The position numbers and the translations under genes are program-made. A stretch of DNA of 64,000 bases, taken from positions 271,856-335,855 of the forward strand of contig CAZRVK010000001.1 of the NCBI GenBank assembly GCA_964603585.1. Reading direction: 5' to 3'. Each line of letters starts with the position of its first letter. Within the stretch, counting starts at the first letter, position 1. The notes below the pieces were generated by a model, which was given only the letters and a program-made list of their open reading frames with translations, did no database searches and was not told the DNA's origin. Source of the stretch: an uncultured Planctomycetales bacterium (lineage in GTDB: Bacteria > Omnitrophota > Gorgyraeia > Gygaellales > Profunditerraquicolaceae). Shown in pieces: positions 1 through 64,000 of the stretch.

Positions 1-574
1 TATAAATGGCCTGTACATCCAAACCATATTTTAAAAGCTCGGAAACCGCCTGGTGGGTAAAACTCGAAGTATTCGCGTAATGGAAAGACCCTGTATCAGT
101 CAGCATTCCAACATATAAAAGTGTGGCGGTATCCCGGTTAAACTGAACATGCATCTTCTTGAAAAGCTTAAAAACCACTTCTGCCGCGGATGAAGCAAAA
201 GGTTCGACGAAATTGATATCGCCGAAATTGGTATTACTGATATGATGATCAATGTTAAGCAGGCATTTACCGTCTGTATCCAGATGCGACAGACTGCCGC
301 ATCTCGATAAATCAGCACAATCCAGCACAGCAAAACAATCAAAATCAAATCTTTTAAAACCGCAACCTGGATGAAGGATCGAACTGATACCGGGCATGAA
401 ATCATACCCGAAAGGTACATCATCGTTTACGACTTGTGCCTCTTTTCCCAAAGACCTTAAAAGGAACATAAACGCCAGTTCCGAGCCTAAGGCATCCCCT
501 TCAAGGTTCGTATGGCTGGTAATGAGAAAACGCTTATTTTTTTGAATGCACTCGACGGCTTTTTTTAGGCTCAT
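1..574 (-). CDS. DHH-family phosphoesterase (NrnA-like oligoribonuclease/pAp phosphatase). N-terminal part only; the gene runs off the window start
   Basis: Minus-strand translation from the ATG at ~574 reads MSLKKAVECIQKNKRFLITSHTNLEGDALGSELA..., which contains DHH motif I (HxxxDGDALGS). It is in a different frame from the listed spurious ORF 100..423. It overlaps the rbfA stop by ~40 nt. rbfA followed by a DHH gene is a conserved order. Confidence 0.7.
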   Translation of the reverse strand, partial: MSLKKAVECIQKNKRFLITSHTNLEGDALGSELAFMFLLRSLGKEAQVVNDDVPFGYDFMPGISSILHPGCGFKRFDFDCFAVLDCADLSRCGSLSHLDTDGKCLLNIDHHISNTNFGDINFVEPFASSAAEVVFKLFKKMHVQFNRDTATLLYVGMLTDTGSFHYANTSSFTHQAVSELLKYGLDVQAIY

Positions 575-911
575 TTAGCTCCTTTATCTGGTTTAATACC
601 TCCTCGATCCTTACGCTATATTCAACAGACCTGTCCTCTCTGAAGGCGATCTCCGGGGCAAACCTTAACTGTATCCGCCCGGCGATCAAACTGCGTATAT
701 ACCCCAATGCGGAATCCAAAGCCTTCTTGGTCCTGGATTGGTCTTCTTTACTGCCGAGGACACTGAAAAATATTTTTGCGTATCTTAAATCTGCAGTCAC
801 CTCCACCCGTGTAATCGTAACAAAACCTAAACGGGGATCATTAAGCTCATCATGTATGATCTTGCTGACCTCTTGTCTTATTGCCTCTGCGACCTTATCT
901 GCTCTAGCCAT
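534..911 (-). CDS. rbfA: Ribosome-binding factor A
   Basis: 125-aa ORF with the RbfA fold signature (..FVTITRVEVTADLRYAKIFFSVLG..). Confidence 0.9.
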   Translation of the reverse strand: MARADKVAEAIRQEVSKIIHDELNDPRLGFVTITRVEVTADLRYAKIFFSVLGSKEDQSRTKKALDSALGYIRSLIAGRIQLRFAPEIAFREDRSVEYSVRIEEVLNQIKELNEPKKSRRVHSKK

Positions 912-955
912 ATCAATTACTCCTTTTTACCGCGTTTTTAAAAGGATATAAATAC

Positions 956-2233
956 CTACTTTTTAAACCTGGCGATGAATTCCCTGACTAAGTTTAACTC
1001 CTCTTCCGCCGTATTGACCTGCCCATCAAGCTTCGCATTAAATACAAATTTAAATACCCGCTGATACTGCGGCCCGGGGACAAGGCCCAACGCACGCAGA
1101 TCATGGCCGGTTAAATGCAGTCTCATTAAATGATGTACGCTCAAAAATTCTGCAATATGCCTGTTTAGGCATTTATTCCTGAATTTTGCTTTAATCAAAA
1201 GCATCACCTCATAACTTAAAGGGTCCAGAAGCCGGAATATTCTTGAAGGAGAGGTGTCCTTGCGTTCTAAAACACTGATAAAAGCCTTATTGATCTTCTT
1301 ATAAATCATTATCCGCTTTTCCTGCCCTCCGGTAAAAGCGAAATCCTTTAACATTGGCTTCAAATCTTTCAAGTTTAAACGATCGATAACCGCCATGAAA
1401 TATATAAGCCAGGTATCAAGCTTTCTGTGCCTGGGGCAATTCAACTTAAACCATTTTATCTGAACACTAACTGCAGCAAGCAGTTTATAGGCATCTTTAG
1501 TCAAAACAAGCTTCGGGCTGATAAAATTTATTGCCCCTAAGGAATCTAACCGCCGGATAGATTTTAAAGCACAATCCTCTTTAAGGAGTAAAATCAATTC
1601 ATCCCGCAGCCTTTGCGGCTGAACCTTTTGCAGCATTTGAAGCTTTAAAGCGGATTTCAGGTTTTTTAAAGTGTTTTTTTCGATGCGGAAATCATATCTT
1701 TGTTCAAAACGGATTGCCCTTAATATCCGGGTAGGGTCATCTACAAAACTCAAATCATGCAACACCCTTATCAATTTATTATTCAGATCGCTTTGGCCGT
1801 TAAAAAAATCTATCAGCCTGCCGTAATCATCGGCATTAAGGCTTACGCTCATGGCGTTAATGGAAAAATCCCTGCGTTTTAGATCATCCCTTAAACTGCC
1901 GGATCTAACAGAAGGCAGGCATGCTGGTTGGGGGTAATATTCGAGACGGGAACTGGCAATATCAACCTTTAACCCATTTATGATAATGGTTGCAGTACCA
2001 AACCTTCTATGCCGAACAAGTTTTGCCTGAAGACGGTTTGCAAAATCCTCGGCGAACCTTATCCCATCGCCTTCGGCTACAATATCCAAATCGAAATTAT
2101 TAACCCCCAGCAGCAAATCACGGACAAATCCTCCGACCAAATACAGCCGGATACCTAAACCAGACCCAACATCTTTCGCTAAAAGGATCAGCGCCTTTAA
2201 ATCCTGTGGCAAACTATTAAGATGGTCTTTCAT
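956..2233 (-). CDS. cca: CCA-adding tRNA nucleotidyltransferase / poly(A) polymerase family enzyme
   Basis: N-terminal class II nucleotidyltransferase motifs (LVGGFVRDLLLG, RRDFSINAM), 425 aa. Confidence 0.8.
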   Translation of the reverse strand: MKDHLNSLPQDLKALILLAKDVGSGLGIRLYLVGGFVRDLLLGVNNFDLDIVAEGDGIRFAEDFANRLQAKLVRHRRFGTATIIINGLKVDIASSRLEYYPQPACLPSVRSGSLRDDLKRRDFSINAMSVSLNADDYGRLIDFFNGQSDLNNKLIRVLHDLSFVDDPTRILRAIRFEQRYDFRIEKNTLKNLKSALKLQMLQKVQPQRLRDELILLLKEDCALKSIRRLDSLGAINFISPKLVLTKDAYKLLAAVSVQIKWFKLNCPRHRKLDTWLIYFMAVIDRLNLKDLKPMLKDFAFTGGQEKRIMIYKKINKAFISVLERKDTSPSRIFRLLDPLSYEVMLLIKAKFRNKCLNRHIAEFLSVHHLMRLHLTGHDLRALGLVPGPQYQRVFKFVFNAKLDGQVNTAEEELNLVREFIARFKK

Positions 2234-2263
2234 TCAGCCTCCGATCGAACAAACTGCAAAATA

Positions 2264-3151
2264 TTACGGGCGCGGATGAAATTGCCGATGAATACTTTTC
2301 AACCGATCCTTATTTATATGTGTATAAATCTGCGTTGTCGAGATATTGGCGTGCCCCAGCATCTCCTGGACCGAACGCAGATCAGCGCCTCTTTCAAGCA
2401 AATGAGTAGCAAATGAATGGCGCAATATATGCGGTTTTATATGTTTCTTGATCATGGCAATCTTGGAATATTTCTGCAGCATCTTCCATAGTGATTGCCG
2501 GGAAAGTTTTTTCCCTAAACGGCTGACAAAAATAAAATCACTCTCTCTCTTATTCAAGAGCCTGGCACGGCTTGACCCAAGATATTTTTCGATACTTGAG
2601 ATTGCCTTCTTCCCCAGGGGGATAACCCTCTCCTTGTTGCCTTTTCCAATACAACGCAAGAATCCCACCTCTAAATTCACATCATCCAATCTTAAATTAC
2701 TCACCTCCGAGATCCGCATCCCGGTAGCATACAAGGTCTCTAATATCGCTTTATCCCTAAGGCCCTGGTCATTATTTGCAGACGGAGCAGAGATCAACGA
2801 CTCAACTTCGTTCACCGATAATGCATCCGGGATTTTCTTCCATAATTTAGGAGAATCGACCAGATTCGTAGGATCCACCTGCAGGATCTTTTCCCTGGAT
2901 AGAAAACGGTAAAATGATTTTATCGCCGCAAGCCGCCTGGCAATAGAATTAGAAGATATCCCCCGGTCTTTTTGATCCAGCATAAAACTATTAACTTCAT
3001 TGCGGCTGGTACGATTCAGGGAATCGATGCCCTTGGAATTCAAAAAGTCCATATAAAAATTCAGGTCATCATGATAGGCGGCAACTGTATTCGCGGACAA
3101 ACCCCGCTCAACTTTTATATAATCCAGGAAAAGATCGATCAATTCACGCAT
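2264..3151 (-). CDS. xerD: Tyrosine site-specific recombinase XerD/XerC
   Basis: 295 aa with a SAM-like N domain and a C-terminal catalytic box (HILRHSFATHLLERGADLRSVQEMLGHANISTTQIYTH). Typical XerD length. Confidence 0.85.
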   Translation of the reverse strand: MRELIDLFLDYIKVERGLSANTVAAYHDDLNFYMDFLNSKGIDSLNRTSRNEVNSFMLDQKDRGISSNSIARRLAAIKSFYRFLSREKILQVDPTNLVDSPKLWKKIPDALSVNEVESLISAPSANNDQGLRDKAILETLYATGMRISEVSNLRLDDVNLEVGFLRCIGKGNKERVIPLGKKAISSIEKYLGSSRARLLNKRESDFIFVSRLGKKLSRQSLWKMLQKYSKIAMIKKHIKPHILRHSFATHLLERGADLRSVQEMLGHANISTTQIYTHINKDRLKSIHRQFHPRP

Positions 3152-3179
3152 ATTGTTATATCTAAAACCCCTTTAAATA

Positions 3180-3803
3180 TCAAACCCTTAAAAAAGGATT
3201 ATTGCGTTTCTCCGTTCCTACAGTAGTAAATTCCCCATGTCCGGGATAAACAACAGTCTCATCCGCTAATACCAGCAGTTTTTCCCTGATGGCCTGGACC
3301 AACGCCCCTCTATCCCCTCCAGACAGATCCGTTCGGCCAATACTGCCGGAAAACAGGCTGTCTCCGCTAAAAAGTATATCCGTATCCGGCTTTTGCATCA
3401 AAACAGCCATCCCCCCGGGAGTATGCCCGGGGATATGTATTACCTTAAAGGAAAAACCTGCGGCCTCGATCAGATCATTATCTTCCACAAGTTTTAGAGT
3501 AGAATGGACCTGGCAAGGCTGGGCAAAAAAAGCTGAAAGGTTAAGAGACGGATCACTTAAAAAGCCTGCATCATCCTTATGTATACAAACCGGGACTTTG
3601 AATTCCTGATCACAGCCAATGTGATCATAATGGCCGTGGGTGTTAACGACTAAAACGGGGTCTAAGGCATGCGCCTGTAAAACCTTGCGGATCTTTTTAG
3701 CCTGGTCACCAGGATCAATGATCAGTGCCTCTGCATTATCCTTGCGGGCTAAAATATAGCAATTAACCTGCATCGGGCCAACACGAACAGTTTCTAAGAT
3801 CAT
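3180..3803 (-). CDS. MBL-fold metallo-hydrolase (hydroxyacylglutathione-hydrolase-like)
   Basis: THGHYDH metal-binding motif, 207 aa. Confidence 0.8.
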   Translation of the reverse strand: MILETVRVGPMQVNCYILARKDNAEALIIDPGDQAKKIRKVLQAHALDPVLVVNTHGHYDHIGCDQEFKVPVCIHKDDAGFLSDPSLNLSAFFAQPCQVHSTLKLVEDNDLIEAAGFSFKVIHIPGHTPGGMAVLMQKPDTDILFSGDSLFSGSIGRTDLSGGDRGALVQAIREKLLVLADETVVYPGHGEFTTVGTEKRNNPFLRV

Positions 3804-4302
3804 ATCAGGGAATCCTTGATCTTCGGATAAGAAAATTCCTTAAGCACCCGCATCTTTATGCGTTCAGCCGATAAACGATATGAAGAAACCCCGGAGTTGT
3901 AAATATCGTTTGCAATCGTATCCCTAAGCTCCTGCAACTTAGCAATATGAGAATCCAATTGCGCCCGCGTATTCTCATTAAGCATAATACGCAACTGCGC
4001 CAGGTTCTTTAAAGCCTCGTTGGCACAACTTACCTGTTTTTTATGATTGGATCCGCGCAGCAATGCCTCGATAAGTTCATCCTGCCAGGATTTCCAATAA
4101 AGAAAATACTGACGGTAAAGTTCCTCCTTGGTAAGCGTTTGCTTATACTCCTCCGGGGCCAAAACCATCTCCACTTGGGGCAGGTTTTCTTTTTTGGGTT
4201 TACGGGTAAACTTGCGGACAAAAGCATCACATCCGCACAAGCCAAGTATTAATAAAAATCCGGACCCCAGTGATATTGTCCTTAAAACTTTATGATTCAA
4301 CA

Positions 4303-4303
<1 letters not shown>
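3800..4303 (-). CDS. Hypothetical lipoprotein (signal peptide with Cys-containing lipobox-like LGLCGC)
   Basis: Hydrophobic N-terminal leader ending in ..LILGLCGCD, with the rest coiled-coil-like. The stop overlaps the MBL gene start by 4 nt. Confidence 0.5.
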
Positions 4304-6303
<2,000 letters not shown>

Positions 6304-6326
6304 TTATCCAAACACTTGAGAATGTA

Positions 6327-6611
6327 CTAAAATTTAACCGAGAAATCAATAAACTCCCCGGAAGGTTCCTGCCAAGTAATCTCGACTTGACTGATATACT
6401 CCCGGAAATATTCCTTGATCTGCTCCAAATAAGCCTTTAAGACCACCTCTTCTGCCTGGGCAACTATCTCAACCCTGCCATCGAGAAGATTTTTTACCCA
6501 GCCCAAAACCTTTAAATTCCGGGCAATATTCTCGGCGGTAAAACGAAACCCTACTCCCTGCACATTTCCACGGTAATAGGCATGGACCTGTTTATTCAAT
6601 ACTTCCCCCAT
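6327..6611 (-). CDS. acyP: Acylphosphatase
   Basis: 94 aa with the VQGVGFR signature. Confidence 0.85.
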
Positions 6612-6714
6612 TTCAAAATAATTCCCTCTGTCCGTAATAAAACACCCGTTTTAATTATACATAGGTTTAACTTATTTTGAAAGCGTTTTTACTGGGGTTT
6701 TAATGCGCGGAAAC

Positions 6715-7140
6715 CTACTTTTCCATCCTCAACTCAAGGGAGTCACTGTCTGAACCGATCGTCACATGGTCATCGTATATTTTTATGATCTTGAACTTTC
6801 CAATAAAACTGCCCTCGCCAAAAACCTCTCCGTTAATCAGCGCTTGAGGGTTACGAGGGTCCCAAATGATCCCGGTAAGTGCCAGATCAACCGTATCCTC
6901 ATTCCGGCTGTAAACCTGCCCGGAAAAAGGGCATCTGCCCCAGGATACCGGAAGCTCGGGATCAGTAAATGAAACAGCAGGCAACGTCTTTTGCGTTAAT
7001 GTATCTGCAAGAACCGAAGTTGCCGAAACCTTGGGATTACGCGAATTTAACAACTTAAGACTGTTAGCCCAAACTAAGACCATAACTGGGACCAAAACAA
7101 TAATGCCGATTATCTCTATCTGTTTCTTATCCATTCTCAT
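6715..7140 (-). CDS. PilP-like pilus assembly protein (N-terminal membrane anchor plus a beta-rich domain). Assignment rests on position only
   Basis: 141 aa with a TM anchor, located directly downstream of pilO-like and pilMN. No strong motif. Confidence 0.4.
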   Translation of the reverse strand: MRMDKKQIEIIGIIVLVPVMVLVWANSLKLLNSRNPKVSATSVLADTLTQKTLPAVSFTDPELPVSWGRCPFSGQVYSRNEDTVDLALTGIIWDPRNPQALINGEVFGEGSFIGKFKIIKIYDDHVTIGSDSDSLELRMEK

Positions 7141-7703
7141 TTATTTATCAGGTCCTCCTGAAGATAAGCAGAAACAATCAATTCGACATTCAGGTTGGTT
7201 TGTCCCTGGCCGTTTCCATGGATATTAACCTGCTTGAGAGAAATCAAGATCGGGAAATTATCCCGCAAAGCCAATAAATACCTGCCAAGATCCTGATACG
7301 TGCAAACCAACTTCAAGGAGATCGATAATTCCTTCAATGCCGAACCGGGGATATTAACTGATAGATCCTGTTTATTCAAGAAAGAGATATTTTCCACCTC
7401 GATCTTTAATCGCCTGGCATTTTCCGATAAATTCCTGATCACCTCATTTTCACTAACCGGCAGCCTTACTGAAGCTTCTTTTAGCAGTAAATTCAGGTCC
7501 TTTAGTGCTTCCGATAAAGGTTTGGCTCCGGTTATTTTGCCTATCTGGGATATCTCTTTTTCCATGAAGGAAATCTTGTTTTTCATTACCGACAGCATCC
7601 GGCTTTGCGGCAGATAAACAAAAACGATAAAAACTAATACTGCCAGGACAATTATCACAGACAGACAAATAATCTTTTTTTGTGTTTTAGATAATATCTT
7701 CAT
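7137..7703 (-). CDS. pilO: Type IV pilus assembly protein PilO-like
   Basis: 188 aa with an N-terminal TM, a coiled coil and a C-terminal domain. Translationally coupled to pilMN and to the PilP-like gene. Confidence 0.55.
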   Translation of the reverse strand: MKILSKTQKKIICLSVIIVLAVLVFIVFVYLPQSRMLSVMKNKISFMEKEISQIGKITGAKPLSEALKDLNLLLKEASVRLPVSENEVIRNLSENARRLKIEVENISFLNKQDLSVNIPGSALKELSISLKLVCTYQDLGRYLLALRDNFPILISLKQVNIHGNGQGQTNLNVELIVSAYLQEDLINK

Positions 7704-9289
7704 TGTAATTTAAAGCCTATATCAAAGGTAAGCACATCTTCACCTGCCTTACTACTTTTTGCGACATTAATAATATTGATATCCTTGAACATGCCGGAAT
7801 CAGCCAAATCACGGAGAAAACTGGTCAATACTGTATCCGGATTAAGATCGGCTTTCTTGACAAACCCGGCAATATCCCCCGACATAGAACCGGCATTCAA
7901 GGAAAGATCGCTAAAGAAAAGGTCTTTTGCGGGAATATTACTTATTTTCTTAAGCATCATCCCGAATTGCGGCTGGCTATCCCTGGTTTTAGCAAAGAAA
8001 TTATTGAGGGCATCAAGCCTGTCTTTCATCTGCTTGATCTCCAGCAATACATTCAGTTGAAAATTAGTGTTATCCAAACGGTTCCGGTAAACCCGGGTAC
8101 TTACTTTGATAAAAGCAAAAGAAAACAGTAAGAGCAGCAACGCAATAAAGGTTACCCAGAACAAATAAGTCATCTGCAGTAACTCGTTCTTTTGAGTCCT
8201 AAACTCATCCGGCAGGATATCGCTACTCCTGTTGTAATCAAGTACCATACCCAAAGAATCATACTCCTTAATAAGGGTTTCCGGCTGCAGGCCAATAGAA
8301 ACCTTGATGTTTTCATTCACATCTACTAAAACAACATCCAGAGATAATTCCATCTTTAAGAATTTATCCAAATTCGGGATAGCCAAACCTAAACCTCCGA
8401 CCAGCATCTTCTCTATCTTTATTCCATCGAACTGATTAGCATAGTAATCACAAGTCCTTTTTATCTCCTGCGAAAGCAGTTCCAGCCAAGGGCGCAATAA
8501 AGCCAGGACCTGGTTTGCCCCCAGCTTATCCGTGTATGCCTGATTGTTTAGAGGTATACCTCCAACAAATAGCACCTTTTCTATTTCTTCTGCAGTTAAC
8601 TGCACCTTGCCCTTGTTTTCAGAATATAATTCTGTAGCCAATGCCTCCTTGAGTTTATCCACCGAAACGGGCAACTCACGGTAAAAACACAGAACTCCCT
8701 GTTTATATATCCCAAAATAAGAGCTATGCTCATAAAAATGCAGTATCCCTATGGTCGTATCTTTTCCCGGGATAAATTTACCCTCGATAAGGCTGGAGTA
8801 ACCAAAAGCAGAGATCCCCACACGCACAACCTCAACACCTGCCTGTTTTAAGAGCAAAACCTGGGAACGGACTTCATCTTCTAAAGCCAGGGCACAAATA
8901 ATATCAACCAGCTTGGCCCCGTCACTATCTATACGTTTATTGATTAAAGAGTACCCAAAAACTGCCTTAGCGGTATCAAAAGGACAATCCGGTTTAAGTT
9001 TGAAAACTGCGGCTTGGACCAATTCGGATTCAGGAAGATCGGGAAGTACAATACGTTTAATAAAAAGCGTGCGTAAGGACGGGATAAGGATTACTTTTGG
9101 ATGCGGGATCCTGTTATCTTTAATGAAATCGCGCAAACAATCCAAGATCAGGGTATTATTGGCGCCTGCGGGCAAAGCGACAATTTTAGCGGCATTTACC
9201 TTGATCACATCGCCAGCAACAACCTGGAATATCTTTAGCCCAAGGCTAAGGTCAACGATTATAAAGTGCTCTATTTTCTTTACCAGCAT
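7700..9289 (-). CDS. pilM: PilM-PilN fusion: actin-like ATPase fold (PilM) followed by a TM helix and a PilN-like coiled-coil domain
   Basis: 529 aa. The N-terminal ~350 aa look like the FtsA/PilM fold. There is a TM segment (LFWVTFIALLLLLFSFAFI) at ~aa 370, then a PilN-like C-terminus. Confidence 0.7.
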   Translation of the reverse strand: MLVKKIEHFIIVDLSLGLKIFQVVAGDVIKVNAAKIVALPAGANNTLILDCLRDFIKDNRIPHPKVILIPSLRTLFIKRIVLPDLPESELVQAAVFKLKPDCPFDTAKAVFGYSLINKRIDSDGAKLVDIICALALEDEVRSQVLLLKQAGVEVVRVGISAFGYSSLIEGKFIPGKDTTIGILHFYEHSSYFGIYKQGVLCFYRELPVSVDKLKEALATELYSENKGKVQLTAEEIEKVLFVGGIPLNNQAYTDKLGANQVLALLRPWLELLSQEIKRTCDYYANQFDGIKIEKMLVGGLGLAIPNLDKFLKMELSLDVVLVDVNENIKVSIGLQPETLIKEYDSLGMVLDYNRSSDILPDEFRTQKNELLQMTYLFWVTFIALLLLLFSFAFIKVSTRVYRNRLDNTNFQLNVLLEIKQMKDRLDALNNFFAKTRDSQPQFGMMLKKISNIPAKDLFFSDLSLNAGSMSGDIAGFVKKADLNPDTVLTSFLRDLADSGMFKDINIINVAKSSKAGEDVLTFDIGFKLQ

Positions 9290-9372
9290 GGCAGATCAGT
9301 GTTCTTCTAAAGTATTTATACCTGGCTTTACTGCTTTAGTATATCATGAAATTTGAATTCGCATACTAATTT

Positions 9373-10929
9373 TCATCTCCCCGTTTTTTTCTTTAAAAAC
9401 CCTTTATTATTCACGTCTTTTTTGTTTGGTACTGCTTCTACAGAACTTAACTGCTTCTTTAATCCCGATAGCGCAACACTGGCCGGCAAAAATCCCATAT
9501 CCACCTTCAAGGCTTCTTTGTAACAATCTTCTGCCCGGCGCAAATCATTCTTTTCCCAATACAGTCCTCCTAAATTACACCAGACATGGGGTTGTTTAGG
9601 ATTGATCATCAGATTTATCCAGCAATAAGTAATAGCCTGCTCCTTTTCACCCATAGCATAAAATGAACCTGCCAGGTTATTATACGCCATATACCCATCC
9701 GGGAAATTATTAATATTACTCTTCCAATAACTGATGATATTTTGATAATCCCGGTTATGTTTTAAGGTAACCAGGGTATAACTCGATAAAAATACAATTA
9801 ACGAAATAAAAGCACTAACCCTAAGTATCTTACGGTGCAAAACACTTTTATTGATGATCTCCCAAACCAAAACAAAAAGATACGCCAGGATCAGGCAAAC
9901 ACCGGCCGAGGCAAGATAAACATACCGCTCGGAAACAATATTACAGATCGGAACCAGGTTTGAATACGGAAGATAAGCAATAAAGATCCATGCGATCCCG
10001 AACGATACCGGCGCCGCCCGCCTGCGACACTTAAAAAACAGGATAACCGAGGCAATGATTATCCCGATGGAAATAAAAAACGCCGGGGTTAATCTGTTCG
10101 TACCAACAGTCGCATAGGCAAAGGTATGGTAAAGCCCGCGTTCAAGCGGCAGGTAAAGTATCTTTAAATAATATGCAAAGGCCTTTGCCGCCACGATTAA
10201 ATAGCTATAGCCCTTAAACATGCAAATCGTACGTATAAAATTATTGCGGTTAACCAAGAACATCCCTAAAACCACCAGGGAGATCAGGATTATCCCCGAC
10301 AAAACTAAAATCCTGGCTTTGGTTAAATACCCGGGTTCTCTGAATTTCCCCCTGAAAAACAGGTCATAGGCAAGAAACATGAACGGAAGAGTAACCACAT
10401 TATTGCCGGTTAAAAAACAAAAACAGAAACAGATGATCGCGCAAAAAAGGTTTACGAGGGAATTATCGGACCTGACATAGAAAAATACCGCCGAAACATA
10501 AAAAAAACTCGAAAACACATACGGCCCGCCAGAGATCCAGCTCACTGCTTCAGTATGGATCGGGTGGACAGCAAAGATCAAACTGGCGATAAATGCAAGC
10601 AAGAAACTGGCAAACAGCCTGTGAAGAAGCAGAAAAAGCATCACCACACACCCAGCATGCATGATCACATTGAATAAATGAAAAAAGAAGGTTCTCCCCC
10701 CTGAAAACTGCCAGATCACTCCCCGAACAAGTTCCGTGAGAGCCCCCGGCGCAACACGCAGATTCTGGCGGAAACAGGCCTTTAGATCATGGATATTATT
10801 ATTATTCTGGATCCCGGCATAATCATCGATCAAGAATTCACCATGCAGTGAATTGCAATAAACGGCAACGCTTATAAAGGCGAGCAGAAGAATAAATGCC
10901 AGTTTCAATCCTTGATCATGAAATTTCAT
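9373..10929 (-). CDS. TMTC-like GT-C-fold membrane protein with C-terminal TPR repeats (DUF1736/PMT_2-type). Putative protein O-glycosyl (mannosyl) transferase
   Basis: Multi-TM N-terminal region carrying the TMTC hallmark motif FAVHPIHTEAVSWISGGPY, then TPR repeats (YNNLAGSFYAMGEKEQAITY..CYKEALKV). Sits between pilA and pilMN. Confidence 0.7.
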   Translation of the reverse strand: MKFHDQGLKLAFILLLAFISVAVYCNSLHGEFLIDDYAGIQNNNNIHDLKACFRQNLRVAPGALTELVRGVIWQFSGGRTFFFHLFNVIMHAGCVVMLFLLLHRLFASFLLAFIASLIFAVHPIHTEAVSWISGGPYVFSSFFYVSAVFFYVRSDNSLVNLFCAIICFCFCFLTGNNVVTLPFMFLAYDLFFRGKFREPGYLTKARILVLSGIILISLVVLGMFLVNRNNFIRTICMFKGYSYLIVAAKAFAYYLKILYLPLERGLYHTFAYATVGTNRLTPAFFISIGIIIASVILFFKCRRRAAPVSFGIAWIFIAYLPYSNLVPICNIVSERYVYLASAGVCLILAYLFVLVWEIINKSVLHRKILRVSAFISLIVFLSSYTLVTLKHNRDYQNIISYWKSNINNFPDGYMAYNNLAGSFYAMGEKEQAITYCWINLMINPKQPHVWCNLGGLYWEKNDLRRAEDCYKEALKVDMGFLPASVALSGLKKQLSSVEAVPNKKDVNNKGFLKKKTGR

Positions 10930-10959
10930 AAGCGATCATGGCTGTGTAAAGCTTACATT

Positions 10960-11008
10960 AAAAAAGCTGGCTTCTCATTTTTATCTTGTGATGAAAAGCC
11001 AGCTTTTT
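10960..11008 (-). terminator. Rho-independent terminator downstream of pilA
   Basis: Perfect 14-bp inverted repeat (aagctggcttctcat / atgaaaagccagctt) followed by a T-run on the minus strand, immediately after the pilA stop. Confidence 0.6.
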
Positions 11009-11040
11009 GAAAATTACCAGTAAATAATCCGATATTATCT

Positions 11041-11442
11041 CTAAAAACCGGACCCCACGGTTTGGGAAGCCGCGCTATATATACGGCCGTTTGTTGCATC
11101 ATAGATCCAGCCTATCCCGCTCGCCCCTGCAACCTCGGCACCCCCTGCCTGTATGCTGGTGGCATTATTATACGGATTGGCCGGTACGCCAAATTGCATT
11201 ACCCCTCCGGGAGATGACCCCAGCTCGGTTATTGAAGGGTATGAATTAAGGCCCGAAACGGCATTTTTAGCATACCAAATAGCGATACCACTGCGTAAAC
11301 CTCCCAAAGCGCCTTTTAAAGCGGCATTCCTTGCGCTCTCCTGCAAATTAATGAATGTCGGTATCGCAACACCTGCTAAAATACCGAGGATAACGATTAC
11401 CATTACCAGCTCAATCAGGGTAAAACCACTTCGTTTACTCAT
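11041..11442 (-). CDS. pilA: Type IV major pilin
   Basis: Canonical class III signal MSKRSG|FTLIELVMVIVILGILA with Glu at +5. 133 aa with a Ser/Gly/Ala-rich C-terminal half, a good RBS (GGGAGG) and a strong terminator. Confidence 0.9.
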   Translation of the reverse strand: MSKRSGFTLIELVMVIVILGILAGVAIPTFINLQESARNAALKGALGGLRSGIAIWYAKNAVSGLNSYPSITELGSSPGGVMQFGVPANPYNNATSIQAGGAEVAGASGIGWIYDATNGRIYSAASQTVGSGF

Positions 11443-11456
11443 CCTGCCTCCCTTTT

Positions 11457-11485
11457 ATTAAATTATTTATTACCAATTTTGGCAA
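11457..11485 (-). promoter_or_regulatory. Candidate sigma70-type promoter for pilA (TTGCCA-17-TTTAAT), inside the 3' end of the pseudopilin gene
   Basis: Read on the minus strand, located ~25 nt upstream of the pilA RBS. Confidence 0.3.
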
Positions 11486-11859
11486 CCAGATGCTCGAGAA
11501 TAAACCCACCCATTCTGCCTGTCATATATGTACCGGTTCATAAATGGATCTATAAGAAAACCCTCTTCATCAACCCTAAACGGCTCTAAATAATATTCTT
11601 TTTTAATACTACTCTTTTCCCTGCCGGAAGTCAAGTCTTTCTTAAACAACTCCTTAAGTTCTTCAGGGAACCGGCCATTGACGATCCGGTAATACTCCAA
11701 AGCCATGCGGATATTACTAAGCTCATTACGCAGCGCCATTTTATTTGCTGCCCCTAAAGTAAGGTTTGCGTATATCCCGAATATACCAACCAAGACAAAT
11801 ATCAGACAAGCAGAGACCGCTAATTCAAACACCGTTAACGCCTTATTTCTTTTACTCAT
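11470..11859 (-). CDS. GspG/PulG-like pseudopilin (minor pilin)
   Basis: Start chosen at MSKRNKA|LTVFELAV, a prepilin-like leader with Ala at -1 and Glu at +5. Its ATG forms an ATGA overlap with the pilC stop. The C-terminal region (EYYRIVNGRFPEEL..DPFMNRYIY) resembles the GspG fold. The listed ORF extends 8 codons further upstream. Confidence 0.6.
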   Translation of the reverse strand: MSKRNKALTVFELAVSACLIFVLVGIFGIYANLTLGAANKMALRNELSNIRMALEYYRIVNGRFPEELKELFKKDLTSGREKSSIKKEYYLEPFRVDEEGFLIDPFMNRYIYDRQNGWVYSRASGCQNW

Positions 11860-20936: not shown

Positions 20937-21368
20937 ATGCAGGTCAAAGACATTATGACCAAGAGCGTAATCACTGTTACCGCCCAAGCTAAACTTAAAG
21001 AAGTCGCCAGGATCTTCAAAGAACACCGCATCAATGGGGTCCCAGTAGTCAATAAAAAAAATGAGGTCATCGGGATCATTACCTTAACAGACATGTTAAA
21101 GATGCTTAAAGATATCCATTTGTTGGATAAAGAGGAAAATAACGCTTCAGAAACGCTTGAGATGAAGGAATGCCTGATCGAGGAAAAAGAAAATGCGACC
21201 GTAAATATGAAAATGTCAAATCAAGTCTGGAGTGTTGAAGAAGACGCTGATATCGATTATGTCCTGGAGTTGATGTGCGAACATAATATCCACACCATAC
21301 CGGTACTTAAAAACCGGATATTGGTAGGAATAATCGGGGCCACCGACATAGTGGATGTCTGCATCTAA
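20937..21368 (+). CDS. CBS-domain pair protein
   Basis: 143 aa with two CBS motifs (VKDIMTKSVITV..GVPVV; HNIHTIPVL..GIIGATDIV). Confidence 0.8.
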   Translation: MQVKDIMTKSVITVTAQAKLKEVARIFKEHRINGVPVVNKKNEVIGIITLTDMLKMLKDIHLLDKEENNASETLEMKECLIEEKENATVNMKMSNQVWSVEEDADIDYVLELMCEHNIHTIPVLKNRILVGIIGATDIVDVCI

Positions 21369-21388
21369 AGCATTTTCTGTCTAAAAAG

Positions 21389-21955
21389 CTACCGCTTTAG
21401 CAAAATATCGAATTCTAAATTCACCCTTCCGGAAGGCCCCTTTAAACCTAAAGTAGTGTTCTTGAGGGTATGGCTAATAATATATACAAAAAAAACATCG
21501 TTTCTTCGCTCCATCACGGTAAGGCTTATGCCATCAACCGCAACCGAGGCTTTTGGCAAAAGATACCTAATGAATTTAGCCGGGACCGCGATCTCAAAAG
21601 CACGATTGCCCTGACGGATCATACTCTGGCGGATTATCCCCAGGCAGTCAATATGCCCGGTAACAAAATGCCCGGAAATACGATCTCCCAATTTTAAAGC
21701 GGGTTCTAAATTGACCTTATCAGATATTCTTAAAGCACCAAGATTGGTGCTTTTAGCTGTTTCCGGCATCACCTCAAAAACAAGCGTGCCGTAAGATACT
21801 TTTACCAAAGTCAGACAAACACCGTTTACTGCAATACTATCCCCTACCAAAGCGCCCTGACAAACACCGGATGATGCCACTTCCAGTAAAATCATACTGG
21901 AGCGCCGAGATACCATTTTCACTAAAGCCAGTTCCTGCACAATTCCGCTAAACAT
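21389..21955 (-). CDS. ribE: Riboflavin synthase (alpha subunit)
   Basis: MFSGIV start and the two lumazine-binding repeats. Overlaps the ribD stop. Confidence 0.85.
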   Translation of the reverse strand: MFSGIVQELALVKMVSRRSSMILLEVASSGVCQGALVGDSIAVNGVCLTLVKVSYGTLVFEVMPETAKSTNLGALRISDKVNLEPALKLGDRISGHFVTGHIDCLGIIRQSMIRQGNRAFEIAVPAKFIRYLLPKASVAVDGISLTVMERRNDVFFVYIISHTLKNTTLGLKGPSGRVNLEFDILLKR

Positions 21956-23036
21956 ATGCCTCGAAAAGAAAATCTTCCCCGATACGCCGCAGTTTAATTT
22001 CTTTTAGTTTAAATGCCTTCTCTACCCTTAATATCCCCTCTCCCATAACCGAACTTATTGCGGACTTGCCTCCGATGATCTTAGGGCTGACGAAGAATAA
22101 TATCCGGTCTACCAGTCTTTCATCAAATAAGCTTCCAATCAATGTTCCTCCTCCCTCCACAAGGATATTGCTTATCCCTAAAGAGGCGATTTTCTTCATC
22201 ATATCTTTGAGGTTTATCTGCCCGTTTTTTTCTTTAACCTGCATTACCCGGGCCTGGTTCGACAATACCTGGCGGTTTTGTGTTAGTTGTCCAGAAGATA
22301 CCGGTAAAGTAACGATAATCACTTCCGATGAACCAGAAAATATTTTCGCACAAGCAGGAGTACTTAGCTGGCTGTCCACAATAATCTTTACCGGGTGCCG
22401 TTTAGAAAACCAGGCATCTAATTTCGGGTCATCCCGCAAAACAGTATTTACCCCTACCATTATCGCATCAAACCCGGCACGCAAGCGATGCGCATAAGCC
22501 CGCGAGCGGTCAGAAGTTATCCATTTTGAATCACCGGACCTGGTTGCGATCTTGCCATCCAGCGACTCGGCAACTTTTACCGTAACAAAAGGCATCCGGG
22601 TAGTGATATATTTTATAAAGACCTCATTCATTTTCTTGAGTTTATCCTCTAAACAACCCACAGACACCTTAATACTATTTTCTTTTAAAACCGCAATCCC
22701 CTTACCGTTATTCAAAGGATTTGGATCAATCATACCGATAATGACCTCTTTAATCCCGCTTTTAATTACCGTATCGACACAAGGCGGAGTACGGCCAAAA
22801 TGCGTACAGGGCTCCAGAGTAACATAAAGCACCGCGCCTTGGGCAAGTTTTCCAGCTTCAGCGATTGCACCGACTTCAGCATGAGCCAATCCTGCCTGTT
22901 CATGATAACCACACCCAACAATACGACCGTTTTTTACTACCAGAGCGCCAACCATCGGGTTCGGCGCAGTTTTTCCCTTGCCTTTAAGGGCCAAGCGCAT
23001 GGCTAAATTCATATAATACTCATGGTTCCTCTTCAT
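21948..23036 (-). CDS. ribD: Bifunctional diaminohydroxyphosphoribosylaminopyrimidine deaminase / 5-amino-6-(5-phosphoribosylamino)uracil reductase
   Basis: CMP/dCMP deaminase zinc motifs (HAEV..PCTHFGRTPPC) plus a RibD_C reductase domain. Confidence 0.9.
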   Translation of the reverse strand: MKRNHEYYMNLAMRLALKGKGKTAPNPMVGALVVKNGRIVGCGYHEQAGLAHAEVGAIAEAGKLAQGAVLYVTLEPCTHFGRTPPCVDTVIKSGIKEVIIGMIDPNPLNNGKGIAVLKENSIKVSVGCLEDKLKKMNEVFIKYITTRMPFVTVKVAESLDGKIATRSGDSKWITSDRSRAYAHRLRAGFDAIMVGVNTVLRDDPKLDAWFSKRHPVKIIVDSQLSTPACAKIFSGSSEVIIVTLPVSSGQLTQNRQVLSNQARVMQVKEKNGQINLKDMMKKIASLGISNILVEGGGTLIGSLFDERLVDRILFFVSPKIIGGKSAISSVMGEGILRVEKAFKLKEIKLRRIGEDFLFEAYV

Positions 23037-23057
23037 ATACGCTTCCTTAAACTTTAA

Positions 23058-23909
23058 CTAACCCCGGGCGGCCGATTTTAATCCTTCTACGAATTGATAC
23101 GGCAACTTGACCAAACCAATCTTTATATCCGGTTTTGCCTTACCATGGCAATCAGAACCGCCAGTAACTAAAAGGTCATATTCCTTTGCTAATTCAAGAT
23201 ACCGGTTGATCATCGATTGCGTATGTTCCGGATAATACACCTCAAGCCCCATGATACCGAAATCAACAAAATGCCGGATCATTTCATCGTTCCTTAAAAG
23301 ATACGGATGGGCTAAAACCGCAACCCCTCCGATCCCCCGGATCAACTGAATAGCCTCTAAGGGGGAAAACCTGAAACCACAAACATACGCAGGAGATTTA
23401 TCCCCGATATATCTCTGGAACGCTTCCGAGGTAGAACCGACAAATCCATCTTTTACCATTGCCCGGGCAATATGCAACCGGCCAACGGTGCCATCTCCTC
23501 CTATTTCAAACACCGATTCAGCTTTAAGCTTTATCCCCAGGCATTTCAGTTTATCCACCATTTCATACACACGAGCAATCCGGTTTTGCCGCAATAAAGC
23601 AAGCTTGCTCCTTAGATCGCCATTTGCCGGATCAAAACAATACCCCAGGATATGCACCTCTACCCCATTATATTCAGAACTTAACTCGATCCCGGGAACT
23701 ACCTCTATACCGAATTCCCGGGCCGCCGCAACCGCAGGGGTAATCCCTTCAATAGTATCGTGATCTACTATCGAGACCGCGGACAAGCCTGCTTTAACCG
23801 CTTTTTTTATCAACTCTTCCGGGGTAAAGGTACCGTCTGAAAACACGGTATGCAAATGCAAATCGGCAAATTTTACTTTTTCATCCTGCCGTTTGTTATT
23901 TGGCTTCAT
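23058..23909 (-). CDS. PHP-family (polymerase/histidinol-phosphatase-like) metal-dependent phosphoesterase embedded in the rib operon
   Basis: N-terminal DLHLHTVFSDG motif, 283 aa. Translationally coupled to nusB (4-nt overlap). Confidence 0.75.
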   Translation of the reverse strand: MKPNNKRQDEKVKFADLHLHTVFSDGTFTPEELIKKAVKAGLSAVSIVDHDTIEGITPAVAAAREFGIEVVPGIELSSEYNGVEVHILGYCFDPANGDLRSKLALLRQNRIARVYEMVDKLKCLGIKLKAESVFEIGGDGTVGRLHIARAMVKDGFVGSTSEAFQRYIGDKSPAYVCGFRFSPLEAIQLIRGIGGVAVLAHPYLLRNDEMIRHFVDFGIMGLEVYYPEHTQSMINRYLELAKEYDLLVTGGSDCHGKAKPDIKIGLVKLPYQFVEGLKSAARG

Positions 23910-24325
23910 TGCCTTCCTTTTTCCTGTTTGATCTTATCGAGTATGCCGTTTACGAACTTTCCCGCTTCCTGACCGGAATATTTCTTTGCCAGATCCACGG
24001 CTTCATTGATCGATACCTTGGGGGGAATATCACTGCGCATGATCAGTTCATAGCAGCCCAAACGCAGGACATTGCGATCAACCACCGCCATACGCTTAAG
24101 CTGCCAGTTAGTTGCATACTCGGATATTTGTTTATCAATGCTCGCCAGATTCTCTCCCACCCCTTTTACCAACTCAACAGTAAAAACCTTGACCTGATTA
24201 TCAATCCCTTCCTGAATATGAGTGGACCAAAAATTATCAAGGCTGGCATCACAAGGATCATGGGTAATATCCATCTGATAAAGTATCTGCAAAGCGAACT
24301 CGCGTGCTTGTGTGCGTTTTCTCAT
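23906..24325 (-). CDS. nusB: Transcription antitermination factor NusB
   Basis: 139 aa, AREFALQILYQ start typical of NusB. Confidence 0.85.
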   Translation of the reverse strand: MRKRTQAREFALQILYQMDITHDPCDASLDNFWSTHIQEGIDNQVKVFTVELVKGVGENLASIDKQISEYATNWQLKRMAVVDRNVLRLGCYELIMRSDIPPKVSINEAVDLAKKYSGQEAGKFVNGILDKIKQEKGRQ

Positions 24326-24346
24326 CGTAAATTAAATGTTCACCGG

Positions 24347-24814
24347 TTATTTGATTTGGGTTAATAAATTCGCCATTTCAATAGCGTTTACCGCCGCATC
24401 CCTTCCTTTATTGCCATCTTTAGTGCCTGCGCGCTCGATTGCCTGCTCAATCGTGTCTGCTGTAATCACTCCAAAAACTACGGGTAATCCAGTATCCAAA
24501 GAAACGCTGGCGATACCTTTGGCAACCTCCGCAGAAACATATTCAAAATGAGGAGTACTACCACGGATTACCGTGCCTAAACAAATCAGGGCATCATAAG
24601 ATCTAGTTTTTGCAAGTTTTAGAGCAACAAGCGGTATTTCAAAAGCACCGGGAACCCAGGTAACCGACAAATCCTTATCATCTGCTCCATGGCGCAATAA
24701 GGTATCCAGGCATCCGCTCAACAACTCCTTAGTGATCAAATCATTGAACCTGCTGGCTACAATCGCAAACCTTTTGCCTTTAGCTATAAGATTGCCTTCG
24801 ATTCTCTTTGACAT
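24347..24814 (-). CDS. ribH: 6,7-dimethyl-8-ribityllumazine synthase
   Basis: 155 aa with the FAIVASRFN signature. Confidence 0.9.
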
Positions 24815-24824
24815 ACTCCCTCCT

Positions 24825-26033
24825 TTATATTGTTAAATTATGCCCCATCTTTTCTTTTTTAGTCTTTAAATACCTTAAGTTTGATGGATTCGGCGGGATC
24901 TCTAAAGGGACCCTCTCTACTACACGTAAACCATAACCTTCCAAACCAACGATCTTACAAGGATTGTTCGTTAACAGACGAATATTCTTTAACCCCAGAT
25001 CCACCAGTATCTGTGCACCAATACCATAATCTCTCAAATCAGGTGCAAACCCCAAAGCCTGATTGGCCTCAACCGTATCCATCCCTTTATCCTGCAAGCT
25101 ATAAGCCCTGATCTTCTCTGTTAAGCCAATTCCCCGCCCTTCCTGATTCATATATAAAATGACTCCGCGTCCTTCTTTCTCAATAACCTGCATAGCCTTT
25201 TGCAGCTGACGGCCGCAATCACACCTCAATGAATTAAAAACATCACCCGTTAAACACTCGGAATGCACCCTAACCAAAACACCTTCTTGAGTCAGGTCCC
25301 CCATGGTCAGGACAGTGTGGACTTGAGTATTAATCAAATCCTTATACAGGATCAAATTAAAAGTCCCATATTCGGTCGGTAATGTGGTGGACGCTACTTT
25401 CTCAACCAGTTTTTCCAGCCGGCGGCGGTATTCGATCAGACTTTCAATCGAACAAATCTTAAGCTTATGCTGCCTGGAAAACTCGATCAATTGAGGCAGC
25501 CGTGCCATCGTACCATCATCATTCATGATCTCACAAATGACACCCGCAGGATAAAGACCCGCTAAACGCATTAGATCTACAGTTGCTTCGGTATGGCCTG
25601 CCCTTACCAAGACACCGCCATTACGCGCCTTTAGAGGAAAAGTATGCCCGGGACGGATCAAATCCTCCGGTTTTGCTTGAGGGCTGATCAAAACTTCAAT
25701 CGTGCGTGCGCGGTCATACGCAGAGATCCCTGTAGTTGTACCTAATGCGGCATCTACCGAAATCATCCAAGCGGTAGAAAACTGGTCTTTCTTACGCCAG
25801 GAATGCTTGTCCGTAACCATTGGATCCAAATCCAAGCTTCTTAACCTTGCCTCTTCCATAGGGACACAAATAAGCCCGCGTCCAAATTTAGCCATGAAAT
25901 TTATATCTTCCGGGCGCGCAAAAGAAGCCGCCATCAACAAATCTCCTTCATTTTCGCGGCCTTCATCATCCACAACCACTACCATACGGCCATGCTTTAA
26001 ATCTTCTAAGATCTCCGGAATAGTATTGAACAT
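24825..26033 (-). CDS. ribBA: Bifunctional 3,4-dihydroxy-2-butanone-4-phosphate synthase / GTP cyclohydrolase II
   Basis: DHBP synthase ([14 protein letters not shown]) plus GTP cyclohydrolase II (CxCxxC..). Start chosen at the MFNTIPEIL Met because it has the better RBS (AAGGAAAG). The listed ORF begins 9 codons upstream at 26060. Confidence 0.85.
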
Positions 26034-26103
26034 GCTCTTTCCTTTGTTTTGTCCGATCATAAAACACTATCTGCTCAATAAACACCTGCGTACAACAATC
26101 AAT

Positions 26104-26378
26104 AAAAAAGCCCGAACATAATCTTCGGGCATACGCAGCTGGTTATCTTCTCTCATCTGGACTTTATCGCAAAAAGCATCAAAGCTTGTTCCAGGCGCTA
26201 TTTAAGGCGCCGGAGTTTCGCTTTTTGCTCAACTCCCGGCTTTATTTGATACGCCGGAATTTCGCTTTTTGCTCAACCATCGGCTCTGGAATATTACCAG
26301 ATCAATCCGCCAATAAAATATCGGAGGATTCGCGGGCTTAACCGCCGGTCAGGAATTACACCTGCCCCGAAGACTAAC
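26104..26378 (-). promoter_or_regulatory. FMN riboswitch (RFN element) with its terminator, in the leader of the rib operon
   Basis: Minus strand reads ..UCUUCGGGGCAGGUGUAAUUCCUGACCGGCGGUUAAGCCCGCGA...GGUAAUAUUCCAGAGCCGAUGG...AAAGUCCAGAUGAGAGAAG, then a hairpin (GCCCGAAGAUUAUGUUCGGGC) and a U-tract. The conserved P1-P5 cores match the RFN consensus. A large insertion lies in the variable P6 region. Confidence 0.85.
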
Positions 26379-26385
26379 TTTATTT

Positions 26386-26413
26386 AGTTTACCATAAAAT
26401 CCCGGCTTGTCAA
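26386..26413 (-). promoter_or_regulatory. Sigma70-type promoter for the rib operon (TTGACA-16-TGgTAAACT), placed so the transcript starts at the first riboswitch nucleotide
   Basis: Read on the minus strand immediately upstream of the riboswitch. Confidence 0.5.
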
Positions 26414-26455
26414 TGTTAAAAAGCTAAAGGGCCTCCCGGGCTTCTTCCTTGCTAC

Positions 26456-26484
26456 TTGACCAAACTTCATCTAAAAGCTATAAT
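26456..26484 (+). promoter_or_regulatory. Consensus sigma70 promoter TTGACC-17-TATAAT, 7 nt upstream of the cinA-C ATG. This implies a leaderless mRNA
   Basis: Seen in sequence. The listed ORF's TTG start is the -35 box itself. Confidence 0.6.
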
Positions 26485-26491
26485 AATATTT

Positions 26492-26965
26492 ATGCAAAAA
26501 CTCGTAAATCAAATACACCGCCAGCTTACCAGGCAAGGAAAAACTATCGCCATAGCTGAATCCTGCACCGGAGGCCTATTATCAAGCCTGCTTACCAGCC
26601 TTGCAGGAAGTTCTAAATTCTTTATTTTAGGAGCAATTACTTATTCTAACAAAGCAAAATCCAGGGTACTAAAAATCCCTTCAACGCTAATTAAAGAAAA
26701 AGGCGCAGTTTCCCGGGCAATTGCCATAAGAATGAGCCGCCGGATACGTAAAATAGCCGGTTCTGACCTTGCAATCAGTATCACCGGGATCGCCGGGCCT
26801 TCCGGAGGAAGCAGGCGTAAACCCGTAGGCACGGTTTTTATATCTATAGACTCTAAGGTAAAGAACCTGTGTAAAAAGTTCCGTTTTAATGGCAGCCGTA
26901 CTATTATCCGGAAGAAATCCGCACTTAAAGCCTTGGAACTATTGAAAAAAAACTTATCCGGCTAA
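26492..26965 (+). CDS. CinA C-terminal domain protein (nicotinamide-nucleotide amidohydrolase PncC-like)
   Basis: MQKLVNQIHRQL..IAIAESCTGGLLSS signature of the CinA_C domain. Start moved to the first ATG after the promoter. Confidence 0.75.
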   Translation: MQKLVNQIHRQLTRQGKTIAIAESCTGGLLSSLLTSLAGSSKFFILGAITYSNKAKSRVLKIPSTLIKEKGAVSRAIAIRMSRRIRKIAGSDLAISITGIAGPSGGSRRKPVGTVFISIDSKVKNLCKKFRFNGSRTIIRKKSALKALELLKKNLSG

Positions 26966-26998
26966 CAGCAAACTGCCGAATCATTGAACGCCTGTCTT

Positions 26999-27571
26999 AT
27001 GAGAGCATTTATCGCAATTGATTTGCCAAAAGAGATCAAGGATAACCTATGCCTTGTACAGGAAAACTTTAAAAAACTTCCCGCCAGGATCAATTGGGTA
27101 AACCCGGATAACATCCACTTGACCCTAAGGTTCCTGGGCGAAATAGAGCAAAGCCAAACTGATAAGATCATTACCGCTATAAAAGGATCTGCATTATTAA
27201 CCAGTCCTTTTCAGATAAACCTATCATCTATCTCGGTTTTTCCCGATACTGCTCTGCCGCGTGTAATCTGGATAGGAATAAATTCCGGAAATGAGCGGAT
27301 ACAGGAAATCTACCGAAATCTGGGAACTAAACTAAAATCACTGGGGATCCCGGAGGAAAGCCGGCAATTCTTGCCGCATATCACCATCGCAAGGATAAAA
27401 ACCATCTTAAAGAAAAAAGAATTCCTCATGGAGTTAAATAACCTAAAAGACACATCCCCAAAGGTAAATTCATATTTCCAGGCAAGAAAAATAACTTTGT
27501 TTAAAAGCAGGCTTACCGCTAAAGGAGCGGTTTACGAAATAATAAAAGAATTGGATCTATTAGGCCATTAG
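26999..27571 (+). CDS. thpR: RNA 2',3'-cyclic phosphodiesterase (2H phosphoesterase, ThpR/LigT family)
   Basis: Two H-x-T/S-x motifs (IHLTLRFLG; PHITIARI). Start chosen at MRAFIAIDLP. Confidence 0.75.
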   Translation: MRAFIAIDLPKEIKDNLCLVQENFKKLPARINWVNPDNIHLTLRFLGEIEQSQTDKIITAIKGSALLTSPFQINLSSISVFPDTALPRVIWIGINSGNERIQEIYRNLGTKLKSLGIPEESRQFLPHITIARIKTILKKKEFLMELNNLKDTSPKVNSYFQARKITLFKSRLTAKGAVYEIIKELDLLGH

Positions 27572-27573
27572 AA

Positions 27574-28038
27574 CTAAAACTTAACCAGCAACCTTAACAC
27601 AACCTGCAGGATAAGATTCGCATACACGCCAGCGACCAGGTCATCCAGCATGATTCCCAGCCCGCCTTTTAATTTTTCTAATCTTGCCGCCGGGTATGGT
27701 TTTAATGTATCCAGGATGCGAAAAAGCAAAAAAGCGATGATTACTATTTTCAGGGAATAAAACGGCAGGAATGATAAACTAAGGAGCATACCGCATACTT
27801 CATCAATAACCACATATTTCGGGTCTTTTTGTGCAAATACAACCTCTGCCTTGCTGCTGGCCCAAAAACCCAGGAATACCAAAAATAAAGTACTTAGAGT
27901 ATGAACAATCAGGTTTCCGCAGACAAGATAAAATACGATCACCCCGGCCAAACTGCCGAATGTCCCGGGGATCATTGGGAAATATCCGGAATAAAAAAAA
28001 GTACTGATCAGTTTTACCAGTGATGCTGGGATATTCAC
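27574..28038 (-). CDS. pgpA: Phosphatidylglycerophosphatase A
   Basis: 154 aa membrane protein with the PgpA signature (GTFGSLAG..IDEVCG). Confidence 0.75.
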   Translation of the reverse strand: MNIPASLVKLISTFFYSGYFPMIPGTFGSLAGVIVFYLVCGNLIVHTLSTLFLVFLGFWASSKAEVVFAQKDPKYVVIDEVCGMLLSLSFLPFYSLKIVIIAFLLFRILDTLKPYPAARLEKLKGGLGIMLDDLVAGVYANLILQVVLRLLVKF

Positions 28039-28047
28039 GGATTAATA

Positions 28048-28626
28048 TTAAAACTTAGTGATGATCTTGCGGTTATTCCAAAGATAGTTCAAACCGGAAT
28101 ACAATGTCATTCCTACCGTAACCAGCATAAGAAAATATATTCCTTGGCGGAAGAATTTTTCAGACGCAGGGTTCCAGGTAAAAAACACTAGCATGGTTTC
28201 TTTTAAGACGATAAAACCCAGTATCAAAAATATCACCGACATTTGAGCAACCGTTTTATGTTTACCGGCCTTGCTTGCAGATAAAACCTTGCCCTTATTC
28301 AAGGCAAATAAACGCAAGGAAGTGATCAGTATTTCTCTAAAGATAATGATCACAAACATCCAGGCCTCAATGATCTGCATCTGGACAAACGCCGCAAAAG
28401 CGGCCAATACCAGGATCTTATCGGCAATCGGATCCATCAATTTGCCGAAATCAGTCACCATGTTCTTTTTTTGAGCGATCCTGCCGTCTAAAAAATCAGA
28501 AAGCGCGGCAAAAATGAATATCGCCAGTGCCAACACCTTAGCCCAAAGCCCGTGCACAAACAGAAAAAACATAAAAACAAACGTAAGTACGATCCGCAGC
28601 ATTGTCAAACGATTAGCAAGATTCAT
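28048..28626 (-). CDS. pgsA: CDP-diacylglycerol--glycerol-3-phosphate 3-phosphatidyltransferase
   Basis: CDP-alcohol phosphotransferase motif (DFLDGRIAQ..G..DPIADK). Confidence 0.85.
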   Translation of the reverse strand: MNLANRLTMLRIVLTFVFMFFLFVHGLWAKVLALAIFIFAALSDFLDGRIAQKKNMVTDFGKLMDPIADKILVLAAFAAFVQMQIIEAWMFVIIIFREILITSLRLFALNKGKVLSASKAGKHKTVAQMSVIFLILGFIVLKETMLVFFTWNPASEKFFRQGIYFLMLVTVGMTLYSGLNYLWNNRKIITKF

Positions 28627-29873
28627 TTAATCACCTCGGCAACTAAATCATATTCTAAAGTATCTATGACCTTACACTTTACGATCTCACCTGTTTTCAA
28701 ATCATCCCTTCCAGAAATATAGACCAGCCCATCTACCTCCGGGGCATCATACTGGCTTCGGCCAATAAAACCGTCGCCTTCCTGGGATTCTACTAAAACC
28801 TCAATAATCCTTCCCATCATTAAAGCATTTAGCCCGCGCGAAATATCCTGTTGCTTTAACATCAACTGGTCGAACCGCGACTTTTTAATACCGGATGCAA
28901 CCTGATGCTTTAAACTGTAAGCGCTGGTCCCCTCCTCACGCGAATAAGTAAAAACCCCTAAGCGCTCAAACCGTGTATCGGCTACAAAATCAAGCAGTTC
29001 CCGGAACTCCTTATCAGTTTCTGTCGGAAAACCTACGATCAAAGATGTCCTGATCGCCGCATCCGGCAGCTTCTTTCTAATAAGGTCTATTATCTTTATT
29101 ATACCACTTTTTGTGGTTTTACGATGCATCAATTTTAATATCCGGTCATTAATATGCTGGATCGGAAGATCAATATACCTGCATACCCGGTTGTCTTCCT
29201 GCATCAGATCCAGCAATTCATCAATAAGCTCGAATTCCGGATACAGATAAAGCAACCTGAACCAGCTGATACTCTTTGATGCGTTCAGGATTTTCCTTAA
29301 TAACTCCGGGAGCTTACGCTGGCCGTATAAATCCAGGCCGTAACTGCTCGTATCTTGCCCGATAATATTGAGTTCAGCTACACCCTGCCGGTCAAAGGCC
29401 CTGCATTTCCTAAGGGCAGTTTCCATCTCTAAACTGGTAAACTTACCCTTGATTCGTGGGATAATACAAAAACTGCAATAATTAGTACAACTCTCACAAA
29501 TCTTAAGATATGCATACTGCCTTGGGGCAATTACAAACCGTTCCGTTTGAGGCGCGAGCGCAACCGCCCCGATAAAAGCGTCTACCTCGGGGAACTCCCT
29601 GATCAAAACATCCTTATAACGTTGCGCCAGGCAGCCAGTAACAATAATCTTCTTTATCCTGCCTTGGCGCTTCAATGTGATCAAATCCAGGATCGCATCT
29701 ATTGATTCTTGTTTGGCATCATTAATAAATGCACAGGTATTCAAAATGGCAGTATCCGCATCACTTATGTCAACGACCAAAAAACCTTTTTTAACTATCC
29801 TTCCTAAATACTCTTCAGCATCCACTAAATTACGTGGGCAGCCTAAGCTTAAAATACCGACTTTTTGCTTCAT
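28623..29873 (-). CDS. rimO: Ribosomal protein S12 methylthiotransferase
   Basis: MTTase N domain (ILSLGCPRNLVDAE), radical-SAM CxxxCxxC (CTNYCSFC) and a C-terminal TRAM domain. Confidence 0.85.
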   Translation of the reverse strand: MKQKVGILSLGCPRNLVDAEEYLGRIVKKGFLVVDISDADTAILNTCAFINDAKQESIDAILDLITLKRQGRIKKIIVTGCLAQRYKDVLIREFPEVDAFIGAVALAPQTERFVIAPRQYAYLKICESCTNYCSFCIIPRIKGKFTSLEMETALRKCRAFDRQGVAELNIIGQDTSSYGLDLYGQRKLPELLRKILNASKSISWFRLLYLYPEFELIDELLDLMQEDNRVCRYIDLPIQHINDRILKLMHRKTTKSGIIKIIDLIRKKLPDAAIRTSLIVGFPTETDKEFRELLDFVADTRFERLGVFTYSREEGTSAYSLKHQVASGIKKSRFDQLMLKQQDISRGLNALMMGRIIEVLVESQEGDGFIGRSQYDAPEVDGLVYISGRDDLKTGEIVKCKVIDTLEYDLVAEVIK

Positions 29874-30652
29874 CTGCCAATACTTAGGCCTTCCTTGGTC
29901 AAAACTATATTCTTAAGCGCCTGACCCTTTTTACCTAAATTGGAGATAACCTTTCCATTAACTTCCAATTCAACTGCACCGGCATTGCCTAAAGAAACAA
30001 TTTCGATCTTTTCCTTTGCCTTCCAGCTTTCAAACCTACCTTTTTGCAAGTACCCCTGAAAAAGCACCTTACCATCCGACTTCAAATGGATATAACATTT
30101 CTCCTTGGCCTTTATTCCCAGGCGAATAGTATCATTTACCGCAACTATAGGCGTTTTTGCAGGAACAGCGTTTTTTTCATCCTTTTTAAATAAAGGGACA
30201 ACCGGTTTAGAGCGTGATTCGACTTTCCCCGCAGGCCTTGGCCGGGATTGAATGAACTTTACGGTATTGACTCCAGCCCAGATCACAATAAAAACCCCTA
30301 TTGCCATAAAAACAAACTTTACCGGCAAACGCGGGACCAAACCAGATATCTTCGATGAAAACCCCTTAAAAAAAGACGTGCTGGTTCCTTCACCCTCAAT
30401 ATTCAAACTTACCTCTGGTTTGGTCTGGGCATAACCGGAAATAAAATCCTGCTCCTGGACCCCAAGGAACTTACAATAGATCTTCAGGAAACCTTTGACA
30501 TAAACCGGATTCAAATTAACCAGATTATCTTCTTCTATGGATTTGAGTATATTCAAATGGATCTTAGTTTTCTTATGTACCTCTTCCAAACTTAAACCTT
30601 TTTCCATGCGGATCTGTTTAAGCCTTTGCCCGTTACTATTAGGATTACCCAT
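29870..30652 (-). CDS. rodZ: RodZ-like cytoskeleton protein (XRE-type HTH, TM, DUF4115)
   Basis: N-terminal HTH (RLKQIRMEKGLSLEEV), a single TM segment, and a C-terminal beta domain. Confidence 0.6.
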   Translation of the reverse strand: MGNPNSNGQRLKQIRMEKGLSLEEVHKKTKIHLNILKSIEEDNLVNLNPVYVKGFLKIYCKFLGVQEQDFISGYAQTKPEVSLNIEGEGTSTSFFKGFSSKISGLVPRLPVKFVFMAIGVFIVIWAGVNTVKFIQSRPRPAGKVESRSKPVVPLFKKDEKNAVPAKTPIVAVNDTIRLGIKAKEKCYIHLKSDGKVLFQGYLQKGRFESWKAKEKIEIVSLGNAGAVELEVNGKVISNLGKKGQALKNIVLTKEGLSIGR

Positions 30653-32829
30653 TATTTTTGTCCTTCCTGCATAAGGTCTTTTTTAAGCCAGGCCTCCCGG
30701 TCAATCAGGATCCGGCGCGGCTTAGACCCCTCAAAAGCCCCAACAATACCATCAGCTTCCATCATATCGATGATACGGGCAGCACGGGTATAACCCAGGC
30801 GCAACCGCCTCTGTAAAATGGAAGCCGATGCCTGATTGGTTTCCATGACAATACGCACTGCCTCATCATAAATCTCATCTTTTTCACCGCCAAAGCCGCT
30901 TGTTTTCTGCTGTTCCTTAAGGATCTCCTCATTAAAGACAGGATTGCCTTGGGGTTTAATAAAATCCATGACCCGTTCGATCTCCCTGTCCATAACCAGC
31001 GACCCTTGGGCACGGATCAATTTTTCTACGCCCGGCTGTAAAAAAAGCATATCCCCCTTACCCAGCAATTTATCCGCGCCATTTACATCTAACACGGTGC
31101 GGGAATCAACCTTAGAAGCGACTTTAAATGAAATCCGGGATGGGAAATTAGCTTTGATCACCCCGGTAATAACATCTACGGAAGGACGCTGCGTAGCCAG
31201 GACTAAATGGATACCGACGGCGCGCGAAAGCTGGGCCAGGCGGGTGATCATGGTTTCAATTTGATCCCGGGCAACCATCATCAAATCAGCCAGCTCATCG
31301 ATAATTACGACTATATACGGCATCTTGTTCGGCTGTTTTTGATTGTAAGACTCGATGTTCCTTGAACCAACGCCCGCCAAAAGCTGATAACGGTCCTCCA
31401 TCTCGCCTACAAGCCATGTTAAAGCTACCGCGGCTTTTTTAGCATCGGTTACAACCGGGCACAACAAATGCGGCAATCCATTAAAAGGCGCCAATTCCAC
31501 CATTTTAGGGTCCACCATAACAAACTTTAGTTCACTGGGAGCGAATTTAAATAACATCGAAAGTATCAAACAATTCACACACACAGTCTTTCCCGAACCA
31601 GTTGTCCCGGCGATCAAAAGATGCGGCATATCCGAAAGATCCGCAATTACCGGATGCCCGGCAATATCTTTACCTAAAACCATGGGGATTTTATATTTTG
31701 AATCATTAAACTCTTTAGAGGTAAGTACTTCTTTAAGAAAAACTACCGTCCCCTTGGAATTAGGAACTTCTATCCCGACCCGGGCCTTCCCGGGAATTGG
31801 AGCAACGATCCTTATTGATGCCGCCTTCATCGCTAAAGCAATATCGTCCCCTAAAGCCACGATCCTGTTCAATTTTACCCCAGGAGCCGGCTCTAACTCA
31901 TACCGCGTAATTACCGGACCGCGCTCAATATCCGTCACTTTAACCGCAATGCCAAAGTCCTCCAATGTCTCCTGCAATATCTTGGCACTTCCCTCAAGAT
32001 CATCTTTTATCTGGCGTGACTCTGCCGGAGGAGGAGAATCCAACAACTCAAAAGAAGGCAGATTATAATCACCGACCTTTATTTCTTTTGGCTGGATTTT
32101 TACTCCAGGGCTATCTGTCTTGGACTTAATCTGGATTTTCGGTTTAGAAACCAAAGGCGAATCAATAGCATCCGCATCAAAATCCTTTATGGCGATCTTT
32201 GCCGGGGCAATTTTCTTTTCTATTTTCCCAAACTGCTCCTTACCGGATTTATGGGGATTTTCCGGTATCTTGAACTTAAACGATGGTGCATGAGAAAAAA
32301 TAGACCGGAATTTAAGAGAGATCTTAGAGAAAAAAGTAGAGATCAATGTTTCTGTAATCAACACAAAAGACAAAAGACTAAGGGTAATGAAAATGATATA
32401 CCCCCCAAAACGCCCAAAATAAGCGGTGACAAAACGCGAAACAAAAAACCCGATAAACCCTCCGCGGGAAAAACTGATCGCTTCATTTTCAGGGATAGAG
32501 ATACCGATGATTGCGCTGACAGAAAGGATAAAAACAAGCTGGCCCAAAAGCCTGGGGATACGCAAATCCGGTTCATCCTGCCGGAATAATTTTATCCCCA
32601 AAAAAATAATAAAGGCCGGGATAATGTACCCGGCCCAGCCAAACAAAAACAAGATCAGACCGCCTAAACCAGCCCCAAACCCTTTAATCAGGTTATGCGG
32701 AGGGTTATTTGGGTAACTGGTATAAAAAGCAAGGTCATACGGAGTAAATGAAACCAAGCTCGCCAGAACTATCAGTCCTACCGAGACTAATATAACTCCT
32801 TTGATCTCATTTAATCTTCTTTCTTTCAC
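30652..32829 (-). CDS. ftsK: DNA translocase FtsK/SpoIIIE
   Basis: N-terminal 4-TM region, linker, motor domain with Walker A (GTTGSGKT), and a gamma winged-helix C-terminus. Confidence 0.9.
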   Translation of the reverse strand: MKERRLNEIKGVILVSVGLIVLASLVSFTPYDLAFYTSYPNNPPHNLIKGFGAGLGGLILFLFGWAGYIIPAFIIFLGIKLFRQDEPDLRIPRLLGQLVFILSVSAIIGISIPENEAISFSRGGFIGFFVSRFVTAYFGRFGGYIIFITLSLLSFVLITETLISTFFSKISLKFRSIFSHAPSFKFKIPENPHKSGKEQFGKIEKKIAPAKIAIKDFDADAIDSPLVSKPKIQIKSKTDSPGVKIQPKEIKVGDYNLPSFELLDSPPPAESRQIKDDLEGSAKILQETLEDFGIAVKVTDIERGPVITRYELEPAPGVKLNRIVALGDDIALAMKAASIRIVAPIPGKARVGIEVPNSKGTVVFLKEVLTSKEFNDSKYKIPMVLGKDIAGHPVIADLSDMPHLLIAGTTGSGKTVCVNCLILSMLFKFAPSELKFVMVDPKMVELAPFNGLPHLLCPVVTDAKKAAVALTWLVGEMEDRYQLLAGVGSRNIESYNQKQPNKMPYIVVIIDELADLMMVARDQIETMITRLAQLSRAVGIHLVLATQRPSVDVITGVIKANFPSRISFKVASKVDSRTVLDVNGADKLLGKGDMLFLQPGVEKLIRAQGSLVMDREIERVMDFIKPQGNPVFNEEILKEQQKTSGFGGEKDEIYDEAVRIVMETNQASASILQRRLRLGYTRAARIIDMMEADGIVGAFEGSKPRRILIDREAWLKKDLMQEGQK

Positions 32830-32832
32830 TTT

Positions 32833-34926
32833 TTAAACGCTGCCTTCAGACTCTGCCTGTTTTTTGCTCAGATTAATCCGGCCTAACTCATCTATACCAA
32901 TGACCTTGACTTTGATCTCATCACCGATCTTTACCACATCATCGACTTTCTTAACGAAAGTACTCGACAACTCTGAAACATGAACCAAACCCTCTTTACG
33001 GGGAGCGATCTCACAAAAAGCGCCAAAGGCCATAATACGTTTGACCTTAGCGTTATAAATCCTGCCTACCTCGACATCCTCAGCGATAGCCTTGATCATC
33101 CGGATAGCATCCGCGGATTTTGCGGCATCAGTAGAGCCGACCAAAACCTGGCCGTCATCCTGAATATCAATACTGGCACCGGTTGCGGCAATAATCGCTT
33201 TGATGGTCTTGCCTCCCGGGCCGATCAACTCCCCGATCTTCTCCGGATTAACTTTGATCACATCAATACGCGGGGCATATATCGACATCTCTGTCCGGGG
33301 ATTGGCAAGGACCGCGGTCATCTTATCCAAAATAAATAACCGCGCTTCTTTAGCCTGGAAAATACAGGTTTTAAGCAGGTCCAGGCTGATACCTGAAATC
33401 TTAAGATCCAGTTGCACAGCAGTAATTCCGTCTTTGCTTCCGGCAACTTTAAAATCCATATCGCCGAAATGATCTTCCAATCCGGCAATATCAGTTAAAA
33501 TCGCCGTTTTATCCCCGTCTTTTACTAAGCCTAAAGCAATTCCGCTTACCGTATTCTTGATCGGTACCCCGGCATCCATTAACGCCAATGTTCCGGCACA
33601 AACCGTAGCCATACTCGATGAACCGTTAGATTCAAGGATTTCGGAAACTAATCTTACTGTATAAGGGAATTTATCTTTAGAAGGCATTACTGCTAAAAGG
33701 GCCTTTTCTGCCAAAGCGCCATGCCCGATCTCCCGGCGTCCAGGACCGCGTACCGGGCCAGTCTCTCCCACGCTAAAAGGCGGGAATGTATAATGCAGCA
33801 TAAACGATTTGGATTTTTCTCCCTCCAAAGCCTCCACAAGCTGTTCATCTTCGCCAGTACCCAAAGTCGTAACCGCCAAACTTTGGGTCTGCCCGCGGGT
33901 AAACAAACTTGAACCATGGGTTCTGGGTAAAATAGCGACTTCACAACTGATCGGCCGGATATCCTTAAACCCCCTGCCGTCAACACGAACATTTTCATGC
34001 AGGATCTTGCTTCTTACTTGCATCTTCTCTACATTATGAATAGCCTCTTTGACATCCGCAGAAGAAAAACCTTCCTGGGTAAGCATCGCATCCAGCTCTT
34101 TTGACAAAAGGTCAACCGCTTCTTCCCGGGCTTCTTTTTTGCCTAATTTATATACCTCTTTTAATTTATCTTTAGCCAAACCATCGACCTTGGATAACAA
34201 AACAGGGTCTATCGTTTTAACCTCTAATTTGGCTTTAGCCTTGCCATATTTCTTAACGAACTCTTTTTGCAATTCAATAATGCACTGTAAACTATCGAAA
34301 CCGAATTTAACAGCTTCTAAATAAACATCTTCAGAAACCTCATTAGCTTTGGATTCAAGCATCACTACACCAGTAGTATTGGCCGCAACGATTACTTCCA
34401 AATCCGCTTTCTCCAACTCCGCATAAGTAGGATTAAGGACAAACTGGTTATTAAGCCTTGCTACCCGGCAGCACCCCAAAGGGCCGTCAAAAGGTATATC
34501 GGAAATTGATAACGCCGCTGATGCTCCGCACAAAGCAAGAATATCCGGGTCATTTTCTCCGTCACTGGATAAAACAATAGCCATGACCTGAACTTCATTT
34601 CGGACTCCTTCAGGGAAAAGCGGACGGATAGGCCGGTCAATTAATCTTGAAGTCAGGATTTCACTCTCTGAAGGCCTGCCTTCTCTTTTAAAAAACCCTC
34701 CGGGAATCCTTCCTGCAGCATAAGTCTTTTCCTGATACTCTACAGTAAGTGGAAAAAAATCCCGGCCCTCTTTTATATCCTTGGACATACAAGCAGTAAC
34801 TAAAACCACTGTCCCGCCATATTGAACGGTAACCGAACCATTCGCCTGTTTAGCGATATGCCCCGTGCCTAAAACCAGATCATGCTTTCCAAATTTGATC
34901 CTTAATGACTCTTCTTGCATTATCAT
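32833..34926 (-). CDS. pnp: Polyribonucleotide nucleotidyltransferase (PNPase)
   Basis: 697 aa with two RNase PH domains, KH and S1 domains. Confidence 0.95.
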   Translation of the reverse strand: MIMQEESLRIKFGKHDLVLGTGHIAKQANGSVTVQYGGTVVLVTACMSKDIKEGRDFFPLTVEYQEKTYAAGRIPGGFFKREGRPSESEILTSRLIDRPIRPLFPEGVRNEVQVMAIVLSSDGENDPDILALCGASAALSISDIPFDGPLGCCRVARLNNQFVLNPTYAELEKADLEVIVAANTTGVVMLESKANEVSEDVYLEAVKFGFDSLQCIIELQKEFVKKYGKAKAKLEVKTIDPVLLSKVDGLAKDKLKEVYKLGKKEAREEAVDLLSKELDAMLTQEGFSSADVKEAIHNVEKMQVRSKILHENVRVDGRGFKDIRPISCEVAILPRTHGSSLFTRGQTQSLAVTTLGTGEDEQLVEALEGEKSKSFMLHYTFPPFSVGETGPVRGPGRREIGHGALAEKALLAVMPSKDKFPYTVRLVSEILESNGSSSMATVCAGTLALMDAGVPIKNTVSGIALGLVKDGDKTAILTDIAGLEDHFGDMDFKVAGSKDGITAVQLDLKISGISLDLLKTCIFQAKEARLFILDKMTAVLANPRTEMSIYAPRIDVIKVNPEKIGELIGPGGKTIKAIIAATGASIDIQDDGQVLVGSTDAAKSADAIRMIKAIAEDVEVGRIYNAKVKRIMAFGAFCEIAPRKEGLVHVSELSSTFVKKVDDVVKIGDEIKVKVIGIDELGRINLSKKQAESEGSV

Positions 34927-34999
34927 TCACCTTTCTACAAATAAATAATATAGAACGCCTTATCCAAATCCAAATAAAATTCAGACAAAGGCATCCCGA

Positions 35000-35278
35000 C
35001 TACTTTCTTAGCGAGAGTTTGCCTAAGATTTCCTCGTATTTTTTAATATCTTTTTTCTTGAGATAATTCAAAAGCCTGCGGCGCTTGCCTACTATCGCCA
35101 AAAGGCCCTTGCGGGAATGATGGTCTTTCTTGTGCAACTTAAAGTGTTCACTCAAGATATTAAGCCGCTCTGTAAGAAGCGCTATTTGCACTTCTGCAGA
35201 CCCGGTGTCCTTAGTATGGACTTTGTAACTTTCGATTATTTTCACTTTCTTATCTTTAACTAGACCCAACTTTGCCAC
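35000..35278 (-). CDS. rpsO: 30S ribosomal protein S15
   Basis: 92 aa, conserved S15 sequence ([37 protein letters not shown]). Confidence 0.95.
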
Positions 35279-35491
35279 CTCCTTTACAAAATAATAGTAT
35301 ACTCTAATTCGAAATATTAGTCAACACAAGATTCCTTAAAGCTTGGCTTTTTAGATTAAGGTTTCATCCAGATAAATCGCCGGAGGGTTAAGGTAAGCAC
35401 CTGTTCATTATCCGATCATCAGAACCCGGGACTGTGGCACGATCATTCCCTCATTTTGCTAATTATAGCATATTCTTCACCAACTATGCAA

Positions 35492-36469
35492 TTAAAAATC
35501 AATTATTTTTTTATATTCAAAAAATGCCGGTTTTCGGGAGAAATCCCAGCGCAGCAAGCCCAAATAGTCCGTACCGTCATGCCAATGATCCCGGGTATCG
35601 CGGAAAAATGCCCAAAAAACCTTTTCCACATGAGGGGTTCGGATCAAGGCAGGGATAGCGTCCCTGACAAATTCCGCTTGTGCTTTCTCTGTAGGATTAC
35701 TACCCAACCACCAATTATTGGCTTTTATGCCCCGTTTTAACCCCGGGCATCCGGTTTCAGTAACCCAGATATTCTTGGCGCCATCGCCGTTTGCCTGCAT
35801 AACCCGATAGGTTGAAGAAACCATATCAACCATTCTTTTTAAATACCCCGGATGCCCTGGTGAATCGAAAATATGGATGTTGAGGATATCAAAATACCGG
35901 TTCGGACGATGTTTATAGAACTGCCTGACACTTTTACTGCCGTTGGCGAATCCGCCGTTTAAGATCTTAAATCCAGTATCTATTTCCTTTAAAGCCCGGC
36001 AGGTATCTTTTAGTAAAGAACAGTACCCGGACAAACCACCGGGATTTTCCCAATAAACCGGAGAATCCGGTTCATTCCAGACCTCCCAGTATTTAACCTG
36101 ATCTTTATAGCGTAAAGACACCCTTTGGGCATAATCAACAAACAAACTCGTATCAGGGGAAGGACAATTCCATTTGCCTTTTGGAGAAGCCCATTCGGCA
36201 GAGTAATCCAATAACCCCAGGATCTGGATATTATTCTTAAAAAGCAGGTCTACGATCTGGTCATATTTCCTAAAACTGCTTATGCCCCGTTTTGGCTCAA
36301 TATCCTGCCACAAAAAATCCAGGCGAACACAGCCGACTCCGGCATCAAGCATTAACCTGACGGCCTTTTGTAAACTTTTTTTCGAAGGATATTTATAATT
36401 ATTCCAGGAATGGTTCCAATGCAGGAACTCCAATACCCCTAAAGGATTTAAAGCCCCTGCATTAGTCAT
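35492..36469 (-). CDS. Glycoside hydrolase, GH5-like (cellulase superfamily). No signal peptide
   Basis: Acid/base motif YWEVWNEPD and nucleophile region IWVTETG. Confidence 0.65.
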   Translation of the reverse strand: MTNAGALNPLGVLEFLHWNHSWNNYKYPSKKSLQKAVRLMLDAGVGCVRLDFLWQDIEPKRGISSFRKYDQIVDLLFKNNIQILGLLDYSAEWASPKGKWNCPSPDTSLFVDYAQRVSLRYKDQVKYWEVWNEPDSPVYWENPGGLSGYCSLLKDTCRALKEIDTGFKILNGGFANGSKSVRQFYKHRPNRYFDILNIHIFDSPGHPGYLKRMVDMVSSTYRVMQANGDGAKNIWVTETGCPGLKRGIKANNWWLGSNPTEKAQAEFVRDAIPALIRTPHVEKVFWAFFRDTRDHWHDGTDYLGLLRWDFSRKPAFFEYKKIIDF

Positions 36470-37808
36470 GCGTTTTCTGTTGAATATTTATATAATCATT
36501 AAACCCCATATTCTCCCCCAACTCCTGCCTAACCACCCGGATCCGGTCAGGCGGATAAGGATGCGTCCGAAAATATGAGTATGGCTGGGGCGGCCTTCTT
36601 TTATTTATTTGATCCAATTTTTCCAGAAATGTAAGCATTCCTTTGGGGTTATACCCGGCAAGTTTGGCATAACGCGTACCCAGCTGATCAGCCAAAAGTT
36701 CATCCTCACGGCTATATCCCATCATGATATCCGTTACCGCCAGATCCGCGGCATTGCCGACATCACCGCTTTGCGGAGCCTGGGAAAGAAGTATCCTCAA
36801 TAAGGAATACCCCATCTGGGCCTGTAGTTTCTTAATGCTGTGCCTGGCAACGATATGGCCGACCTCATGGCCGATAACCCCTGCCAGTTCATCATCGTTA
36901 TCCACCTTATCGATCAGCCCTTTAAAAATATATACATACCCTCCAGGCAAAGAGACCGCATTCACCTGATCTTCATCCAGCACCCGAAAATGATAATCAA
37001 TATCCTTGCGGTCACAGACTGCCGCGATCTTCTTGCCAATATCCTCTACGCGTTTTTGCAGCAAAGGGTCTGCGGAATCCTTGTAATGCTTGACCACCTG
37101 CCGGTCGATAGATTCTCCCATCGCGATTTCCTTATCGGTGCTGTAAAAATACACCTCTTCCGACTTGGTCACTATGTTATATTCTGTGGTACATCCGGAC
37201 AACAAAAAAACAAACAGGCAACAGCTTACCGAAAATACGTTTACACCGATCTTTTTTAACATAAGATACAGCTTCCTTAAAGGCAGACCGACTACATTAT
37301 AAAAACAGCCATCGACCTTACGGATAAAAAATGCTCCGCGGCCCTGAATATCAAAACTCCCGGCTTTATCCAAAGGCGAGGTAAGGCGAAAATATTCTTT
37401 TATCTGCCGATCATTAAGCCTGTCCATATAAACTTTTGTTAATTCGTAATCCAATAAGGTTTTCTTCTTATCCAGATCAATTACCGCTATACCGGTATAA
37501 AGGCTCTGCGGTTTTCGAGAAAGCTTTTTAAGCATTTTTTGCGCCTCAAGGATATCCTTAGGCTTGCCATAGATCAATTTGTCCTGGACCACAATGGTAT
37601 CGGCTGCCACAACCAAACCATGCTTTAATCTGGCAGCTGCATACCGGGCTTTTAATAAAGCATTCCTTTTTGCCAAACCCGCATAAGACACCCCGGGAAT
37701 ATCCCTATATTCAGGCAGGCGGCTTCTAACTGCCTTAAAATTCAGACCAAATATCTTGAATAATTTCCGGCGCGCCTTAGAAGCAGTGGCTAAATATATC
37801 ATTCTCAT
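36462..37808 (-). CDS. In-frame fusion of Maf-like nucleoside triphosphate pyrophosphatase (N-terminal ~185 aa) with an M48-family zinc metallopeptidase lipoprotein (YcaL/LoiP-like, HEVGH)
   Basis: A single 448-aa ORF. The Maf signature is (Y/I)LATASKARRKL..VVGLPL. An internal Met near codon 183 is followed by a lipoprotein signal (FSVSCCLFVFLLSGC), then HEVGHIVARH. Confidence 0.7.
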   Translation of the reverse strand: MRMIYLATASKARRKLFKIFGLNFKAVRSRLPEYRDIPGVSYAGLAKRNALLKARYAAARLKHGLVVAADTIVVQDKLIYGKPKDILEAQKMLKKLSRKPQSLYTGIAVIDLDKKKTLLDYELTKVYMDRLNDRQIKEYFRLTSPLDKAGSFDIQGRGAFFIRKVDGCFYNVVGLPLRKLYLMLKKIGVNVFSVSCCLFVFLLSGCTTEYNIVTKSEEVYFYSTDKEIAMGESIDRQVVKHYKDSADPLLQKRVEDIGKKIAAVCDRKDIDYHFRVLDEDQVNAVSLPGGYVYIFKGLIDKVDNDDELAGVIGHEVGHIVARHSIKKLQAQMGYSLLRILLSQAPQSGDVGNAADLAVTDIMMGYSREDELLADQLGTRYAKLAGYNPKGMLTFLEKLDQINKRRPPQPYSYFRTHPYPPDRIRVVRQELGENMGFNDYINIQQKTHD

Positions 37809-39046
37809 CCTGAAGCACTCTCCCCAGCAAGATACCCTGTTGAAAATGCCGCTTGCAAATTAAAACCTCCGGTATCCGCATCCAGATCGATCATCTCTCC
37901 AGAGAAATACAACCCCTTTATCAGCCGGGATTCCATCGTCCGAGGATGGATTTCTTTTAAAGATATCCCACCTTGAGTAACCATTGCTTCCTTTAAAGGC
38001 CGTGGACGTAAAATCTGCAATCTAAACTTCTTAAGCAAAGATGTCATCGCTCCGCGCTCATTTTGGGTTATCTGGCCCGCCAATTTAAGCGGATCGATTT
38101 TAACATTATCTACAAACACCTCTACCAGCCTAAGAGGCAGAAAACCTTTCATGATACTCTTGACCGCCTTTTTGGGGAATAATTTGAACTCTCGTAAAAA
38201 CCGGTCATTGATCTGGTCCATGGACAAAGCAGGTTTTAAATCAATATCCAAATAAACCTTTTTATTTTGCGCAAGCCAATCCACGATCCTGCCGCTTAAC
38301 GATAAAACCAGGGGCCCGGAAACGCCAAAATCAGTAAACATAAGCTCACCGATTTCCGAAACCAGTTCTTTTTTACCGTCAAGAAAAACAAGCCGGATGT
38401 TCTTAAGCGTCAAACCTTCCAGTAATCTCGGCAAATCCCCAGATACTTCCAAAGCCACTAACCCCGCCCTGCAAGGCACAATCTGATGCCCCAGGCGCTT
38501 GGCTAAAACCAAACCATCTCCGGTTGAACCGGTCGCACCATACGACATGCCTCCGGTAGCCAAAATAACCTTATCCGCATAAAGTGTCGAGCCGTTAGAA
38601 AGCGCCACCCCTTTGATCAACCCATTATGTACTAAAACATCCTCTACCCGGCAATTATAAACAATATTTACTTTATTACGAAGCAACTCACGGATTAATA
38701 CCTCAAGTACACTGCCAGCCTTATCGGTTACCGGGAAAACCCGGTTTTGACGCTCCACCTTGACCTTAAGCCCGCGTTGTTCGAAAAAATCGATCAGTTC
38801 ACGGTTAAAGAACTTCTTAAATGCATCCCGCAGAAACTGTCCATTCCTGGAAAACCTCGATAAAAAAGATTCTAAATCACAATCATTGGTAAGATTGCAA
38901 CGCCCCTTGCCGCTTAACAAGAGCTTTCGGCCTAACGCAGAGTTCTTTTCAATAAGGGTCACATCCTGCCCAAGCTGCGCGGCTCTAACCGATGCCATTA
39001 TCCCAGCAGGACCGCCCCCGCAAACCACGATCTTATTCTTAGCCAC
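37805..39046 (-). CDS. FAD-dependent flavoprotein, HI0933/BaiN (aminoacetone-oxidase-like) family
   Basis: GTG start. Rossmann motif VVCGGGPAG, 413 aa. Confidence 0.75.
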   Translation of the reverse strand: MAKNKIVVCGGGPAGIMASVRAAQLGQDVTLIEKNSALGRKLLLSGKGRCNLTNDCDLESFLSRFSRNGQFLRDAFKKFFNRELIDFFEQRGLKVKVERQNRVFPVTDKAGSVLEVLIRELLRNKVNIVYNCRVEDVLVHNGLIKGVALSNGSTLYADKVILATGGMSYGATGSTGDGLVLAKRLGHQIVPCRAGLVALEVSGDLPRLLEGLTLKNIRLVFLDGKKELVSEIGELMFTDFGVSGPLVLSLSGRIVDWLAQNKKVYLDIDLKPALSMDQINDRFLREFKLFPKKAVKSIMKGFLPLRLVEVFVDNVKIDPLKLAGQITQNERGAMTSLLKKFRLQILRPRPLKEAMVTQGGISLKEIHPRTMESRLIKGLYFSGEMIDLDADTGGFNLQAAFSTGYLAGESASG

Positions 39047-39066
39047 AAAAAACCTTTCTATAAATC

Positions 39067-40008
39067 CTAAAGGCCAAAATCCTTTATTTTGAAAATTGAT
39101 TCCAGTTTTACCCCAACTTTAGCTAAATTATCCTCGGCTCCCTCATCCCGGTCGACAATCACTATTGCCCGGCAAACTTCAACCCCAAGTTCATCCATTA
39201 CCAACTTTGCCTCAATTAAAGCCTTGCCGGTAGTTGCAACATCATCAACCAAGACCACCCGGCTGTTCTTTTTTAACTCCGGGCCTTCCACCTGGCGCTG
39301 CATCCCATGCCCTTTAGCGGCTTTACGAACAATGAAAGTCTTGAGTGGAAGTTTATGAATATGGCTAAGACAGGCAATTGAGCCGGTAATCGGGTCAGCG
39401 CCCAAAGTCGGGCCTCCAACAGCATCGATCTCCAAGCCTTCTATAGACCGCAAAATAATACTTGCGACTAAAAATGCCCCTTCCGGAGTAAGAGTAATGA
39501 TCCGGCCATCCAGGTAATATTTACTGGTTTTACCTGAAGAAAGGCGGAAATCACCGATCTTTAAAGCATCTTTTTTCAATAAAACCATTAGCTGTTTCTT
39601 TAAAGAAACAGTTTCTTCTACAAGGGGAGAACATTTCATGTCAATCAACCTTTCTATCTCAACAAATAATTTATTCAAATCAAAAGGCTTCATAATGTAG
39701 GTATCCGCTCCTACAACCCTGCCGACGATCCTATCCACATCCGTACTTTTAGCAGTCAACATGATTACCGGGGTATCTGCAAGAGCCTTATCCTTGCGAA
39801 TCTGGCGGCACACCTCTTCCCCAAACATACCCGGCAGCATTAAATCCAGGATTATAAGGTCCGGTTTATGGCTTTTTGCCTTTTCCAACCCATCGATACC
39901 ATCATTAGCAACAATCACATCATATTCTTTTTTCTCAAGGCGAAGCATCAGTATCTTACATAAAGAAACTTCGTCATCGACAATCAATATTTTCTTTTTT
40001 GTCCCCAT
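39067..40008 (-). CDS. pyrE: Receiver domain fused to orotate phosphoribosyltransferase (REC-OPRTase)
   Basis: Start chosen at MGTKKKILIVDDE, which has a strong RBS (GGAAGGAGAGGG). The 49-codon upstream extension in the listed ORF is translation of the tandem repeats. The C-terminal half has OPRTase motifs (IGDFRLSSGKTSKYYLD; VVLVDDVATTGKAL). Confidence 0.75.
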   Translation of the reverse strand: MGTKKKILIVDDEVSLCKILMLRLEKKEYDVIVANDGIDGLEKAKSHKPDLIILDLMLPGMFGEEVCRQIRKDKALADTPVIMLTAKSTDVDRIVGRVVGADTYIMKPFDLNKLFVEIERLIDMKCSPLVEETVSLKKQLMVLLKKDALKIGDFRLSSGKTSKYYLDGRIITLTPEGAFLVASIILRSIEGLEIDAVGGPTLGADPITGSIACLSHIHKLPLKTFIVRKAAKGHGMQRQVEGPELKKNSRVVLVDDVATTGKALIEAKLVMDELGVEVCRAIVIVDRDEGAEDNLAKVGVKLESIFKIKDFGL

Positions 40009-40021
40009 CACCCTCTCCTTC

Positions 40022-40150
40022 CACAGAAAGTGGAACACCCGGCCATCCGATAAGCCGGGGTGTGAACACAGAAAGTGGAACACCCGGCCATCCGATAAGC
40101 CGGGGTGTGAACACAGAAAGTGGAACACCCGGCCATCCGATAAGCCAGTT
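40022..40150. repeat. Tandem direct repeat, 45-bp unit in ~2.8 copies. Each unit carries a GC-rich inverted repeat (ACACCCGGC..GCCGGGGTGT)
   Basis: Seen in sequence: cacagaaagtggaacacccggccatccgataagccggggtgtgaa repeated at 40022, 40067 and 40112. Contiguous with no spacers. Immediately upstream of the REC-OPRTase RBS. Confidence 0.85.
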
Positions 40151-40240
40151 AACACCTCTTCAAGACTATATCAGAATTTTACCACTAAAAAGATACACAG
40201 GCAATACTTTATGATTGTTTCGTTGTCATGCACACATGAT

Positions 40241-40294
40241 CTTGTAGGGGATGGTCGAGATCATCCCTAATGTTGGGGCGGTCCCGACCGCCCC
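40241..40294. repeat. Second copy of the cttgtaGGGGATGGTC..GA.CATCCC motif, followed by a perfect 20-bp palindrome GGGGCGGTCccGACCGCCCC
   Basis: Seen in sequence in the divergent intergenic region between the REC-OPRTase and comF genes. Confidence 0.7.
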
Positions 40295-40339
40295 CTACCA
40301 AAATATAATTAATGACCGCTATTTTTATTATGATTAATT

Positions 40340-40368
40340 TTGACAAAATATAGTTTAGTTGTTATTAT
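40340..40368 (+). promoter_or_regulatory. Consensus sigma70 promoter TTGACA-17-TATTAT, 7 nt upstream of the comF ATG (leaderless arrangement)
   Basis: Seen in sequence. The listed ORF's TTG start is the -35 box. Confidence 0.55.
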
Positions 40369-40375
40369 ATGGGGT

Positions 40376-41125
40376 ATGTTAGGCGGCCTGATTAAGGGCT
40401 TGATAGAGATAATCTATCCTAAAAATTGCATTATATGCAAAAACAGCGTAAAAACCAAAGCAGGGATAGATGATTTTATCTGCCTCAAATGCTGGGGAAA
40501 AATAAAAAAGAATCTCCCCCCATTTTGCCTTTGCTGCGGGAGACATTTAGAAAAAAACAACCCCGCAAAGAATATCTGTCCTGCTTGCATCAAAACACCG
40601 TTACATTTTGACCGGGCCTTCAGCCCCTGTATTTACGAAGAAATTATACGTAACCTGATCCATGAATTTAAATACTTTGGCCGTGATTACCTGGGAAAAA
40701 CCTTAAGCAAAATAATGATCGAATTTATCCGTGAATATGATCTGCCGATGCAATATATCGATACCGTCATCCCTATTCCCTTGCACAAAACAAAACTAAG
40801 AGAAAGGGAATTCAACCAGGCACAAGTCTTAAGTGGAAATATCGCCCGGGAATTCGACAAAAAACATTTACTTAATGCCTTAAAACGCTGCCGACCGACA
40901 CAACGCCAAGCAGAACTAAAAAACAGCCGCCGTTTCGAAAACATCAATAATAGTTTTTCTTTTGACCCGAGACATTCAGTACAAGGAGAAAACGTCCTGT
41001 TAGTAGACGATATTTTAACTACCGGCGCGACCGCATCAGAAGCTGCGCGAATATTAAAAAATGCCGGGGCCAATATAGTATTTGTCATGACATTGGCAAG
41101 AACCGACCTAAAACACCTGACATGA
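40376..41125 (+). CDS. comF: ComF family protein (ComFC-like, double zinc ribbon plus phosphoribosyltransferase fold)
   Basis: N-terminal Cys pairs (YPKNCIICKN..CLKCW..CLCCG..CPAC) and a PRT motif (VLLVDDILTTGATA). Confidence 0.75.
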   Translation: MLGGLIKGLIEIIYPKNCIICKNSVKTKAGIDDFICLKCWGKIKKNLPPFCLCCGRHLEKNNPAKNICPACIKTPLHFDRAFSPCIYEEIIRNLIHEFKYFGRDYLGKTLSKIMIEFIREYDLPMQYIDTVIPIPLHKTKLREREFNQAQVLSGNIAREFDKKHLLNALKRCRPTQRQAELKNSRRFENINNSFSFDPRHSVQGENVLLVDDILTTGATASEAARILKNAGANIVFVMTLARTDLKHLT

Positions 41126-42216
41126 AGATCTTAAGGAACTACTTTCTAAAAGAATTCATAACCCCCTTATTCTTGACCTTTGGGGTCTTGACATTCATTA
41201 TGCTGCTCGGGAACCTGATCAAGATCACCGACCTTATTATTAATAAGGGAGTGGATATCATAAGCGTATCAAAACTCTTGATATTTATGCTCCCTTTTCT
41301 GCTTACCTACACCCTGCCAATATCTGCTTTAACCGCATCATTGTTATCCTTGGGCAGATTATCCAGCGACAATGAAATCGTTGCTATCCGCGCCAGCGGG
41401 ATAAACATTTTTCGTTTAATTCTTCCCCAGCTGGTGATCGGATTGATCTTAAGCCTGTTTTTAGTGATCTTTAATGACCAGATCGTCCCTTATGCCCTTT
41501 TTTCATCCCGAAAGACCCTGATGGAAATCGGAGTAAAAAACCCCACGGCCGCGCTTGAACCTGGGGTATTCATTAACTCGTTCCAAAAATACATACTGTT
41601 CATTTATCGCATTGAAGAAAATAAACTTATAAATATCCGTATCTATGAGCCGCAAGAAGGCAAACCCACCCGCACCATAGTAGCTAAAAGAGGGGAATTC
41701 ATCGCCATCCCGGAGAAAAGCACTATCAAGCTCAAATTAATAGACGGCACATCTGATGAACCAGACCCAGATAACCCGACGAATTTCTACAAACTTAATT
41801 TCAAAACTTATTTTATGAGCCTGAACCTAGCCCAAGCGCAGAAAAAAGGCGAGATCCGTAAAAAGCCAAAAGATATGACGATCTTGGAATTAAGGCAAGA
41901 GGCCTCCCGGCTAAGCAAGGAAAATATCGACCCCACTCCCCTTGTAACGGAAATCAATGAAAAGATCGCCCTGGCTTTTTCCTGTTTCTTTTTTATCCTT
42001 GTAGGCTCATCGCTGGCGATCATTACCCGACGAAGAGAGAAATCCATCAATTTCGGGATCGCCTTTTTGATCGTAGGATTTTATTACCTCCTGCTGATCG
42101 GAGCCGAAACATTAGCCCTGCAAGGCTATATGGATCCCACCATTGCCTTGTGGCTGCCCAATATCATACTTGGGATAACCGGATCTATTTTAACGTATAA
42201 ACTATGCGTATCTTAG
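41122..42216 (+). CDS. lptF: LptF/LptG-family lipopolysaccharide export permease (YjgP/YjgQ)
   Basis: 364 aa with 6 TM segments and a periplasmic beta-jellyroll insert. Paired with a paralog downstream. Confidence 0.75.
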   Translation: MKILRNYFLKEFITPLFLTFGVLTFIMLLGNLIKITDLIINKGVDIISVSKLLIFMLPFLLTYTLPISALTASLLSLGRLSSDNEIVAIRASGINIFRLILPQLVIGLILSLFLVIFNDQIVPYALFSSRKTLMEIGVKNPTAALEPGVFINSFQKYILFIYRIEENKLINIRIYEPQEGKPTRTIVAKRGEFIAIPEKSTIKLKLIDGTSDEPDPDNPTNFYKLNFKTYFMSLNLAQAQKKGEIRKKPKDMTILELRQEASRLSKENIDPTPLVTEINEKIALAFSCFFFILVGSSLAIITRRREKSINFGIAFLIVGFYYLLLIGAETLALQGYMDPTIALWLPNIILGITGSILTYKLCVS

Positions 42217-43301
42217 ACCGTTATATATTTAAATCCGTGTTAAATGTCTTCCTTACATGCCTGGCCGTATTTCTGGCCCTTTATATTATAATTGACATCT
42301 TATCCCGCCTTGAGGATATACTAAAACTCAAAGTCAGCTGGGATATCCTGGTCAATTTTTATTTATCTTATCTGCCCACGATCATCGTGCAAGTCTCCCC
42401 TTTTGCGGGACTTTTAAGCACACTTTATACCTTTGGCACACTTAACCGTGACAATGAAATCATCGCTATGCGCGCTTCAGGGCTAAGCGTACTGCAAATC
42501 ACTAAAACAGTGATCATTTTTGGAACAATCTCCAGTCTGATCGTATTCTGGATGACAGATAAAATAGTCCCTAAAGCCCTTTTAGCAAACCAAAAATACA
42601 AGGTACAAATGGAAATAAACCTGAATAAACCCAAGGACGAAATCCATACCTTAACCAACCTTTCGATGTACGGATTAGGCAACCGCCTTTTTTTCGTCAC
42701 TAAATTCCTGCCCGCAACCAGCACCATGGAAGGAATAACCATCCTTGAACATGACCATAACCAGAATATTACCCAAAAAATAGTAGCCAATAAAGGGATA
42801 TTCAAAAATGGGGTATGGATCTTCTATCAATGCATCACTTATGATTTCGATCCCAACGGACAGATGAGGAAAGAACCTCAATATGAAGAAGAGGCAGTCA
42901 TGGCGATCCCGGAATCACCGCGTGATTTCCTGAATCAGAAACAAAGCCCGGACCTCATGACCATTACTCAACTGGATGACTATATCTGGAGATTATCTAA
43001 AAGCGGGGCAATTGGAATAACAAAAAATCTCAAAGTTGACTTTTACCAAAGGTTCACTGCGCCTTTGACGAACATAGTGATCATACTTCTGGGTATCCCT
43101 TTTGCATTCTTAATGCGTAAAAGAGCGACCGGGATGTCAGCCTTAGGGCTGTCGATTTTTGTCGGTTTCCTTTATTATGTCCTCACTGCCGTAAGCATCG
43201 CGCTTGGAAAAAGCGGCACTATTGCTCCGATACTTGCCGCCTCTTTAAGCCATATTGCCGCTTTTTCTACCAGCCTATACCTGATCTCAAAGCTGCCTTA
43301 A
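42204..43301 (+). CDS. lptG: LptF/LptG-family lipopolysaccharide export permease
   Basis: 365 aa paralog of the upstream gene. The reading frames overlap. Confidence 0.75.
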   Translation: MRILDRYIFKSVLNVFLTCLAVFLALYIIIDILSRLEDILKLKVSWDILVNFYLSYLPTIIVQVSPFAGLLSTLYTFGTLNRDNEIIAMRASGLSVLQITKTVIIFGTISSLIVFWMTDKIVPKALLANQKYKVQMEINLNKPKDEIHTLTNLSMYGLGNRLFFVTKFLPATSTMEGITILEHDHNQNITQKIVANKGIFKNGVWIFYQCITYDFDPNGQMRKEPQYEEEAVMAIPESPRDFLNQKQSPDLMTITQLDDYIWRLSKSGAIGITKNLKVDFYQRFTAPLTNIVIILLGIPFAFLMRKRATGMSALGLSIFVGFLYYVLTAVSIALGKSGTIAPILAASLSHIAAFSTSLYLISKLP

Positions 43302-43312
43302 ACCAGCAATAA

Positions 43313-44443
43313 CTACACATATACACGCGGGATACGGGAACCCAGTCCACAGACAATTTCATAAGGAATAGTGGTTGAAAGAGATGCCAGCTCTTCGGTA
43401 GAGATCCTGCTTTTACCCTGGGATCCGATTAAAACCACCTCATCACCGATACTGGCCTTAAAATTACCGATATCTACCATGATTTGGTCCATACAAATCT
43501 TGCCGGCTATCTTAAAACGCCTGCCACGGATTAAAACCGGGCCGATGTTAGATAAGATCCTGGGATATCCATCTCCATAACCAATAGGCAAAGTCACGAT
43601 TGTTGCAGGAGATTTAGTCACATAATCATGGCCATAACTTATGCCATAACCGGCAGGGACCCGTTTGACATAAATAACCCTGGTCTTTAGACTTAAAACC
43701 GGCTTTAAGTTTATTTTTAAATTCTCTTTAGGATAAAGGCCGTAGATCACCAGCCCGGGCCTGACCATATTCAAATGGCTGTTCTTATAATCGATAACCC
43801 CCATACTATTGGCGGCATGCACCAGGGGGATATTTATTCCTGATTTCGTTAATTTTGAAAGCAGGAGATTAAAAAGATCGATCTGATACGAAGTAAACTC
43901 TTTGTTCATATCGGCAAAAGGGAAATGCGTAAAAACTCCTTCTACAAAGAGATGTTTCATCTTATGGATATTTAAAATCAATTTCAAAGCATCCTGGTGC
44001 AAAACTCCGATCCTGCCCATACCGGTATCTACCTCAATATGCACATTCAACTTCCTGCGCTTATTCCGGGCAAAGGCATTTAACTCCTGCGCAAGCACAG
44101 TATCACAAACCGTGCAGGTAAGATTGAATTTAAAAACCGGGGCAATATCCTCTTTTAAAATCAACCCCAGGATTAGAATAGGCAGATTGATACCTGACTT
44201 ACGCAGTCTTATCCCTTCATCGATAGAGGCAACCCCTAAGAAATCCACCCCGCAATCTATCAGTTTTCTTGCAACCGGGATCAACCCATGGCCATAGGCA
44301 TCTGCTTTTACTGTGACCAAAATCCTGGTTTTCGGATGAAGCATGACCTTAAGTTGTTTGAAATTATGAGCAAGATTATTTAAATTAACCTCTGCCCATG
44401 TAGGACGGTAACCAATAGTCTTATTTGCGTTCCAATCCATCAT
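43313..44443 (-). CDS. alr: Alanine racemase
   Basis: PLP-lysine motif VTVKADAYGHG. Confidence 0.9.
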   Translation of the reverse strand: MMDWNANKTIGYRPTWAEVNLNNLAHNFKQLKVMLHPKTRILVTVKADAYGHGLIPVARKLIDCGVDFLGVASIDEGIRLRKSGINLPILILGLILKEDIAPVFKFNLTCTVCDTVLAQELNAFARNKRRKLNVHIEVDTGMGRIGVLHQDALKLILNIHKMKHLFVEGVFTHFPFADMNKEFTSYQIDLFNLLLSKLTKSGINIPLVHAANSMGVIDYKNSHLNMVRPGLVIYGLYPKENLKINLKPVLSLKTRVIYVKRVPAGYGISYGHDYVTKSPATIVTLPIGYGDGYPRILSNIGPVLIRGRRFKIAGKICMDQIMVDIGNFKASIGDEVVLIGSQGKSRISTEELASLSTTIPYEIVCGLGSRIPRVYV

Positions 44444-45126
44444 TTATCCAAACCTATATTTTTTACCTGGCAATCCTTGGGGTAAAGATAAATCGGTTTA
44501 ATGTCAAAGGTATCACCGATCTCCCGTTTTTTTATCTTTTCTAAGGCCAGAGAGATCAAATTCCGTGGTTTGGGATACCAATAATCGCGTTCCATTTCCA
44601 CCCGGAGTGAACTCTGTGTTCCAATTTGTTTGCCATACACTGCTAAGGCATCGCCCAGGATCAAGCTTCCAACAGGCACGCATTTTAAGAACCGCTGCAG
44701 ATCTATAAGCATATACGGTTTTATTCTCTTTAGATAACCAGATCTATATGAATAAATACCGCAATAGATCAAACTCCTTTTGGCATCAATCGCAGGTACT
44801 ATATAACGGCAAGAAAACCCGCCGCCAGAAGCAATTACATCCAAGGTTGATACTCCAACTACCGGTTTATCCATTGCCCAGGCTAACCCCTTAATCGTGC
44901 TTAACCCAACCCGGATCCCGGTAAAAGAACCTGGACCAAGGCCACAGGCAAAATAATCAATCTCCTCCAATCGCCAGCCTAATACGCAAAGCGCCCTTTT
45001 TATGGTCGGCAGTAAAAGAGCGGATTGACGCCTGCCCAAATCCAAGGTATACTCATAAACGTTTGATCCTGCATAAAGTCCGAGGCATAAAAACCGTGTA
45101 GTCGTATCTATTGCAAGTAGTTTCAT
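44440..45126 (-). CDS. tsaB: tRNA threonylcarbamoyladenosine biosynthesis protein TsaB (YeaZ)
   Basis: LAIDTTT start with an inactive Kae1-like fold. Confidence 0.85.
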   Translation of the reverse strand: MKLLAIDTTTRFLCLGLYAGSNVYEYTLDLGRRQSALLLPTIKRALCVLGWRLEEIDYFACGLGPGSFTGIRVGLSTIKGLAWAMDKPVVGVSTLDVIASGGGFSCRYIVPAIDAKRSLIYCGIYSYRSGYLKRIKPYMLIDLQRFLKCVPVGSLILGDALAVYGKQIGTQSSLRVEMERDYWYPKPRNLISLALEKIKKREIGDTFDIKPIYLYPKDCQVKNIGLDK

Positions 45127-45128
45127 AA

Positions 45129-45614
45129 CTAATGCCCTGTTTTATCCTGCGGCGATCGTATCTTATCAAATAATTCCAGGTAACGTCTGCCATAAGCACA
45201 AAATTCCAACTGGCGTGAATTCCGGCCTTTTACTGATAATTTTACCTCAAGGTATTCTTTTGGCAACAAACATTTTAATTTATCCGCCCATTCAATAATG
45301 CAAACCCCTCGTCCGTAAAAATACTCTTCACACCCTAAATCCGATATCTCCTTGATCGTTACCAAACGATACAGATCAAAATGATATACCTCCGGGCTTG
45401 CATCCATATACTGGTTAAGCAAAGTAAAAGTCGGGCTGATAACATCGTTTATATCAGCTCCTAAGGCGCTGGCGATACCCTTAGTTAAAGCGGTTTTCCC
45501 TGAACCAAGGTCTCCAGTCAAACAAATGATATCCCCGGGCTTAATCTTTCTGGCTAAGGCCCTGCCGATCTTTAATGTCTGGCTGTAAGAGGTAGAGGTT
45601 ATCTTCATTAACAT
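45129..45614 (-). CDS. tsaE: tRNA threonylcarbamoyladenosine biosynthesis ATPase TsaE (YjeE)
   Basis: Walker A GDLGSGKT, 161 aa. Confidence 0.85.
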   Translation of the reverse strand: MLMKITSTSYSQTLKIGRALARKIKPGDIICLTGDLGSGKTALTKGIASALGADINDVISPTFTLLNQYMDASPEVYHFDLYRLVTIKEISDLGCEEYFYGRGVCIIEWADKLKCLLPKEYLEVKLSVKGRNSRQLEFCAYGRRYLELFDKIRSPQDKTGH

Positions 45615-46510
45615 TAAAAGTGCTGAAAACCACGAAAACGATTTTGTTTACTTCTTCCCTTATCATCTATCAACTCAAAACCATAGTTCTTATCAACAAT
45701 CTCACCGATGGCCGTAAAATGAAACCTCTTATCTAAAACCAATGCACGCGCCTGCAAACGGTCTAAAGTAAAAAGTAGTTCGAAATCTTCCCCGGAACAG
45801 AGGGCATCCTTAAGATCTTTAGCTTCAGTACTCTTGGGGACCAACTGTTCATAAATTATTCCCCCTTTACCGCTTGCTTTTAAGATATGCCCAAAATCCT
45901 GCAGCAGACCATCCGAAATATCGATCATGGCATTAATTTTATAATTACGGACCAAGAACCTCGATTCCTTGATACGCGGTACAAAACTTAAATGTTTACC
46001 GTGGATCGCCCCACCCAGCATCCCGCTGACAAATACGATATCCCCTATGCGTGCATTACTGCGCAAAACCAGATTATTCTTTTCTACAATCCCCAGCATA
46101 CTCACATTTAAAGTTAGATATCGAGCAGAACTAATATCCCCCCCCACAATGCTTATTTTATGATCCCGGGCAAGATCATCAATACCTTTTACTATCCGGT
46201 CCACGCATTCTACAGAAAAATCTTTCGGCAAACCTACAGAGACTACCGCATATTTAGGCACCCCTCCTGAAGAGGCAATATCACTTACCGATACCGCTAA
46301 AGACTTGCGCCCCACCAGGTACATATCCGTATGCCTGGTAAAATCTACTCCTTCTACCAGCATATCAGCAGTAAACAACTGATAATGAGAACTATTCAGT
46401 TTCAATACCGCACAATCATCTCCCGGGCCGACTACTACTGAAGCATCCTGGGAAAATCTCTTTTTGATCCGCTCGATCAATCCAAACTCACCCAATTTAT
46501 TTATCCTCAT
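45614..46510 (-). CDS. thiL: Thiamine-monophosphate kinase
   Basis: GEFGLIERI start and an AIR-synthase-like fold. Confidence 0.85.
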   Translation of the reverse strand: MRINKLGEFGLIERIKKRFSQDASVVVGPGDDCAVLKLNSSHYQLFTADMLVEGVDFTRHTDMYLVGRKSLAVSVSDIASSGGVPKYAVVSVGLPKDFSVECVDRIVKGIDDLARDHKISIVGGDISSARYLTLNVSMLGIVEKNNLVLRSNARIGDIVFVSGMLGGAIHGKHLSFVPRIKESRFLVRNYKINAMIDISDGLLQDFGHILKASGKGGIIYEQLVPKSTEAKDLKDALCSGEDFELLFTLDRLQARALVLDKRFHFTAIGEIVDKNYGFELIDDKGRSKQNRFRGFQHF

Positions 46511-46521
46511 GACAAACTTCC

Positions 46522-47574
46522 TTATTTAATATTTTCTGACAATAGCTTGGAAATGTTCTTTCTAAAAGGAGGATAAACTATACCGTTCTCTGTAATTATT
46601 GCCGCAATCAATCCGCCGGGCGTAATATCAAAAGCCGGGTTAAAAACCTTTATATCTGGAACCGATATCGGCTGTTTAAAAAACATCCCAGTCACTTCGA
46701 AAGAATCGCGTTTTTCAATCATGATCTTGGAGCCGTCTTTTAGGCTTAAATCAAATGTTGATTTAGGCGCCGCCACATAAAAAGGTATTTTATGATGCCG
46801 GCATAAGACCGCTAAATTATAAGTCCCCACTTTATTGGCAGTATCGCCGTTTGCGGCTATCCGGTCTGCTCCAACAATCACCCGGGTAATCATGCCTTGC
46901 CGCATTAAAATTGCCGCCATATTATCACAAATAAGAGTTACATCCACATTCTTCTTCTTGAGCTCCCAGCAGGTAAGCCGTGCCCCCTGGAACAACGGCC
47001 TGGTTTCACAGGCATAAACTCTGACCTTTTTGCCTTTCTCATAGGCTTTATAGATAACGCCTAAGGCAGTCCCATAATCGATCGTTGCCAGTATCCCGGC
47101 ATTACAAACCGTAAGGACAATATCATCCTTACTAAGGAGACTGGCACCATAATCACCTATTCTCCTGCAGGCGATTTTATCCTCATTGATCACCTTTTTC
47201 GCTTCGCGAAAAAGCCTGGCTTTAAGAAAAGCCACAGAACCGCCTTTATAATCCGAAACCGACTTTAACATCCTTTCCAGTCCCCAAAAAAGATTCCGTG
47301 CCGTAGGACGGGCAGTTGCCAAATAATCTGCAGCAGAATAAACTTCTTTCTTTAGGACGTTTATATCTTCGGCTCTGGATCTTTCTATCCCCAGATAAAC
47401 CCCAAGGGCAGCCGCAGCCCCCAAGGCTGGAGCCCCGCGCACCTGCAAAGACCTTATTGCCTTCCACACTGACTTTAGGTCCCTAAGGTATAGATATTTC
47501 AATCGAGACGGCAATCCGGTCTGGTCAATGATCTTGATCGAATGACCAGCCCATTCAATGGTAGTTAAAGACAT
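46522..47574 (-). CDS. mtnA: eIF-2B alpha/beta/delta family isomerase: S-methyl-5-thioribose-1-phosphate isomerase (MtnA), or its ribose-1,5-bisphosphate isomerase paralogue
   Basis: IEWAGHSIKIIDQTGLP..VRGAPALGAAAALG and CETRPLFQGARLTCWEL signatures. Confidence 0.7.
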   Translation of the reverse strand: MSLTTIEWAGHSIKIIDQTGLPSRLKYLYLRDLKSVWKAIRSLQVRGAPALGAAAALGVYLGIERSRAEDINVLKKEVYSAADYLATARPTARNLFWGLERMLKSVSDYKGGSVAFLKARLFREAKKVINEDKIACRRIGDYGASLLSKDDIVLTVCNAGILATIDYGTALGVIYKAYEKGKKVRVYACETRPLFQGARLTCWELKKKNVDVTLICDNMAAILMRQGMITRVIVGADRIAANGDTANKVGTYNLAVLCRHHKIPFYVAAPKSTFDLSLKDGSKIMIEKRDSFEVTGMFFKQPISVPDIKVFNPAFDITPGGLIAAIITENGIVYPPFRKNISKLLSENIK

Positions 47575-47577
47575 ATT

Positions 47578-48195
47578 TCATTTTCCTCCATAAATAATCG
47601 AATATCTTTGGACCTGCTTAATCCTTTTTCGGATTAGCACTCTTATTCCAGGGGATAACCCTGGTTTAAGCAGTTTCAGGACCTTATGGTAAGCCGCTAA
47701 AGATCCTTTGTAATCCCCGAGATTAAATAAAGCATCCGCCAGATTATCATAGGTTACTGCCCGGTCAGGGGAAAGCTCGAGAGCTTTGTTAAAACATGAA
47801 ACCGCTTCTGTATATCTGCCGATATTATTCAATAACCACCCCTTATTATGATAGATCGTATCATAATCCGGCTCAACCGCGATCCCTTTATTGAAACATT
47901 TCAAAGCCTCGTCAATAAGCCCCAATTCAACCATACACAACGCCCGGTCATTATAAGCACCCCCATCATGAGGATTATATTTTATCGCCGCATCAAAATG
48001 CTCGATCGCCGCAGTAAAATTATCCTTTAATAATTCAAGTTGTCCAGAAAAATACTCGGTCTCCCCGCAAAGACATTTTTCCCTTGCCAAAGCCAGCGCC
48101 TCTTTTGCCACCTTAACTGCCCGGGTATGCGTGCCATAAGTGATCGCTTCATCCAGTTTAGCTCTAAAATCCGGCATATCTGTATATTTACTCAT
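47578..48195 (-). CDS. Tetratricopeptide-repeat protein
   Basis: Five or more TPR units (AIKYNPHDGGAYNDRA..; AIAVEPDYDTIYHNKG..). Confidence 0.7.
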   Translation of the reverse strand: MSKYTDMPDFRAKLDEAITYGTHTRAVKVAKEALALAREKCLCGETEYFSGQLELLKDNFTAAIEHFDAAIKYNPHDGGAYNDRALCMVELGLIDEALKCFNKGIAVEPDYDTIYHNKGWLLNNIGRYTEAVSCFNKALELSPDRAVTYDNLADALFNLGDYKGSLAAYHKVLKLLKPGLSPGIRVLIRKRIKQVQRYSIIYGGK

Positions 48196-48241
48196 TGATT
48201 ATACGACAAAGGATATTATACCATCCCCTGCCAGATTATGG

Positions 48242-49423
48242 TCATAGCCCGATCATTTTTGCAACAAAGCTTTTTTTCATACTGATCGCGTTAGCCGGGC
48301 ATGTCTCCTGGCAACAAAAACAGGCAATGCATTTAGAATAATCAAAACGGATTTGATCCGTCTTCATCCAAATTGCCTTTCCCGGGCAAGCCTTTATACA
48401 AGTAGAGCATTTGATACATTTATCATTTTCCACACAAGGATAGTATTTAATCAGCCTTTTTGCCAGCTCAATGACCGCTGGAGGCAACGACTTTTTTAAC
48501 AAGGATGTAGTCGGCAGGAGAAAAGGCCTGCCAGCCACTTCAGATATCTTTTCCCCCAGGACGGATACGTTATCCATATCCTTATCCATCAAGCCGCGGG
48601 ATACCGCCTCTTTAATAGTCCCCACATCAGAAGGGTTAACCCCCATCAACAAAGCTAAAACACTATCTACCGCCACACAATCATCCCCGGAGATTACCAA
48701 TCCCGTCTGTCGAGGAGTCCCGCTGGTCCCCGGACCATCACCTTCCATAGCAATGATTCCATCGACCACTGTAAGAGCAGGCCTTGCCTCCTGGTAAATA
48801 TCCACCAATACCCGGGAAAAATCAAAGGTCTGAAAATTATCCTTATGTATTTCGGTCTTATATGTCCCGCTGACCAAACCAAAAAGGTTCTTTACTGCCC
48901 CCGTCAAAAGAGTAAGTCCATGAGTCTTGAATTTAGGGATGTTCACGAAACAATCGCAATCATCCAGCCAAACAGTCAAAGGGAACTTTTTTCTCCAACG
49001 CCTTTTATCAAAATCGACTAAACTAACGCCTTCCTCCTGGCAAACTTTCTTCAATCCCGAACAACGATAAATCTCATCGAGATTCTCGATCTGTTTACCC
49101 CAAACACTTGGAGCATCCCCTAGGATCAAGTCACACTTGATCTCTTTTAACAATCTTATTACCGCACGTACTACCTCTGGATGGGTAGTCACAGCACTCT
49201 CAATAGAAGAAGCCATTAACAAATTTGGCTTAACCAACACCCGGCTGCCTGGCCTGATAAAACTGGTTATACCTCCCAATAGATCAACCGAATGTTTAAC
49301 TGCCGCAAAAACCAAATCCGCCTGATAATCAACGCATTTAACTACCGAAACCTTTGTATCTTTGGACTTACCCATAACCGAATACACCCCGCCACTTTGA
49401 TAACCCATATAGCCATACAACAT
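48242..49423 (-). CDS. DUF362-domain protein with a C-terminal 2x[4Fe-4S] ferredoxin domain
   Basis: DUF362 N-domain (VLVKPNLL..THPEVV) plus two CxxCxxCxxxCP clusters. Confidence 0.6.
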   Translation of the reverse strand: MLYGYMGYQSGGVYSVMGKSKDTKVSVVKCVDYQADLVFAAVKHSVDLLGGITSFIRPGSRVLVKPNLLMASSIESAVTTHPEVVRAVIRLLKEIKCDLILGDAPSVWGKQIENLDEIYRCSGLKKVCQEEGVSLVDFDKRRWRKKFPLTVWLDDCDCFVNIPKFKTHGLTLLTGAVKNLFGLVSGTYKTEIHKDNFQTFDFSRVLVDIYQEARPALTVVDGIIAMEGDGPGTSGTPRQTGLVISGDDCVAVDSVLALLMGVNPSDVGTIKEAVSRGLMDKDMDNVSVLGEKISEVAGRPFLLPTTSLLKKSLPPAVIELAKRLIKYYPCVENDKCIKCSTCIKACPGKAIWMKTDQIRFDYSKCIACFCCQETCPANAISMKKSFVAKMIGL

Positions 49424-49434
49424 CCCGGGTCCTA

Positions 49435-50199
49435 CTAACAGCTTAGTTTAAAAAATTGCCTGGCATTTTGAGAAGTAACTCGCGCAACTTCCTCTAAACT
49501 CACCGCTTTAATCTGTGCTATTTGTTCTGCCACATATTTAATATACGCTGGCTCATTACGCCTGCCGCGTAAACCTTCCGGAGAAAGATACGGAGCATCA
49601 GTTTCCAGAAAAATCCTTTCCAAAGGCACTGTCCTGATGATATCCCTCAAGGCACCTGTGTTCTTATAAGTTATATTAGCTGTAAACGAAACAAAAAAGC
49701 CTAAACTAAGAATTTCCTGCAGGAACTCTTGATCTTGAGAAAAACAATGGACTACACCCCTAAGAGGCAGCGTATCCTTAATGATCTTTAGCGTATCCCT
49801 TGAAGCATCACGGCTGTGAATAATCACCGGCAGCATCATCTGCCGGCTCAAATTCAAGAAATCCGCAAACATTAACCTTTGATTGGCAGGCTTGGAATAA
49901 TTCTTATAATAATCCAACCCGATTTCCCCGATCGCGACTACCTTATTATTCGCGGCTAATTCTGCGACCGCAGAATAAACATCTTCATCGAAAGTATCCG
50001 CATCATGCGGATGCACCCCGACCGCAGCATAAACCAGGTCATACCGCAAGGCAAGCTCTACCGAAGCTTGTGAGCTTTTCAGATCGGCTCCGACATTGAT
50101 CAGATTATCCAGCCCTGAAGATTTGGCATGTTTTATCAAATCATCACGGTCCGGATCAAATGCCGGAAAGTCCAGATGGCAATGCGTATCGATAAACAT
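49435..50199 (-). CDS. tatD: TatD-family metal-dependent hydrolase (DNase)
   Basis: FIDTHCHLD start. Confidence 0.85.
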   Translation of the reverse strand: MFIDTHCHLDFPAFDPDRDDLIKHAKSSGLDNLINVGADLKSSQASVELALRYDLVYAAVGVHPHDADTFDEDVYSAVAELAANNKVVAIGEIGLDYYKNYSKPANQRLMFADFLNLSRQMMLPVIIHSRDASRDTLKIIKDTLPLRGVVHCFSQDQEFLQEILSLGFFVSFTANITYKNTGALRDIIRTVPLERIFLETDAPYLSPEGLRGRRNEPAYIKYVAEQIAQIKAVSLEEVARVTSQNARQFFKLSC

Positions 50200-50207
50200 A
50201 TACCCTT

Positions 50208-51743
50208 TTAATCAGCCTTTTTCCTGGTTTCGATGCGGGGGAATAACGGATTGCCTTTTTTGATCTTATCCGTGCCCGGGGCACCTATTTGTTCGATTAT
50301 AGCAACAGATACATTAGGCATAAAAGGATAGATTTGCATGGCAACCTGACGGATAACATCCACCAATAAAGAGATAAAATTCTTAAGCTCCTGGCCTCTA
50401 TTTTCTTTTGCCAGGTTCCAGGGTTTTGTCTCCTCTACATATTTATTCGCCAGGTTAACTAATTCCCAGATATTCTCCAAGGCATACGAATAATCTAATT
50501 TTACCTGTAACCCCAAAGAAACTTCTTCTTTCAAAGAACCGATCTTCTCCTGGATCACCTTTGCCTGCGGAGTATCCTGCAGACATCCCTGGGGGATGTT
50601 TCCCGCGTAATATTTCTCGATCATAGTAAGAGTTCGGTAAACAAGGTTACCTAAATCATTGGCTAAATCATCATTAAAACGCTTTATTATCGCCTCCTCC
50701 GAAAAGTTCCCATCCTGCCCGAAAGAAACATCCCGTAAAAGAAAATACCGATAAGCATCTATCCCGAATTTCCCGGCCACTTCCAGGGGATCCACCACAT
50801 TCCCCTTTGATTTAGACATTTTCGCTTGATCAATCATCCACCAGCCATGGGCAAAAACCGTATCCGGCAGCCTTATTCCTAAAGCCATAAGCATTATCGG
50901 CCAATAAACCGCGTGCTGGCGTAAAATATCCTTGCCGATCAAATGTATGACTTTAACATCTTTATCCCACCACTTTGAGCGATAAATACCATCCCGGCCA
51001 AACTCCCCCACAGCACTGATATAATTGATCAAAGCATCAAACCAGACATAGGTAACATGCTCCGGACTAAAAGGCAGCGGGATCCCCCAGTTTAAACGGG
51101 CTTTAGGCCGGGAGATGCACAAATCCTCTAATTTATTTAATTTCAGGAAACTCTGCACCTCATGCCGGCGGATATGCGGAAGGATAAAATATTCATGCTG
51201 GTCTATATAATCCTTCAGCCTTTCCTGGTAGGAAGAGATCCTGAAAAAATAATTGGTTTCGCTTATTTTCTCAACCGGCCTCTTGCAGTCAGGACAAACC
51301 TGTCCGCTAATCTGGGTCTTGGGCCAAAAGGTCTCGCAAGGCGCACAATACCAGCCTTCATACTTGTCCTGATATATATCACCTTTATCCTTTAAGATAT
51401 TCAACACCTGCTCAACAGCATTGATATGCCTGGGCTGGCTGGTACGGATAAAATCATTATTGGCAATGCCTAATCTTTCCAGTAAATCATAAAATTGAGT
51501 GGACACCTTATCCACAAACTCCTGCGGAGTGACCCCTGCCTCATCGGATGCCTTTTGCACCTTCTGCCCGTGTTCATCTGTACCGGTCAAGAACCATACA
51601 TTCGTATTGTCTTTACCGAGCGCCTTATCCTGCCAATAATAACGCGCCAACGTATCGGCAGCAATACTGGTATAAGAATGCCCGATATGCGGGGCAGCAT
51701 TCACATAATATATGGGTGTTGTAATATAAAATTTATCTAACAT
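50208..51743 (-). CDS. metG: Methionine--tRNA ligase (short form)
   Basis: HIGH motif (PHIGHSYT), KMSKS, and zinc knuckle CxxC..CxxC. Confidence 0.95.
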   Translation of the reverse strand: MLDKFYITTPIYYVNAAPHIGHSYTSIAADTLARYYWQDKALGKDNTNVWFLTGTDEHGQKVQKASDEAGVTPQEFVDKVSTQFYDLLERLGIANNDFIRTSQPRHINAVEQVLNILKDKGDIYQDKYEGWYCAPCETFWPKTQISGQVCPDCKRPVEKISETNYFFRISSYQERLKDYIDQHEYFILPHIRRHEVQSFLKLNKLEDLCISRPKARLNWGIPLPFSPEHVTYVWFDALINYISAVGEFGRDGIYRSKWWDKDVKVIHLIGKDILRQHAVYWPIMLMALGIRLPDTVFAHGWWMIDQAKMSKSKGNVVDPLEVAGKFGIDAYRYFLLRDVSFGQDGNFSEEAIIKRFNDDLANDLGNLVYRTLTMIEKYYAGNIPQGCLQDTPQAKVIQEKIGSLKEEVSLGLQVKLDYSYALENIWELVNLANKYVEETKPWNLAKENRGQELKNFISLLVDVIRQVAMQIYPFMPNVSVAIIEQIGAPGTDKIKKGNPLFPRIETRKKAD

Positions 51744-52629
51744 CTCTCTTCATCCCTCGACTTTTCGTCCCTTCATCCCTTGTCCCTTCATCCTTTCGCC
51801 CCTCATCCTTCCTGGGATCGGTGCGTAAAGCAGGTCTACTGGCCCCTTCTTTAAAGTTAACTTCAAAATAACCGCCATCTTCCAACTCAACGGTCGCGGT
51901 ACGCTTAAAAACATTCACATTAATGACTTTGCCTTTGCCTTTTTCAGTCAGGATCTTTTCTCCCTCACGCGGCAGACCTTTGGATAAAGCCTTATAGGTA
52001 TCATATTCAAAACTCAAACAGCACATCAATCTGCCGCACAATCCTGATATTTTGGGAGGATTTAACGGCAATCCTTCTTCTTTTGCCATTTTAATGGTCA
52101 CTGGCTCAAAATCCTTAAGGAACTTTTTACAGCAAAGTTCCCTGCCGCAAGAACCGAAACCACCAAACAATTTCGCTTCATCTCTAACACCAATATGGCG
52201 CAGTTCAATCCTGGCCTTAAAGATCTTGGCCAGATCCTTTGCCAGGTCACGAAAATCCACCCGCTCTGCGGCAGTAAAATAAAAAATTATCTTGGTCCGG
52301 TCGAAGGAATATTCCGCCTGTACCAGTTTCATATCCAGTTTGTGATCAACGATCTTTTTCCCGCAGGTTATCATTGCCTCTTTCGCTTTAAGCCGGTTTT
52401 CCTCAATCTGCTTTAGATCCCCTAAAGAGGCGATACGAATGAGCTTCTTGATCGGTTCCTTCGAAATATTATCCGCACGGGTATCGCATGAGGAAACAAT
52501 CTGCCCATAATCCATCCCGCGGTCATGTTCAACGATAACATAATCACCTTCTTTTATCGAGACTTCAGAAACCGCGCAATTATAAACCTGCCCCGAATCC
52601 CTTAAACGCACCAAGATCGCCTTATCCAT
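51733..52629 (-). CDS. PSP1 C-terminal domain protein (YaaT/RicT-like)
   Basis: PSP1 domain with C-rich motifs (CGRELCC, CGRLMCC) and a low-complexity KDEG-repeat tail. Confidence 0.8.
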   Translation of the reverse strand: MDKAILVRLRDSGQVYNCAVSEVSIKEGDYVIVEHDRGMDYGQIVSSCDTRADNISKEPIKKLIRIASLGDLKQIEENRLKAKEAMITCGKKIVDHKLDMKLVQAEYSFDRTKIIFYFTAAERVDFRDLAKDLAKIFKARIELRHIGVRDEAKLFGGFGSCGRELCCKKFLKDFEPVTIKMAKEEGLPLNPPKISGLCGRLMCCLSFEYDTYKALSKGLPREGEKILTEKGKGKVINVNVFKRTATVELEDGGYFEVNFKEGASRPALRTDPRKDEGRKDEGTRDEGTKSRGMKRDVR

Positions 52630-52634
52630 TATTT

Positions 52635-53621
52635 CTATCCTTTCATAGCCGCTTTTAGATTCGATACCAGTAACTTAGTGTTTATATTATGCTCCAAATA
52701 TTTTATGCTGTCAGAAACAAACTTGATCCGGAGTTCAATCCCCATAAGGGAACAAAGATTAGCTTCTTTCAATAATTCTTGTTTCCGGTCAAGATTGATC
52801 AACTGACTGTCTATTACCCCTGACTTGATCAAATACATATCCCTAAGCCATGCCGCAACGGTATTCAAGCAATCCCGCAGTTGAGCCCTGTTTTCAAAGG
52901 ATATTGCCGAATCAGAATAACCGCGCCCTAAGCATAACTGATCGATAATACGGTTCTTGTGTTTAAGAATATCCGGGTTGTTCAAGCTTAAAGCAAACCC
53001 TAACCGCCCTTCAGAGAAAAAAGAAACAAAGTGCGCCAAATCAACCGAAAAACCGTAATCAGAATGTAATATACGTTCAAGCTCGCGCCGAGGCAAAGGG
53101 AAAAACCGTACAACCTGGCAGCGTGAAATTATCGTCTTTAATAATAAGGACGGTTTATGCGTAACCAAAATTATCAAACTATGTCCAGGGGTATCTTCCA
53201 AAGTCTTTAAAAGGGCGTTGGAAGATTCCAGGCTTAAATTATGCGCATTATCAATGACCGTGACACTGAACTTTCCCTCATAAGGCCTTAGATTAACCAG
53301 GCGCTGCAAATTACGAATATCTTCGATCTTTATCGTATCGGATTTCTGGCCGGATCCATCAGATATATCCGGGATAAAATGCAAATCCGGATGATTGTTT
53401 TGAGATATCTTCAGACACGAATCACACTTTCCACAAACCGCAAATTCCCCGGACTCGCAATTCAAAACCCTGGCAAACTCTAAAGCCACAAGCCTTTTTC
53501 CAATTGACTCTACCCCGGTAAAAAGATAAACTTTAGCAAGTCGTTGAGACAAAAAAGATTCCCGGAGTAATTCAATGGCGCCAGCATGCCCGCAAATATC
53601 CTTGAAGTTCATAACAATCAA
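52635..53621 (-). CDS. holB: DNA polymerase III subunit delta'
   Basis: AAA+ clamp-loader fold with a zinc module (CGKCDSC). Confidence 0.8.
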   Translation of the reverse strand: MIVMNFKDICGHAGAIELLRESFLSQRLAKVYLFTGVESIGKRLVALEFARVLNCESGEFAVCGKCDSCLKISQNNHPDLHFIPDISDGSGQKSDTIKIEDIRNLQRLVNLRPYEGKFSVTVIDNAHNLSLESSNALLKTLEDTPGHSLIILVTHKPSLLLKTIISRCQVVRFFPLPRRELERILHSDYGFSVDLAHFVSFFSEGRLGFALSLNNPDILKHKNRIIDQLCLGRGYSDSAISFENRAQLRDCLNTVAAWLRDMYLIKSGVIDSQLINLDRKQELLKEANLCSLMGIELRIKFVSDSIKYLEHNINTKLLVSNLKAAMKG

Positions 53622-54229
53622 CCTAGTTTTTGCAAAACCAACTGCCGTATTTTATTCTGCGTTACCACAATATCCTTGTCCACCTTGACAACCTTGATCC
53701 TTTCCGGCTCAAGCCGGGCAAGACGAAGATACCCCTGCCTGACCTTCAAATGATAAGACAGCGGCCTTTTTTCAATCCGGTCCTTAGTAACCCGGTATTT
53801 AAGTCCCTTTTTTACCGGCAGGTCCATCAGGATCGTTAGATCAGGAGATACCGCTCCAGTTGCGAATCTCCCGATCAATTTTATAATTTTAACATCAATT
53901 CCCAATCCATACCCCTGATAAGCAATCGTAGAATCCAGGAAACGATCACAGATAACGATCTTGCCGGAATCAAGCGCAGGCTTAATAAGGTCACAAACCA
54001 CCTGCGCGCGGGCGGCCATATAAAGCAGCATCTCCGCCTGCGCCGACATCCCAACATTCCTGGGATCCAAAAGAATCGCCCTGATTTTTTCACTGATCTT
54101 AATCCCCCCCGGCTCACGCAAAAAAACAACTTTATGCCCCAGAGATTCCAGGTATTCCTGCAGCAGCTTAGAATGCGTACTCTTCCCGCACCCTTCCGAA
54201 CCTTCGAATGTAATAAACTGTGCCTTCAT
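53618..54229 (-). CDS. tmk: Thymidylate kinase
   Basis: P-loop FITFEGSEGCGKST and DRF motif. Confidence 0.9.
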   Translation of the reverse strand: MKAQFITFEGSEGCGKSTHSKLLQEYLESLGHKVVFLREPGGIKISEKIRAILLDPRNVGMSAQAEMLLYMAARAQVVCDLIKPALDSGKIVICDRFLDSTIAYQGYGLGIDVKIIKLIGRFATGAVSPDLTILMDLPVKKGLKYRVTKDRIEKRPLSYHLKVRQGYLRLARLEPERIKVVKVDKDIVVTQNKIRQLVLQKLG

Positions 54230-54286
54230 AAATATGCCTCTTTAAATGAACCGGGAATTACACAAAACCATTACTGCAATAAATAT

Positions 54287-55681
54287 TTATTCTGAAATGA
54301 CCTCAATAAAACTGGTGGCATTGCCCGTATCAACCGGAGAAAACCCCATTCGCGTTATTTCATCCCTTATTTTATCAGCCGCAGGATATTCCTTTTTTCT
54401 TTTCAAACGTATCCTTTCTTCATTTTTTTCTTTGACTATATCAGGGACTGAAGCAACAGGCTTAACCCCCAGGCCTAAAAGACCTAAACATTTCTTGACC
54501 TTGTCCAAGGCATAAATATACGTCCCCTCCCGGCTGGAGGCATAATCAATTAATGTAAATAAACAACCAACTGCTTGAGGGGTATTAAAATCGTCATCCA
54601 TTGCTGCTTCGAATCTTGCATAAATTTCATCAAGCTTCGCCTTATCTTTTTCTGATAACAAAGGCTTGGCCTTGCCTTCTTCATCCACGGACGTACTGAC
54701 CTTATCGAGAAAAGCCTTGAAACTCTTTCTTTGTTTTACTGCTTCTTCGATCTTTTCCTGGGTATAATCGATCGGATGCGAATAATGCGCAGATAAAAAG
54801 AACAATTTCAAGAGGTCGGCATCTTTATATTTTTCCATAAAGTCCTTTATCGTAATGAAATTCCCCAAAGACTTGGACATCTTCTGGGAATTAATCGTCA
54901 AAAGCCCATGATGTATCCAGTATTTGGCAAAAGGTTTATCCGTCAATGCCTCGGACTGGGCAATTTCATTTTCATGATGTGGGAATATCAAATCCCTGCC
55001 TCCGGCATGTATATCAAGAGTATCCACGCCTAAGAACTTTTGCGACATAACCGAACACTCGATATGCCAACCCGGACGGCCTTTTCCCCAAGGGCTCTCC
55101 CAATAAGGCTCATTATCCTTTGATCTTTTCCAGAGAGCAAAATCCAAAGGGTCTTTTTTTAAAGCAGAAGTCTCGATTCGAGAACCTGGCTCCATCTCAT
55201 CTATACCCTGGCCGGACAATTTACCGTAACCACTGAATTTTCGGACATTAAAATACACATCGCCTTCTACATCATAAGCATAACCTTTATCGATAAGCGC
55301 CTGTATGTATTTGATCATCTCCGGGATATTTTCTGTGGCCCGGGGTTCAAAATCGCCTTTTTTCACGCCTAAAGACCCTAAATCTTCATAGTAACAGGCG
55401 ATATATTTGCTTACCAGCTCTTTCCAGTCTATTTTCAGGTCATTGGCACGATTGATGATCTTATCATCGATATCCGTAATATTCCGCACAAACCTTACCT
55501 TAAAACCACGATACAATAAATACCTGCGGATCAAATCAAAGATATACAGACTGCGGGCATGCCCAATATGGCTTTGGTCATAAACCGTAACTCCACAGGT
55601 ATAAATATTGACCTGGCCCGGGTTTAAAGGAAGAAACTCCTCTTTTTTGCGGGTGAGGGAATTATTGATATAAATGGCCAT
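54287..55681 (-). CDS. cysS: Cysteine--tRNA ligase
   Basis: HIGH motif (SHIGHARS) and KMSKS. Confidence 0.95.
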   Translation of the reverse strand: MAIYINNSLTRKKEEFLPLNPGQVNIYTCGVTVYDQSHIGHARSLYIFDLIRRYLLYRGFKVRFVRNITDIDDKIINRANDLKIDWKELVSKYIACYYEDLGSLGVKKGDFEPRATENIPEMIKYIQALIDKGYAYDVEGDVYFNVRKFSGYGKLSGQGIDEMEPGSRIETSALKKDPLDFALWKRSKDNEPYWESPWGKGRPGWHIECSVMSQKFLGVDTLDIHAGGRDLIFPHHENEIAQSEALTDKPFAKYWIHHGLLTINSQKMSKSLGNFITIKDFMEKYKDADLLKLFFLSAHYSHPIDYTQEKIEEAVKQRKSFKAFLDKVSTSVDEEGKAKPLLSEKDKAKLDEIYARFEAAMDDDFNTPQAVGCLFTLIDYASSREGTYIYALDKVKKCLGLLGLGVKPVASVPDIVKEKNEERIRLKRKKEYPAADKIRDEITRMGFSPVDTGNATSFIEVISE

Positions 55682-55747
55682 GGCAGGTTTCTATTCTAAA
55701 CCGGAAAGCGAAAAAGATAATTTCATCCTGACGCCTCCAGATGACTT

Positions 55748-56440
55748 TTAAATATGTGTTTTCTTATTCTCTAACTGTTCGATCCTTTTTTCCAGTTCTT
55801 CCACTGTTTGCATGATCGGGTCTAAAATATGGCTGTGTTCAAGCCCAACCTCGATCTTTTTACCGTCCTGTTTAGTGATCCTTCCCGGGACTCCAACCAC
55901 AGTAGAATTAACCGGGACATCTTTGATCACAACCGCATTAGCTCCGATATAAGAATTATCCCCTACAGTAATATTCCCCAAGACCTTGGCACCGCCGCCA
56001 ATTACCACGTTATTACCGATCGTAGGATGGCGTTTACCTTTTTCCAACCCCGTGCCTCCGAGCGTTACACCCTGGTACAACAAGACATTATCACCGATAA
56101 CTGCAGTTTCTCCAATCACCACTCCCATACCATGGTCAATGAACAATCCTCTGCCTATTTTCGCCCCCGGATGGATCTCGATGCCGGTAGCGAAACGCGA
56201 GAACTGACTGATACAGCGGGAAAGAAAGAACATCTTTGACCGGTAAAGAAAATGCGCAAACCGATGATGCATGACCGCATGCAATCCAGGATACAAGAAC
56301 AATATCTCAAAGAAACCTCTGGCTGCCGGGTCTTTTTGCTGGGCGCTTCTGATCTCTTTATAAAAAACGATAGACAATATGATTACCTTTAAAAGGAATA
56401 GAACAACTACGGCCAACAAGAACGTTATGACTAAATCCAT
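55748..56440 (-). CDS. cysE: Serine O-acetyltransferase (hexapeptide-repeat) with an N-terminal TM helix
   Basis: Left-handed beta-helix hexapeptide repeats ([17 protein letters not shown]..). Confidence 0.8.
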
Positions 56441-56444
56441 AGGA

Positions 56445-56939
56445 TCATGCCTCCTTAGCGATCAAAACTACCGCATATGCGGCAATCGCCTCCTTCTTTC
56501 CTAACTCCGATAAACCTTCATTTGTTTTTGCCTTTATACTTATGCAGGATTCCTTAACGTTCAGTATACGGGCTATTTCCTGCTGAATACCTTTTTTAAA
56601 GAGGGTTAGTTTTGGCTCTTCGGCAATCACCACCGTATCGATATTGCCAATATTGTAACCGTGATTCTTGACTAATTCATATACTTTTATCAATAATTCC
56701 GTACTGGCGATCCCTTCATAAGCTGGCGCAGTATCCGGAAAATGCTGGCCGATATCGCCCTCCGAAACCGCCCCCAGCAAGGCATCACAGATCGCATGTA
56801 ATAAAACATCCCCGTCTGAATGACCTAATAAACCCTTATCATATGGGATCTCAACTCCACCGATAAACAGCCTGCGACCAGCAACCAGGCGATGGATATC
56901 ATAACCCATACCTATTTTATAAGCGGAATTCATCAGCAA
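56445..56939 (-). CDS. ispF: 2-C-methyl-D-erythritol 2,4-cyclodiphosphate synthase
   Basis: [16 protein letters not shown] signature. Confidence 0.9.
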
Positions 56940-57689
56940 TTAACCTTTGGATGTTTTCTTAAAATCCTGATCTATCTTAAACCCTTTTGCAATGACTTCT
57001 GCAAAACACAAATCCTCTGGAGTAGTTATCTTTATATTACTATAATCACCACCGACAATACTGACCCTTGCTCCTGATTTTTCCACTAACATCGCATCAT
57101 CGGTTACCTGGCAATTGCCGAACCTTTTATAAGCCTTAAAGATCAGCTCTTTAGCAAACACCTGCGGCGTCTGTATCTCCCACAAGCTATCCCGGTCAAG
57201 CGTCTCATCCACCACCACTTTAGCTATCCCATTAGGAGAGGATCCGCTTCTCACTGACCTTGCAGCCTTTTTTATTGTCGCCTTAACCGGGACCCCTAAA
57301 ATCGCCGCACCTGTTTCACGCGCCTTAAGGAGCAAAGAAGAAATCTCTTTTTGCCTAATAAAAGGCCGGGCAGAATCATGGATAAGAACGAACCCGCTTT
57401 TACTGTCTATTTGCGCTAAGCCACACACCACGGAATCCTGCCGTAACCGGCCGCCCAAAACGATCTTTTTAGCTTTTGTAATACGGTGTTTCTTGATCAG
57501 ACTGTTTACTTGCCGGTAATTCAGCGGGTTAACCACAACTACGATCTCCTTGACCTGCGGATGAACATTCAACTGCTTCAAGGAAAACAGTATAAGCGGA
57601 ATACCCCTCACGTGCACAAGCGGTTTCGAGGTTTTTTTTCCAAACCTCTTCCCTAACCCTGCAGCAAGAAGGATCGCGCTAACTCGCAT
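56940..57689 (-). CDS. ispD: 2-C-methyl-D-erythritol 4-phosphate cytidylyltransferase
   Basis: AILLAAGLGKRFG signature. Confidence 0.9.
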   Translation of the reverse strand: MRVSAILLAAGLGKRFGKKTSKPLVHVRGIPLILFSLKQLNVHPQVKEIVVVVNPLNYRQVNSLIKKHRITKAKKIVLGGRLRQDSVVCGLAQIDSKSGFVLIHDSARPFIRQKEISSLLLKARETGAAILGVPVKATIKKAARSVRSGSSPNGIAKVVVDETLDRDSLWEIQTPQVFAKELIFKAYKRFGNCQVTDDAMLVEKSGARVSIVGGDYSNIKITTPEDLCFAEVIAKGFKIDQDFKKTSKG

Positions 57690-57691
57690 AA

Positions 57692-58672
57692 CTACCGCTC
57701 AATTTTAGCAAATATCATCCGCCCCGCCTGGGTCTGCAGAACGGAAGTAACCATCGCTTTTATATCCTGACCAAGAAGCCTTCGGCCGTCCTCAACTACG
57801 ATCATCGTGCCGTCATCAAGATAACCGATCGCCTGATTATGCTCTTTTCCTTCCTTTATCAGTTTAACCTGGATCAATTCACCAGGGAACACTACCGGCT
57901 TTAAGGCATTGGAAAGCTCATTGATATTAAGCACCTTTACCCCTTGAAGGGTTGCCACCCTGTTCAAGTTAAAATCCACAGTCAATATCTTTGCGCCCAT
58001 CACTTTAGCCAGCTTCACCAGTTTTGCATCCACCTCCTGAATTTCAGGAAAATCCTCTTCATGCAAAGAAATATCCTGGGCAGATTCCTTTTGTATTGTA
58101 TGTAAAATATCCAGTCCGCGCCTGCCCCGCTGTCGCTTTATCGGGTCTGTGGAATCAGCTATCTGCTGTAACTCCTTTAAGACAAATTTCGGGATGACGA
58201 TTTTACCTTCAAGGAACTTGGTTTTAATTATATCCTGAATCCTGCCGTCAATAATAACAGAGGTATCTAAAACTGCCAGCTCTTCTACCTGATCCTGGCG
58301 CTTCAGGCGGACATAAGGAATAATGATATTGAACTCATCCTTACCGCGCAACCCCAGCACCATCCCCAGGTAACAAAAGATCATCGTTAAAATAAGCTTG
58401 ATCACCGGCATGTTCTCTATAGGAAATGGGGCAAAGATAAACGCATCAGTTACCAGTTTTGCCATGATCAGCCCAAGGATCAATCCAAAAACGGCACTGG
58501 AAAGCCCCCGTACCGAAACCTTGCGCATAATGATCTCCAGGAAAATTATAACAAGCCCCGATAACAGGCCAAGCAAGGCACCTAAAATATTGGGGTCTTT
58601 AAAAGCAAAGGTCTGGTACCCGACCACTGCACTTGCACTTAAAAAAAGAATGCGCGCTAAAAATAAATTCAT
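57692..58672 (-). CDS. YacL-like membrane protein with PIN and TRAM domains
   Basis: N-terminal TM helices, PIN domain ([10 protein letters not shown]), C-terminal TRAM. It occupies the conserved YacL position between radA and ispD. Confidence 0.75.
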
Positions 58673-58674
58673 TT

Positions 58675-60045
58675 TTACCTCCTTAAGGTAAGATCCATTG
58701 CTTCCTTGAATGTTGAAACCGGTTTAAGATCGATCTGGCTGTTTTTGTAATCCAGGCTCTTACAGGTATTGCCCGGAAGCACACAATGTTTAAATCCGAG
58801 TTTTTCTGCTTCCTTGATCCGTAAACCGGCTTGAGTGATACTGCGGATCTCACCGGCCAACCCTACTTCACCTAAAAACACCGTATTTTCTAAAACACTT
58901 TGCCCGGAAAAAGCCGAGGCAACGGCCATTGCCACCGCTAAATCTGCCGCAGGATCCTCAATCTTTATCCCCCCCACTACATTAACAAAAATATCTTCCA
59001 TCTGAAGTACAAGCCCCATCCGTTTCTCCAGCACCGCAACCAGTAAATTAAGACGGTTAACATCAAAACCCTGTGTCCTTCGCAAAGGATAGCCAAAACT
59101 GGATTTACTTACCAACGACTGGATCTCGACTAAGATCGGGCGAGTGCCTTCCATAACTGAAGTCACGACCGATCCGGATTCACCTTTGGGCAAGCCCGAC
59201 AAGAATATCTCTGAAGGGTTTTGCACCTCGGATAAACCAGAAGCAGTCATTTCAAAAACCCCGATCTCATTGGTTGAGCCAAAACGGTTTTTTACCGCGC
59301 GTAAGATCCGGTAAAGAGAAAAACTATCCCCCTCGAAATACAATACCGTATCAACAATGTGCTCCAATACCCTGGGGCCAGCGATTGCCCCTTCTTTCGT
59401 AACATGCCCGATAATGAAAATAGATATCCCGCCGGCCTTAGCCATCTGGGTCAACTGCCCGGCACATTCCCTTACCTGGCTGACACTGCCGCTTGAAGAG
59501 CTGATCTCGGAAGTAAAAATGACCTGGATCGAATCAATGATCACTACCTCCGGCTTGATCTTCTTTATATACTGAAAGATCAAAGACAAATCCGTCTGAT
59601 TTACGATATAAAGATCTTCAAAGTCACCTGTTTGCCTTAAGCGTTTCGCCCGTGCAGAAGTTTGGGTAACGGATTCCTCGCCACTGACATAAAGCACCCG
59701 CTTGCCGCGCGATGTAAGTTGATTAGATATCTGCAAGGCAATCGTGGATTTCCCGACACCAGGATCTCCTCCAATTAAAACAACAGATCCCGGAACGATC
59801 CCCGAACCTAATACCCGGTCAAGCTCGGATATCCCGGTCTGGATACGGGGATCCTCTTTCAACAATACATCCTTGAGTAAAACCGGTTCATCGTTACCAG
59901 TAAACGGTCTTTCGGCAGATTTTTCCGCAGGTGAATAATCTTCTTCTATAAAAGCATTCCAGCTTTCACAGTCCGGACACTTGCCCATCCATTTAGCAGA
60001 CTGATAACCACACTTCTGGCAGGTAAATACCGGCTTAGTTTTCAT
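58675..60045 (-). CDS. radA: DNA repair protein RadA (Sms)
   Basis: Start at [14 protein letters not shown] (zinc finger), RecA-like Walker A (GDPGVGKST), KNRFG motif, Lon-like C-terminus. The listed ORF extends 22 codons upstream into mlaD. Confidence 0.9.
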
Positions 60046-60049
60046 AAAA

Positions 60050-60664
60050 CTATTTTTTTTCTTTCGTCTTAAAGAACAGTTTCCAAGGATTCTTGCGGAT
60101 ATCCGTAACAAACGCTTCTAATTCCTTATAGATGGTATCGTCATAAAGCAGCAACCCAATAGTCCCTTCCTTGTTCTTTATCTTTACAATACTCTCGTCA
60201 ATATCTGTGGCGATCTTCTTGGCTAATTCACCAACCTCATGCATCGCCATAGGATCTTTTCCTGTCAGGCTTTCTCCAGGGGCTAAACATTTACTGTAAT
60301 CATTCCCAGGCATAATCTCTATATACTTCTCCCCTAATAAGCCTAAAGTATTAACCCAGATCGTAGAATCCAGGGGGATCTGAACCTCACGTTTGACCCA
60401 GGCCGCGATGTTTACCCGGGTAAGCAGATCTTTATCGGGCATGATAAAACTGATCCGCTTTACTTCTCCTACATCCACACCCGAAAACCTCACCGGTGCG
60501 CCTAATTTTACCCCGTTTACAAACTTAAATATGAAATTCACCTCATATCCCGAGGTCCAGGTCTTGAACCCCCCGATCGATAAAACAAATACTGCCAGAA
60601 TCACCAGCCCCGTAAAAACAAAGATCCCCACCTTGAGTTCTAACTTAGTTTTACCGAATATCAT
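60050..60664 (-). CDS. mlaD: MlaD (MCE-domain) periplasmic lipid-transport protein
   Basis: TM anchor plus MCE domain. Start trimmed to MIFGKTK to avoid overlap with mlaF. Confidence 0.7.
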   Translation of the reverse strand: MIFGKTKLELKVGIFVFTGLVILAVFVLSIGGFKTWTSGYEVNFIFKFVNGVKLGAPVRFSGVDVGEVKRISFIMPDKDLLTRVNIAAWVKREVQIPLDSTIWVNTLGLLGEKYIEIMPGNDYSKCLAPGESLTGKDPMAMHEVGELAKKIATDIDESIVKIKNKEGTIGLLLYDDTIYKELEAFVTDIRKNPWKLFFKTKEKK

Positions 60665-60680
60665 TTTATTTCGCCTCCAT

Positions 60681-61442
60681 TTACCTGAACTGCTCAATAG
60701 TTTCAGTGATCGGGCCTTTGGCCAGGCCATTTATAAACTGTTTAACTACCGGATGTTGGCTATCCTGAATCTCAACAGGAGTTCCTTCCGCGATAATCCT
60801 GCCCTGATACATCATCGCGATCCTGTCGGCGATCTTATAGGCGCTCTTCATGTCATGTGTCACCACAACAGAAGTAACTTTCAATTTATCATGTAAAGCC
60901 TTAATCAACTCGTTGATACTGTCCGCCGATATCGGATCAAGCCCGGTGGTCGGTTCATCATAAAGTATTATCTCTGGCCTGCCGCAAATCGCCCTGGCAA
61001 GAGCCACACGCTTTTTCATCCCGCCGCTTAATTCTGACGGCATAAGATTAGCGATACCGCACAACCCGACTGAACAAAGAGCCTCTTCGACCTTCTCCAG
61101 GAATTCCTGATGAGGAACATGCTGATGCTCAATTAAATTAAAACCAACATTCTCTCCAACAGTCAAGGAATCAAAAAGCGCACTTCCCTGAAAAACCATA
61201 TTGATCTTCATACGTAAACCATTCAAACCTTTTTCATCAAGGCCAGATACATTAAGACCGTCAATATTGATCGTGCCTTTATCCGGTTTAAATAAACCGA
61301 TAATATGCTTCAGGAGAACAGACTTGCCACACCCGGAACGGCCGATAATCACACAGGTCGAACCGGTATTAATATTAAGATTGAGCTCATCCAAAACCTT
61401 GTGATTGCCAAAAGTCTTACTAACCCCGGAGATCTCTATCAT
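60681..61442 (-). CDS. mlaF: MlaF ABC transporter ATP-binding protein
   Basis: Walker A GRSGCGKS, signature LSGGM, Walker B ILYDEP. Start at MIEISGVSK. Confidence 0.8.
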   Translation of the reverse strand: MIEISGVSKTFGNHKVLDELNLNINTGSTCVIIGRSGCGKSVLLKHIIGLFKPDKGTINIDGLNVSGLDEKGLNGLRMKINMVFQGSALFDSLTVGENVGFNLIEHQHVPHQEFLEKVEEALCSVGLCGIANLMPSELSGGMKKRVALARAICGRPEIILYDEPTTGLDPISADSINELIKALHDKLKVTSVVVTHDMKSAYKIADRIAMMYQGRIIAEGTPVEIQDSQHPVVKQFINGLAKGPITETIEQFR

Positions 61443-61444
61443 TT

Positions 61445-62290
61445 TTATGGAAAAATAAAATAAAATAGCGCAGTAAAAAAACAATCCGCTGCGATAATCA
61501 TAATAAAACTTACAACCACCGCCTTAGTGGTTGCTCGGCCTACACCTTCAGCACCGCCTTCTACATTAAACGCCTGGTAACAGCTGATAAGAGCAATGAT
61601 CATGCCAAAGAATATAGTCTTAAATAAACCTGTAAATATATCCTTGTATTTTAAGGCATCAAAGGTAACATGCACATACATACTGGAAGCTATCCCAAGT
61701 TTATACACACAGATCAGGTAACTACCCAATATACCAATCGCATCGGCAAACACCGTTAATAAAGGAAGCATTACCGCTAAAGCTAAAAACCGGGGAACAA
61801 CCAGATATTTGATCGGATTAGTAGCCAGGGTTTCCAAGGCATCTATCTGCTCGGTAACCTGCATTGATCCAAGTTCTGCGGTGATCGCAGCCCCTACCCT
61901 GCCGGCAACCACCAATGCGGTAATCACCGGGCCAAGTTCCCTGACCAGGGATAACGCGACAAGGCTGGCGATATATATCTCGGATCCAATGCGCTGCATA
62001 AAATATGCGGTTTGCAGCGCAAAAATAAACCCGATAAATAAGCTTACCAAGGCCACGATCGGCAAACTATCCAGCCCGGCTTTTTTTGCCTGTTCAAATA
62101 TCCTGTCTTTCTGAAAAGGCGGGGTAAAAGTCAAGTAAACTGTCTGCGCAGTCAAACTCGAGAGGCCTCCGATAAAATACATGCAGGATATTATAGACCG
62201 GCCTAAATTGATAAAAAAGTGATTTATCGCCACTAAAGATTCCCCTTTAAACGGTTTTAGACTAAAGAAGTCAAGGTTTATTCGACACAC
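61445..62290 (-). CDS. mlaE: MlaE ABC transporter permease
   Basis: Permease with ~5 TM segments and the MlaE/Ttg2B family signature. Confidence 0.8.
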   Translation of the reverse strand: MCRINLDFFSLKPFKGESLVAINHFFINLGRSIISCMYFIGGLSSLTAQTVYLTFTPPFQKDRIFEQAKKAGLDSLPIVALVSLFIGFIFALQTAYFMQRIGSEIYIASLVALSLVRELGPVITALVVAGRVGAAITAELGSMQVTEQIDALETLATNPIKYLVVPRFLALAVMLPLLTVFADAIGILGSYLICVYKLGIASSMYVHVTFDALKYKDIFTGLFKTIFFGMIIALISCYQAFNVEGGAEGVGRATTKAVVVSFIMIIAADCFFTALFYFIFP

Positions 62291-64000
62291 TCAAACAACA
62301 ACTCTTCATTCTTGCGTAGGACCTTAACACGCGAACCGTCTTTAAACCTTTTCGAGATTATATCCGTTGCCAAAGGATCTTCCATCAGCCTTTGGATTGT
62401 TCTCTTTAAAGGCCGGGCGCCGAATACCGGATCAAAACCCTTCTCGATCAACAACTCTTTTGCCTCCAGAGTGACATCAAGAGAAATATTCTGCTCTTTA
62501 AGACGGGTAGAAACATGCCCGATCTCTATATCAATGATCCCTAACAGATCCTCTTTAACCAACGGCCTAAAAACAATGATATCATCGATACGATTAACAA
62601 ACTCCGGCTTAAAGGTACGCTTGACCTCTTCCAACAACTTATCCTTCATCTCCTGATAAGTAACCTCTTCTTTTTGAGTTCTAAACCCCAAAGAACCGGT
62701 TTTACGTATCAATTCAGCCCCTACATTAGAGGTCATGATAATCAGGGTATTACGAAAATCCACCTTGCGGCCAAAACTGTCTGTAAGCCTTCCATCCTCA
62801 AAAACCTGTAAAAGCAAATTAAAAACATCCGGATGCGCTTTTTCTATTTCATCCAGCAGGATCACCGCATACGGCCGTCGCCTGACCCTTTCCGTAAGCT
62901 GTCCGCCCTCCTCGTATCCTACATATCCCGGAGGTGCACCAACAAGACGGGAGACATTGAACTTTTCCATGTACTCGGACATATCCAGCTGCAGGATCGC
63001 ATCTTCGTCCCCGAACATAAATTCCGCCAAGGCCCGGGCCAGCAAGGTTTTGCCTACCCCTGTAGGGCCGAGAAAAACAAAAGATCCGATCGGACGGCGT
63101 GGGTCTTTGATCCCTGCCCGGGAGCGCCTGATGGCATGTGCGATCGCACTGATCGCCTCCGACTGGCCAACCACATGTTTCTTTAATTCTTCCTCTATTT
63201 TTAAAAGCTTCTCGCTTTCCTTCTCTTCTAACCGGAATATCGGTATCCCGGTCCATTGTGCGACCAGTTTTGCGATATCCTCTTCGTTCACTTCAGGGCG
63301 CATTTTATCTTTAGTCTGCGACCATTCCCGGTTCAATTGCTCTAACTCCTGGCGCGCCTGCCTTTCCTGGTCGCGCAATCCTGCTGCACGCTCAAAATCC
63401 TGTGATTTGATGAACGATTCTTTTTCTTTACGGATAGACTCAACTTTCGCTTCAAGGGCTTTTATCTCCGGAGGCACGATCAAAACATTAAGCCGGGCGC
63501 GGCTTCCCGCCTCATCGATCAAGTCTATCGCCTTATCCGGCAGGAACCTGCCAGAGATATACCGATCAGATAATTTTGCTGCTGCCTCCAAGGCATCGTC
63601 ACGAAATGTCACCCGGTGATGCGCCTCATATTTATCACGCAAACCTTTAAGTATCTCCACGGTCTGCGGAACAGACGGAGGCTCTACCATGATCGTCTGG
63701 AACCTGCGCTCCAGAGCGGCATCTTTCTCGATATATTTACGGTATTCATCCATCGTCGTAGCACCAATACACTGTATTTCTCCGCGCGAAAGCGATGGTT
63801 TAAGGATATTGGACGCATCTATCGCCCCTTCTGCCGCTCCTGCCCCCACTAAAGTATGCAGTTCATCTATGAAGATCACCACATCTTGAGAACGCTTGAT
63901 CTCCTCCATAACAGCTTTTATTCTTTCCTCGAACTGTCCGCGGTATTTTGTCCCGGCAACCATCAAAGCAAGATCCAAAACAACGATCCTTTTATTCCGC
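62278..64000 (-). CDS. clpC: ATP-dependent Clp protease ATP-binding subunit ClpC. C-terminal ~565 aa only; the gene continues beyond the window end
   Basis: AAA+ D1 sensor region, UVR-like middle domain ([15 protein letters not shown]), complete D2 with Walker [10 protein letters not shown]-terminal ClpB_D2-small. Confidence 0.85.

Follow-up and report, generated by a model that had tools for sequence, protein, structure and literature searches.

A COG0613-type PHP phosphoesterase gene coupled to nusB in the riboflavin operon of Omnitrophota, with NusB-PHP fusions in Brocadiia

The riboflavin operon and its FMN riboswitch

The window analyzed here, the whole stretch of 64,000 nucleotides from an uncultured bacterium placed by GTDB within Omnitrophota, carries a six-gene riboflavin unit headed by an FMN riboswitch. 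The names borne by near-identical and related proteins likewise point to Candidatus Omnitrophota. The features of the unit, given in positions of the window and in the direction of transcription, are as follows:

26386-26413, minus strand: promoter-like site 5' of the riboswitch (TTGACA, 16 nt, TAAACT, with TG before the second hexamer; consensus match only)
26252-26379, minus strand: FMN riboswitch aptamer (RF00050) at the operon head, 67.8 bits against a gathering score of 66.2, E 3e-13
26110-26130, minus strand: terminator-like hairpin and T-run between aptamer and ribBA (GCCCGAAGATTATGTTCGGGC TTTTTT)
24825-26060, minus strand: ribBA, bifunctional DHBP synthase and GTP cyclohydrolase II (NCBIfam NF006803, 608.6 bits against a cut-off of 569; Pfam passed)
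24347-24814, minus strand: ribH, lumazine synthase (TIGR00114, 183.4 bits against a cut-off of 84.6; Pfam passed)
23906-24325, minus strand: nusB, transcription antitermination factor NusB (TIGR01951, 147.7 bits against a cut-off of 88.35; Pfam passed)
23906-23909, minus strand: overlap of nusB stop and PHP start, ATGA, read from the sequence as translational coupling
23058-23909, minus strand: PHP phosphoesterase gene, COG0613-type, 283 aa (Pfam PHP, PF02811)
21948-23036, minus strand: ribD, deaminase and reductase (TIGR00326, 369.6 bits against a cut-off of 156.35; Pfam passed)
21389-21955, minus strand: ribE, riboflavin synthase, the closing gene of the unit (Pfam and NCBIfam cut-offs passed)

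All six genes pass their Pfam cut-offs and the five genes other than PHP also pass those of NCBIfam, which confirms the order ribBA-ribH-nusB-PHP-ribD-ribE read by the first-pass annotation. Its assignment of the fourth gene to the PHP family likewise holds (PF02811, 50.1 bits against a gathering score of 26.4), as does the translational coupling of this gene to nusB through a 4-nt overlap. The spacing between PHP and ribD, given there as 22 nt, is 21 nt, and neither the minus-strand orientation of the operon, PHP gene included, nor the FMN riboswitch heading it had been mentioned. Intergenic gaps do not exceed 21 nt anywhere in the unit, with 10 nt between ribBA and ribH, 21 nt between ribH and nusB, and an 8-nt overlap of ribD and ribE. 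A convergent CBS-domain gene lies after ribE.

The ATG of the PHP gene is its sole usable start. A Shine-Dalgarno sequence (AGGAAGG) lies immediately 5' of it, the in-frame codon of Val12 is GTA, and the next TTG encodes Leu17, within the invariant DLHxH motif. A downstream start, which would abolish the overlap with nusB, was rejected because no in-frame start codon precedes this catalytic motif. At the other end, 21 nt that include AAGGAAG separate the stop codon TAG (23058-23060) from the ribD ATG at 23036.

The hairpin at 26110-26130 is probably the expression platform of the riboswitch. Since aptamer and hairpin both precede ribBA, one FMN-controlled transcript probably covers the whole unit, nusB included. 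Promoter-like sites such as the one 5' of the riboswitch are not more numerous in this region than in shuffled sequence. An FMN riboswitch was also found upstream of ribBA in eight of nine related Omnitrophota loci tested. Between PHP and ribD, neither another FMN riboswitch nor an RNA element of a different kind scored at gathering level, including in loci where this gap measures 226 to 540 nt.

Family, fold and active site of the PHP protein

Among NCBIfam models, the PHP protein matches best NF041577 (3',5'-nucleoside bisphosphate/pAp phosphatase), with 192.9 bits against an equivalog cut-off of 400. Lower scores are obtained with NF047791 (RNase RNM/AM; 155.8 bits, cut-off 375), NF041661 (PhnPP, phosphoribosyl 1,2-cyclic phosphate 1,2-diphosphodiesterase; 113.6 bits, cut-off 500), and, over the N-terminal motif only, TIGR01856 (HisJ-type histidinol-phosphatase; 24.3 bits, cut-off 90.2), so that the protein stays under every equivalog cut-off. 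The first three of these models represent the characterized activities of COG0613. No phn (C-P lyase) genes were seen near the PHP gene. The AF2 model (pLDDT 91.5, pTM 0.88) displays a distorted (beta/alpha)7 PHP barrel with a helical insertion domain, and Foldseek aligns it to each of 3e0f, 9etk, and 2yb1 with a TM score of 0.84 over 263 to 279 columns. The same three structures and a fourth, 7ug9, emerge from a PDB sequence search, in the order 3e0f (E 6e-43), 9etk, 2yb1, and 7ug9.

The first-pass annotation had drawn attention to the metal-binding His/Asp set of active PHP enzymes. This set is present in full as a His/Asp/Glu set: all nine ligands of the trinuclear metal center (H18, H20, D25, H50, E75, H86, H201, D253, and H255) are found, are invariant across 22 Omnitrophota sequences, and align with H13, (H15), D20, H45, E72, H83, H198, D255, and H257 of Escherichia coli RNase AM. 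Residue roles in the metal site and in the adjoining pocket are taken from the work on that enzyme (PMC9410882). There, R107, R110, R141, and F161 form the 5'-phosphate pocket and provide base stacking, and in both Cv1693 and RNase AM the pocket accommodates a nucleotide by its base and 5'-phosphate as the enzyme cleaves a second, 3'-linked phosphate (PMC9410882). The equivalent residues of the PHP protein are R110, R113, R144, and F164, which are invariant in the Omnitrophota set, in an alignment that includes the NPL-UPA2-type relatives described below, and in the NusB fusions. By these sequence criteria, the gene encodes a catalytically intact trinuclear-metal phosphoesterase of the COG0613 group, which comprises TrpH/YciV (RNase AM) and Cv1693.

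One loop departs from the E. coli enzyme. The PHP protein reads AHPY where E. coli reads AHPGRY, leaving a gap of 2 residues by HMMER alignment or 8 by BLASTP, and no residue corresponds to R201, the arginine that in RNase AM touches the scissile or product phosphate (PMC9410882). The anammox fusions read AHPGL at this position. Loss of the R201-type loop may mean that substrate is handled differently than in RNase AM.

Three characterized or solved proteins come closest. BAD_1165 of Bifidobacterium adolescentis (3E0F and 3O0F), a structural-genomics "putative metal-dependent phosphoesterase," is the closest solved relative at 36% identity; it shares an HGKxKP motif with the PHP protein and differs in the loop after AH, and our searches found no function assigned to it. 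Cv1693 of Chromobacterium violaceum (2YB1, solved with Mn, AMP, and phosphate) has the same fold and all of the metal ligands at approximately 29% identity, and its R99, R102, R134, and H136 align with R110, R113, R144, and H146 of the PHP protein, which lacks the GR after AHP; Cv1693 has no known NusB linkage or fusion. RNase AM (Rnm, formerly YciV/TrpH; 7UG9 from E. coli and 9ETK from Vibrio cholerae), a 5'-3' exoribonuclease, diribonuclease, and deFADding enzyme, shares family, fold, and the Arg/Phe pocket, yet is only 30% identical, differs in the R201 region, and has another genomic partner. The E. coli rnm gene shares a 4-nt overlap with yciO, the gene of a putative RNA-binding protein, and was once named trpH only for bordering the trp operon.

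Linkage of PHP to nusB within and beyond riboflavin operons

Conservation of the PHP-rib linkage in related genomes, which had been set beforehand as a check, is borne out by more than 100 Omnitrophota-type loci. Scanning GTDB with one genome for each species yielded 80 loci, and approximately 50 others came from a metagenome scan. In 76 of the 80, the genes follow one another as ribBA-ribH-nusB-PHP-ribD-ribE over the length that the contig covers, the PHP proteins being 45 to 66% identical. Among 160 related loci altogether, 78 contain the complete six-gene array and 122 have nusB directly 5' of PHP; where the spacing of this pair could be measured (67 cases), 40 pairs overlap, and in 26 of these the overlap is exactly 4 nt. 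Chance is far from sufficient to explain the arrangement, since the order is identical in 78 complete arrays whose PHP identity reaches down to about 45%.

Wherever a rib-adjacent PHP gene has its upstream side on the contig, nusB is directly upstream, in the 160 scanned loci as well as in those fetched by protein look-up; at the six exceptions, the contig end falls within the PHP gene. A rib linkage of PHP independent of its other neighbors was not seen in the 160 scanned and the further fetched loci. A mirror-tree analysis of the 78 complete arrays gave PHP partial correlations of 0.48 with ribBA, 0.38 with nusB, 0.16 with ribH, 0.14 with ribE, and -0.04 with ribD; NusB did not stand out here as co-evolving with PHP, the test being non-discriminating.

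Outside Omnitrophota, two loci (L067 and L170) show the order ribD-ribE-ribBA-ribH-nusB-PHP, from which circular permutation gives the Omnitrophota order, again with an ATGA overlap. In a third (L163), a glycosyltransferase gene is inserted before PHP in an otherwise identical order. In the NPL-UPA2-type clade (L070, L161, and L162), some members of which are labelled Nitrospirae, nusB and PHP overlap by 17 nt and stand alone among unrelated genes, with no rib genes near the pair at any of the three loci. We observe ribH near PHP in Omnitrophota, in Brocadiia, in L067 and L170, and in L163, so that only the NPL-UPA2-type loci separate ribH-PHP linkage from nusB-PHP linkage.

In "Ca. Jettenia," both proteins are encoded by a single open reading frame of 436 aa, with NusB at residues 15 to 139 and PHP from residue 168. 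A search with this protein retrieved at least 120 clusters (at 90% identity) of two-domain proteins, 49 to 97% identical and spanning Brocadia, Kuenenia, Scalindua, Hypogeohydataceae, and Tripitaka, and an exhaustive search of cluster representatives added five more clusters with 35 to 45% identity to the Brocadia fusion. In the fusions, the NusB domain scores above the cut-off of TIGR01951, the nusB equivalog model. In the Brocadiales loci examined (L080 and L165 to L167), and also at the locus of one of the five divergent fusions (L171), the fused gene sits between ribH and ftsY. NusB::PHP is a genuine and old "Rosetta-stone" fusion of Brocadiia, comprising the anammox bacteria and deeper relatives, and the covalent bond keeps NusB and PHP co-localized in those lineages. 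AF2 predicts both domains of the Brocadia fusion confidently, with a disordered linker at residues 134 to 151, a pTM of 0.64, and no fixed interface; the model shows NusB and PHP flexibly tethered, not docked, and weighs neither for nor against an interface.

Approximately 30 related PHP genes have neither nusB nor rib genes as neighbors. Eight of them directly follow genes of RNA metabolism, namely, RNase Y, RNase Y with YmdB, YmdB, or a PIN-PhoH ATPase; others adjoin FTCD, amidohydrolase, or alanine racemase genes. A neighbor-joining tree of 174 PHP sequences, built without support values and used descriptively, suggests a grouping of the nusB-linked and fused forms apart from proteobacterial RNase AM/Cv1693.

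The enzyme family itself is known. Its coupling to NusB and the fusion are not described in the literature that we searched, with queries combining NusB and PHP domain, and TrpH and riboflavin or nusB. A published COG0613 phylogeny left out proteins longer than 400 aa (PMC11528712), and because of this cut-off the fusions would be missing from it.

Function of the PHP protein and its place in the operon

The conserved functional partner of the PHP protein is more likely NusB than the riboflavin enzymes. By a modest balance of the evidence, we favor a NusB-partnered 3'-phosphoesterase or 5'-3' exoribonuclease acting on nucleotides or RNA ends, which would have come to stand in the rib operon by way of nusB. 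The arginine pocket between barrel and helical insertion domain would bind the 5'-phosphate of a nucleotide, and the phosphoester on the 3'-oxygen of this nucleotide would be hydrolyzed, resulting in conversion of pNp to NMP and phosphate and/or in trimming of 5'-monophosphorylated RNA from its 5' end. NusB would be the associate of the protein in this reaction, one conceivable setting being the BoxA/Nus complex, where the 5' leader or the 5' termini of rRNA precursors would be the substrate. The presence of PHP among rib genes would be explained because nusB has long been placed behind ribH and PHP travels with nusB, together with which it would have entered the operon. In Pseudomonas, ribH-nusB is preceded by a boxA, through which nusB has been suggested to autoregulate (PMC5725501). 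The order ribD-ribE-ribBA-ribH-nusB-PHP, kept in L067, L170, and L163, would then be the ancestral one, circularly permuted in Omnitrophota.

The part of this proposal that concerns processing of the rRNA 5' leader or 5' ends is less certain. In E. coli, 16S, 23S, and 5S rRNA all have their 5' ends matured by RNase AM (PMC7261194), a role in rRNA biogenesis that matches a NusB partnership. The rRNA Nus complex is nucleated by NusB and already includes a phosphatase-fold protein, SuhB (PMC5725501). A further-reaching version of the proposal, which we regard as possible and rather doubtful, is that the PHP protein may be a hitherto unrecognized, lineage-specific accessory subunit of the NusB/BoxA machinery of rRNA antitermination and folding, either a nuclease or phosphatase brought co-transcriptionally to nascent rRNA 5' leaders or a PHP-fold counterpart of SuhB. 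It would be a separate, coupled protein in Omnitrophota and the NPL-UPA2-type clade and a fused one in Brocadiia. SuhB, the fifth Nus factor of E. coli, partners NusB/NusE at BoxA on rRNA transcripts (PMC5725501) and offers a precedent for a "phosphatase" working with NusB, but its IMPase fold is unrelated to that of the PHP protein and there is no sequence relationship, so that the analogy would be conceptual.

Several observations speak against the favored NusB-partnered reading. Identity to E. coli RNase AM is only 30%, every equivalog cut-off is missed, and the R201 loop is missing. In Omnitrophota, the gene always lies within an operon headed by an FMN riboswitch. Neither the AF2 model of the fusion, with no fixed interface, nor the mirror-tree correlations favor a NusB partnership. 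Some relatives adjoin genes unrelated to RNA (FTCD, amidohydrolase, and alanine racemase), and, with ribH nearby in most lineages, ribH-PHP linkage is not fully separable from nusB-PHP linkage.

Less probable, and in our view unlikely, is that the protein serves as a housekeeping pAp phosphatase or nanoRNase, substituting for CysQ, NrnA, or Orn and tied to neither neighbor, with the nusB adjacency and fusion as harmless accidents. This would agree with the pAp phosphatase model being the best NCBIfam match, with a pocket and ligand set identical in kind to those of Cv1693, with the many unrelated contexts of family members (FTCD, amidohydrolase, alanine racemase, and CvpA), and with the disordered, interface-free linker predicted for the fusion; RNase AM homologues also act as diribonucleases (PMC11528712). 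However, tight ATGA coupling persists in at least three deeply separated groups and the fusion is kept down to 35% identity, a persistence above what is usual for neutral adjacency, and the contexts without nusB are enriched for RNA-processing genes.

Improbable on the present evidence is the function that the first-pass annotation had put forward from operon context, namely, that the PHP protein is the phosphatase of this lineage for 5-amino-6-ribitylamino-2,4(1H,3H)-pyrimidinedione 5'-phosphate (ARPP), supplying ARP to RibH with NusB as a bystander. The context to which it appealed is indeed conserved, PHP being held between ribH-nusB and ribD-ribE in the 78 complete arrays under an FMN riboswitch, with ribH, the consumer of the product, nearby in Brocadiia, L067/L170, and L163 as well. 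Nothing is missing from the metal site, monoesterases for small molecules (HisJ type) are known in the PHP superfamily, and the altered loop after AHP might signal a changed substrate. Neither of the refuting conditions named by the first-pass annotation, a linkage peculiar to this genome or an absent metal-binding set, holds true. In addition, the step is without a universal dedicated enzyme, which makes another family plausible: the ARPP/ARAPDP phosphatases known in the literature as of 2025-2026 belong only to the HAD family (YigB, YbjI, YcsE, YitU, YwtE, and PyrP2) and, in Aquifex, to the histidine-phosphatase and IMPase families (PMC12051542, PMC13151069).

What is weakened is the inference from context to substrate, since the linkage is confounded by nusB. 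Contig ends aside, there is no locus in which PHP adjoins rib genes without an intervening nusB, while nusB-PHP exists without rib genes in the NPL-UPA2-type loci (L070, L161/L162). To our knowledge, the characterized COG0613 enzymes all act on nucleotide or ribose 3'- or 1,2-phosphoesters. A riboflavin enzyme would have no reason to be stably fused to NusB, as is seen across Brocadiia at 35 to 97% identity, and close relatives in other lineages adjoin genes of RNA metabolism. Co-regulation by the riboswitch is no evidence for a riboflavin role because it covers nusB equally, and the same guilt-by-association would make NusB, too, an enzyme of riboflavin synthesis, contrary to fact. The active site argues in the same direction: the known ARPP phosphatases are phosphoesterases like the PHP protein but of other superfamilies, none of them a PHP enzyme, and the pocket of the PHP protein suggests bis-phosphorylated nucleotide substrates. 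The invariant 5'-phosphate/base pocket suits molecules with two phosphates (pNp, 5'-P RNA, and PRcP) (PMC9410882), whereas the single phosphate of ARPP would have to sit at the metals.

Finally, removal of FAD caps from RNA could connect the gene to its riboswitch-controlled flavin operon, as RNase AM degrades FAD-capped RNA with release of intact FAD (PMC9410882), but this activity could not be told apart from ordinary 5'-P exonuclease activity (PMC9410882) and leaves the nusB link outside rib operons unexplained, and we consider the idea pure conjecture and highly implausible.

These loci carry a warning for annotation: guilt-by-association within a rib operon would wrongly implicate the fellow travellers of nusB, as happened to RNase AM under the name TrpH. 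Should the ARPP assignment nevertheless be true, a fourth enzyme superfamily would be added to a poorly assigned step of riboflavin biosynthesis, at which a PHP enzyme would be new. If instead the NusB partnership is functional, the natural "Rosetta-stone" fusion makes it directly testable in vitro, and the PHP protein would be a new player in rRNA transcription and maturation of Omnitrophota, of anammox bacteria and other Brocadiia, and of NPL-UPA2, lineages that are large and mostly uncultured.

Surroundings of the riboflavin operon

We observe two gene pairs upstream of the rib operon of the window, one divergent from it and one on its own strand, and a sequence repeat in the riboswitch region.

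26456-27571, plus strand: CinA and a LigT-type 2',3'-cyclic phosphodiesterase (2'-5' RNA ligase family), in divergent orientation to the rib operon
27574-28626, minus strand: pgpA and pgsA
26277-26252 and 26233-26208, minus strand: 26-nt core GTTGAGCAAAAAGCGAAA[T/C]TCCGGCG of a duplication, sequence repeat
19403-19476: nearest tRNA gene, ~1.9 kb from the rib operon end

Since the order in Escherichia coli is nusB-thiL-pgpA, the proximity of pgpA may be a relic of old synteny. The repeat belongs to a tandem duplication of 44 nt (two copies, 84% identical; 26190-26277) that lies in the minus-strand riboswitch region and reaches into the 3' end of the FMN aptamer. Within the expression platform, the duplicated core could act as a decoy for the 3' strand of the aptamer; it could also be a simple duplication. 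The aptamer itself scores barely above the gathering threshold (67.8 versus 66.2).

At the other end of the operon, the majority of tested Omnitrophota loci carry a tRNA gene, located ~60-120 nt past ribE in L003, L013, L028, L047, L052, L060, L062, and L072. In the window, two inserted plus-strand genes, encoding a CBS-domain protein and a double-receiver response regulator, lie between the operon and the nearest tRNA gene.

Variants of related loci

The gene at the ribD position of L067 (2489-3028) and L170 (486-1025), two loci with canonical rib order, encodes a deaminase domain only (179 aa); the reductase of this lineage must be encoded at another place.

A single fused protein of 420-475 aa carries both NusB and the PHP phosphoesterase throughout the anammox bacteria and the deeper Brocadiia; its PGAP name is plain “NusB”. 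The fusion gene is flanked by ribH and ftsY in all five loci examined.

5503-6813: fusion gene, L080 (Brocadiales)
6001-7323 or 5001-6428: fusion gene, L165-L167 (Brocadiales) and L171 (one of the divergent fusions)

PHP paralogues and RNA-metabolism neighbors

Two loci encode pairs of PHP paralogues, and a further PHP gene is found in E. coli K-12.

6016-6846 and 8124-9011: paralogues a few kb apart, adjoining an amidohydrolase, L076 (record labeled Hadarchaeum, an archaeon)
3877-4665 and 5022-5813: paralogues, L101
4221-5719: rnm-yciO with a 4-nt overlap, E. coli K-12 (L172)

In the second copy of L076 the motif is GGTNSHG, where an Asn occupies the position of the Asp metal ligand; this copy may thus be inactive or altered. 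E. coli rnm encodes RNase AM, and the overlapping yciO a putative RNA-binding protein; the old, misleading name of rnm, trpH, arose because rnm borders the trp operon, from which it is transcribed divergently.

PHP relatives are also located directly behind a PIN-domain PhoH-like ATPase of the YlaK type (L126, L143, and L151). In another lineage (L129, L144, L155, L156, and L159), the closest PHP relatives directly follow RNase Y and/or the YmdB phosphoesterase, which suggests an RNA-decay gene cluster, RNase Y-YmdB-PHP, in that lineage.

Follow-up and report, generated by a model that had tools for sequence, protein, structure and literature searches.

Does a response-regulator receiver (REC) that shares one reading frame with an orotate phosphoribosyltransferase (OPRTase, PyrE) belong to a genuine protein, does the enzyme half still convert orotate and PRPP to OMP and PPi, as PyrE does, and what would a phosphorylatable receiver do to it? 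A gene on the minus strand of a 64-kb stretch of Omnitrophota DNA, hereafter the window, raises these questions. An earlier note on this DNA had described a REC-OPRTase fusion at 39067-40008, and the present analysis bears this out: the fusion is real and conserved, both of its domains are complete by Pfam and NCBIfam, and it recurs in about ten protein clusters.

Structure of the fused gene and its two domains

The gene and its immediate leader comprise the following features.

39067..40008 (-), REC-pyrE fusion gene, 313 aa plus stop (open reading frame; Pfam and NCBIfam matches)
39643..39996 (-), REC domain, residues 5-122 (PF00072)
39846-39844 (-), GAT codon of the phospho-acceptor Asp55
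39604..39642 (-), inter-domain linker, residues 123-135 (13 aa; from the alignment of fusions)
39070..39603 (-), OPRTase domain, residues 136-313 (TIGR00336; alignments to 2p1z, 5hkf and E. coli PyrE)
39304-39327 (-), flexible catalytic loop, R228-K229-A-A-K232-G-H234-G235
39220-39258 (-), PRPP loop VVLVDDVATTGKA, residues 251-263
40011..40022 (-), Shine-Dalgarno-like GGAAGGAGAGGG, ending 2 nt 5′ of the ATG at 40008 (direct reading)
40022..40146 (-), perfect 45-bp tandem repeat, 2.8 copies (TRF score 250, 100% matches)

The open reading frame as listed extends beyond this gene to a GTG at 40155. We nevertheless assign the start to the ATG at 40008 and not to the GTG, because all homologues start there (with N-termini of the form M-x-K-K-I/V-L-I throughout), because the Shine-Dalgarno-like GGAAGGAGAGGG precedes it, and because the extension merely reads through the repeat; it stays open solely by virtue of the 45-bp unit, which adds 15 codons in frame. 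The leader of ~165 nt that holds the repeat is private to this genome. The repeat was found nowhere else in the window and in none of the other loci fetched except L001, which derives from the same organism, and an upstream alignment showed it to be missing from the corresponding regions of relatives. Its predicted fold was only modestly better than that of shuffled sequences (z -2.4). A known RNA element or a terminator was considered for the repeat and dropped, as there was neither an Rfam match nor a terminator-like site at this position. One assembly (L001) is broken at the perfect repeat, just upstream of the gene.

The N-terminal half matched Pfam Response_reg (PF00072) over residues 7-118 (E 1.3e-26; 93.4 bits versus a cut-off of 30.2). 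The receiver signature is complete: D11 and D12 form the acidic pair, D55 is the phospho-acceptor, T85 and Y104 are the switch residues, and the conserved Lys is K107. The motifs quoted in the earlier note (ILIVDDE, LDLMLPG, T85, K107 and VVLVDDVATTGKAL) were all located in the sequence. In the AF2 model this half adopts the (beta-alpha)5 receiver fold, with five successive strand-helix units, and Foldseek superposed it on the receivers of VicR, PhoP, ArlR and YycF with TMt values of 0.90-0.96 at 41-48% identity. Receivers of the OmpR/PhoB family (PhoB, YycF/VicR, PhoP, ArlR) are its best matches in both sequence and structure. An OmpR/PhoB-family transcription factor was ruled out, because the protein has no winged-helix DNA-binding domain: PF00486 (Trans_reg_C) found no match in it, and its C-terminal half is an OPRTase. 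The NCBIfam PhoB model gave 116 bits over the receiver only, and both the PhoB and the YycF models remained far below their family cut-offs.

The C-terminal 178 residues aligned end to end with solved OPRTases, namely the Corynebacterium enzyme (2P1Z, E 8e-29) and that of M. tuberculosis (5HKF, E 1e-26); the E. coli enzyme 1ORO, whose sequence is identical to the E. coli PyrE used in our alignments, was matched with an E-value of 1e-14. Pfam Pribosyltran covered residues 218-310 (E 7e-11), while the NCBIfam pyrE model TIGR00336 covered residues 143-311 (profile positions 3-173 of 173) with 145 bits, above its equivalog cut-off of 106.8. The pLDDT of this domain in the AF2 model was about 90, and Foldseek aligned it to 5HKI, 5HKL and 2P1Z with TMt values of 0.85-0.91 and an rmsd of 2.0-3.1 A, so that in fold it is a type I phosphoribosyltransferase with the N-terminal hood of OPRTases (EC 2.4.2.10).

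A check of the catalytic residues by alignment, as the earlier note had called for, showed that all are intact, both relative to E. coli PyrE and among 120 relatives. In the flexible loop, R228, K229, K232 and H234 of the fusion correspond to R99, K100, K103 and H105 of E. coli PyrE; in the PRPP loop, D255, D256, T259 and G261 correspond to D124, D125, T128 and G130; and the conserved arginine R287 corresponds to R156. These loop residues, G235 and R287 were invariant across the 120-sequence alignment. E. coli K26 is replaced by Ser, and Y72-K73 by Thr-Leu, in the fusion; the same replacements are present in the M. tuberculosis OPRTase and in every stand-alone Omnitrophota pyrE.

Phosphoribosyltransferase (PRT) folds are reused as regulators elsewhere, e.g. 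in PyrR. By this precedent the PRT domain of the fusion could serve, without catalysing anything itself, as a sensor or output module (a pseudo-enzyme that resembles PyrR or senses PRPP), with a separate canonical pyrE doing the chemistry. The invariance of all catalytic residues and a TIGR00336 score above the equivalog cut-off both argue against such a role, as does the genomic setting described below. A PyrR-type regulatory protein was ruled out by NCBIfam ranking: no PyrR or UPRTase model appeared among the 25 best of 116 matches, where the only PRT models were the pyrE models TIGR00336 and PRK13809.

The linker that joins the two halves is constant in length to ±1 residue among the fusions, and its sequence varies. 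For the whole protein, AF2 returned a mean pLDDT of 89.9 and a pTM of 0.64, so that the relative orientation of the domains in the model is to be read as uncertain. The last helix of the receiver (alpha5, residues 111-125) is predicted to be separated by a 2-residue break from the first PRT helix (residues 128-148), giving a near-continuous junction. Model confidence was low only for the catalytic loop and for alpha4 of the receiver, which is typically its switch region; at the junction the pLDDT was about 65. Among solved chains, Foldseek found none that matches both halves.

Recurrence and distribution of the fusion

We searched 5.8 billion proteins and recovered, in public assemblies, a protein identical to that of the window (P0001) together with nine further 90%-identity clusters that carry the fusion. 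The nine are 61-66% identical, 311-314 aa long (one being a fragment), and contain both Pfam domains. They stem from NCBI MAGs, from JGI and ENA metagenome assemblies and from Logan assemblies, i.e. from different samples, and share the same junction; one is labelled by NCBI 'orotate phosphoribosyltransferase [Candidatus Omnitrophota bacterium]'. All other matches were stand-alone pyrE proteins, ~186 aa in length, that share 70-78% identity with the PRT half; several carry the label Omnitrophica or Omnitrophota.

Among GTDB species representatives, this type of pyrE is present at no fewer than 553 loci, the best 80 of which were examined. A fused REC-pyrE was found at none of the 80. The alignment runs only from residue ~120 or ~136 to residue 313 at 79 loci, which lack the REC domain, and the single locus that matches residues 5-312, L013, encodes the two halves as adjacent open reading frames in different frames: a REC gene at 2995-3366, ending in TGA, and a pyrE gene at 3371-3928, which begins with GTG and is preceded by a Shine-Dalgarno-like GGAAGGGA. 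The split in L013 is either genuine or a one-base error. No other REC-PRT architecture turned up among the best 150 matches of an exhaustive search of representatives (scores above about 157 bits). The one candidate with two matching stretches, P0166, proved to be a pyrE with an internal duplication, and two tblastn matches that reach residues 105-112 (L058 and L063), considered as REC remnants, merely have longer pyrE N-termini.

The different frames of the two halves in L013, the only GTDB representative with a REC at pyrE, mean that whether the genes are fused or split hinges on one base. The fusion might, on these grounds, be an artefact of assembly or gene calling, with a chimeric contig or a frameshift joining two genes, and the perfect repeat upstream did break the L001 assembly. 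We regard this as hardly conceivable. The reading frame of the window is continuous, and the 311-314-aa architecture recurs with its junction in ten clusters from NCBI, JGI, ENA and Logan; as these are independent assemblies of different samples, made with different assemblers, an assembly artefact is effectively excluded. The earlier note had named as possible counter-evidence that the fusion be unique to this assembly and split in relatives. The first part fails in view of about ten clusters from independent assemblies; the second holds to the extent that the halves are separate in L013 and that most Omnitrophota have no receiver at pyrE.

Where present, the receiver has been well preserved. 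Its key residues are invariant or nearly so in all ten fusions, and D55, T85, Y104 and K107 are strictly invariant and are kept in L013 as well, although the REC domains of the ten fusions are only 54-71% identical to each other. In our alignments this pattern indicates purifying selection on a working receiver. Just four REC positions (C17, F29, T79 and E117) separate the fusion receivers from their free relatives. E117 lies on the surface of alpha5 and is invariant in the fusions but mostly Lys in the free relatives, a weak hint of a fusion-specific contact.

The PRT halves of the fusions are no closer to each other (66-78% identity) than to stand-alone enzymes (76-80%; one pair, 90%), a neighbour-joining tree of PRT domains contained no fusion clade, and the fusions were monophyletic in 5 of 50 bootstraps of the REC tree. 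Likewise, fused and unfused genomes interleave in the identity matrices of two neighbouring gene products, the HI0933-like protein and the Maf-M48 protein. Since the junction is common to all fusions and the linker is constant in length, we tentatively prefer one origin, with repeated loss or recombination thereafter. Since the fusion is rare and patchy, since fused genomes do not cluster, and since 79 of the 80 best GTDB loci are without a REC, the receiver is, by its distribution, an optional and dispensable add-on.

The likely source of this receiver, judged by sequence similarity, are single-domain regulators of Omnitrophota. These CheY-like proteins of 122-142 aa are the closest non-fused receivers (54-62% identical), about as close to the fusion RECs as the latter are to each other; they differ from the REC of the fusion in being free-standing and in not lying beside pyrE. 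Their genes are found in clusters of the type REC / PAS-HisKA-HATPase / REC / ... / REC or beside a gene for a REC-GGDEF protein, and at L093-L098 three free receivers per cluster surround one small PAS histidine kinase. Four free RECs (P0272, P0273, P0281 and P0283) were considered as hidden split partners of pyrE and were discarded, as all lie in other contexts.

The pyrE locus

The surroundings of the fusion gene bear on whether it acts as the housekeeping pyrE. Three features are relevant here.

37805..39046 (-), HI0933-like flavoprotein gene (PF03486, E 6e-84), 20 nt past the pyrE stop
40176..40204 (-), predicted sigma-70-type promoter, TTGCCT-17-TG-TAAAAT (consensus scan)
40340..41125 (+), ComF-like gene, double zinc ribbon plus PRT fold (DZR_2 and Pribosyltran)

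The HI0933-like gene probably forms one operon with the fusion pyrE. On the other side, the earlier note had reported comF as the divergent neighbour, and this was confirmed by the two Pfam matches; the score with the comF model TIGR00201 was 108 bits, which is below the cut-off of that model. The same arrangement surrounds fused and unfused pyrE genes. Upstream lie a divergent comF-like gene and lptFG (or a PMT gene), and downstream lie the genes of the HI0933-like flavoprotein and of a Maf-M48 fusion protein. The set compared comprised the window, L002-L004, L012 and the P0009 contig for the fused form, and L006/7, L008, L009/10 and L011 for the unfused form. Because a comF-like gene adjoins the unfused pyrE of L006, L009 and L011 just as it adjoins the fused gene, this adjacency is uninformative on the fusion; the comparison of loci identifies it as ancestral and not fusion-specific.

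The promoter is shared in the same manner. TTGCCT-17-TG-TAAAAT was the sole minus-strand promoter-like site that the consensus scan detected upstream of the fusion gene, and it coincides (40204..40176) with a block, ATTGAAA...TTTAATGGTAAAAT, that the upstream alignment showed to be conserved in the window, L002, L012, L013, L006 and L011, hence in fused, split and unfused loci. A promoter-like site also overlaps the listed TTG start of the ComF-like gene, the true start of which is probably downstream of 40340. Given synteny and a promoter common to fused and unfused loci, the receiver joined a resident pyrE without altering its transcriptional context.

By position, the fusion gene is the orthologue of the housekeeping pyrE. 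It occupies the ancestral chromosomal slot, it is preceded by the promoter of its relatives' pyrE genes and its catalytic residues are intact, all of which makes it very probable that the protein is a working PyrE and neither a pseudo-enzyme nor a mere PRPP sensor. A six-frame profile search revealed no second pyrE-like open reading frame in the 64-kb window, and stand-alone enzymes encoded in exactly this slot, behind the same promoter, have 70-78% identity to the PRT half. The non-catalytic role introduced above is accordingly very unlikely, and the suggestion in the earlier note that the PRT domain may serve as a nucleotide- or PRPP-sensing output does not agree with these findings.

Possible roles of the receiver

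If the enzyme half is a working PyrE, the question that is left concerns the receiver. We think it probable that the protein is an enzymatic response regulator, i.e. a housekeeping PyrE with a phosphorylatable N-terminal receiver, in which phosphorylation modulates the OPRTase dimer. OPRTase is an obligate homodimer, and each subunit lends its flexible loop to complete the active site of the other (E. coli and Salmonella; PDB 1ORO, 1LH0). A histidine kinase or acetyl phosphate would phosphorylate Asp55, and this would rearrange the alpha4-beta5-alpha5 face. The change would pass through the short, length-constrained linker, where alpha5 nearly runs into the first OPRTase hood helix in the AF2 model, and the geometry or stability of the OPRTase homodimer would be altered as a result. 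Our preferred guess is that phosphorylated receivers would pair, as in PleD or WspR, stabilizing the productive dimer and raising activity; CheB-like release of an inhibitory contact comes a close second. In net terms, a signal would act on de novo UMP synthesis at the post-translational level, with transcription remaining as in unfused relatives. For pairing of this kind, the invariant Glu117 is of interest: it takes the place of what we take to be the conserved alpha5 Arg of the PhoB dimer interface, so by analogy the fusion may lack the canonical alpha4-beta5-alpha5 salt bridges. Counting against such control of the enzyme by its receiver are the rarity and patchiness of the fusion, the small number (four) of REC positions that set its receivers apart from free ones, the lack of conservation in the linker sequence, the absence of an adjacent kinase gene, and the split in L013.

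The last of these observations fits another history, in which a small receiver gene was inserted behind the pyrE promoter and ahead of pyrE itself, as in L013, and a one-base frame change then joined the two genes. The fusion would in that case be neutral, or nearly so; its halves would work independently, and the REC would signal elsewhere. The separate open reading frames of L013, where pyrE has its own Shine-Dalgarno-like GGAAGGGA, agree with this, as do the variable linker sequence and a patchy distribution that makes loss seem easy. Against it, linker length has been held to ±1 residue over about 35-40% sequence divergence, about ten diverged lineages have retained the architecture, and E117 on alpha5 is invariant in the fusions while mostly Lys in free relatives. 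Even the split form in L013 keeps the receiver directly upstream in one transcription unit with pyrE, which argues for a functional link. Taken together, we judge a neutral fusion to be unlikely.

The receiver might also be the recipient of information from the enzyme. In addition to the fusion gene, the window contains the following receiver and kinase genes.

14784-15158, single-domain REC gene, a paralogue 48% identical to the REC of the fusion
15164-15574, single-domain REC gene
15576-19109, PAS-HisKA-HATPase kinase gene, the only kinase of the window
19775-20893, REC-REC gene with two REC domains

Counting the fusion, a six-frame profile search thus yielded five REC domains in four genes, which corrects the count of five REC-containing genes given in the earlier note. 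The kinase gene has type IV pilus genes as neighbours and is accompanied by the two single-domain receivers and the REC-REC protein; it is ~20 kb from the fusion, to which no kinase gene is adjacent. The substrate state of the OPRTase (PRPP or orotate bound versus free) would, with information flowing in this direction, alter the rate at which the receiver is phosphorylated or dephosphorylated. The OPRTase would still be an enzyme, and the protein would serve as a phosphate sink or input, gated by metabolism, within the branched networks of single-domain receivers that are typical of Omnitrophota. The closest receivers are indeed output-less and occur three per cluster round one small PAS kinase (L093-L098), an architecture typical of phosphate-sink or branched pathways, and a PAS kinase gene accompanied by two single REC genes and one REC-REC gene occurs in the window as well. 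On the other hand, the fusion gene is neither in nor near the kinase clusters, no sequence feature sets this direction of flow apart from control of the enzyme by the receiver, and in the literature searched we found no precedent for an enzyme domain that gates its own receiver. We consider it distinctly unlikely.

Modulation of the OPRTase dimer by the receiver, the reading that we prefer, has parallels among known proteins. Stand-alone short PyrE proteins of ~180 aa (5HKF, 2P1Z and the 186-aa Omnitrophota pyrE) share the catalytic loop, the PRPP loop and the fold, and the fusion adds to these an N-terminal receiver of ~122 residues and a linker of 13 residues. Response regulators with enzymatic outputs include the methylesterase CheB, the diguanylate cyclases PleD and WspR, and RpfG. 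They too consist of an N-terminal phosphorylatable receiver followed by a catalytic domain; in their case the output is a signalling enzyme, whereas here it is a central enzyme of nucleotide biosynthesis. REC domains fused to 'standard metabolic enzymes' are a recognized, loosely defined class of narrow phyletic distribution that is essentially unstudied (Galperin and colleagues, PMC5847659). Neither the solved structures matched nor the literature searched included an OPRTase with a receiver, and we found no mention there of a receiver-OPRTase fusion. The REC-OPRTase protein is an undescribed, rare example of this known class of fusions.

What would regulation of this type mean for the cell? 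Known control of pyrimidine synthesis in bacteria operates through transcription and attenuation (PyrR, UTP-sensitive attenuators) and through allostery at ATCase and CPSase. A receiver wired to OPRTase would, if our reading is true, be a different control point, namely a signal-transduction input at the PRPP-consuming step. As the protein is small (313 aa), soluble and easily tested, and has stand-alone relatives with 70-78% identity, it could offer a clean system for studying the regulation of an obligate-dimer metabolic enzyme by a receiver. Should phosphorylation do nothing, the locus would instead illustrate how easily receivers are gained and lost before housekeeping genes.

In either case the fusion adds to the picture of Omnitrophota as rich in output-less receivers. 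A wider and quite speculative possibility, to which we give little credence at present, is that it serves as a 'Rosetta stone' for an overlooked, general phospho-control of pyrimidine synthesis in Omnitrophota. The PyrE of unfused relatives would then be bound in trans by a free, homologous single-domain receiver encoded in the REC / PAS-kinase clusters, and the split arrangement of L013 would be a natural intermediate. With either the fused or the in-trans arrangement, a lifestyle signal, for example contact with a host or prey perceived through the pilus-associated kinase system, would turn de novo UMP synthesis on or off.

Leader and tandem repeat upstream of REC-pyrE

In this genome a leader of ~165 nt separates the conserved promoter from the start codon of the REC-pyrE gene, and a perfect tandem repeat sits within it:

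40009-40175, leader
40022-40146, perfect 45-bp tandem repeat, 2.8 copies

The repeat-bearing leader is unique to the genome of the window. In its relatives, by contrast, only about 5-15 nt lie between the -10 box and the pyrE ATG, so that their pyrE mRNA is leaderless or almost so. The 45-bp repeat contains a GC-rich hairpin, and a search of Rfam with it returned no match. Being in frame with REC-pyrE, it gives rise to a spurious ORF of 362 aa; the Logan assembly of the same organism is broken here, its locus L001 beginning inside the repeat.

Genes flanking REC-pyrE

Two features stand out on either side of the fusion gene:

36462-37808 (-), Maf-M48 metallopeptidase fusion, one 448-aa ORF
40340-40368 (+), sigma-70 consensus match (11/12), TTGACA-17-TATTAT with TG

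In every Omnitrophota locus examined, with or without REC fused to pyrE, the Maf-M48 fusion is conserved as the second gene downstream of pyrE. Joining M48 to Maf, a nucleotide pyrophosphatase family, is an unusual combination within an apparent pyrE operon. On the other side, the true start of the divergent comF probably lies farther downstream than listed, because the sigma-70 match overlaps its listed TTG.

Relatives of the two fused domains

REC and pyrE are neighbouring ORFs in different frames at locus L013 (2995-3928; VGKM01000040.1, Omnitrophota MAG K_DeepCast_150m_m1_084). The REC stop (TGA, 3364-3366) is followed by a pyrE GTG start at 3371, immediately preceded by the SD-like GGAAGGGA; the arrangement either is a naturally split form of the fusion or results from a sequencing error of one base. 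In P0166 (272 aa), a metagenomic pyrE homologue, about 90 residues are duplicated in tandem inside the protein, with the stretch TLDPEGVALIGE...VVTSGGS present twice; the duplication is either an assembly artefact or genuine.

The nearest free relative of the fusion's receiver is the final REC of a conserved Omnitrophota cluster (L093-L098), REC / small PAS histidine kinase / REC / (unknown protein, DUF748) / REC, after which come OEP and ABC efflux genes; an example is L098 3061-5384 (GCA_028712505.1).

Signalling genes and composition of the window

The window also holds a pilus cluster (PilM-like, pilins, T2SSF, and a T2SSE that has an MshEN domain) with signalling genes, and four ORFs of 107-188 aa without a Pfam match at E <= 1e-5:

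100-423 (-), unmatched ORF
3800-4303 (-), unmatched ORF
6715-7140 and 7137-7703 (-), unmatched ORFs adjoining the PilM-like gene
7700-20893, type IV pilus/T2SS-like cluster and signalling genes
14784-15158 and 15164-15574, single-domain receivers after the pilus genes
15576-19109, PAS-PAS-HisKA-HATPase kinase, 1177 aa (residues 1-570 without Pfam match)
19775-20893, divergent gene for a 372-aa double-REC protein
20937-21368, CBS-pair protein following it

The two ORFs beside the PilM-like gene may encode PilN/PilO-type pilus assembly proteins. The window's content is mostly housekeeping (rib operon, 21389-26060; PNPase, FtsK, MetRS, CysRS, ispDF, radA and clpB-like genes). GC skew is negative in all 2-kb bins (-0.02 to -0.28) and the minus strand carries 57 of the 65 long ORFs across positions 1-64000, which places the window within one replichore with strong gene-strand bias.

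Follow-up and report, generated by a model that had tools for sequence, protein, structure and literature searches.

A gene on the reverse strand of the window (the whole 64-kb stretch of DNA that was analysed) encodes a receiver domain fused to orotate phosphoribosyltransferase, and is referred to here as REC-pyrE. Such fusions are rare. Only about nine to 10 clusters with both domains were found among 5.8 billion protein clusters, and a literature search found no paper on a REC-OPRTase fusion. Relatives of the whole protein are 61-66% identical, none in the databases being closer than 66% protein identity, and the one named member of their clusters is Candidatus Omnitrophota. Stand-alone PyrE proteins share about 75% identity with the PyrE half. 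The domain combination suggests that this enzyme of pyrimidine synthesis may be under phosphorylation control.

The neighbours of REC-pyrE in the window are comF, lptF/G, an HI0933-like gene and a maf/M48 gene. The order of comF (divergent), REC-pyrE, the HI0933-like gene and maf/M48 is kept in the relatives, and all of the loci fetched (L004-L006, L010-L015) are syntenic. The comF gene lies on the forward strand and looks leaderless from its sequence, in which a promoter of the form TTGACA-17-TATTAT is followed after 7 nt by the ATG at 40376. The TTG at 40340 that the list of open reading frames gave as the start of comF is actually the -35 hexamer of this promoter; the recorded protein starts at the ATG at 40376, and no record of a comF protein with the TTG start was found.

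Immediately upstream of REC-pyrE lies a tandem array, and the features first needed are as follows.

39067-40008, reverse strand: REC-pyrE, receiver domain (PF00072) fused to orotate phosphoribosyltransferase (TIGR00336, 145 bits), 313 aa
40009-40021, reverse strand: Shine-Dalgarno region GAAGGAGAGGGUG (core AAGGAG, 40020-40015), followed at once by the ATG at 40008-40006
40022-40146, reverse strand: tandem array, 2.78 copies of a 45-bp unit, 100% identical, unit GGCTTATCGGATGGCCGGGTGTTCCACTTTCTGTGTTCACACCCC

The array is the outstanding tandem repeat of the window. Tandem Repeats Finder, run on the 64 kb, reported a period of 45, 2.8 copies, 100% matches, no indels and a score of 250 at 40022-40146, and the runner-up array scored 59. 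The block of 125 bp consists of two full units and 35 bp of a further one (2 x 45 + 35), arranged head to tail without spacers. A separate repeat search also returned three contiguous copies, the third identical over its first 35 nt. The 29-nt hairpin core occurred twice at up to three mismatches against none expected from 100 shuffles. By hand count, the GC content of the unit is 58%, compared with 43% for the window. The existence of a hairpin-forming 45-bp repeat in 2.8 copies upstream of the REC-OPRTase gene, as the initial annotation had described it, is thus confirmed, and its copies are perfect. The same annotation had excluded a CRISPR, rightly, since the period equals the unit length of 45 bp and the contiguous copies leave no room for spacers.

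Support for the repeat and the start of the protein

Three contigs from Logan, whose assemblies are built on a de Bruijn graph with k=31, bear on the question of whether the repeat is an assembly artefact. On the pyrE side, a contig from SRR15237810 (L001), which encodes an identical protein of 313 aa, starts exactly 30 nt inside the array. On the comF side, contigs from SRR15237810 and SRR15237811 (L002 and L003) likewise start exactly 30 nt inside it. The 30-mers at the edges of a real array have two continuations, namely exit from the array or entry into the next unit, which is why the contigs break at these points. As the breaks occur at the array edges in two independent assemblies and runs, the reads must hold at least two copies of the unit. 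The repetition is therefore real, with at least two copies in the reads, and the figure of 2.8 is that of the assembled sequence. In practical terms, the repeat is a predictable assembly break point.

The position directly upstream of a strong ribosome-binding site was borne out as well. The gap from the end of the array (40022) to the ATG at 40008 is 13 nt long (GAAGGAGAGGGTG) and contains a good Shine-Dalgarno sequence. SD-like 5-mers precede 15 of the 58 gene-like open reading frames of the window, against a background of 4%, so that Shine-Dalgarno-led translation is ordinary for this organism.

It might be argued that the copy number or the array itself was produced in assembly, or that the repeats are a true N-terminal extension of the protein. 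At 125 bp the array is near the read length and the k-mer sizes of short-read assemblers, its count is not readable from the graph, and the frame is open from a GTG at 40155. However, the two assemblies branch exactly where a real repeat of at least two copies predicts, and the GTG has zero spacing from its purine tract. In all homologues the start corresponds to the ATG at 40008, three to five codons before the ILIVDDE motif, which speaks against the 49-codon extension that the open frame had seemed to offer. The unit's five open frames, joined as a concatenated peptide to catch mis-called copies, matched no protein at E<=10 among the 5.8 billion clusters. Five of the six frames of the unit are open and its length is a multiple of 3, and an open frame through the array is therefore expected by chance. 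Taken together, the chance that the array is an artefact or a protein extension is slim, and the array is non-coding as had been proposed. The warning that it would mislead automated annotation was not realized: the frame is open back to the GTG at 40155, yet the deposited protein (NCBI, Logan) is the one of 313 aa from 40008. The practical use of these findings is mainly in annotation: REC-pyrE should be taken to start at the ATG at 40008, with no protein called from the frame that stays open across the repeat.

Promoter and comparison with orthologous loci

Upstream of the array, two further features complete the region.

40147-40175, reverse strand: 5' portion of the leader, 29 nt of unique sequence (TCTGATATAGTCTTGAAGAGGTGTTAACT) that separate the array from the -10 box; contains the SD-like GAAGAGGTG
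40176-40204, reverse strand: promoter, with the -35 hexamer TTGCCT (40204-40199), a 17-nt spacer and the extended -10 element TGgTAAAAT (40184-40176)

The promoter site at 40204-40176 is the only sigma-70-like site on the reverse strand near REC-pyrE. For comparison we used eight orthologous loci with DNA from Candidatus Omnitrophota relatives, in which the proteins are 61-66% identical and the gene order is the same. The eight loci have in common a promoter of the form TTGAAA-17-TGGTAAAAT. A conserved block TTGAAA-17-T(A/G)TGGTAAA(A/C)T, found in L004, L006, L010/L011, L012, L013, L014 and L005, aligns with 40204-40176 of the window. Grouped by the spacing between -10 box and ATG, the loci are as follows.

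Leaderless or almost leaderless: L004 and L006 (6 nt each), L010/L011 and L014 (9 nt each), L012 (10 nt)
Short leader that has a Shine-Dalgarno sequence of its own: L005 (30 nt), L013 (33 nt)
Long leader in which the array lies: window (167 nt, -10 box at 40181-40176)

From the conserved promoter, transcription is predicted to start at about 40169-40171, which would place the beginning of the array about 24 nt into a 5' UTR of about 161 nt. The array is very probably transcribed within the 5' UTR because the conserved promoter lies upstream of it. The suggestion that the repeats belong to the 5' leader therefore very probably holds, given that the only promoter-like site on the strand aligns with the promoter of all the orthologous loci.

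Conservation of the repeat, in contrast, found no support among the relatives. The 45-bp unit, or any sequence similar to it, is absent from all eight orthologous loci, whose leaders are 0-33 nt long. Since the orthologues are leaderless or have short leaders and lack the unit, the array together with its Shine-Dalgarno sequence is, as far as the aligned sequences indicate, a lineage-specific insertion. The spacer between comF and REC-pyrE is 72-195 nt in the relatives with both genes called in full and 367 nt in the window. Of this extra length, part is the 167-nt leader, part the two REP-like palindromes with GTAG heads (40241-40296) and part other sequence. In those relatives where the spacer is most compact, the two genes lie about 72-85 bp apart.

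As a side observation, comF and REC-pyrE form a compact divergent promoter pair in the relatives, each -10 box lying 6-10 nt from its ATG, so that both genes are leaderless there.

Folding of the leader RNA

The following elements were predicted by folding.

40129-40148, reverse strand: weak hairpin 1 in the 5'-truncated copy, CUGGCU/GGCCGG, 6 bp with two G-U pairs, -9.3 kcal/mol
40080-40108, reverse strand: full hairpin 2, ACACCCCGGC-UUAUCGGAUG-GCCGGGUGU, about -16 kcal/mol, with one bulged C and GGA in the loop
40035-40063, reverse strand: full hairpin 3, identical to hairpin 2, -16.0 kcal/mol
40025-40032, reverse strand: CACUUUCU, the pyrimidine tract in the last unit, for which pairing with AGAGGGUG (40016-40009) is predicted

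The array had been expected to give three consecutive stable hairpins. The prediction is instead two strong hairpins (-16.0 kcal/mol each) and one weak one (-9.3 kcal/mol), with an equally stable competing register. On the reverse strand, both arms (ACACCCCGGC/GCCGGGTGT) of the stem of 9-10 bp with its 10-nt loop are present in only two copies, and the 5'-most copy has a stem of only 6 bp because its left arm is missing. In the competing register, the right arm of one unit pairs with the left arm of the next around a 16-nt loop, at -17.9 kcal/mol per hairpin. With units that do not differ from one another, this second register is as favourable as the first. The predicted global minimum of -69.3 kcal/mol is a long-range nested fold that accounts for 0.0001 of the ensemble, the ensemble centroid is nearly unstructured, and, measured against dinucleotide shuffles, the fold has a z-score of only -2.6 to -2.8. 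As the copies are identical, they carry no covariation signal.

At the 3' edge of the array, the local helix between CACUUUCU and AGAGGGUG, with a predicted energy of -9.5 kcal/mol, would hide part of the Shine-Dalgarno sequence. Without the repeat, 3.6 kcal/mol is predicted to be needed to open the Shine-Dalgarno sequence and AUG; with 0.78 to 6.78 copies, the predicted figure is 6.0-7.2 kcal/mol. Copy number was considered as a translation rheostat and rejected, because the predicted accessibility of the ribosome-binding site is nearly flat over this range of copies; the array is thus no obvious expression rheostat.

Regulatory readings of the array

The initial annotation had offered an attenuator or protein-binding array, if the repeats were transcribed, and a direct-repeat operator array, if they were not. 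Neither suggestion gained support. For the first, no terminator-like site and no Rfam match were found, the element is missing from all eight orthologous loci, and the copies are identical. For the second, there is no adjacent regulator gene and the element is not conserved in the relatives.

Among specific RNA-binding proteins, CsrA/Rsm is suggested by the GGA motifs. Classical CsrA targets combine multiple GGA hairpins with a GGA in the Shine-Dalgarno sequence, and the layout seen here matches that general picture. The loop UUAUCGGAUG is present in each of the three copies, with its GGA unpaired in the local hairpin register, and the Shine-Dalgarno sequence GAAGGAGAGGG also carries a GGA. 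A dimeric protein could then bridge the sites and block the ribosome. The leader thus shares with CsrA/RsmA leaders and CsrB/RsmZ decoys the repeated GGA-loop hairpins and a GGA overlapping the Shine-Dalgarno sequence. It differs from them, however, in that the loops do not have the A(N)GGA context and the relatives do not share the element; the identity of its copies suggests recent duplication and not a selected multi-site platform, and gives no sign of selection on structure. In addition, by our own estimate a 10-nt loop contains a GGA by chance in about 12% of cases, the middle GGA is predicted to be almost fully paired in the equilibrium ensemble, and no orthologue has such a leader. Genes for csrA, fliW, hfq and pyrR were not detected in the 64-kb window (best csrA tblastn hit, E=0.5). 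We consider CsrA-type control of this leader quite improbable.

It was also considered that the array acts on the DNA level, as an operator or roadblock in which, downstream of the promoter, a dimeric repressor would bind the 9-bp inverted repeat of each unit. The two to three direct copies of the inverted repeat between the -10 box and the ATG would suit such a role. However, the 45-bp spacing corresponds to 4.3 helical turns and places the sites out of phase, and 9-bp arms that are 10 bp apart are atypical of operators. No regulator gene is found among the comF, lptF/G, HI0933-like and maf/M48 neighbours, and the relatives do not conserve the element. An operator is very improbable on these grounds.

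The function of the downstream gene in pyrimidine biosynthesis brings to mind a leader-peptide or UTP-sensitive attenuator like that of E. coli pyrBI/pyrE, in which translation of an upstream ORF would be coupled to hairpin formation. A candidate ORF exists.

40008-40136, reverse strand: upstream ORF of 42 codons, probably incidental, with an in-frame AUG in every unit; its UGA overlaps the main AUG as UGAUG

U-rich tracts (CACUUUCUGUGUU) also follow each hairpin. Like the pyrimidine attenuators (the PyrR-binding leader RF00515 and E. coli pyrBI/pyrE), the locus combines a structured leader, a pyrimidine gene and an upstream ORF that ends at the pyrE start; it differs from them in having no Rfam match, no PyrR-binding loop consensus and no U-run terminator, and no pyrR is found in the window. 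No terminator-like sites were found in 39800-40600, where the sequence after the stem reads UCCACUUU and the canonical order of a hairpin followed by a U-run is lacking. No Shine-Dalgarno sequence precedes any AUG of the upstream ORF, and the ORF is probably incidental for this reason; its being open is in any case what the length and frames of the unit predict by chance. The orthologues also lack the element. Attenuation of this kind is the least credible of the explanations considered and is extremely improbable.

Searches of the Rfam database are in line with these results. The array matches none of the known cis-regulatory RNA families of Rfam 15, including riboswitches, the PyrR-binding leader and T-box. 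A scan of 39500-40800 at E<=10 returned only noise, the best overlap being sX5 with 14.3 bits (E=6.4) against a gathering score of 50. The scan of the whole window at gathering thresholds found only an FMN riboswitch and a tRNA, both away from the array.

Searches for the unit elsewhere and mobile elements

Another possibility is that the block represents a single insertion of a small non-autonomous dispersed element (BOX-like, MITE or an REP/IS200-type hairpin) whose internal module was iterated, and that other copies lie elsewhere in the genome. Several features would fit. The block has a non-integer number of copies, sharp boundaries and flanks unrelated to the unit; the unit is GC-rich relative to its host (58% versus 43%), and its hairpin is stable and imperfect, with a bulged base; and the same intergenic region gained two GTAG-headed REP-like palindromes (40241-40296) that are absent in the relatives. 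There is also a precedent in the pneumococcal BOX element, which has the structure boxA-(boxB)n-boxC with a variable number of tandem boxB modules, forms stem-loops when transcribed and can alter the expression of neighbouring genes (Croucher et al. 2011, PMC3049150). The array resembles BOX as a short tandem module with predicted stem-loops, an intergenic or UTR site and a possible effect on the downstream gene (PMC3049150). However, BOX is dispersed and multi-copy and has boxA and boxC ends and inverted ends, whereas the array is known from one locus and none of these features was detected. BOX may thus be regarded as the closest analogy in kind, but not in sequence. REP, BIME and REPIN elements resemble the array as GC-rich imperfect palindromes in intergenic DNA; the 45-bp unit differs from them in that it lacks a GTAG head, is repeated head to tail rather than in alternating orientation and has no other copy in 64 kb.

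The searches for further copies, on which this possibility depends, were negative throughout. No other copy was found in the 64-kb window, which is the part of its 512-kb contig that was covered, by a pattern search allowing three mismatches, by blastn-short or by a scan for perfect hairpins. In the GTDB representative genomes, a set that excludes the window's own genome, a 20-mer core of the unit had three matches, in Celeribacter, a Methylomirabilota MAG and Pseudoxanthomonas. These are chance matches in unrelated GC-rich genomes: by our own estimate, equal base frequencies would yield about one match, and GC-rich genomes a larger number. No matches were obtained in JGI metagenomes (with an exact 22-mer or with a pattern with a free loop) or in IMG/VR viral contigs, and none in plasmids and phages by blastn in distant mode. 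Copies are also missing from the translated ORFs searched. The ends of the array, GGCTTATC... and ...TTTCTGTG, are not inverted complements of each other, so the block has no terminal inverted repeats, and its flanks hold no significant direct repeat that could be a target-site duplication. On balance, judged from the 64 kb and the collections searched, a dispersed element is an unlikely explanation, although one that deserves some weight.

The REP-like palindromes are an observation in their own right. They lie about 95 bp from the array at 40241-40296, and a GTAG palindrome recurs at 19591-19616. The sequence GTAGGGGATGGTC(T/G)(C/A)GA(C/T)CATCCC is found at 19591 and 40241, and GTAGGGGGCGGTCGGGACCGCCCC at 40296-40273 on the reverse strand. 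Between the divergent promoters of comF and REC-pyrE, the two palindromes at 40241-40296 point towards each other in the manner of a REPIN doublet; they are absent from the orthologous loci. Their presence in the same intergenic region as the array indicates that this spacer is a sink for small repeats.

Origin and probable effect of the array

The explanation that we favor, with a probability of roughly 60%, is that the array is a private, recent minisatellite in the 5' UTR with incidental, constitutive effects on translation. The array would be a VNTR-like minisatellite of a GC-rich hairpin unit, recently formed or homogenised between the conserved promoter and the start of REC-pyrE. Transcription would start near 40169-40171, the array would make up most of the 5' UTR of about 161 nt, and the gene would now rely on the Shine-Dalgarno sequence at the insertion's 3' edge. 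The leader RNA may fold into interchangeable hairpin registers, while the CACUUUCU tract of the last unit is predicted to pair with the Shine-Dalgarno sequence and to raise the opening cost from about 3.6 to 6-7 kcal/mol. In these models, the effect is likely to be modest and constitutive, consisting of damped translation and altered mRNA stability. A switch controlled by a ligand or a protein is not indicated.

As to the origin of the array, no degenerate fourth copy or target duplication of significance was found in the flanks (451, 731 and 953 of 2000 shuffles scored as well), and neither flank showed significant similarity to the unit or to the other flank. The value of 2.78 copies does not resemble a simple local duplication, because that would give 2.0 or 3.0 copies and microhomology. 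Two possibilities are that an older array was trimmed in its terminal copy and then homogenised, or that the block arrived already repetitive. A unit of 58% GC in a window of 43% GC fits either foreign origin or selection for structure.

We regard the array as one more case of a familiar type of element, the tandem repeat or minisatellite within a UTR, and found no evidence for a new regulatory class. It is like the bacterial VNTRs and minisatellites in its contiguous head-to-tail copies, a unit of tens of bp, near-perfect identity (2.78 copies with 100% matches and no indels), its restriction to one lineage and its needing no dedicated protein. The hallmark of a VNTR is copy-number polymorphism between strains. 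The array differs in being a 2.78-copy block with unrelated flanks that is not the product of simple local duplication.

A more far-reaching variant of this history is that a leaderless gene very recently acquired a long leader and a Shine-Dalgarno sequence through insertion of a self-iterating hairpin module, and that this leader is now a newly evolved control region, either a contingency-type VNTR that tunes REC-PyrE output or a multi-site platform for a GGA-binding protein. We regard such a control region as improbable; if it were true, the locus would offer a snapshot of the birth of a regulatory 5' UTR. On the favored reading as a minisatellite, its significance would lie in the change of architecture: small GC-rich repeats appear to have stretched a compact divergent pair of leaderless promoters to 367 bp, and initiation at a Shine-Dalgarno sequence to have taken the place of leaderless initiation.

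Other repeats in the window

Two further duplications were noted in the window. The FMN riboswitch (RF00050, 67.8 bits) lies at 26252-26379 on the reverse strand, upstream of a gene at 24825-26060 on the same strand. A 44-bp sequence is duplicated in tandem (two copies, 84% identity) at 26190-26277 and overlaps the 3' end of the FMN aptamer and the expression platform; it is the second tandem duplication of roughly 45 bp in a leader within the same window. Elsewhere, a stretch of 29 bp, consisting of the 3' 21 nt of tRNA-Pro and 8 nt downstream, occurs with 100% identity at 19224-19252 and 19392-19420, 168 bp apart. The tRNA-Pro(CGG) gene is at 19400-19476 on the reverse strand, and another apparent tRNA-like fragment lies between the two 29-bp copies at about 19300-19350. 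Judging from this arrangement, the duplication could be an att-type remnant of an integrative element or debris of a tRNA gene.
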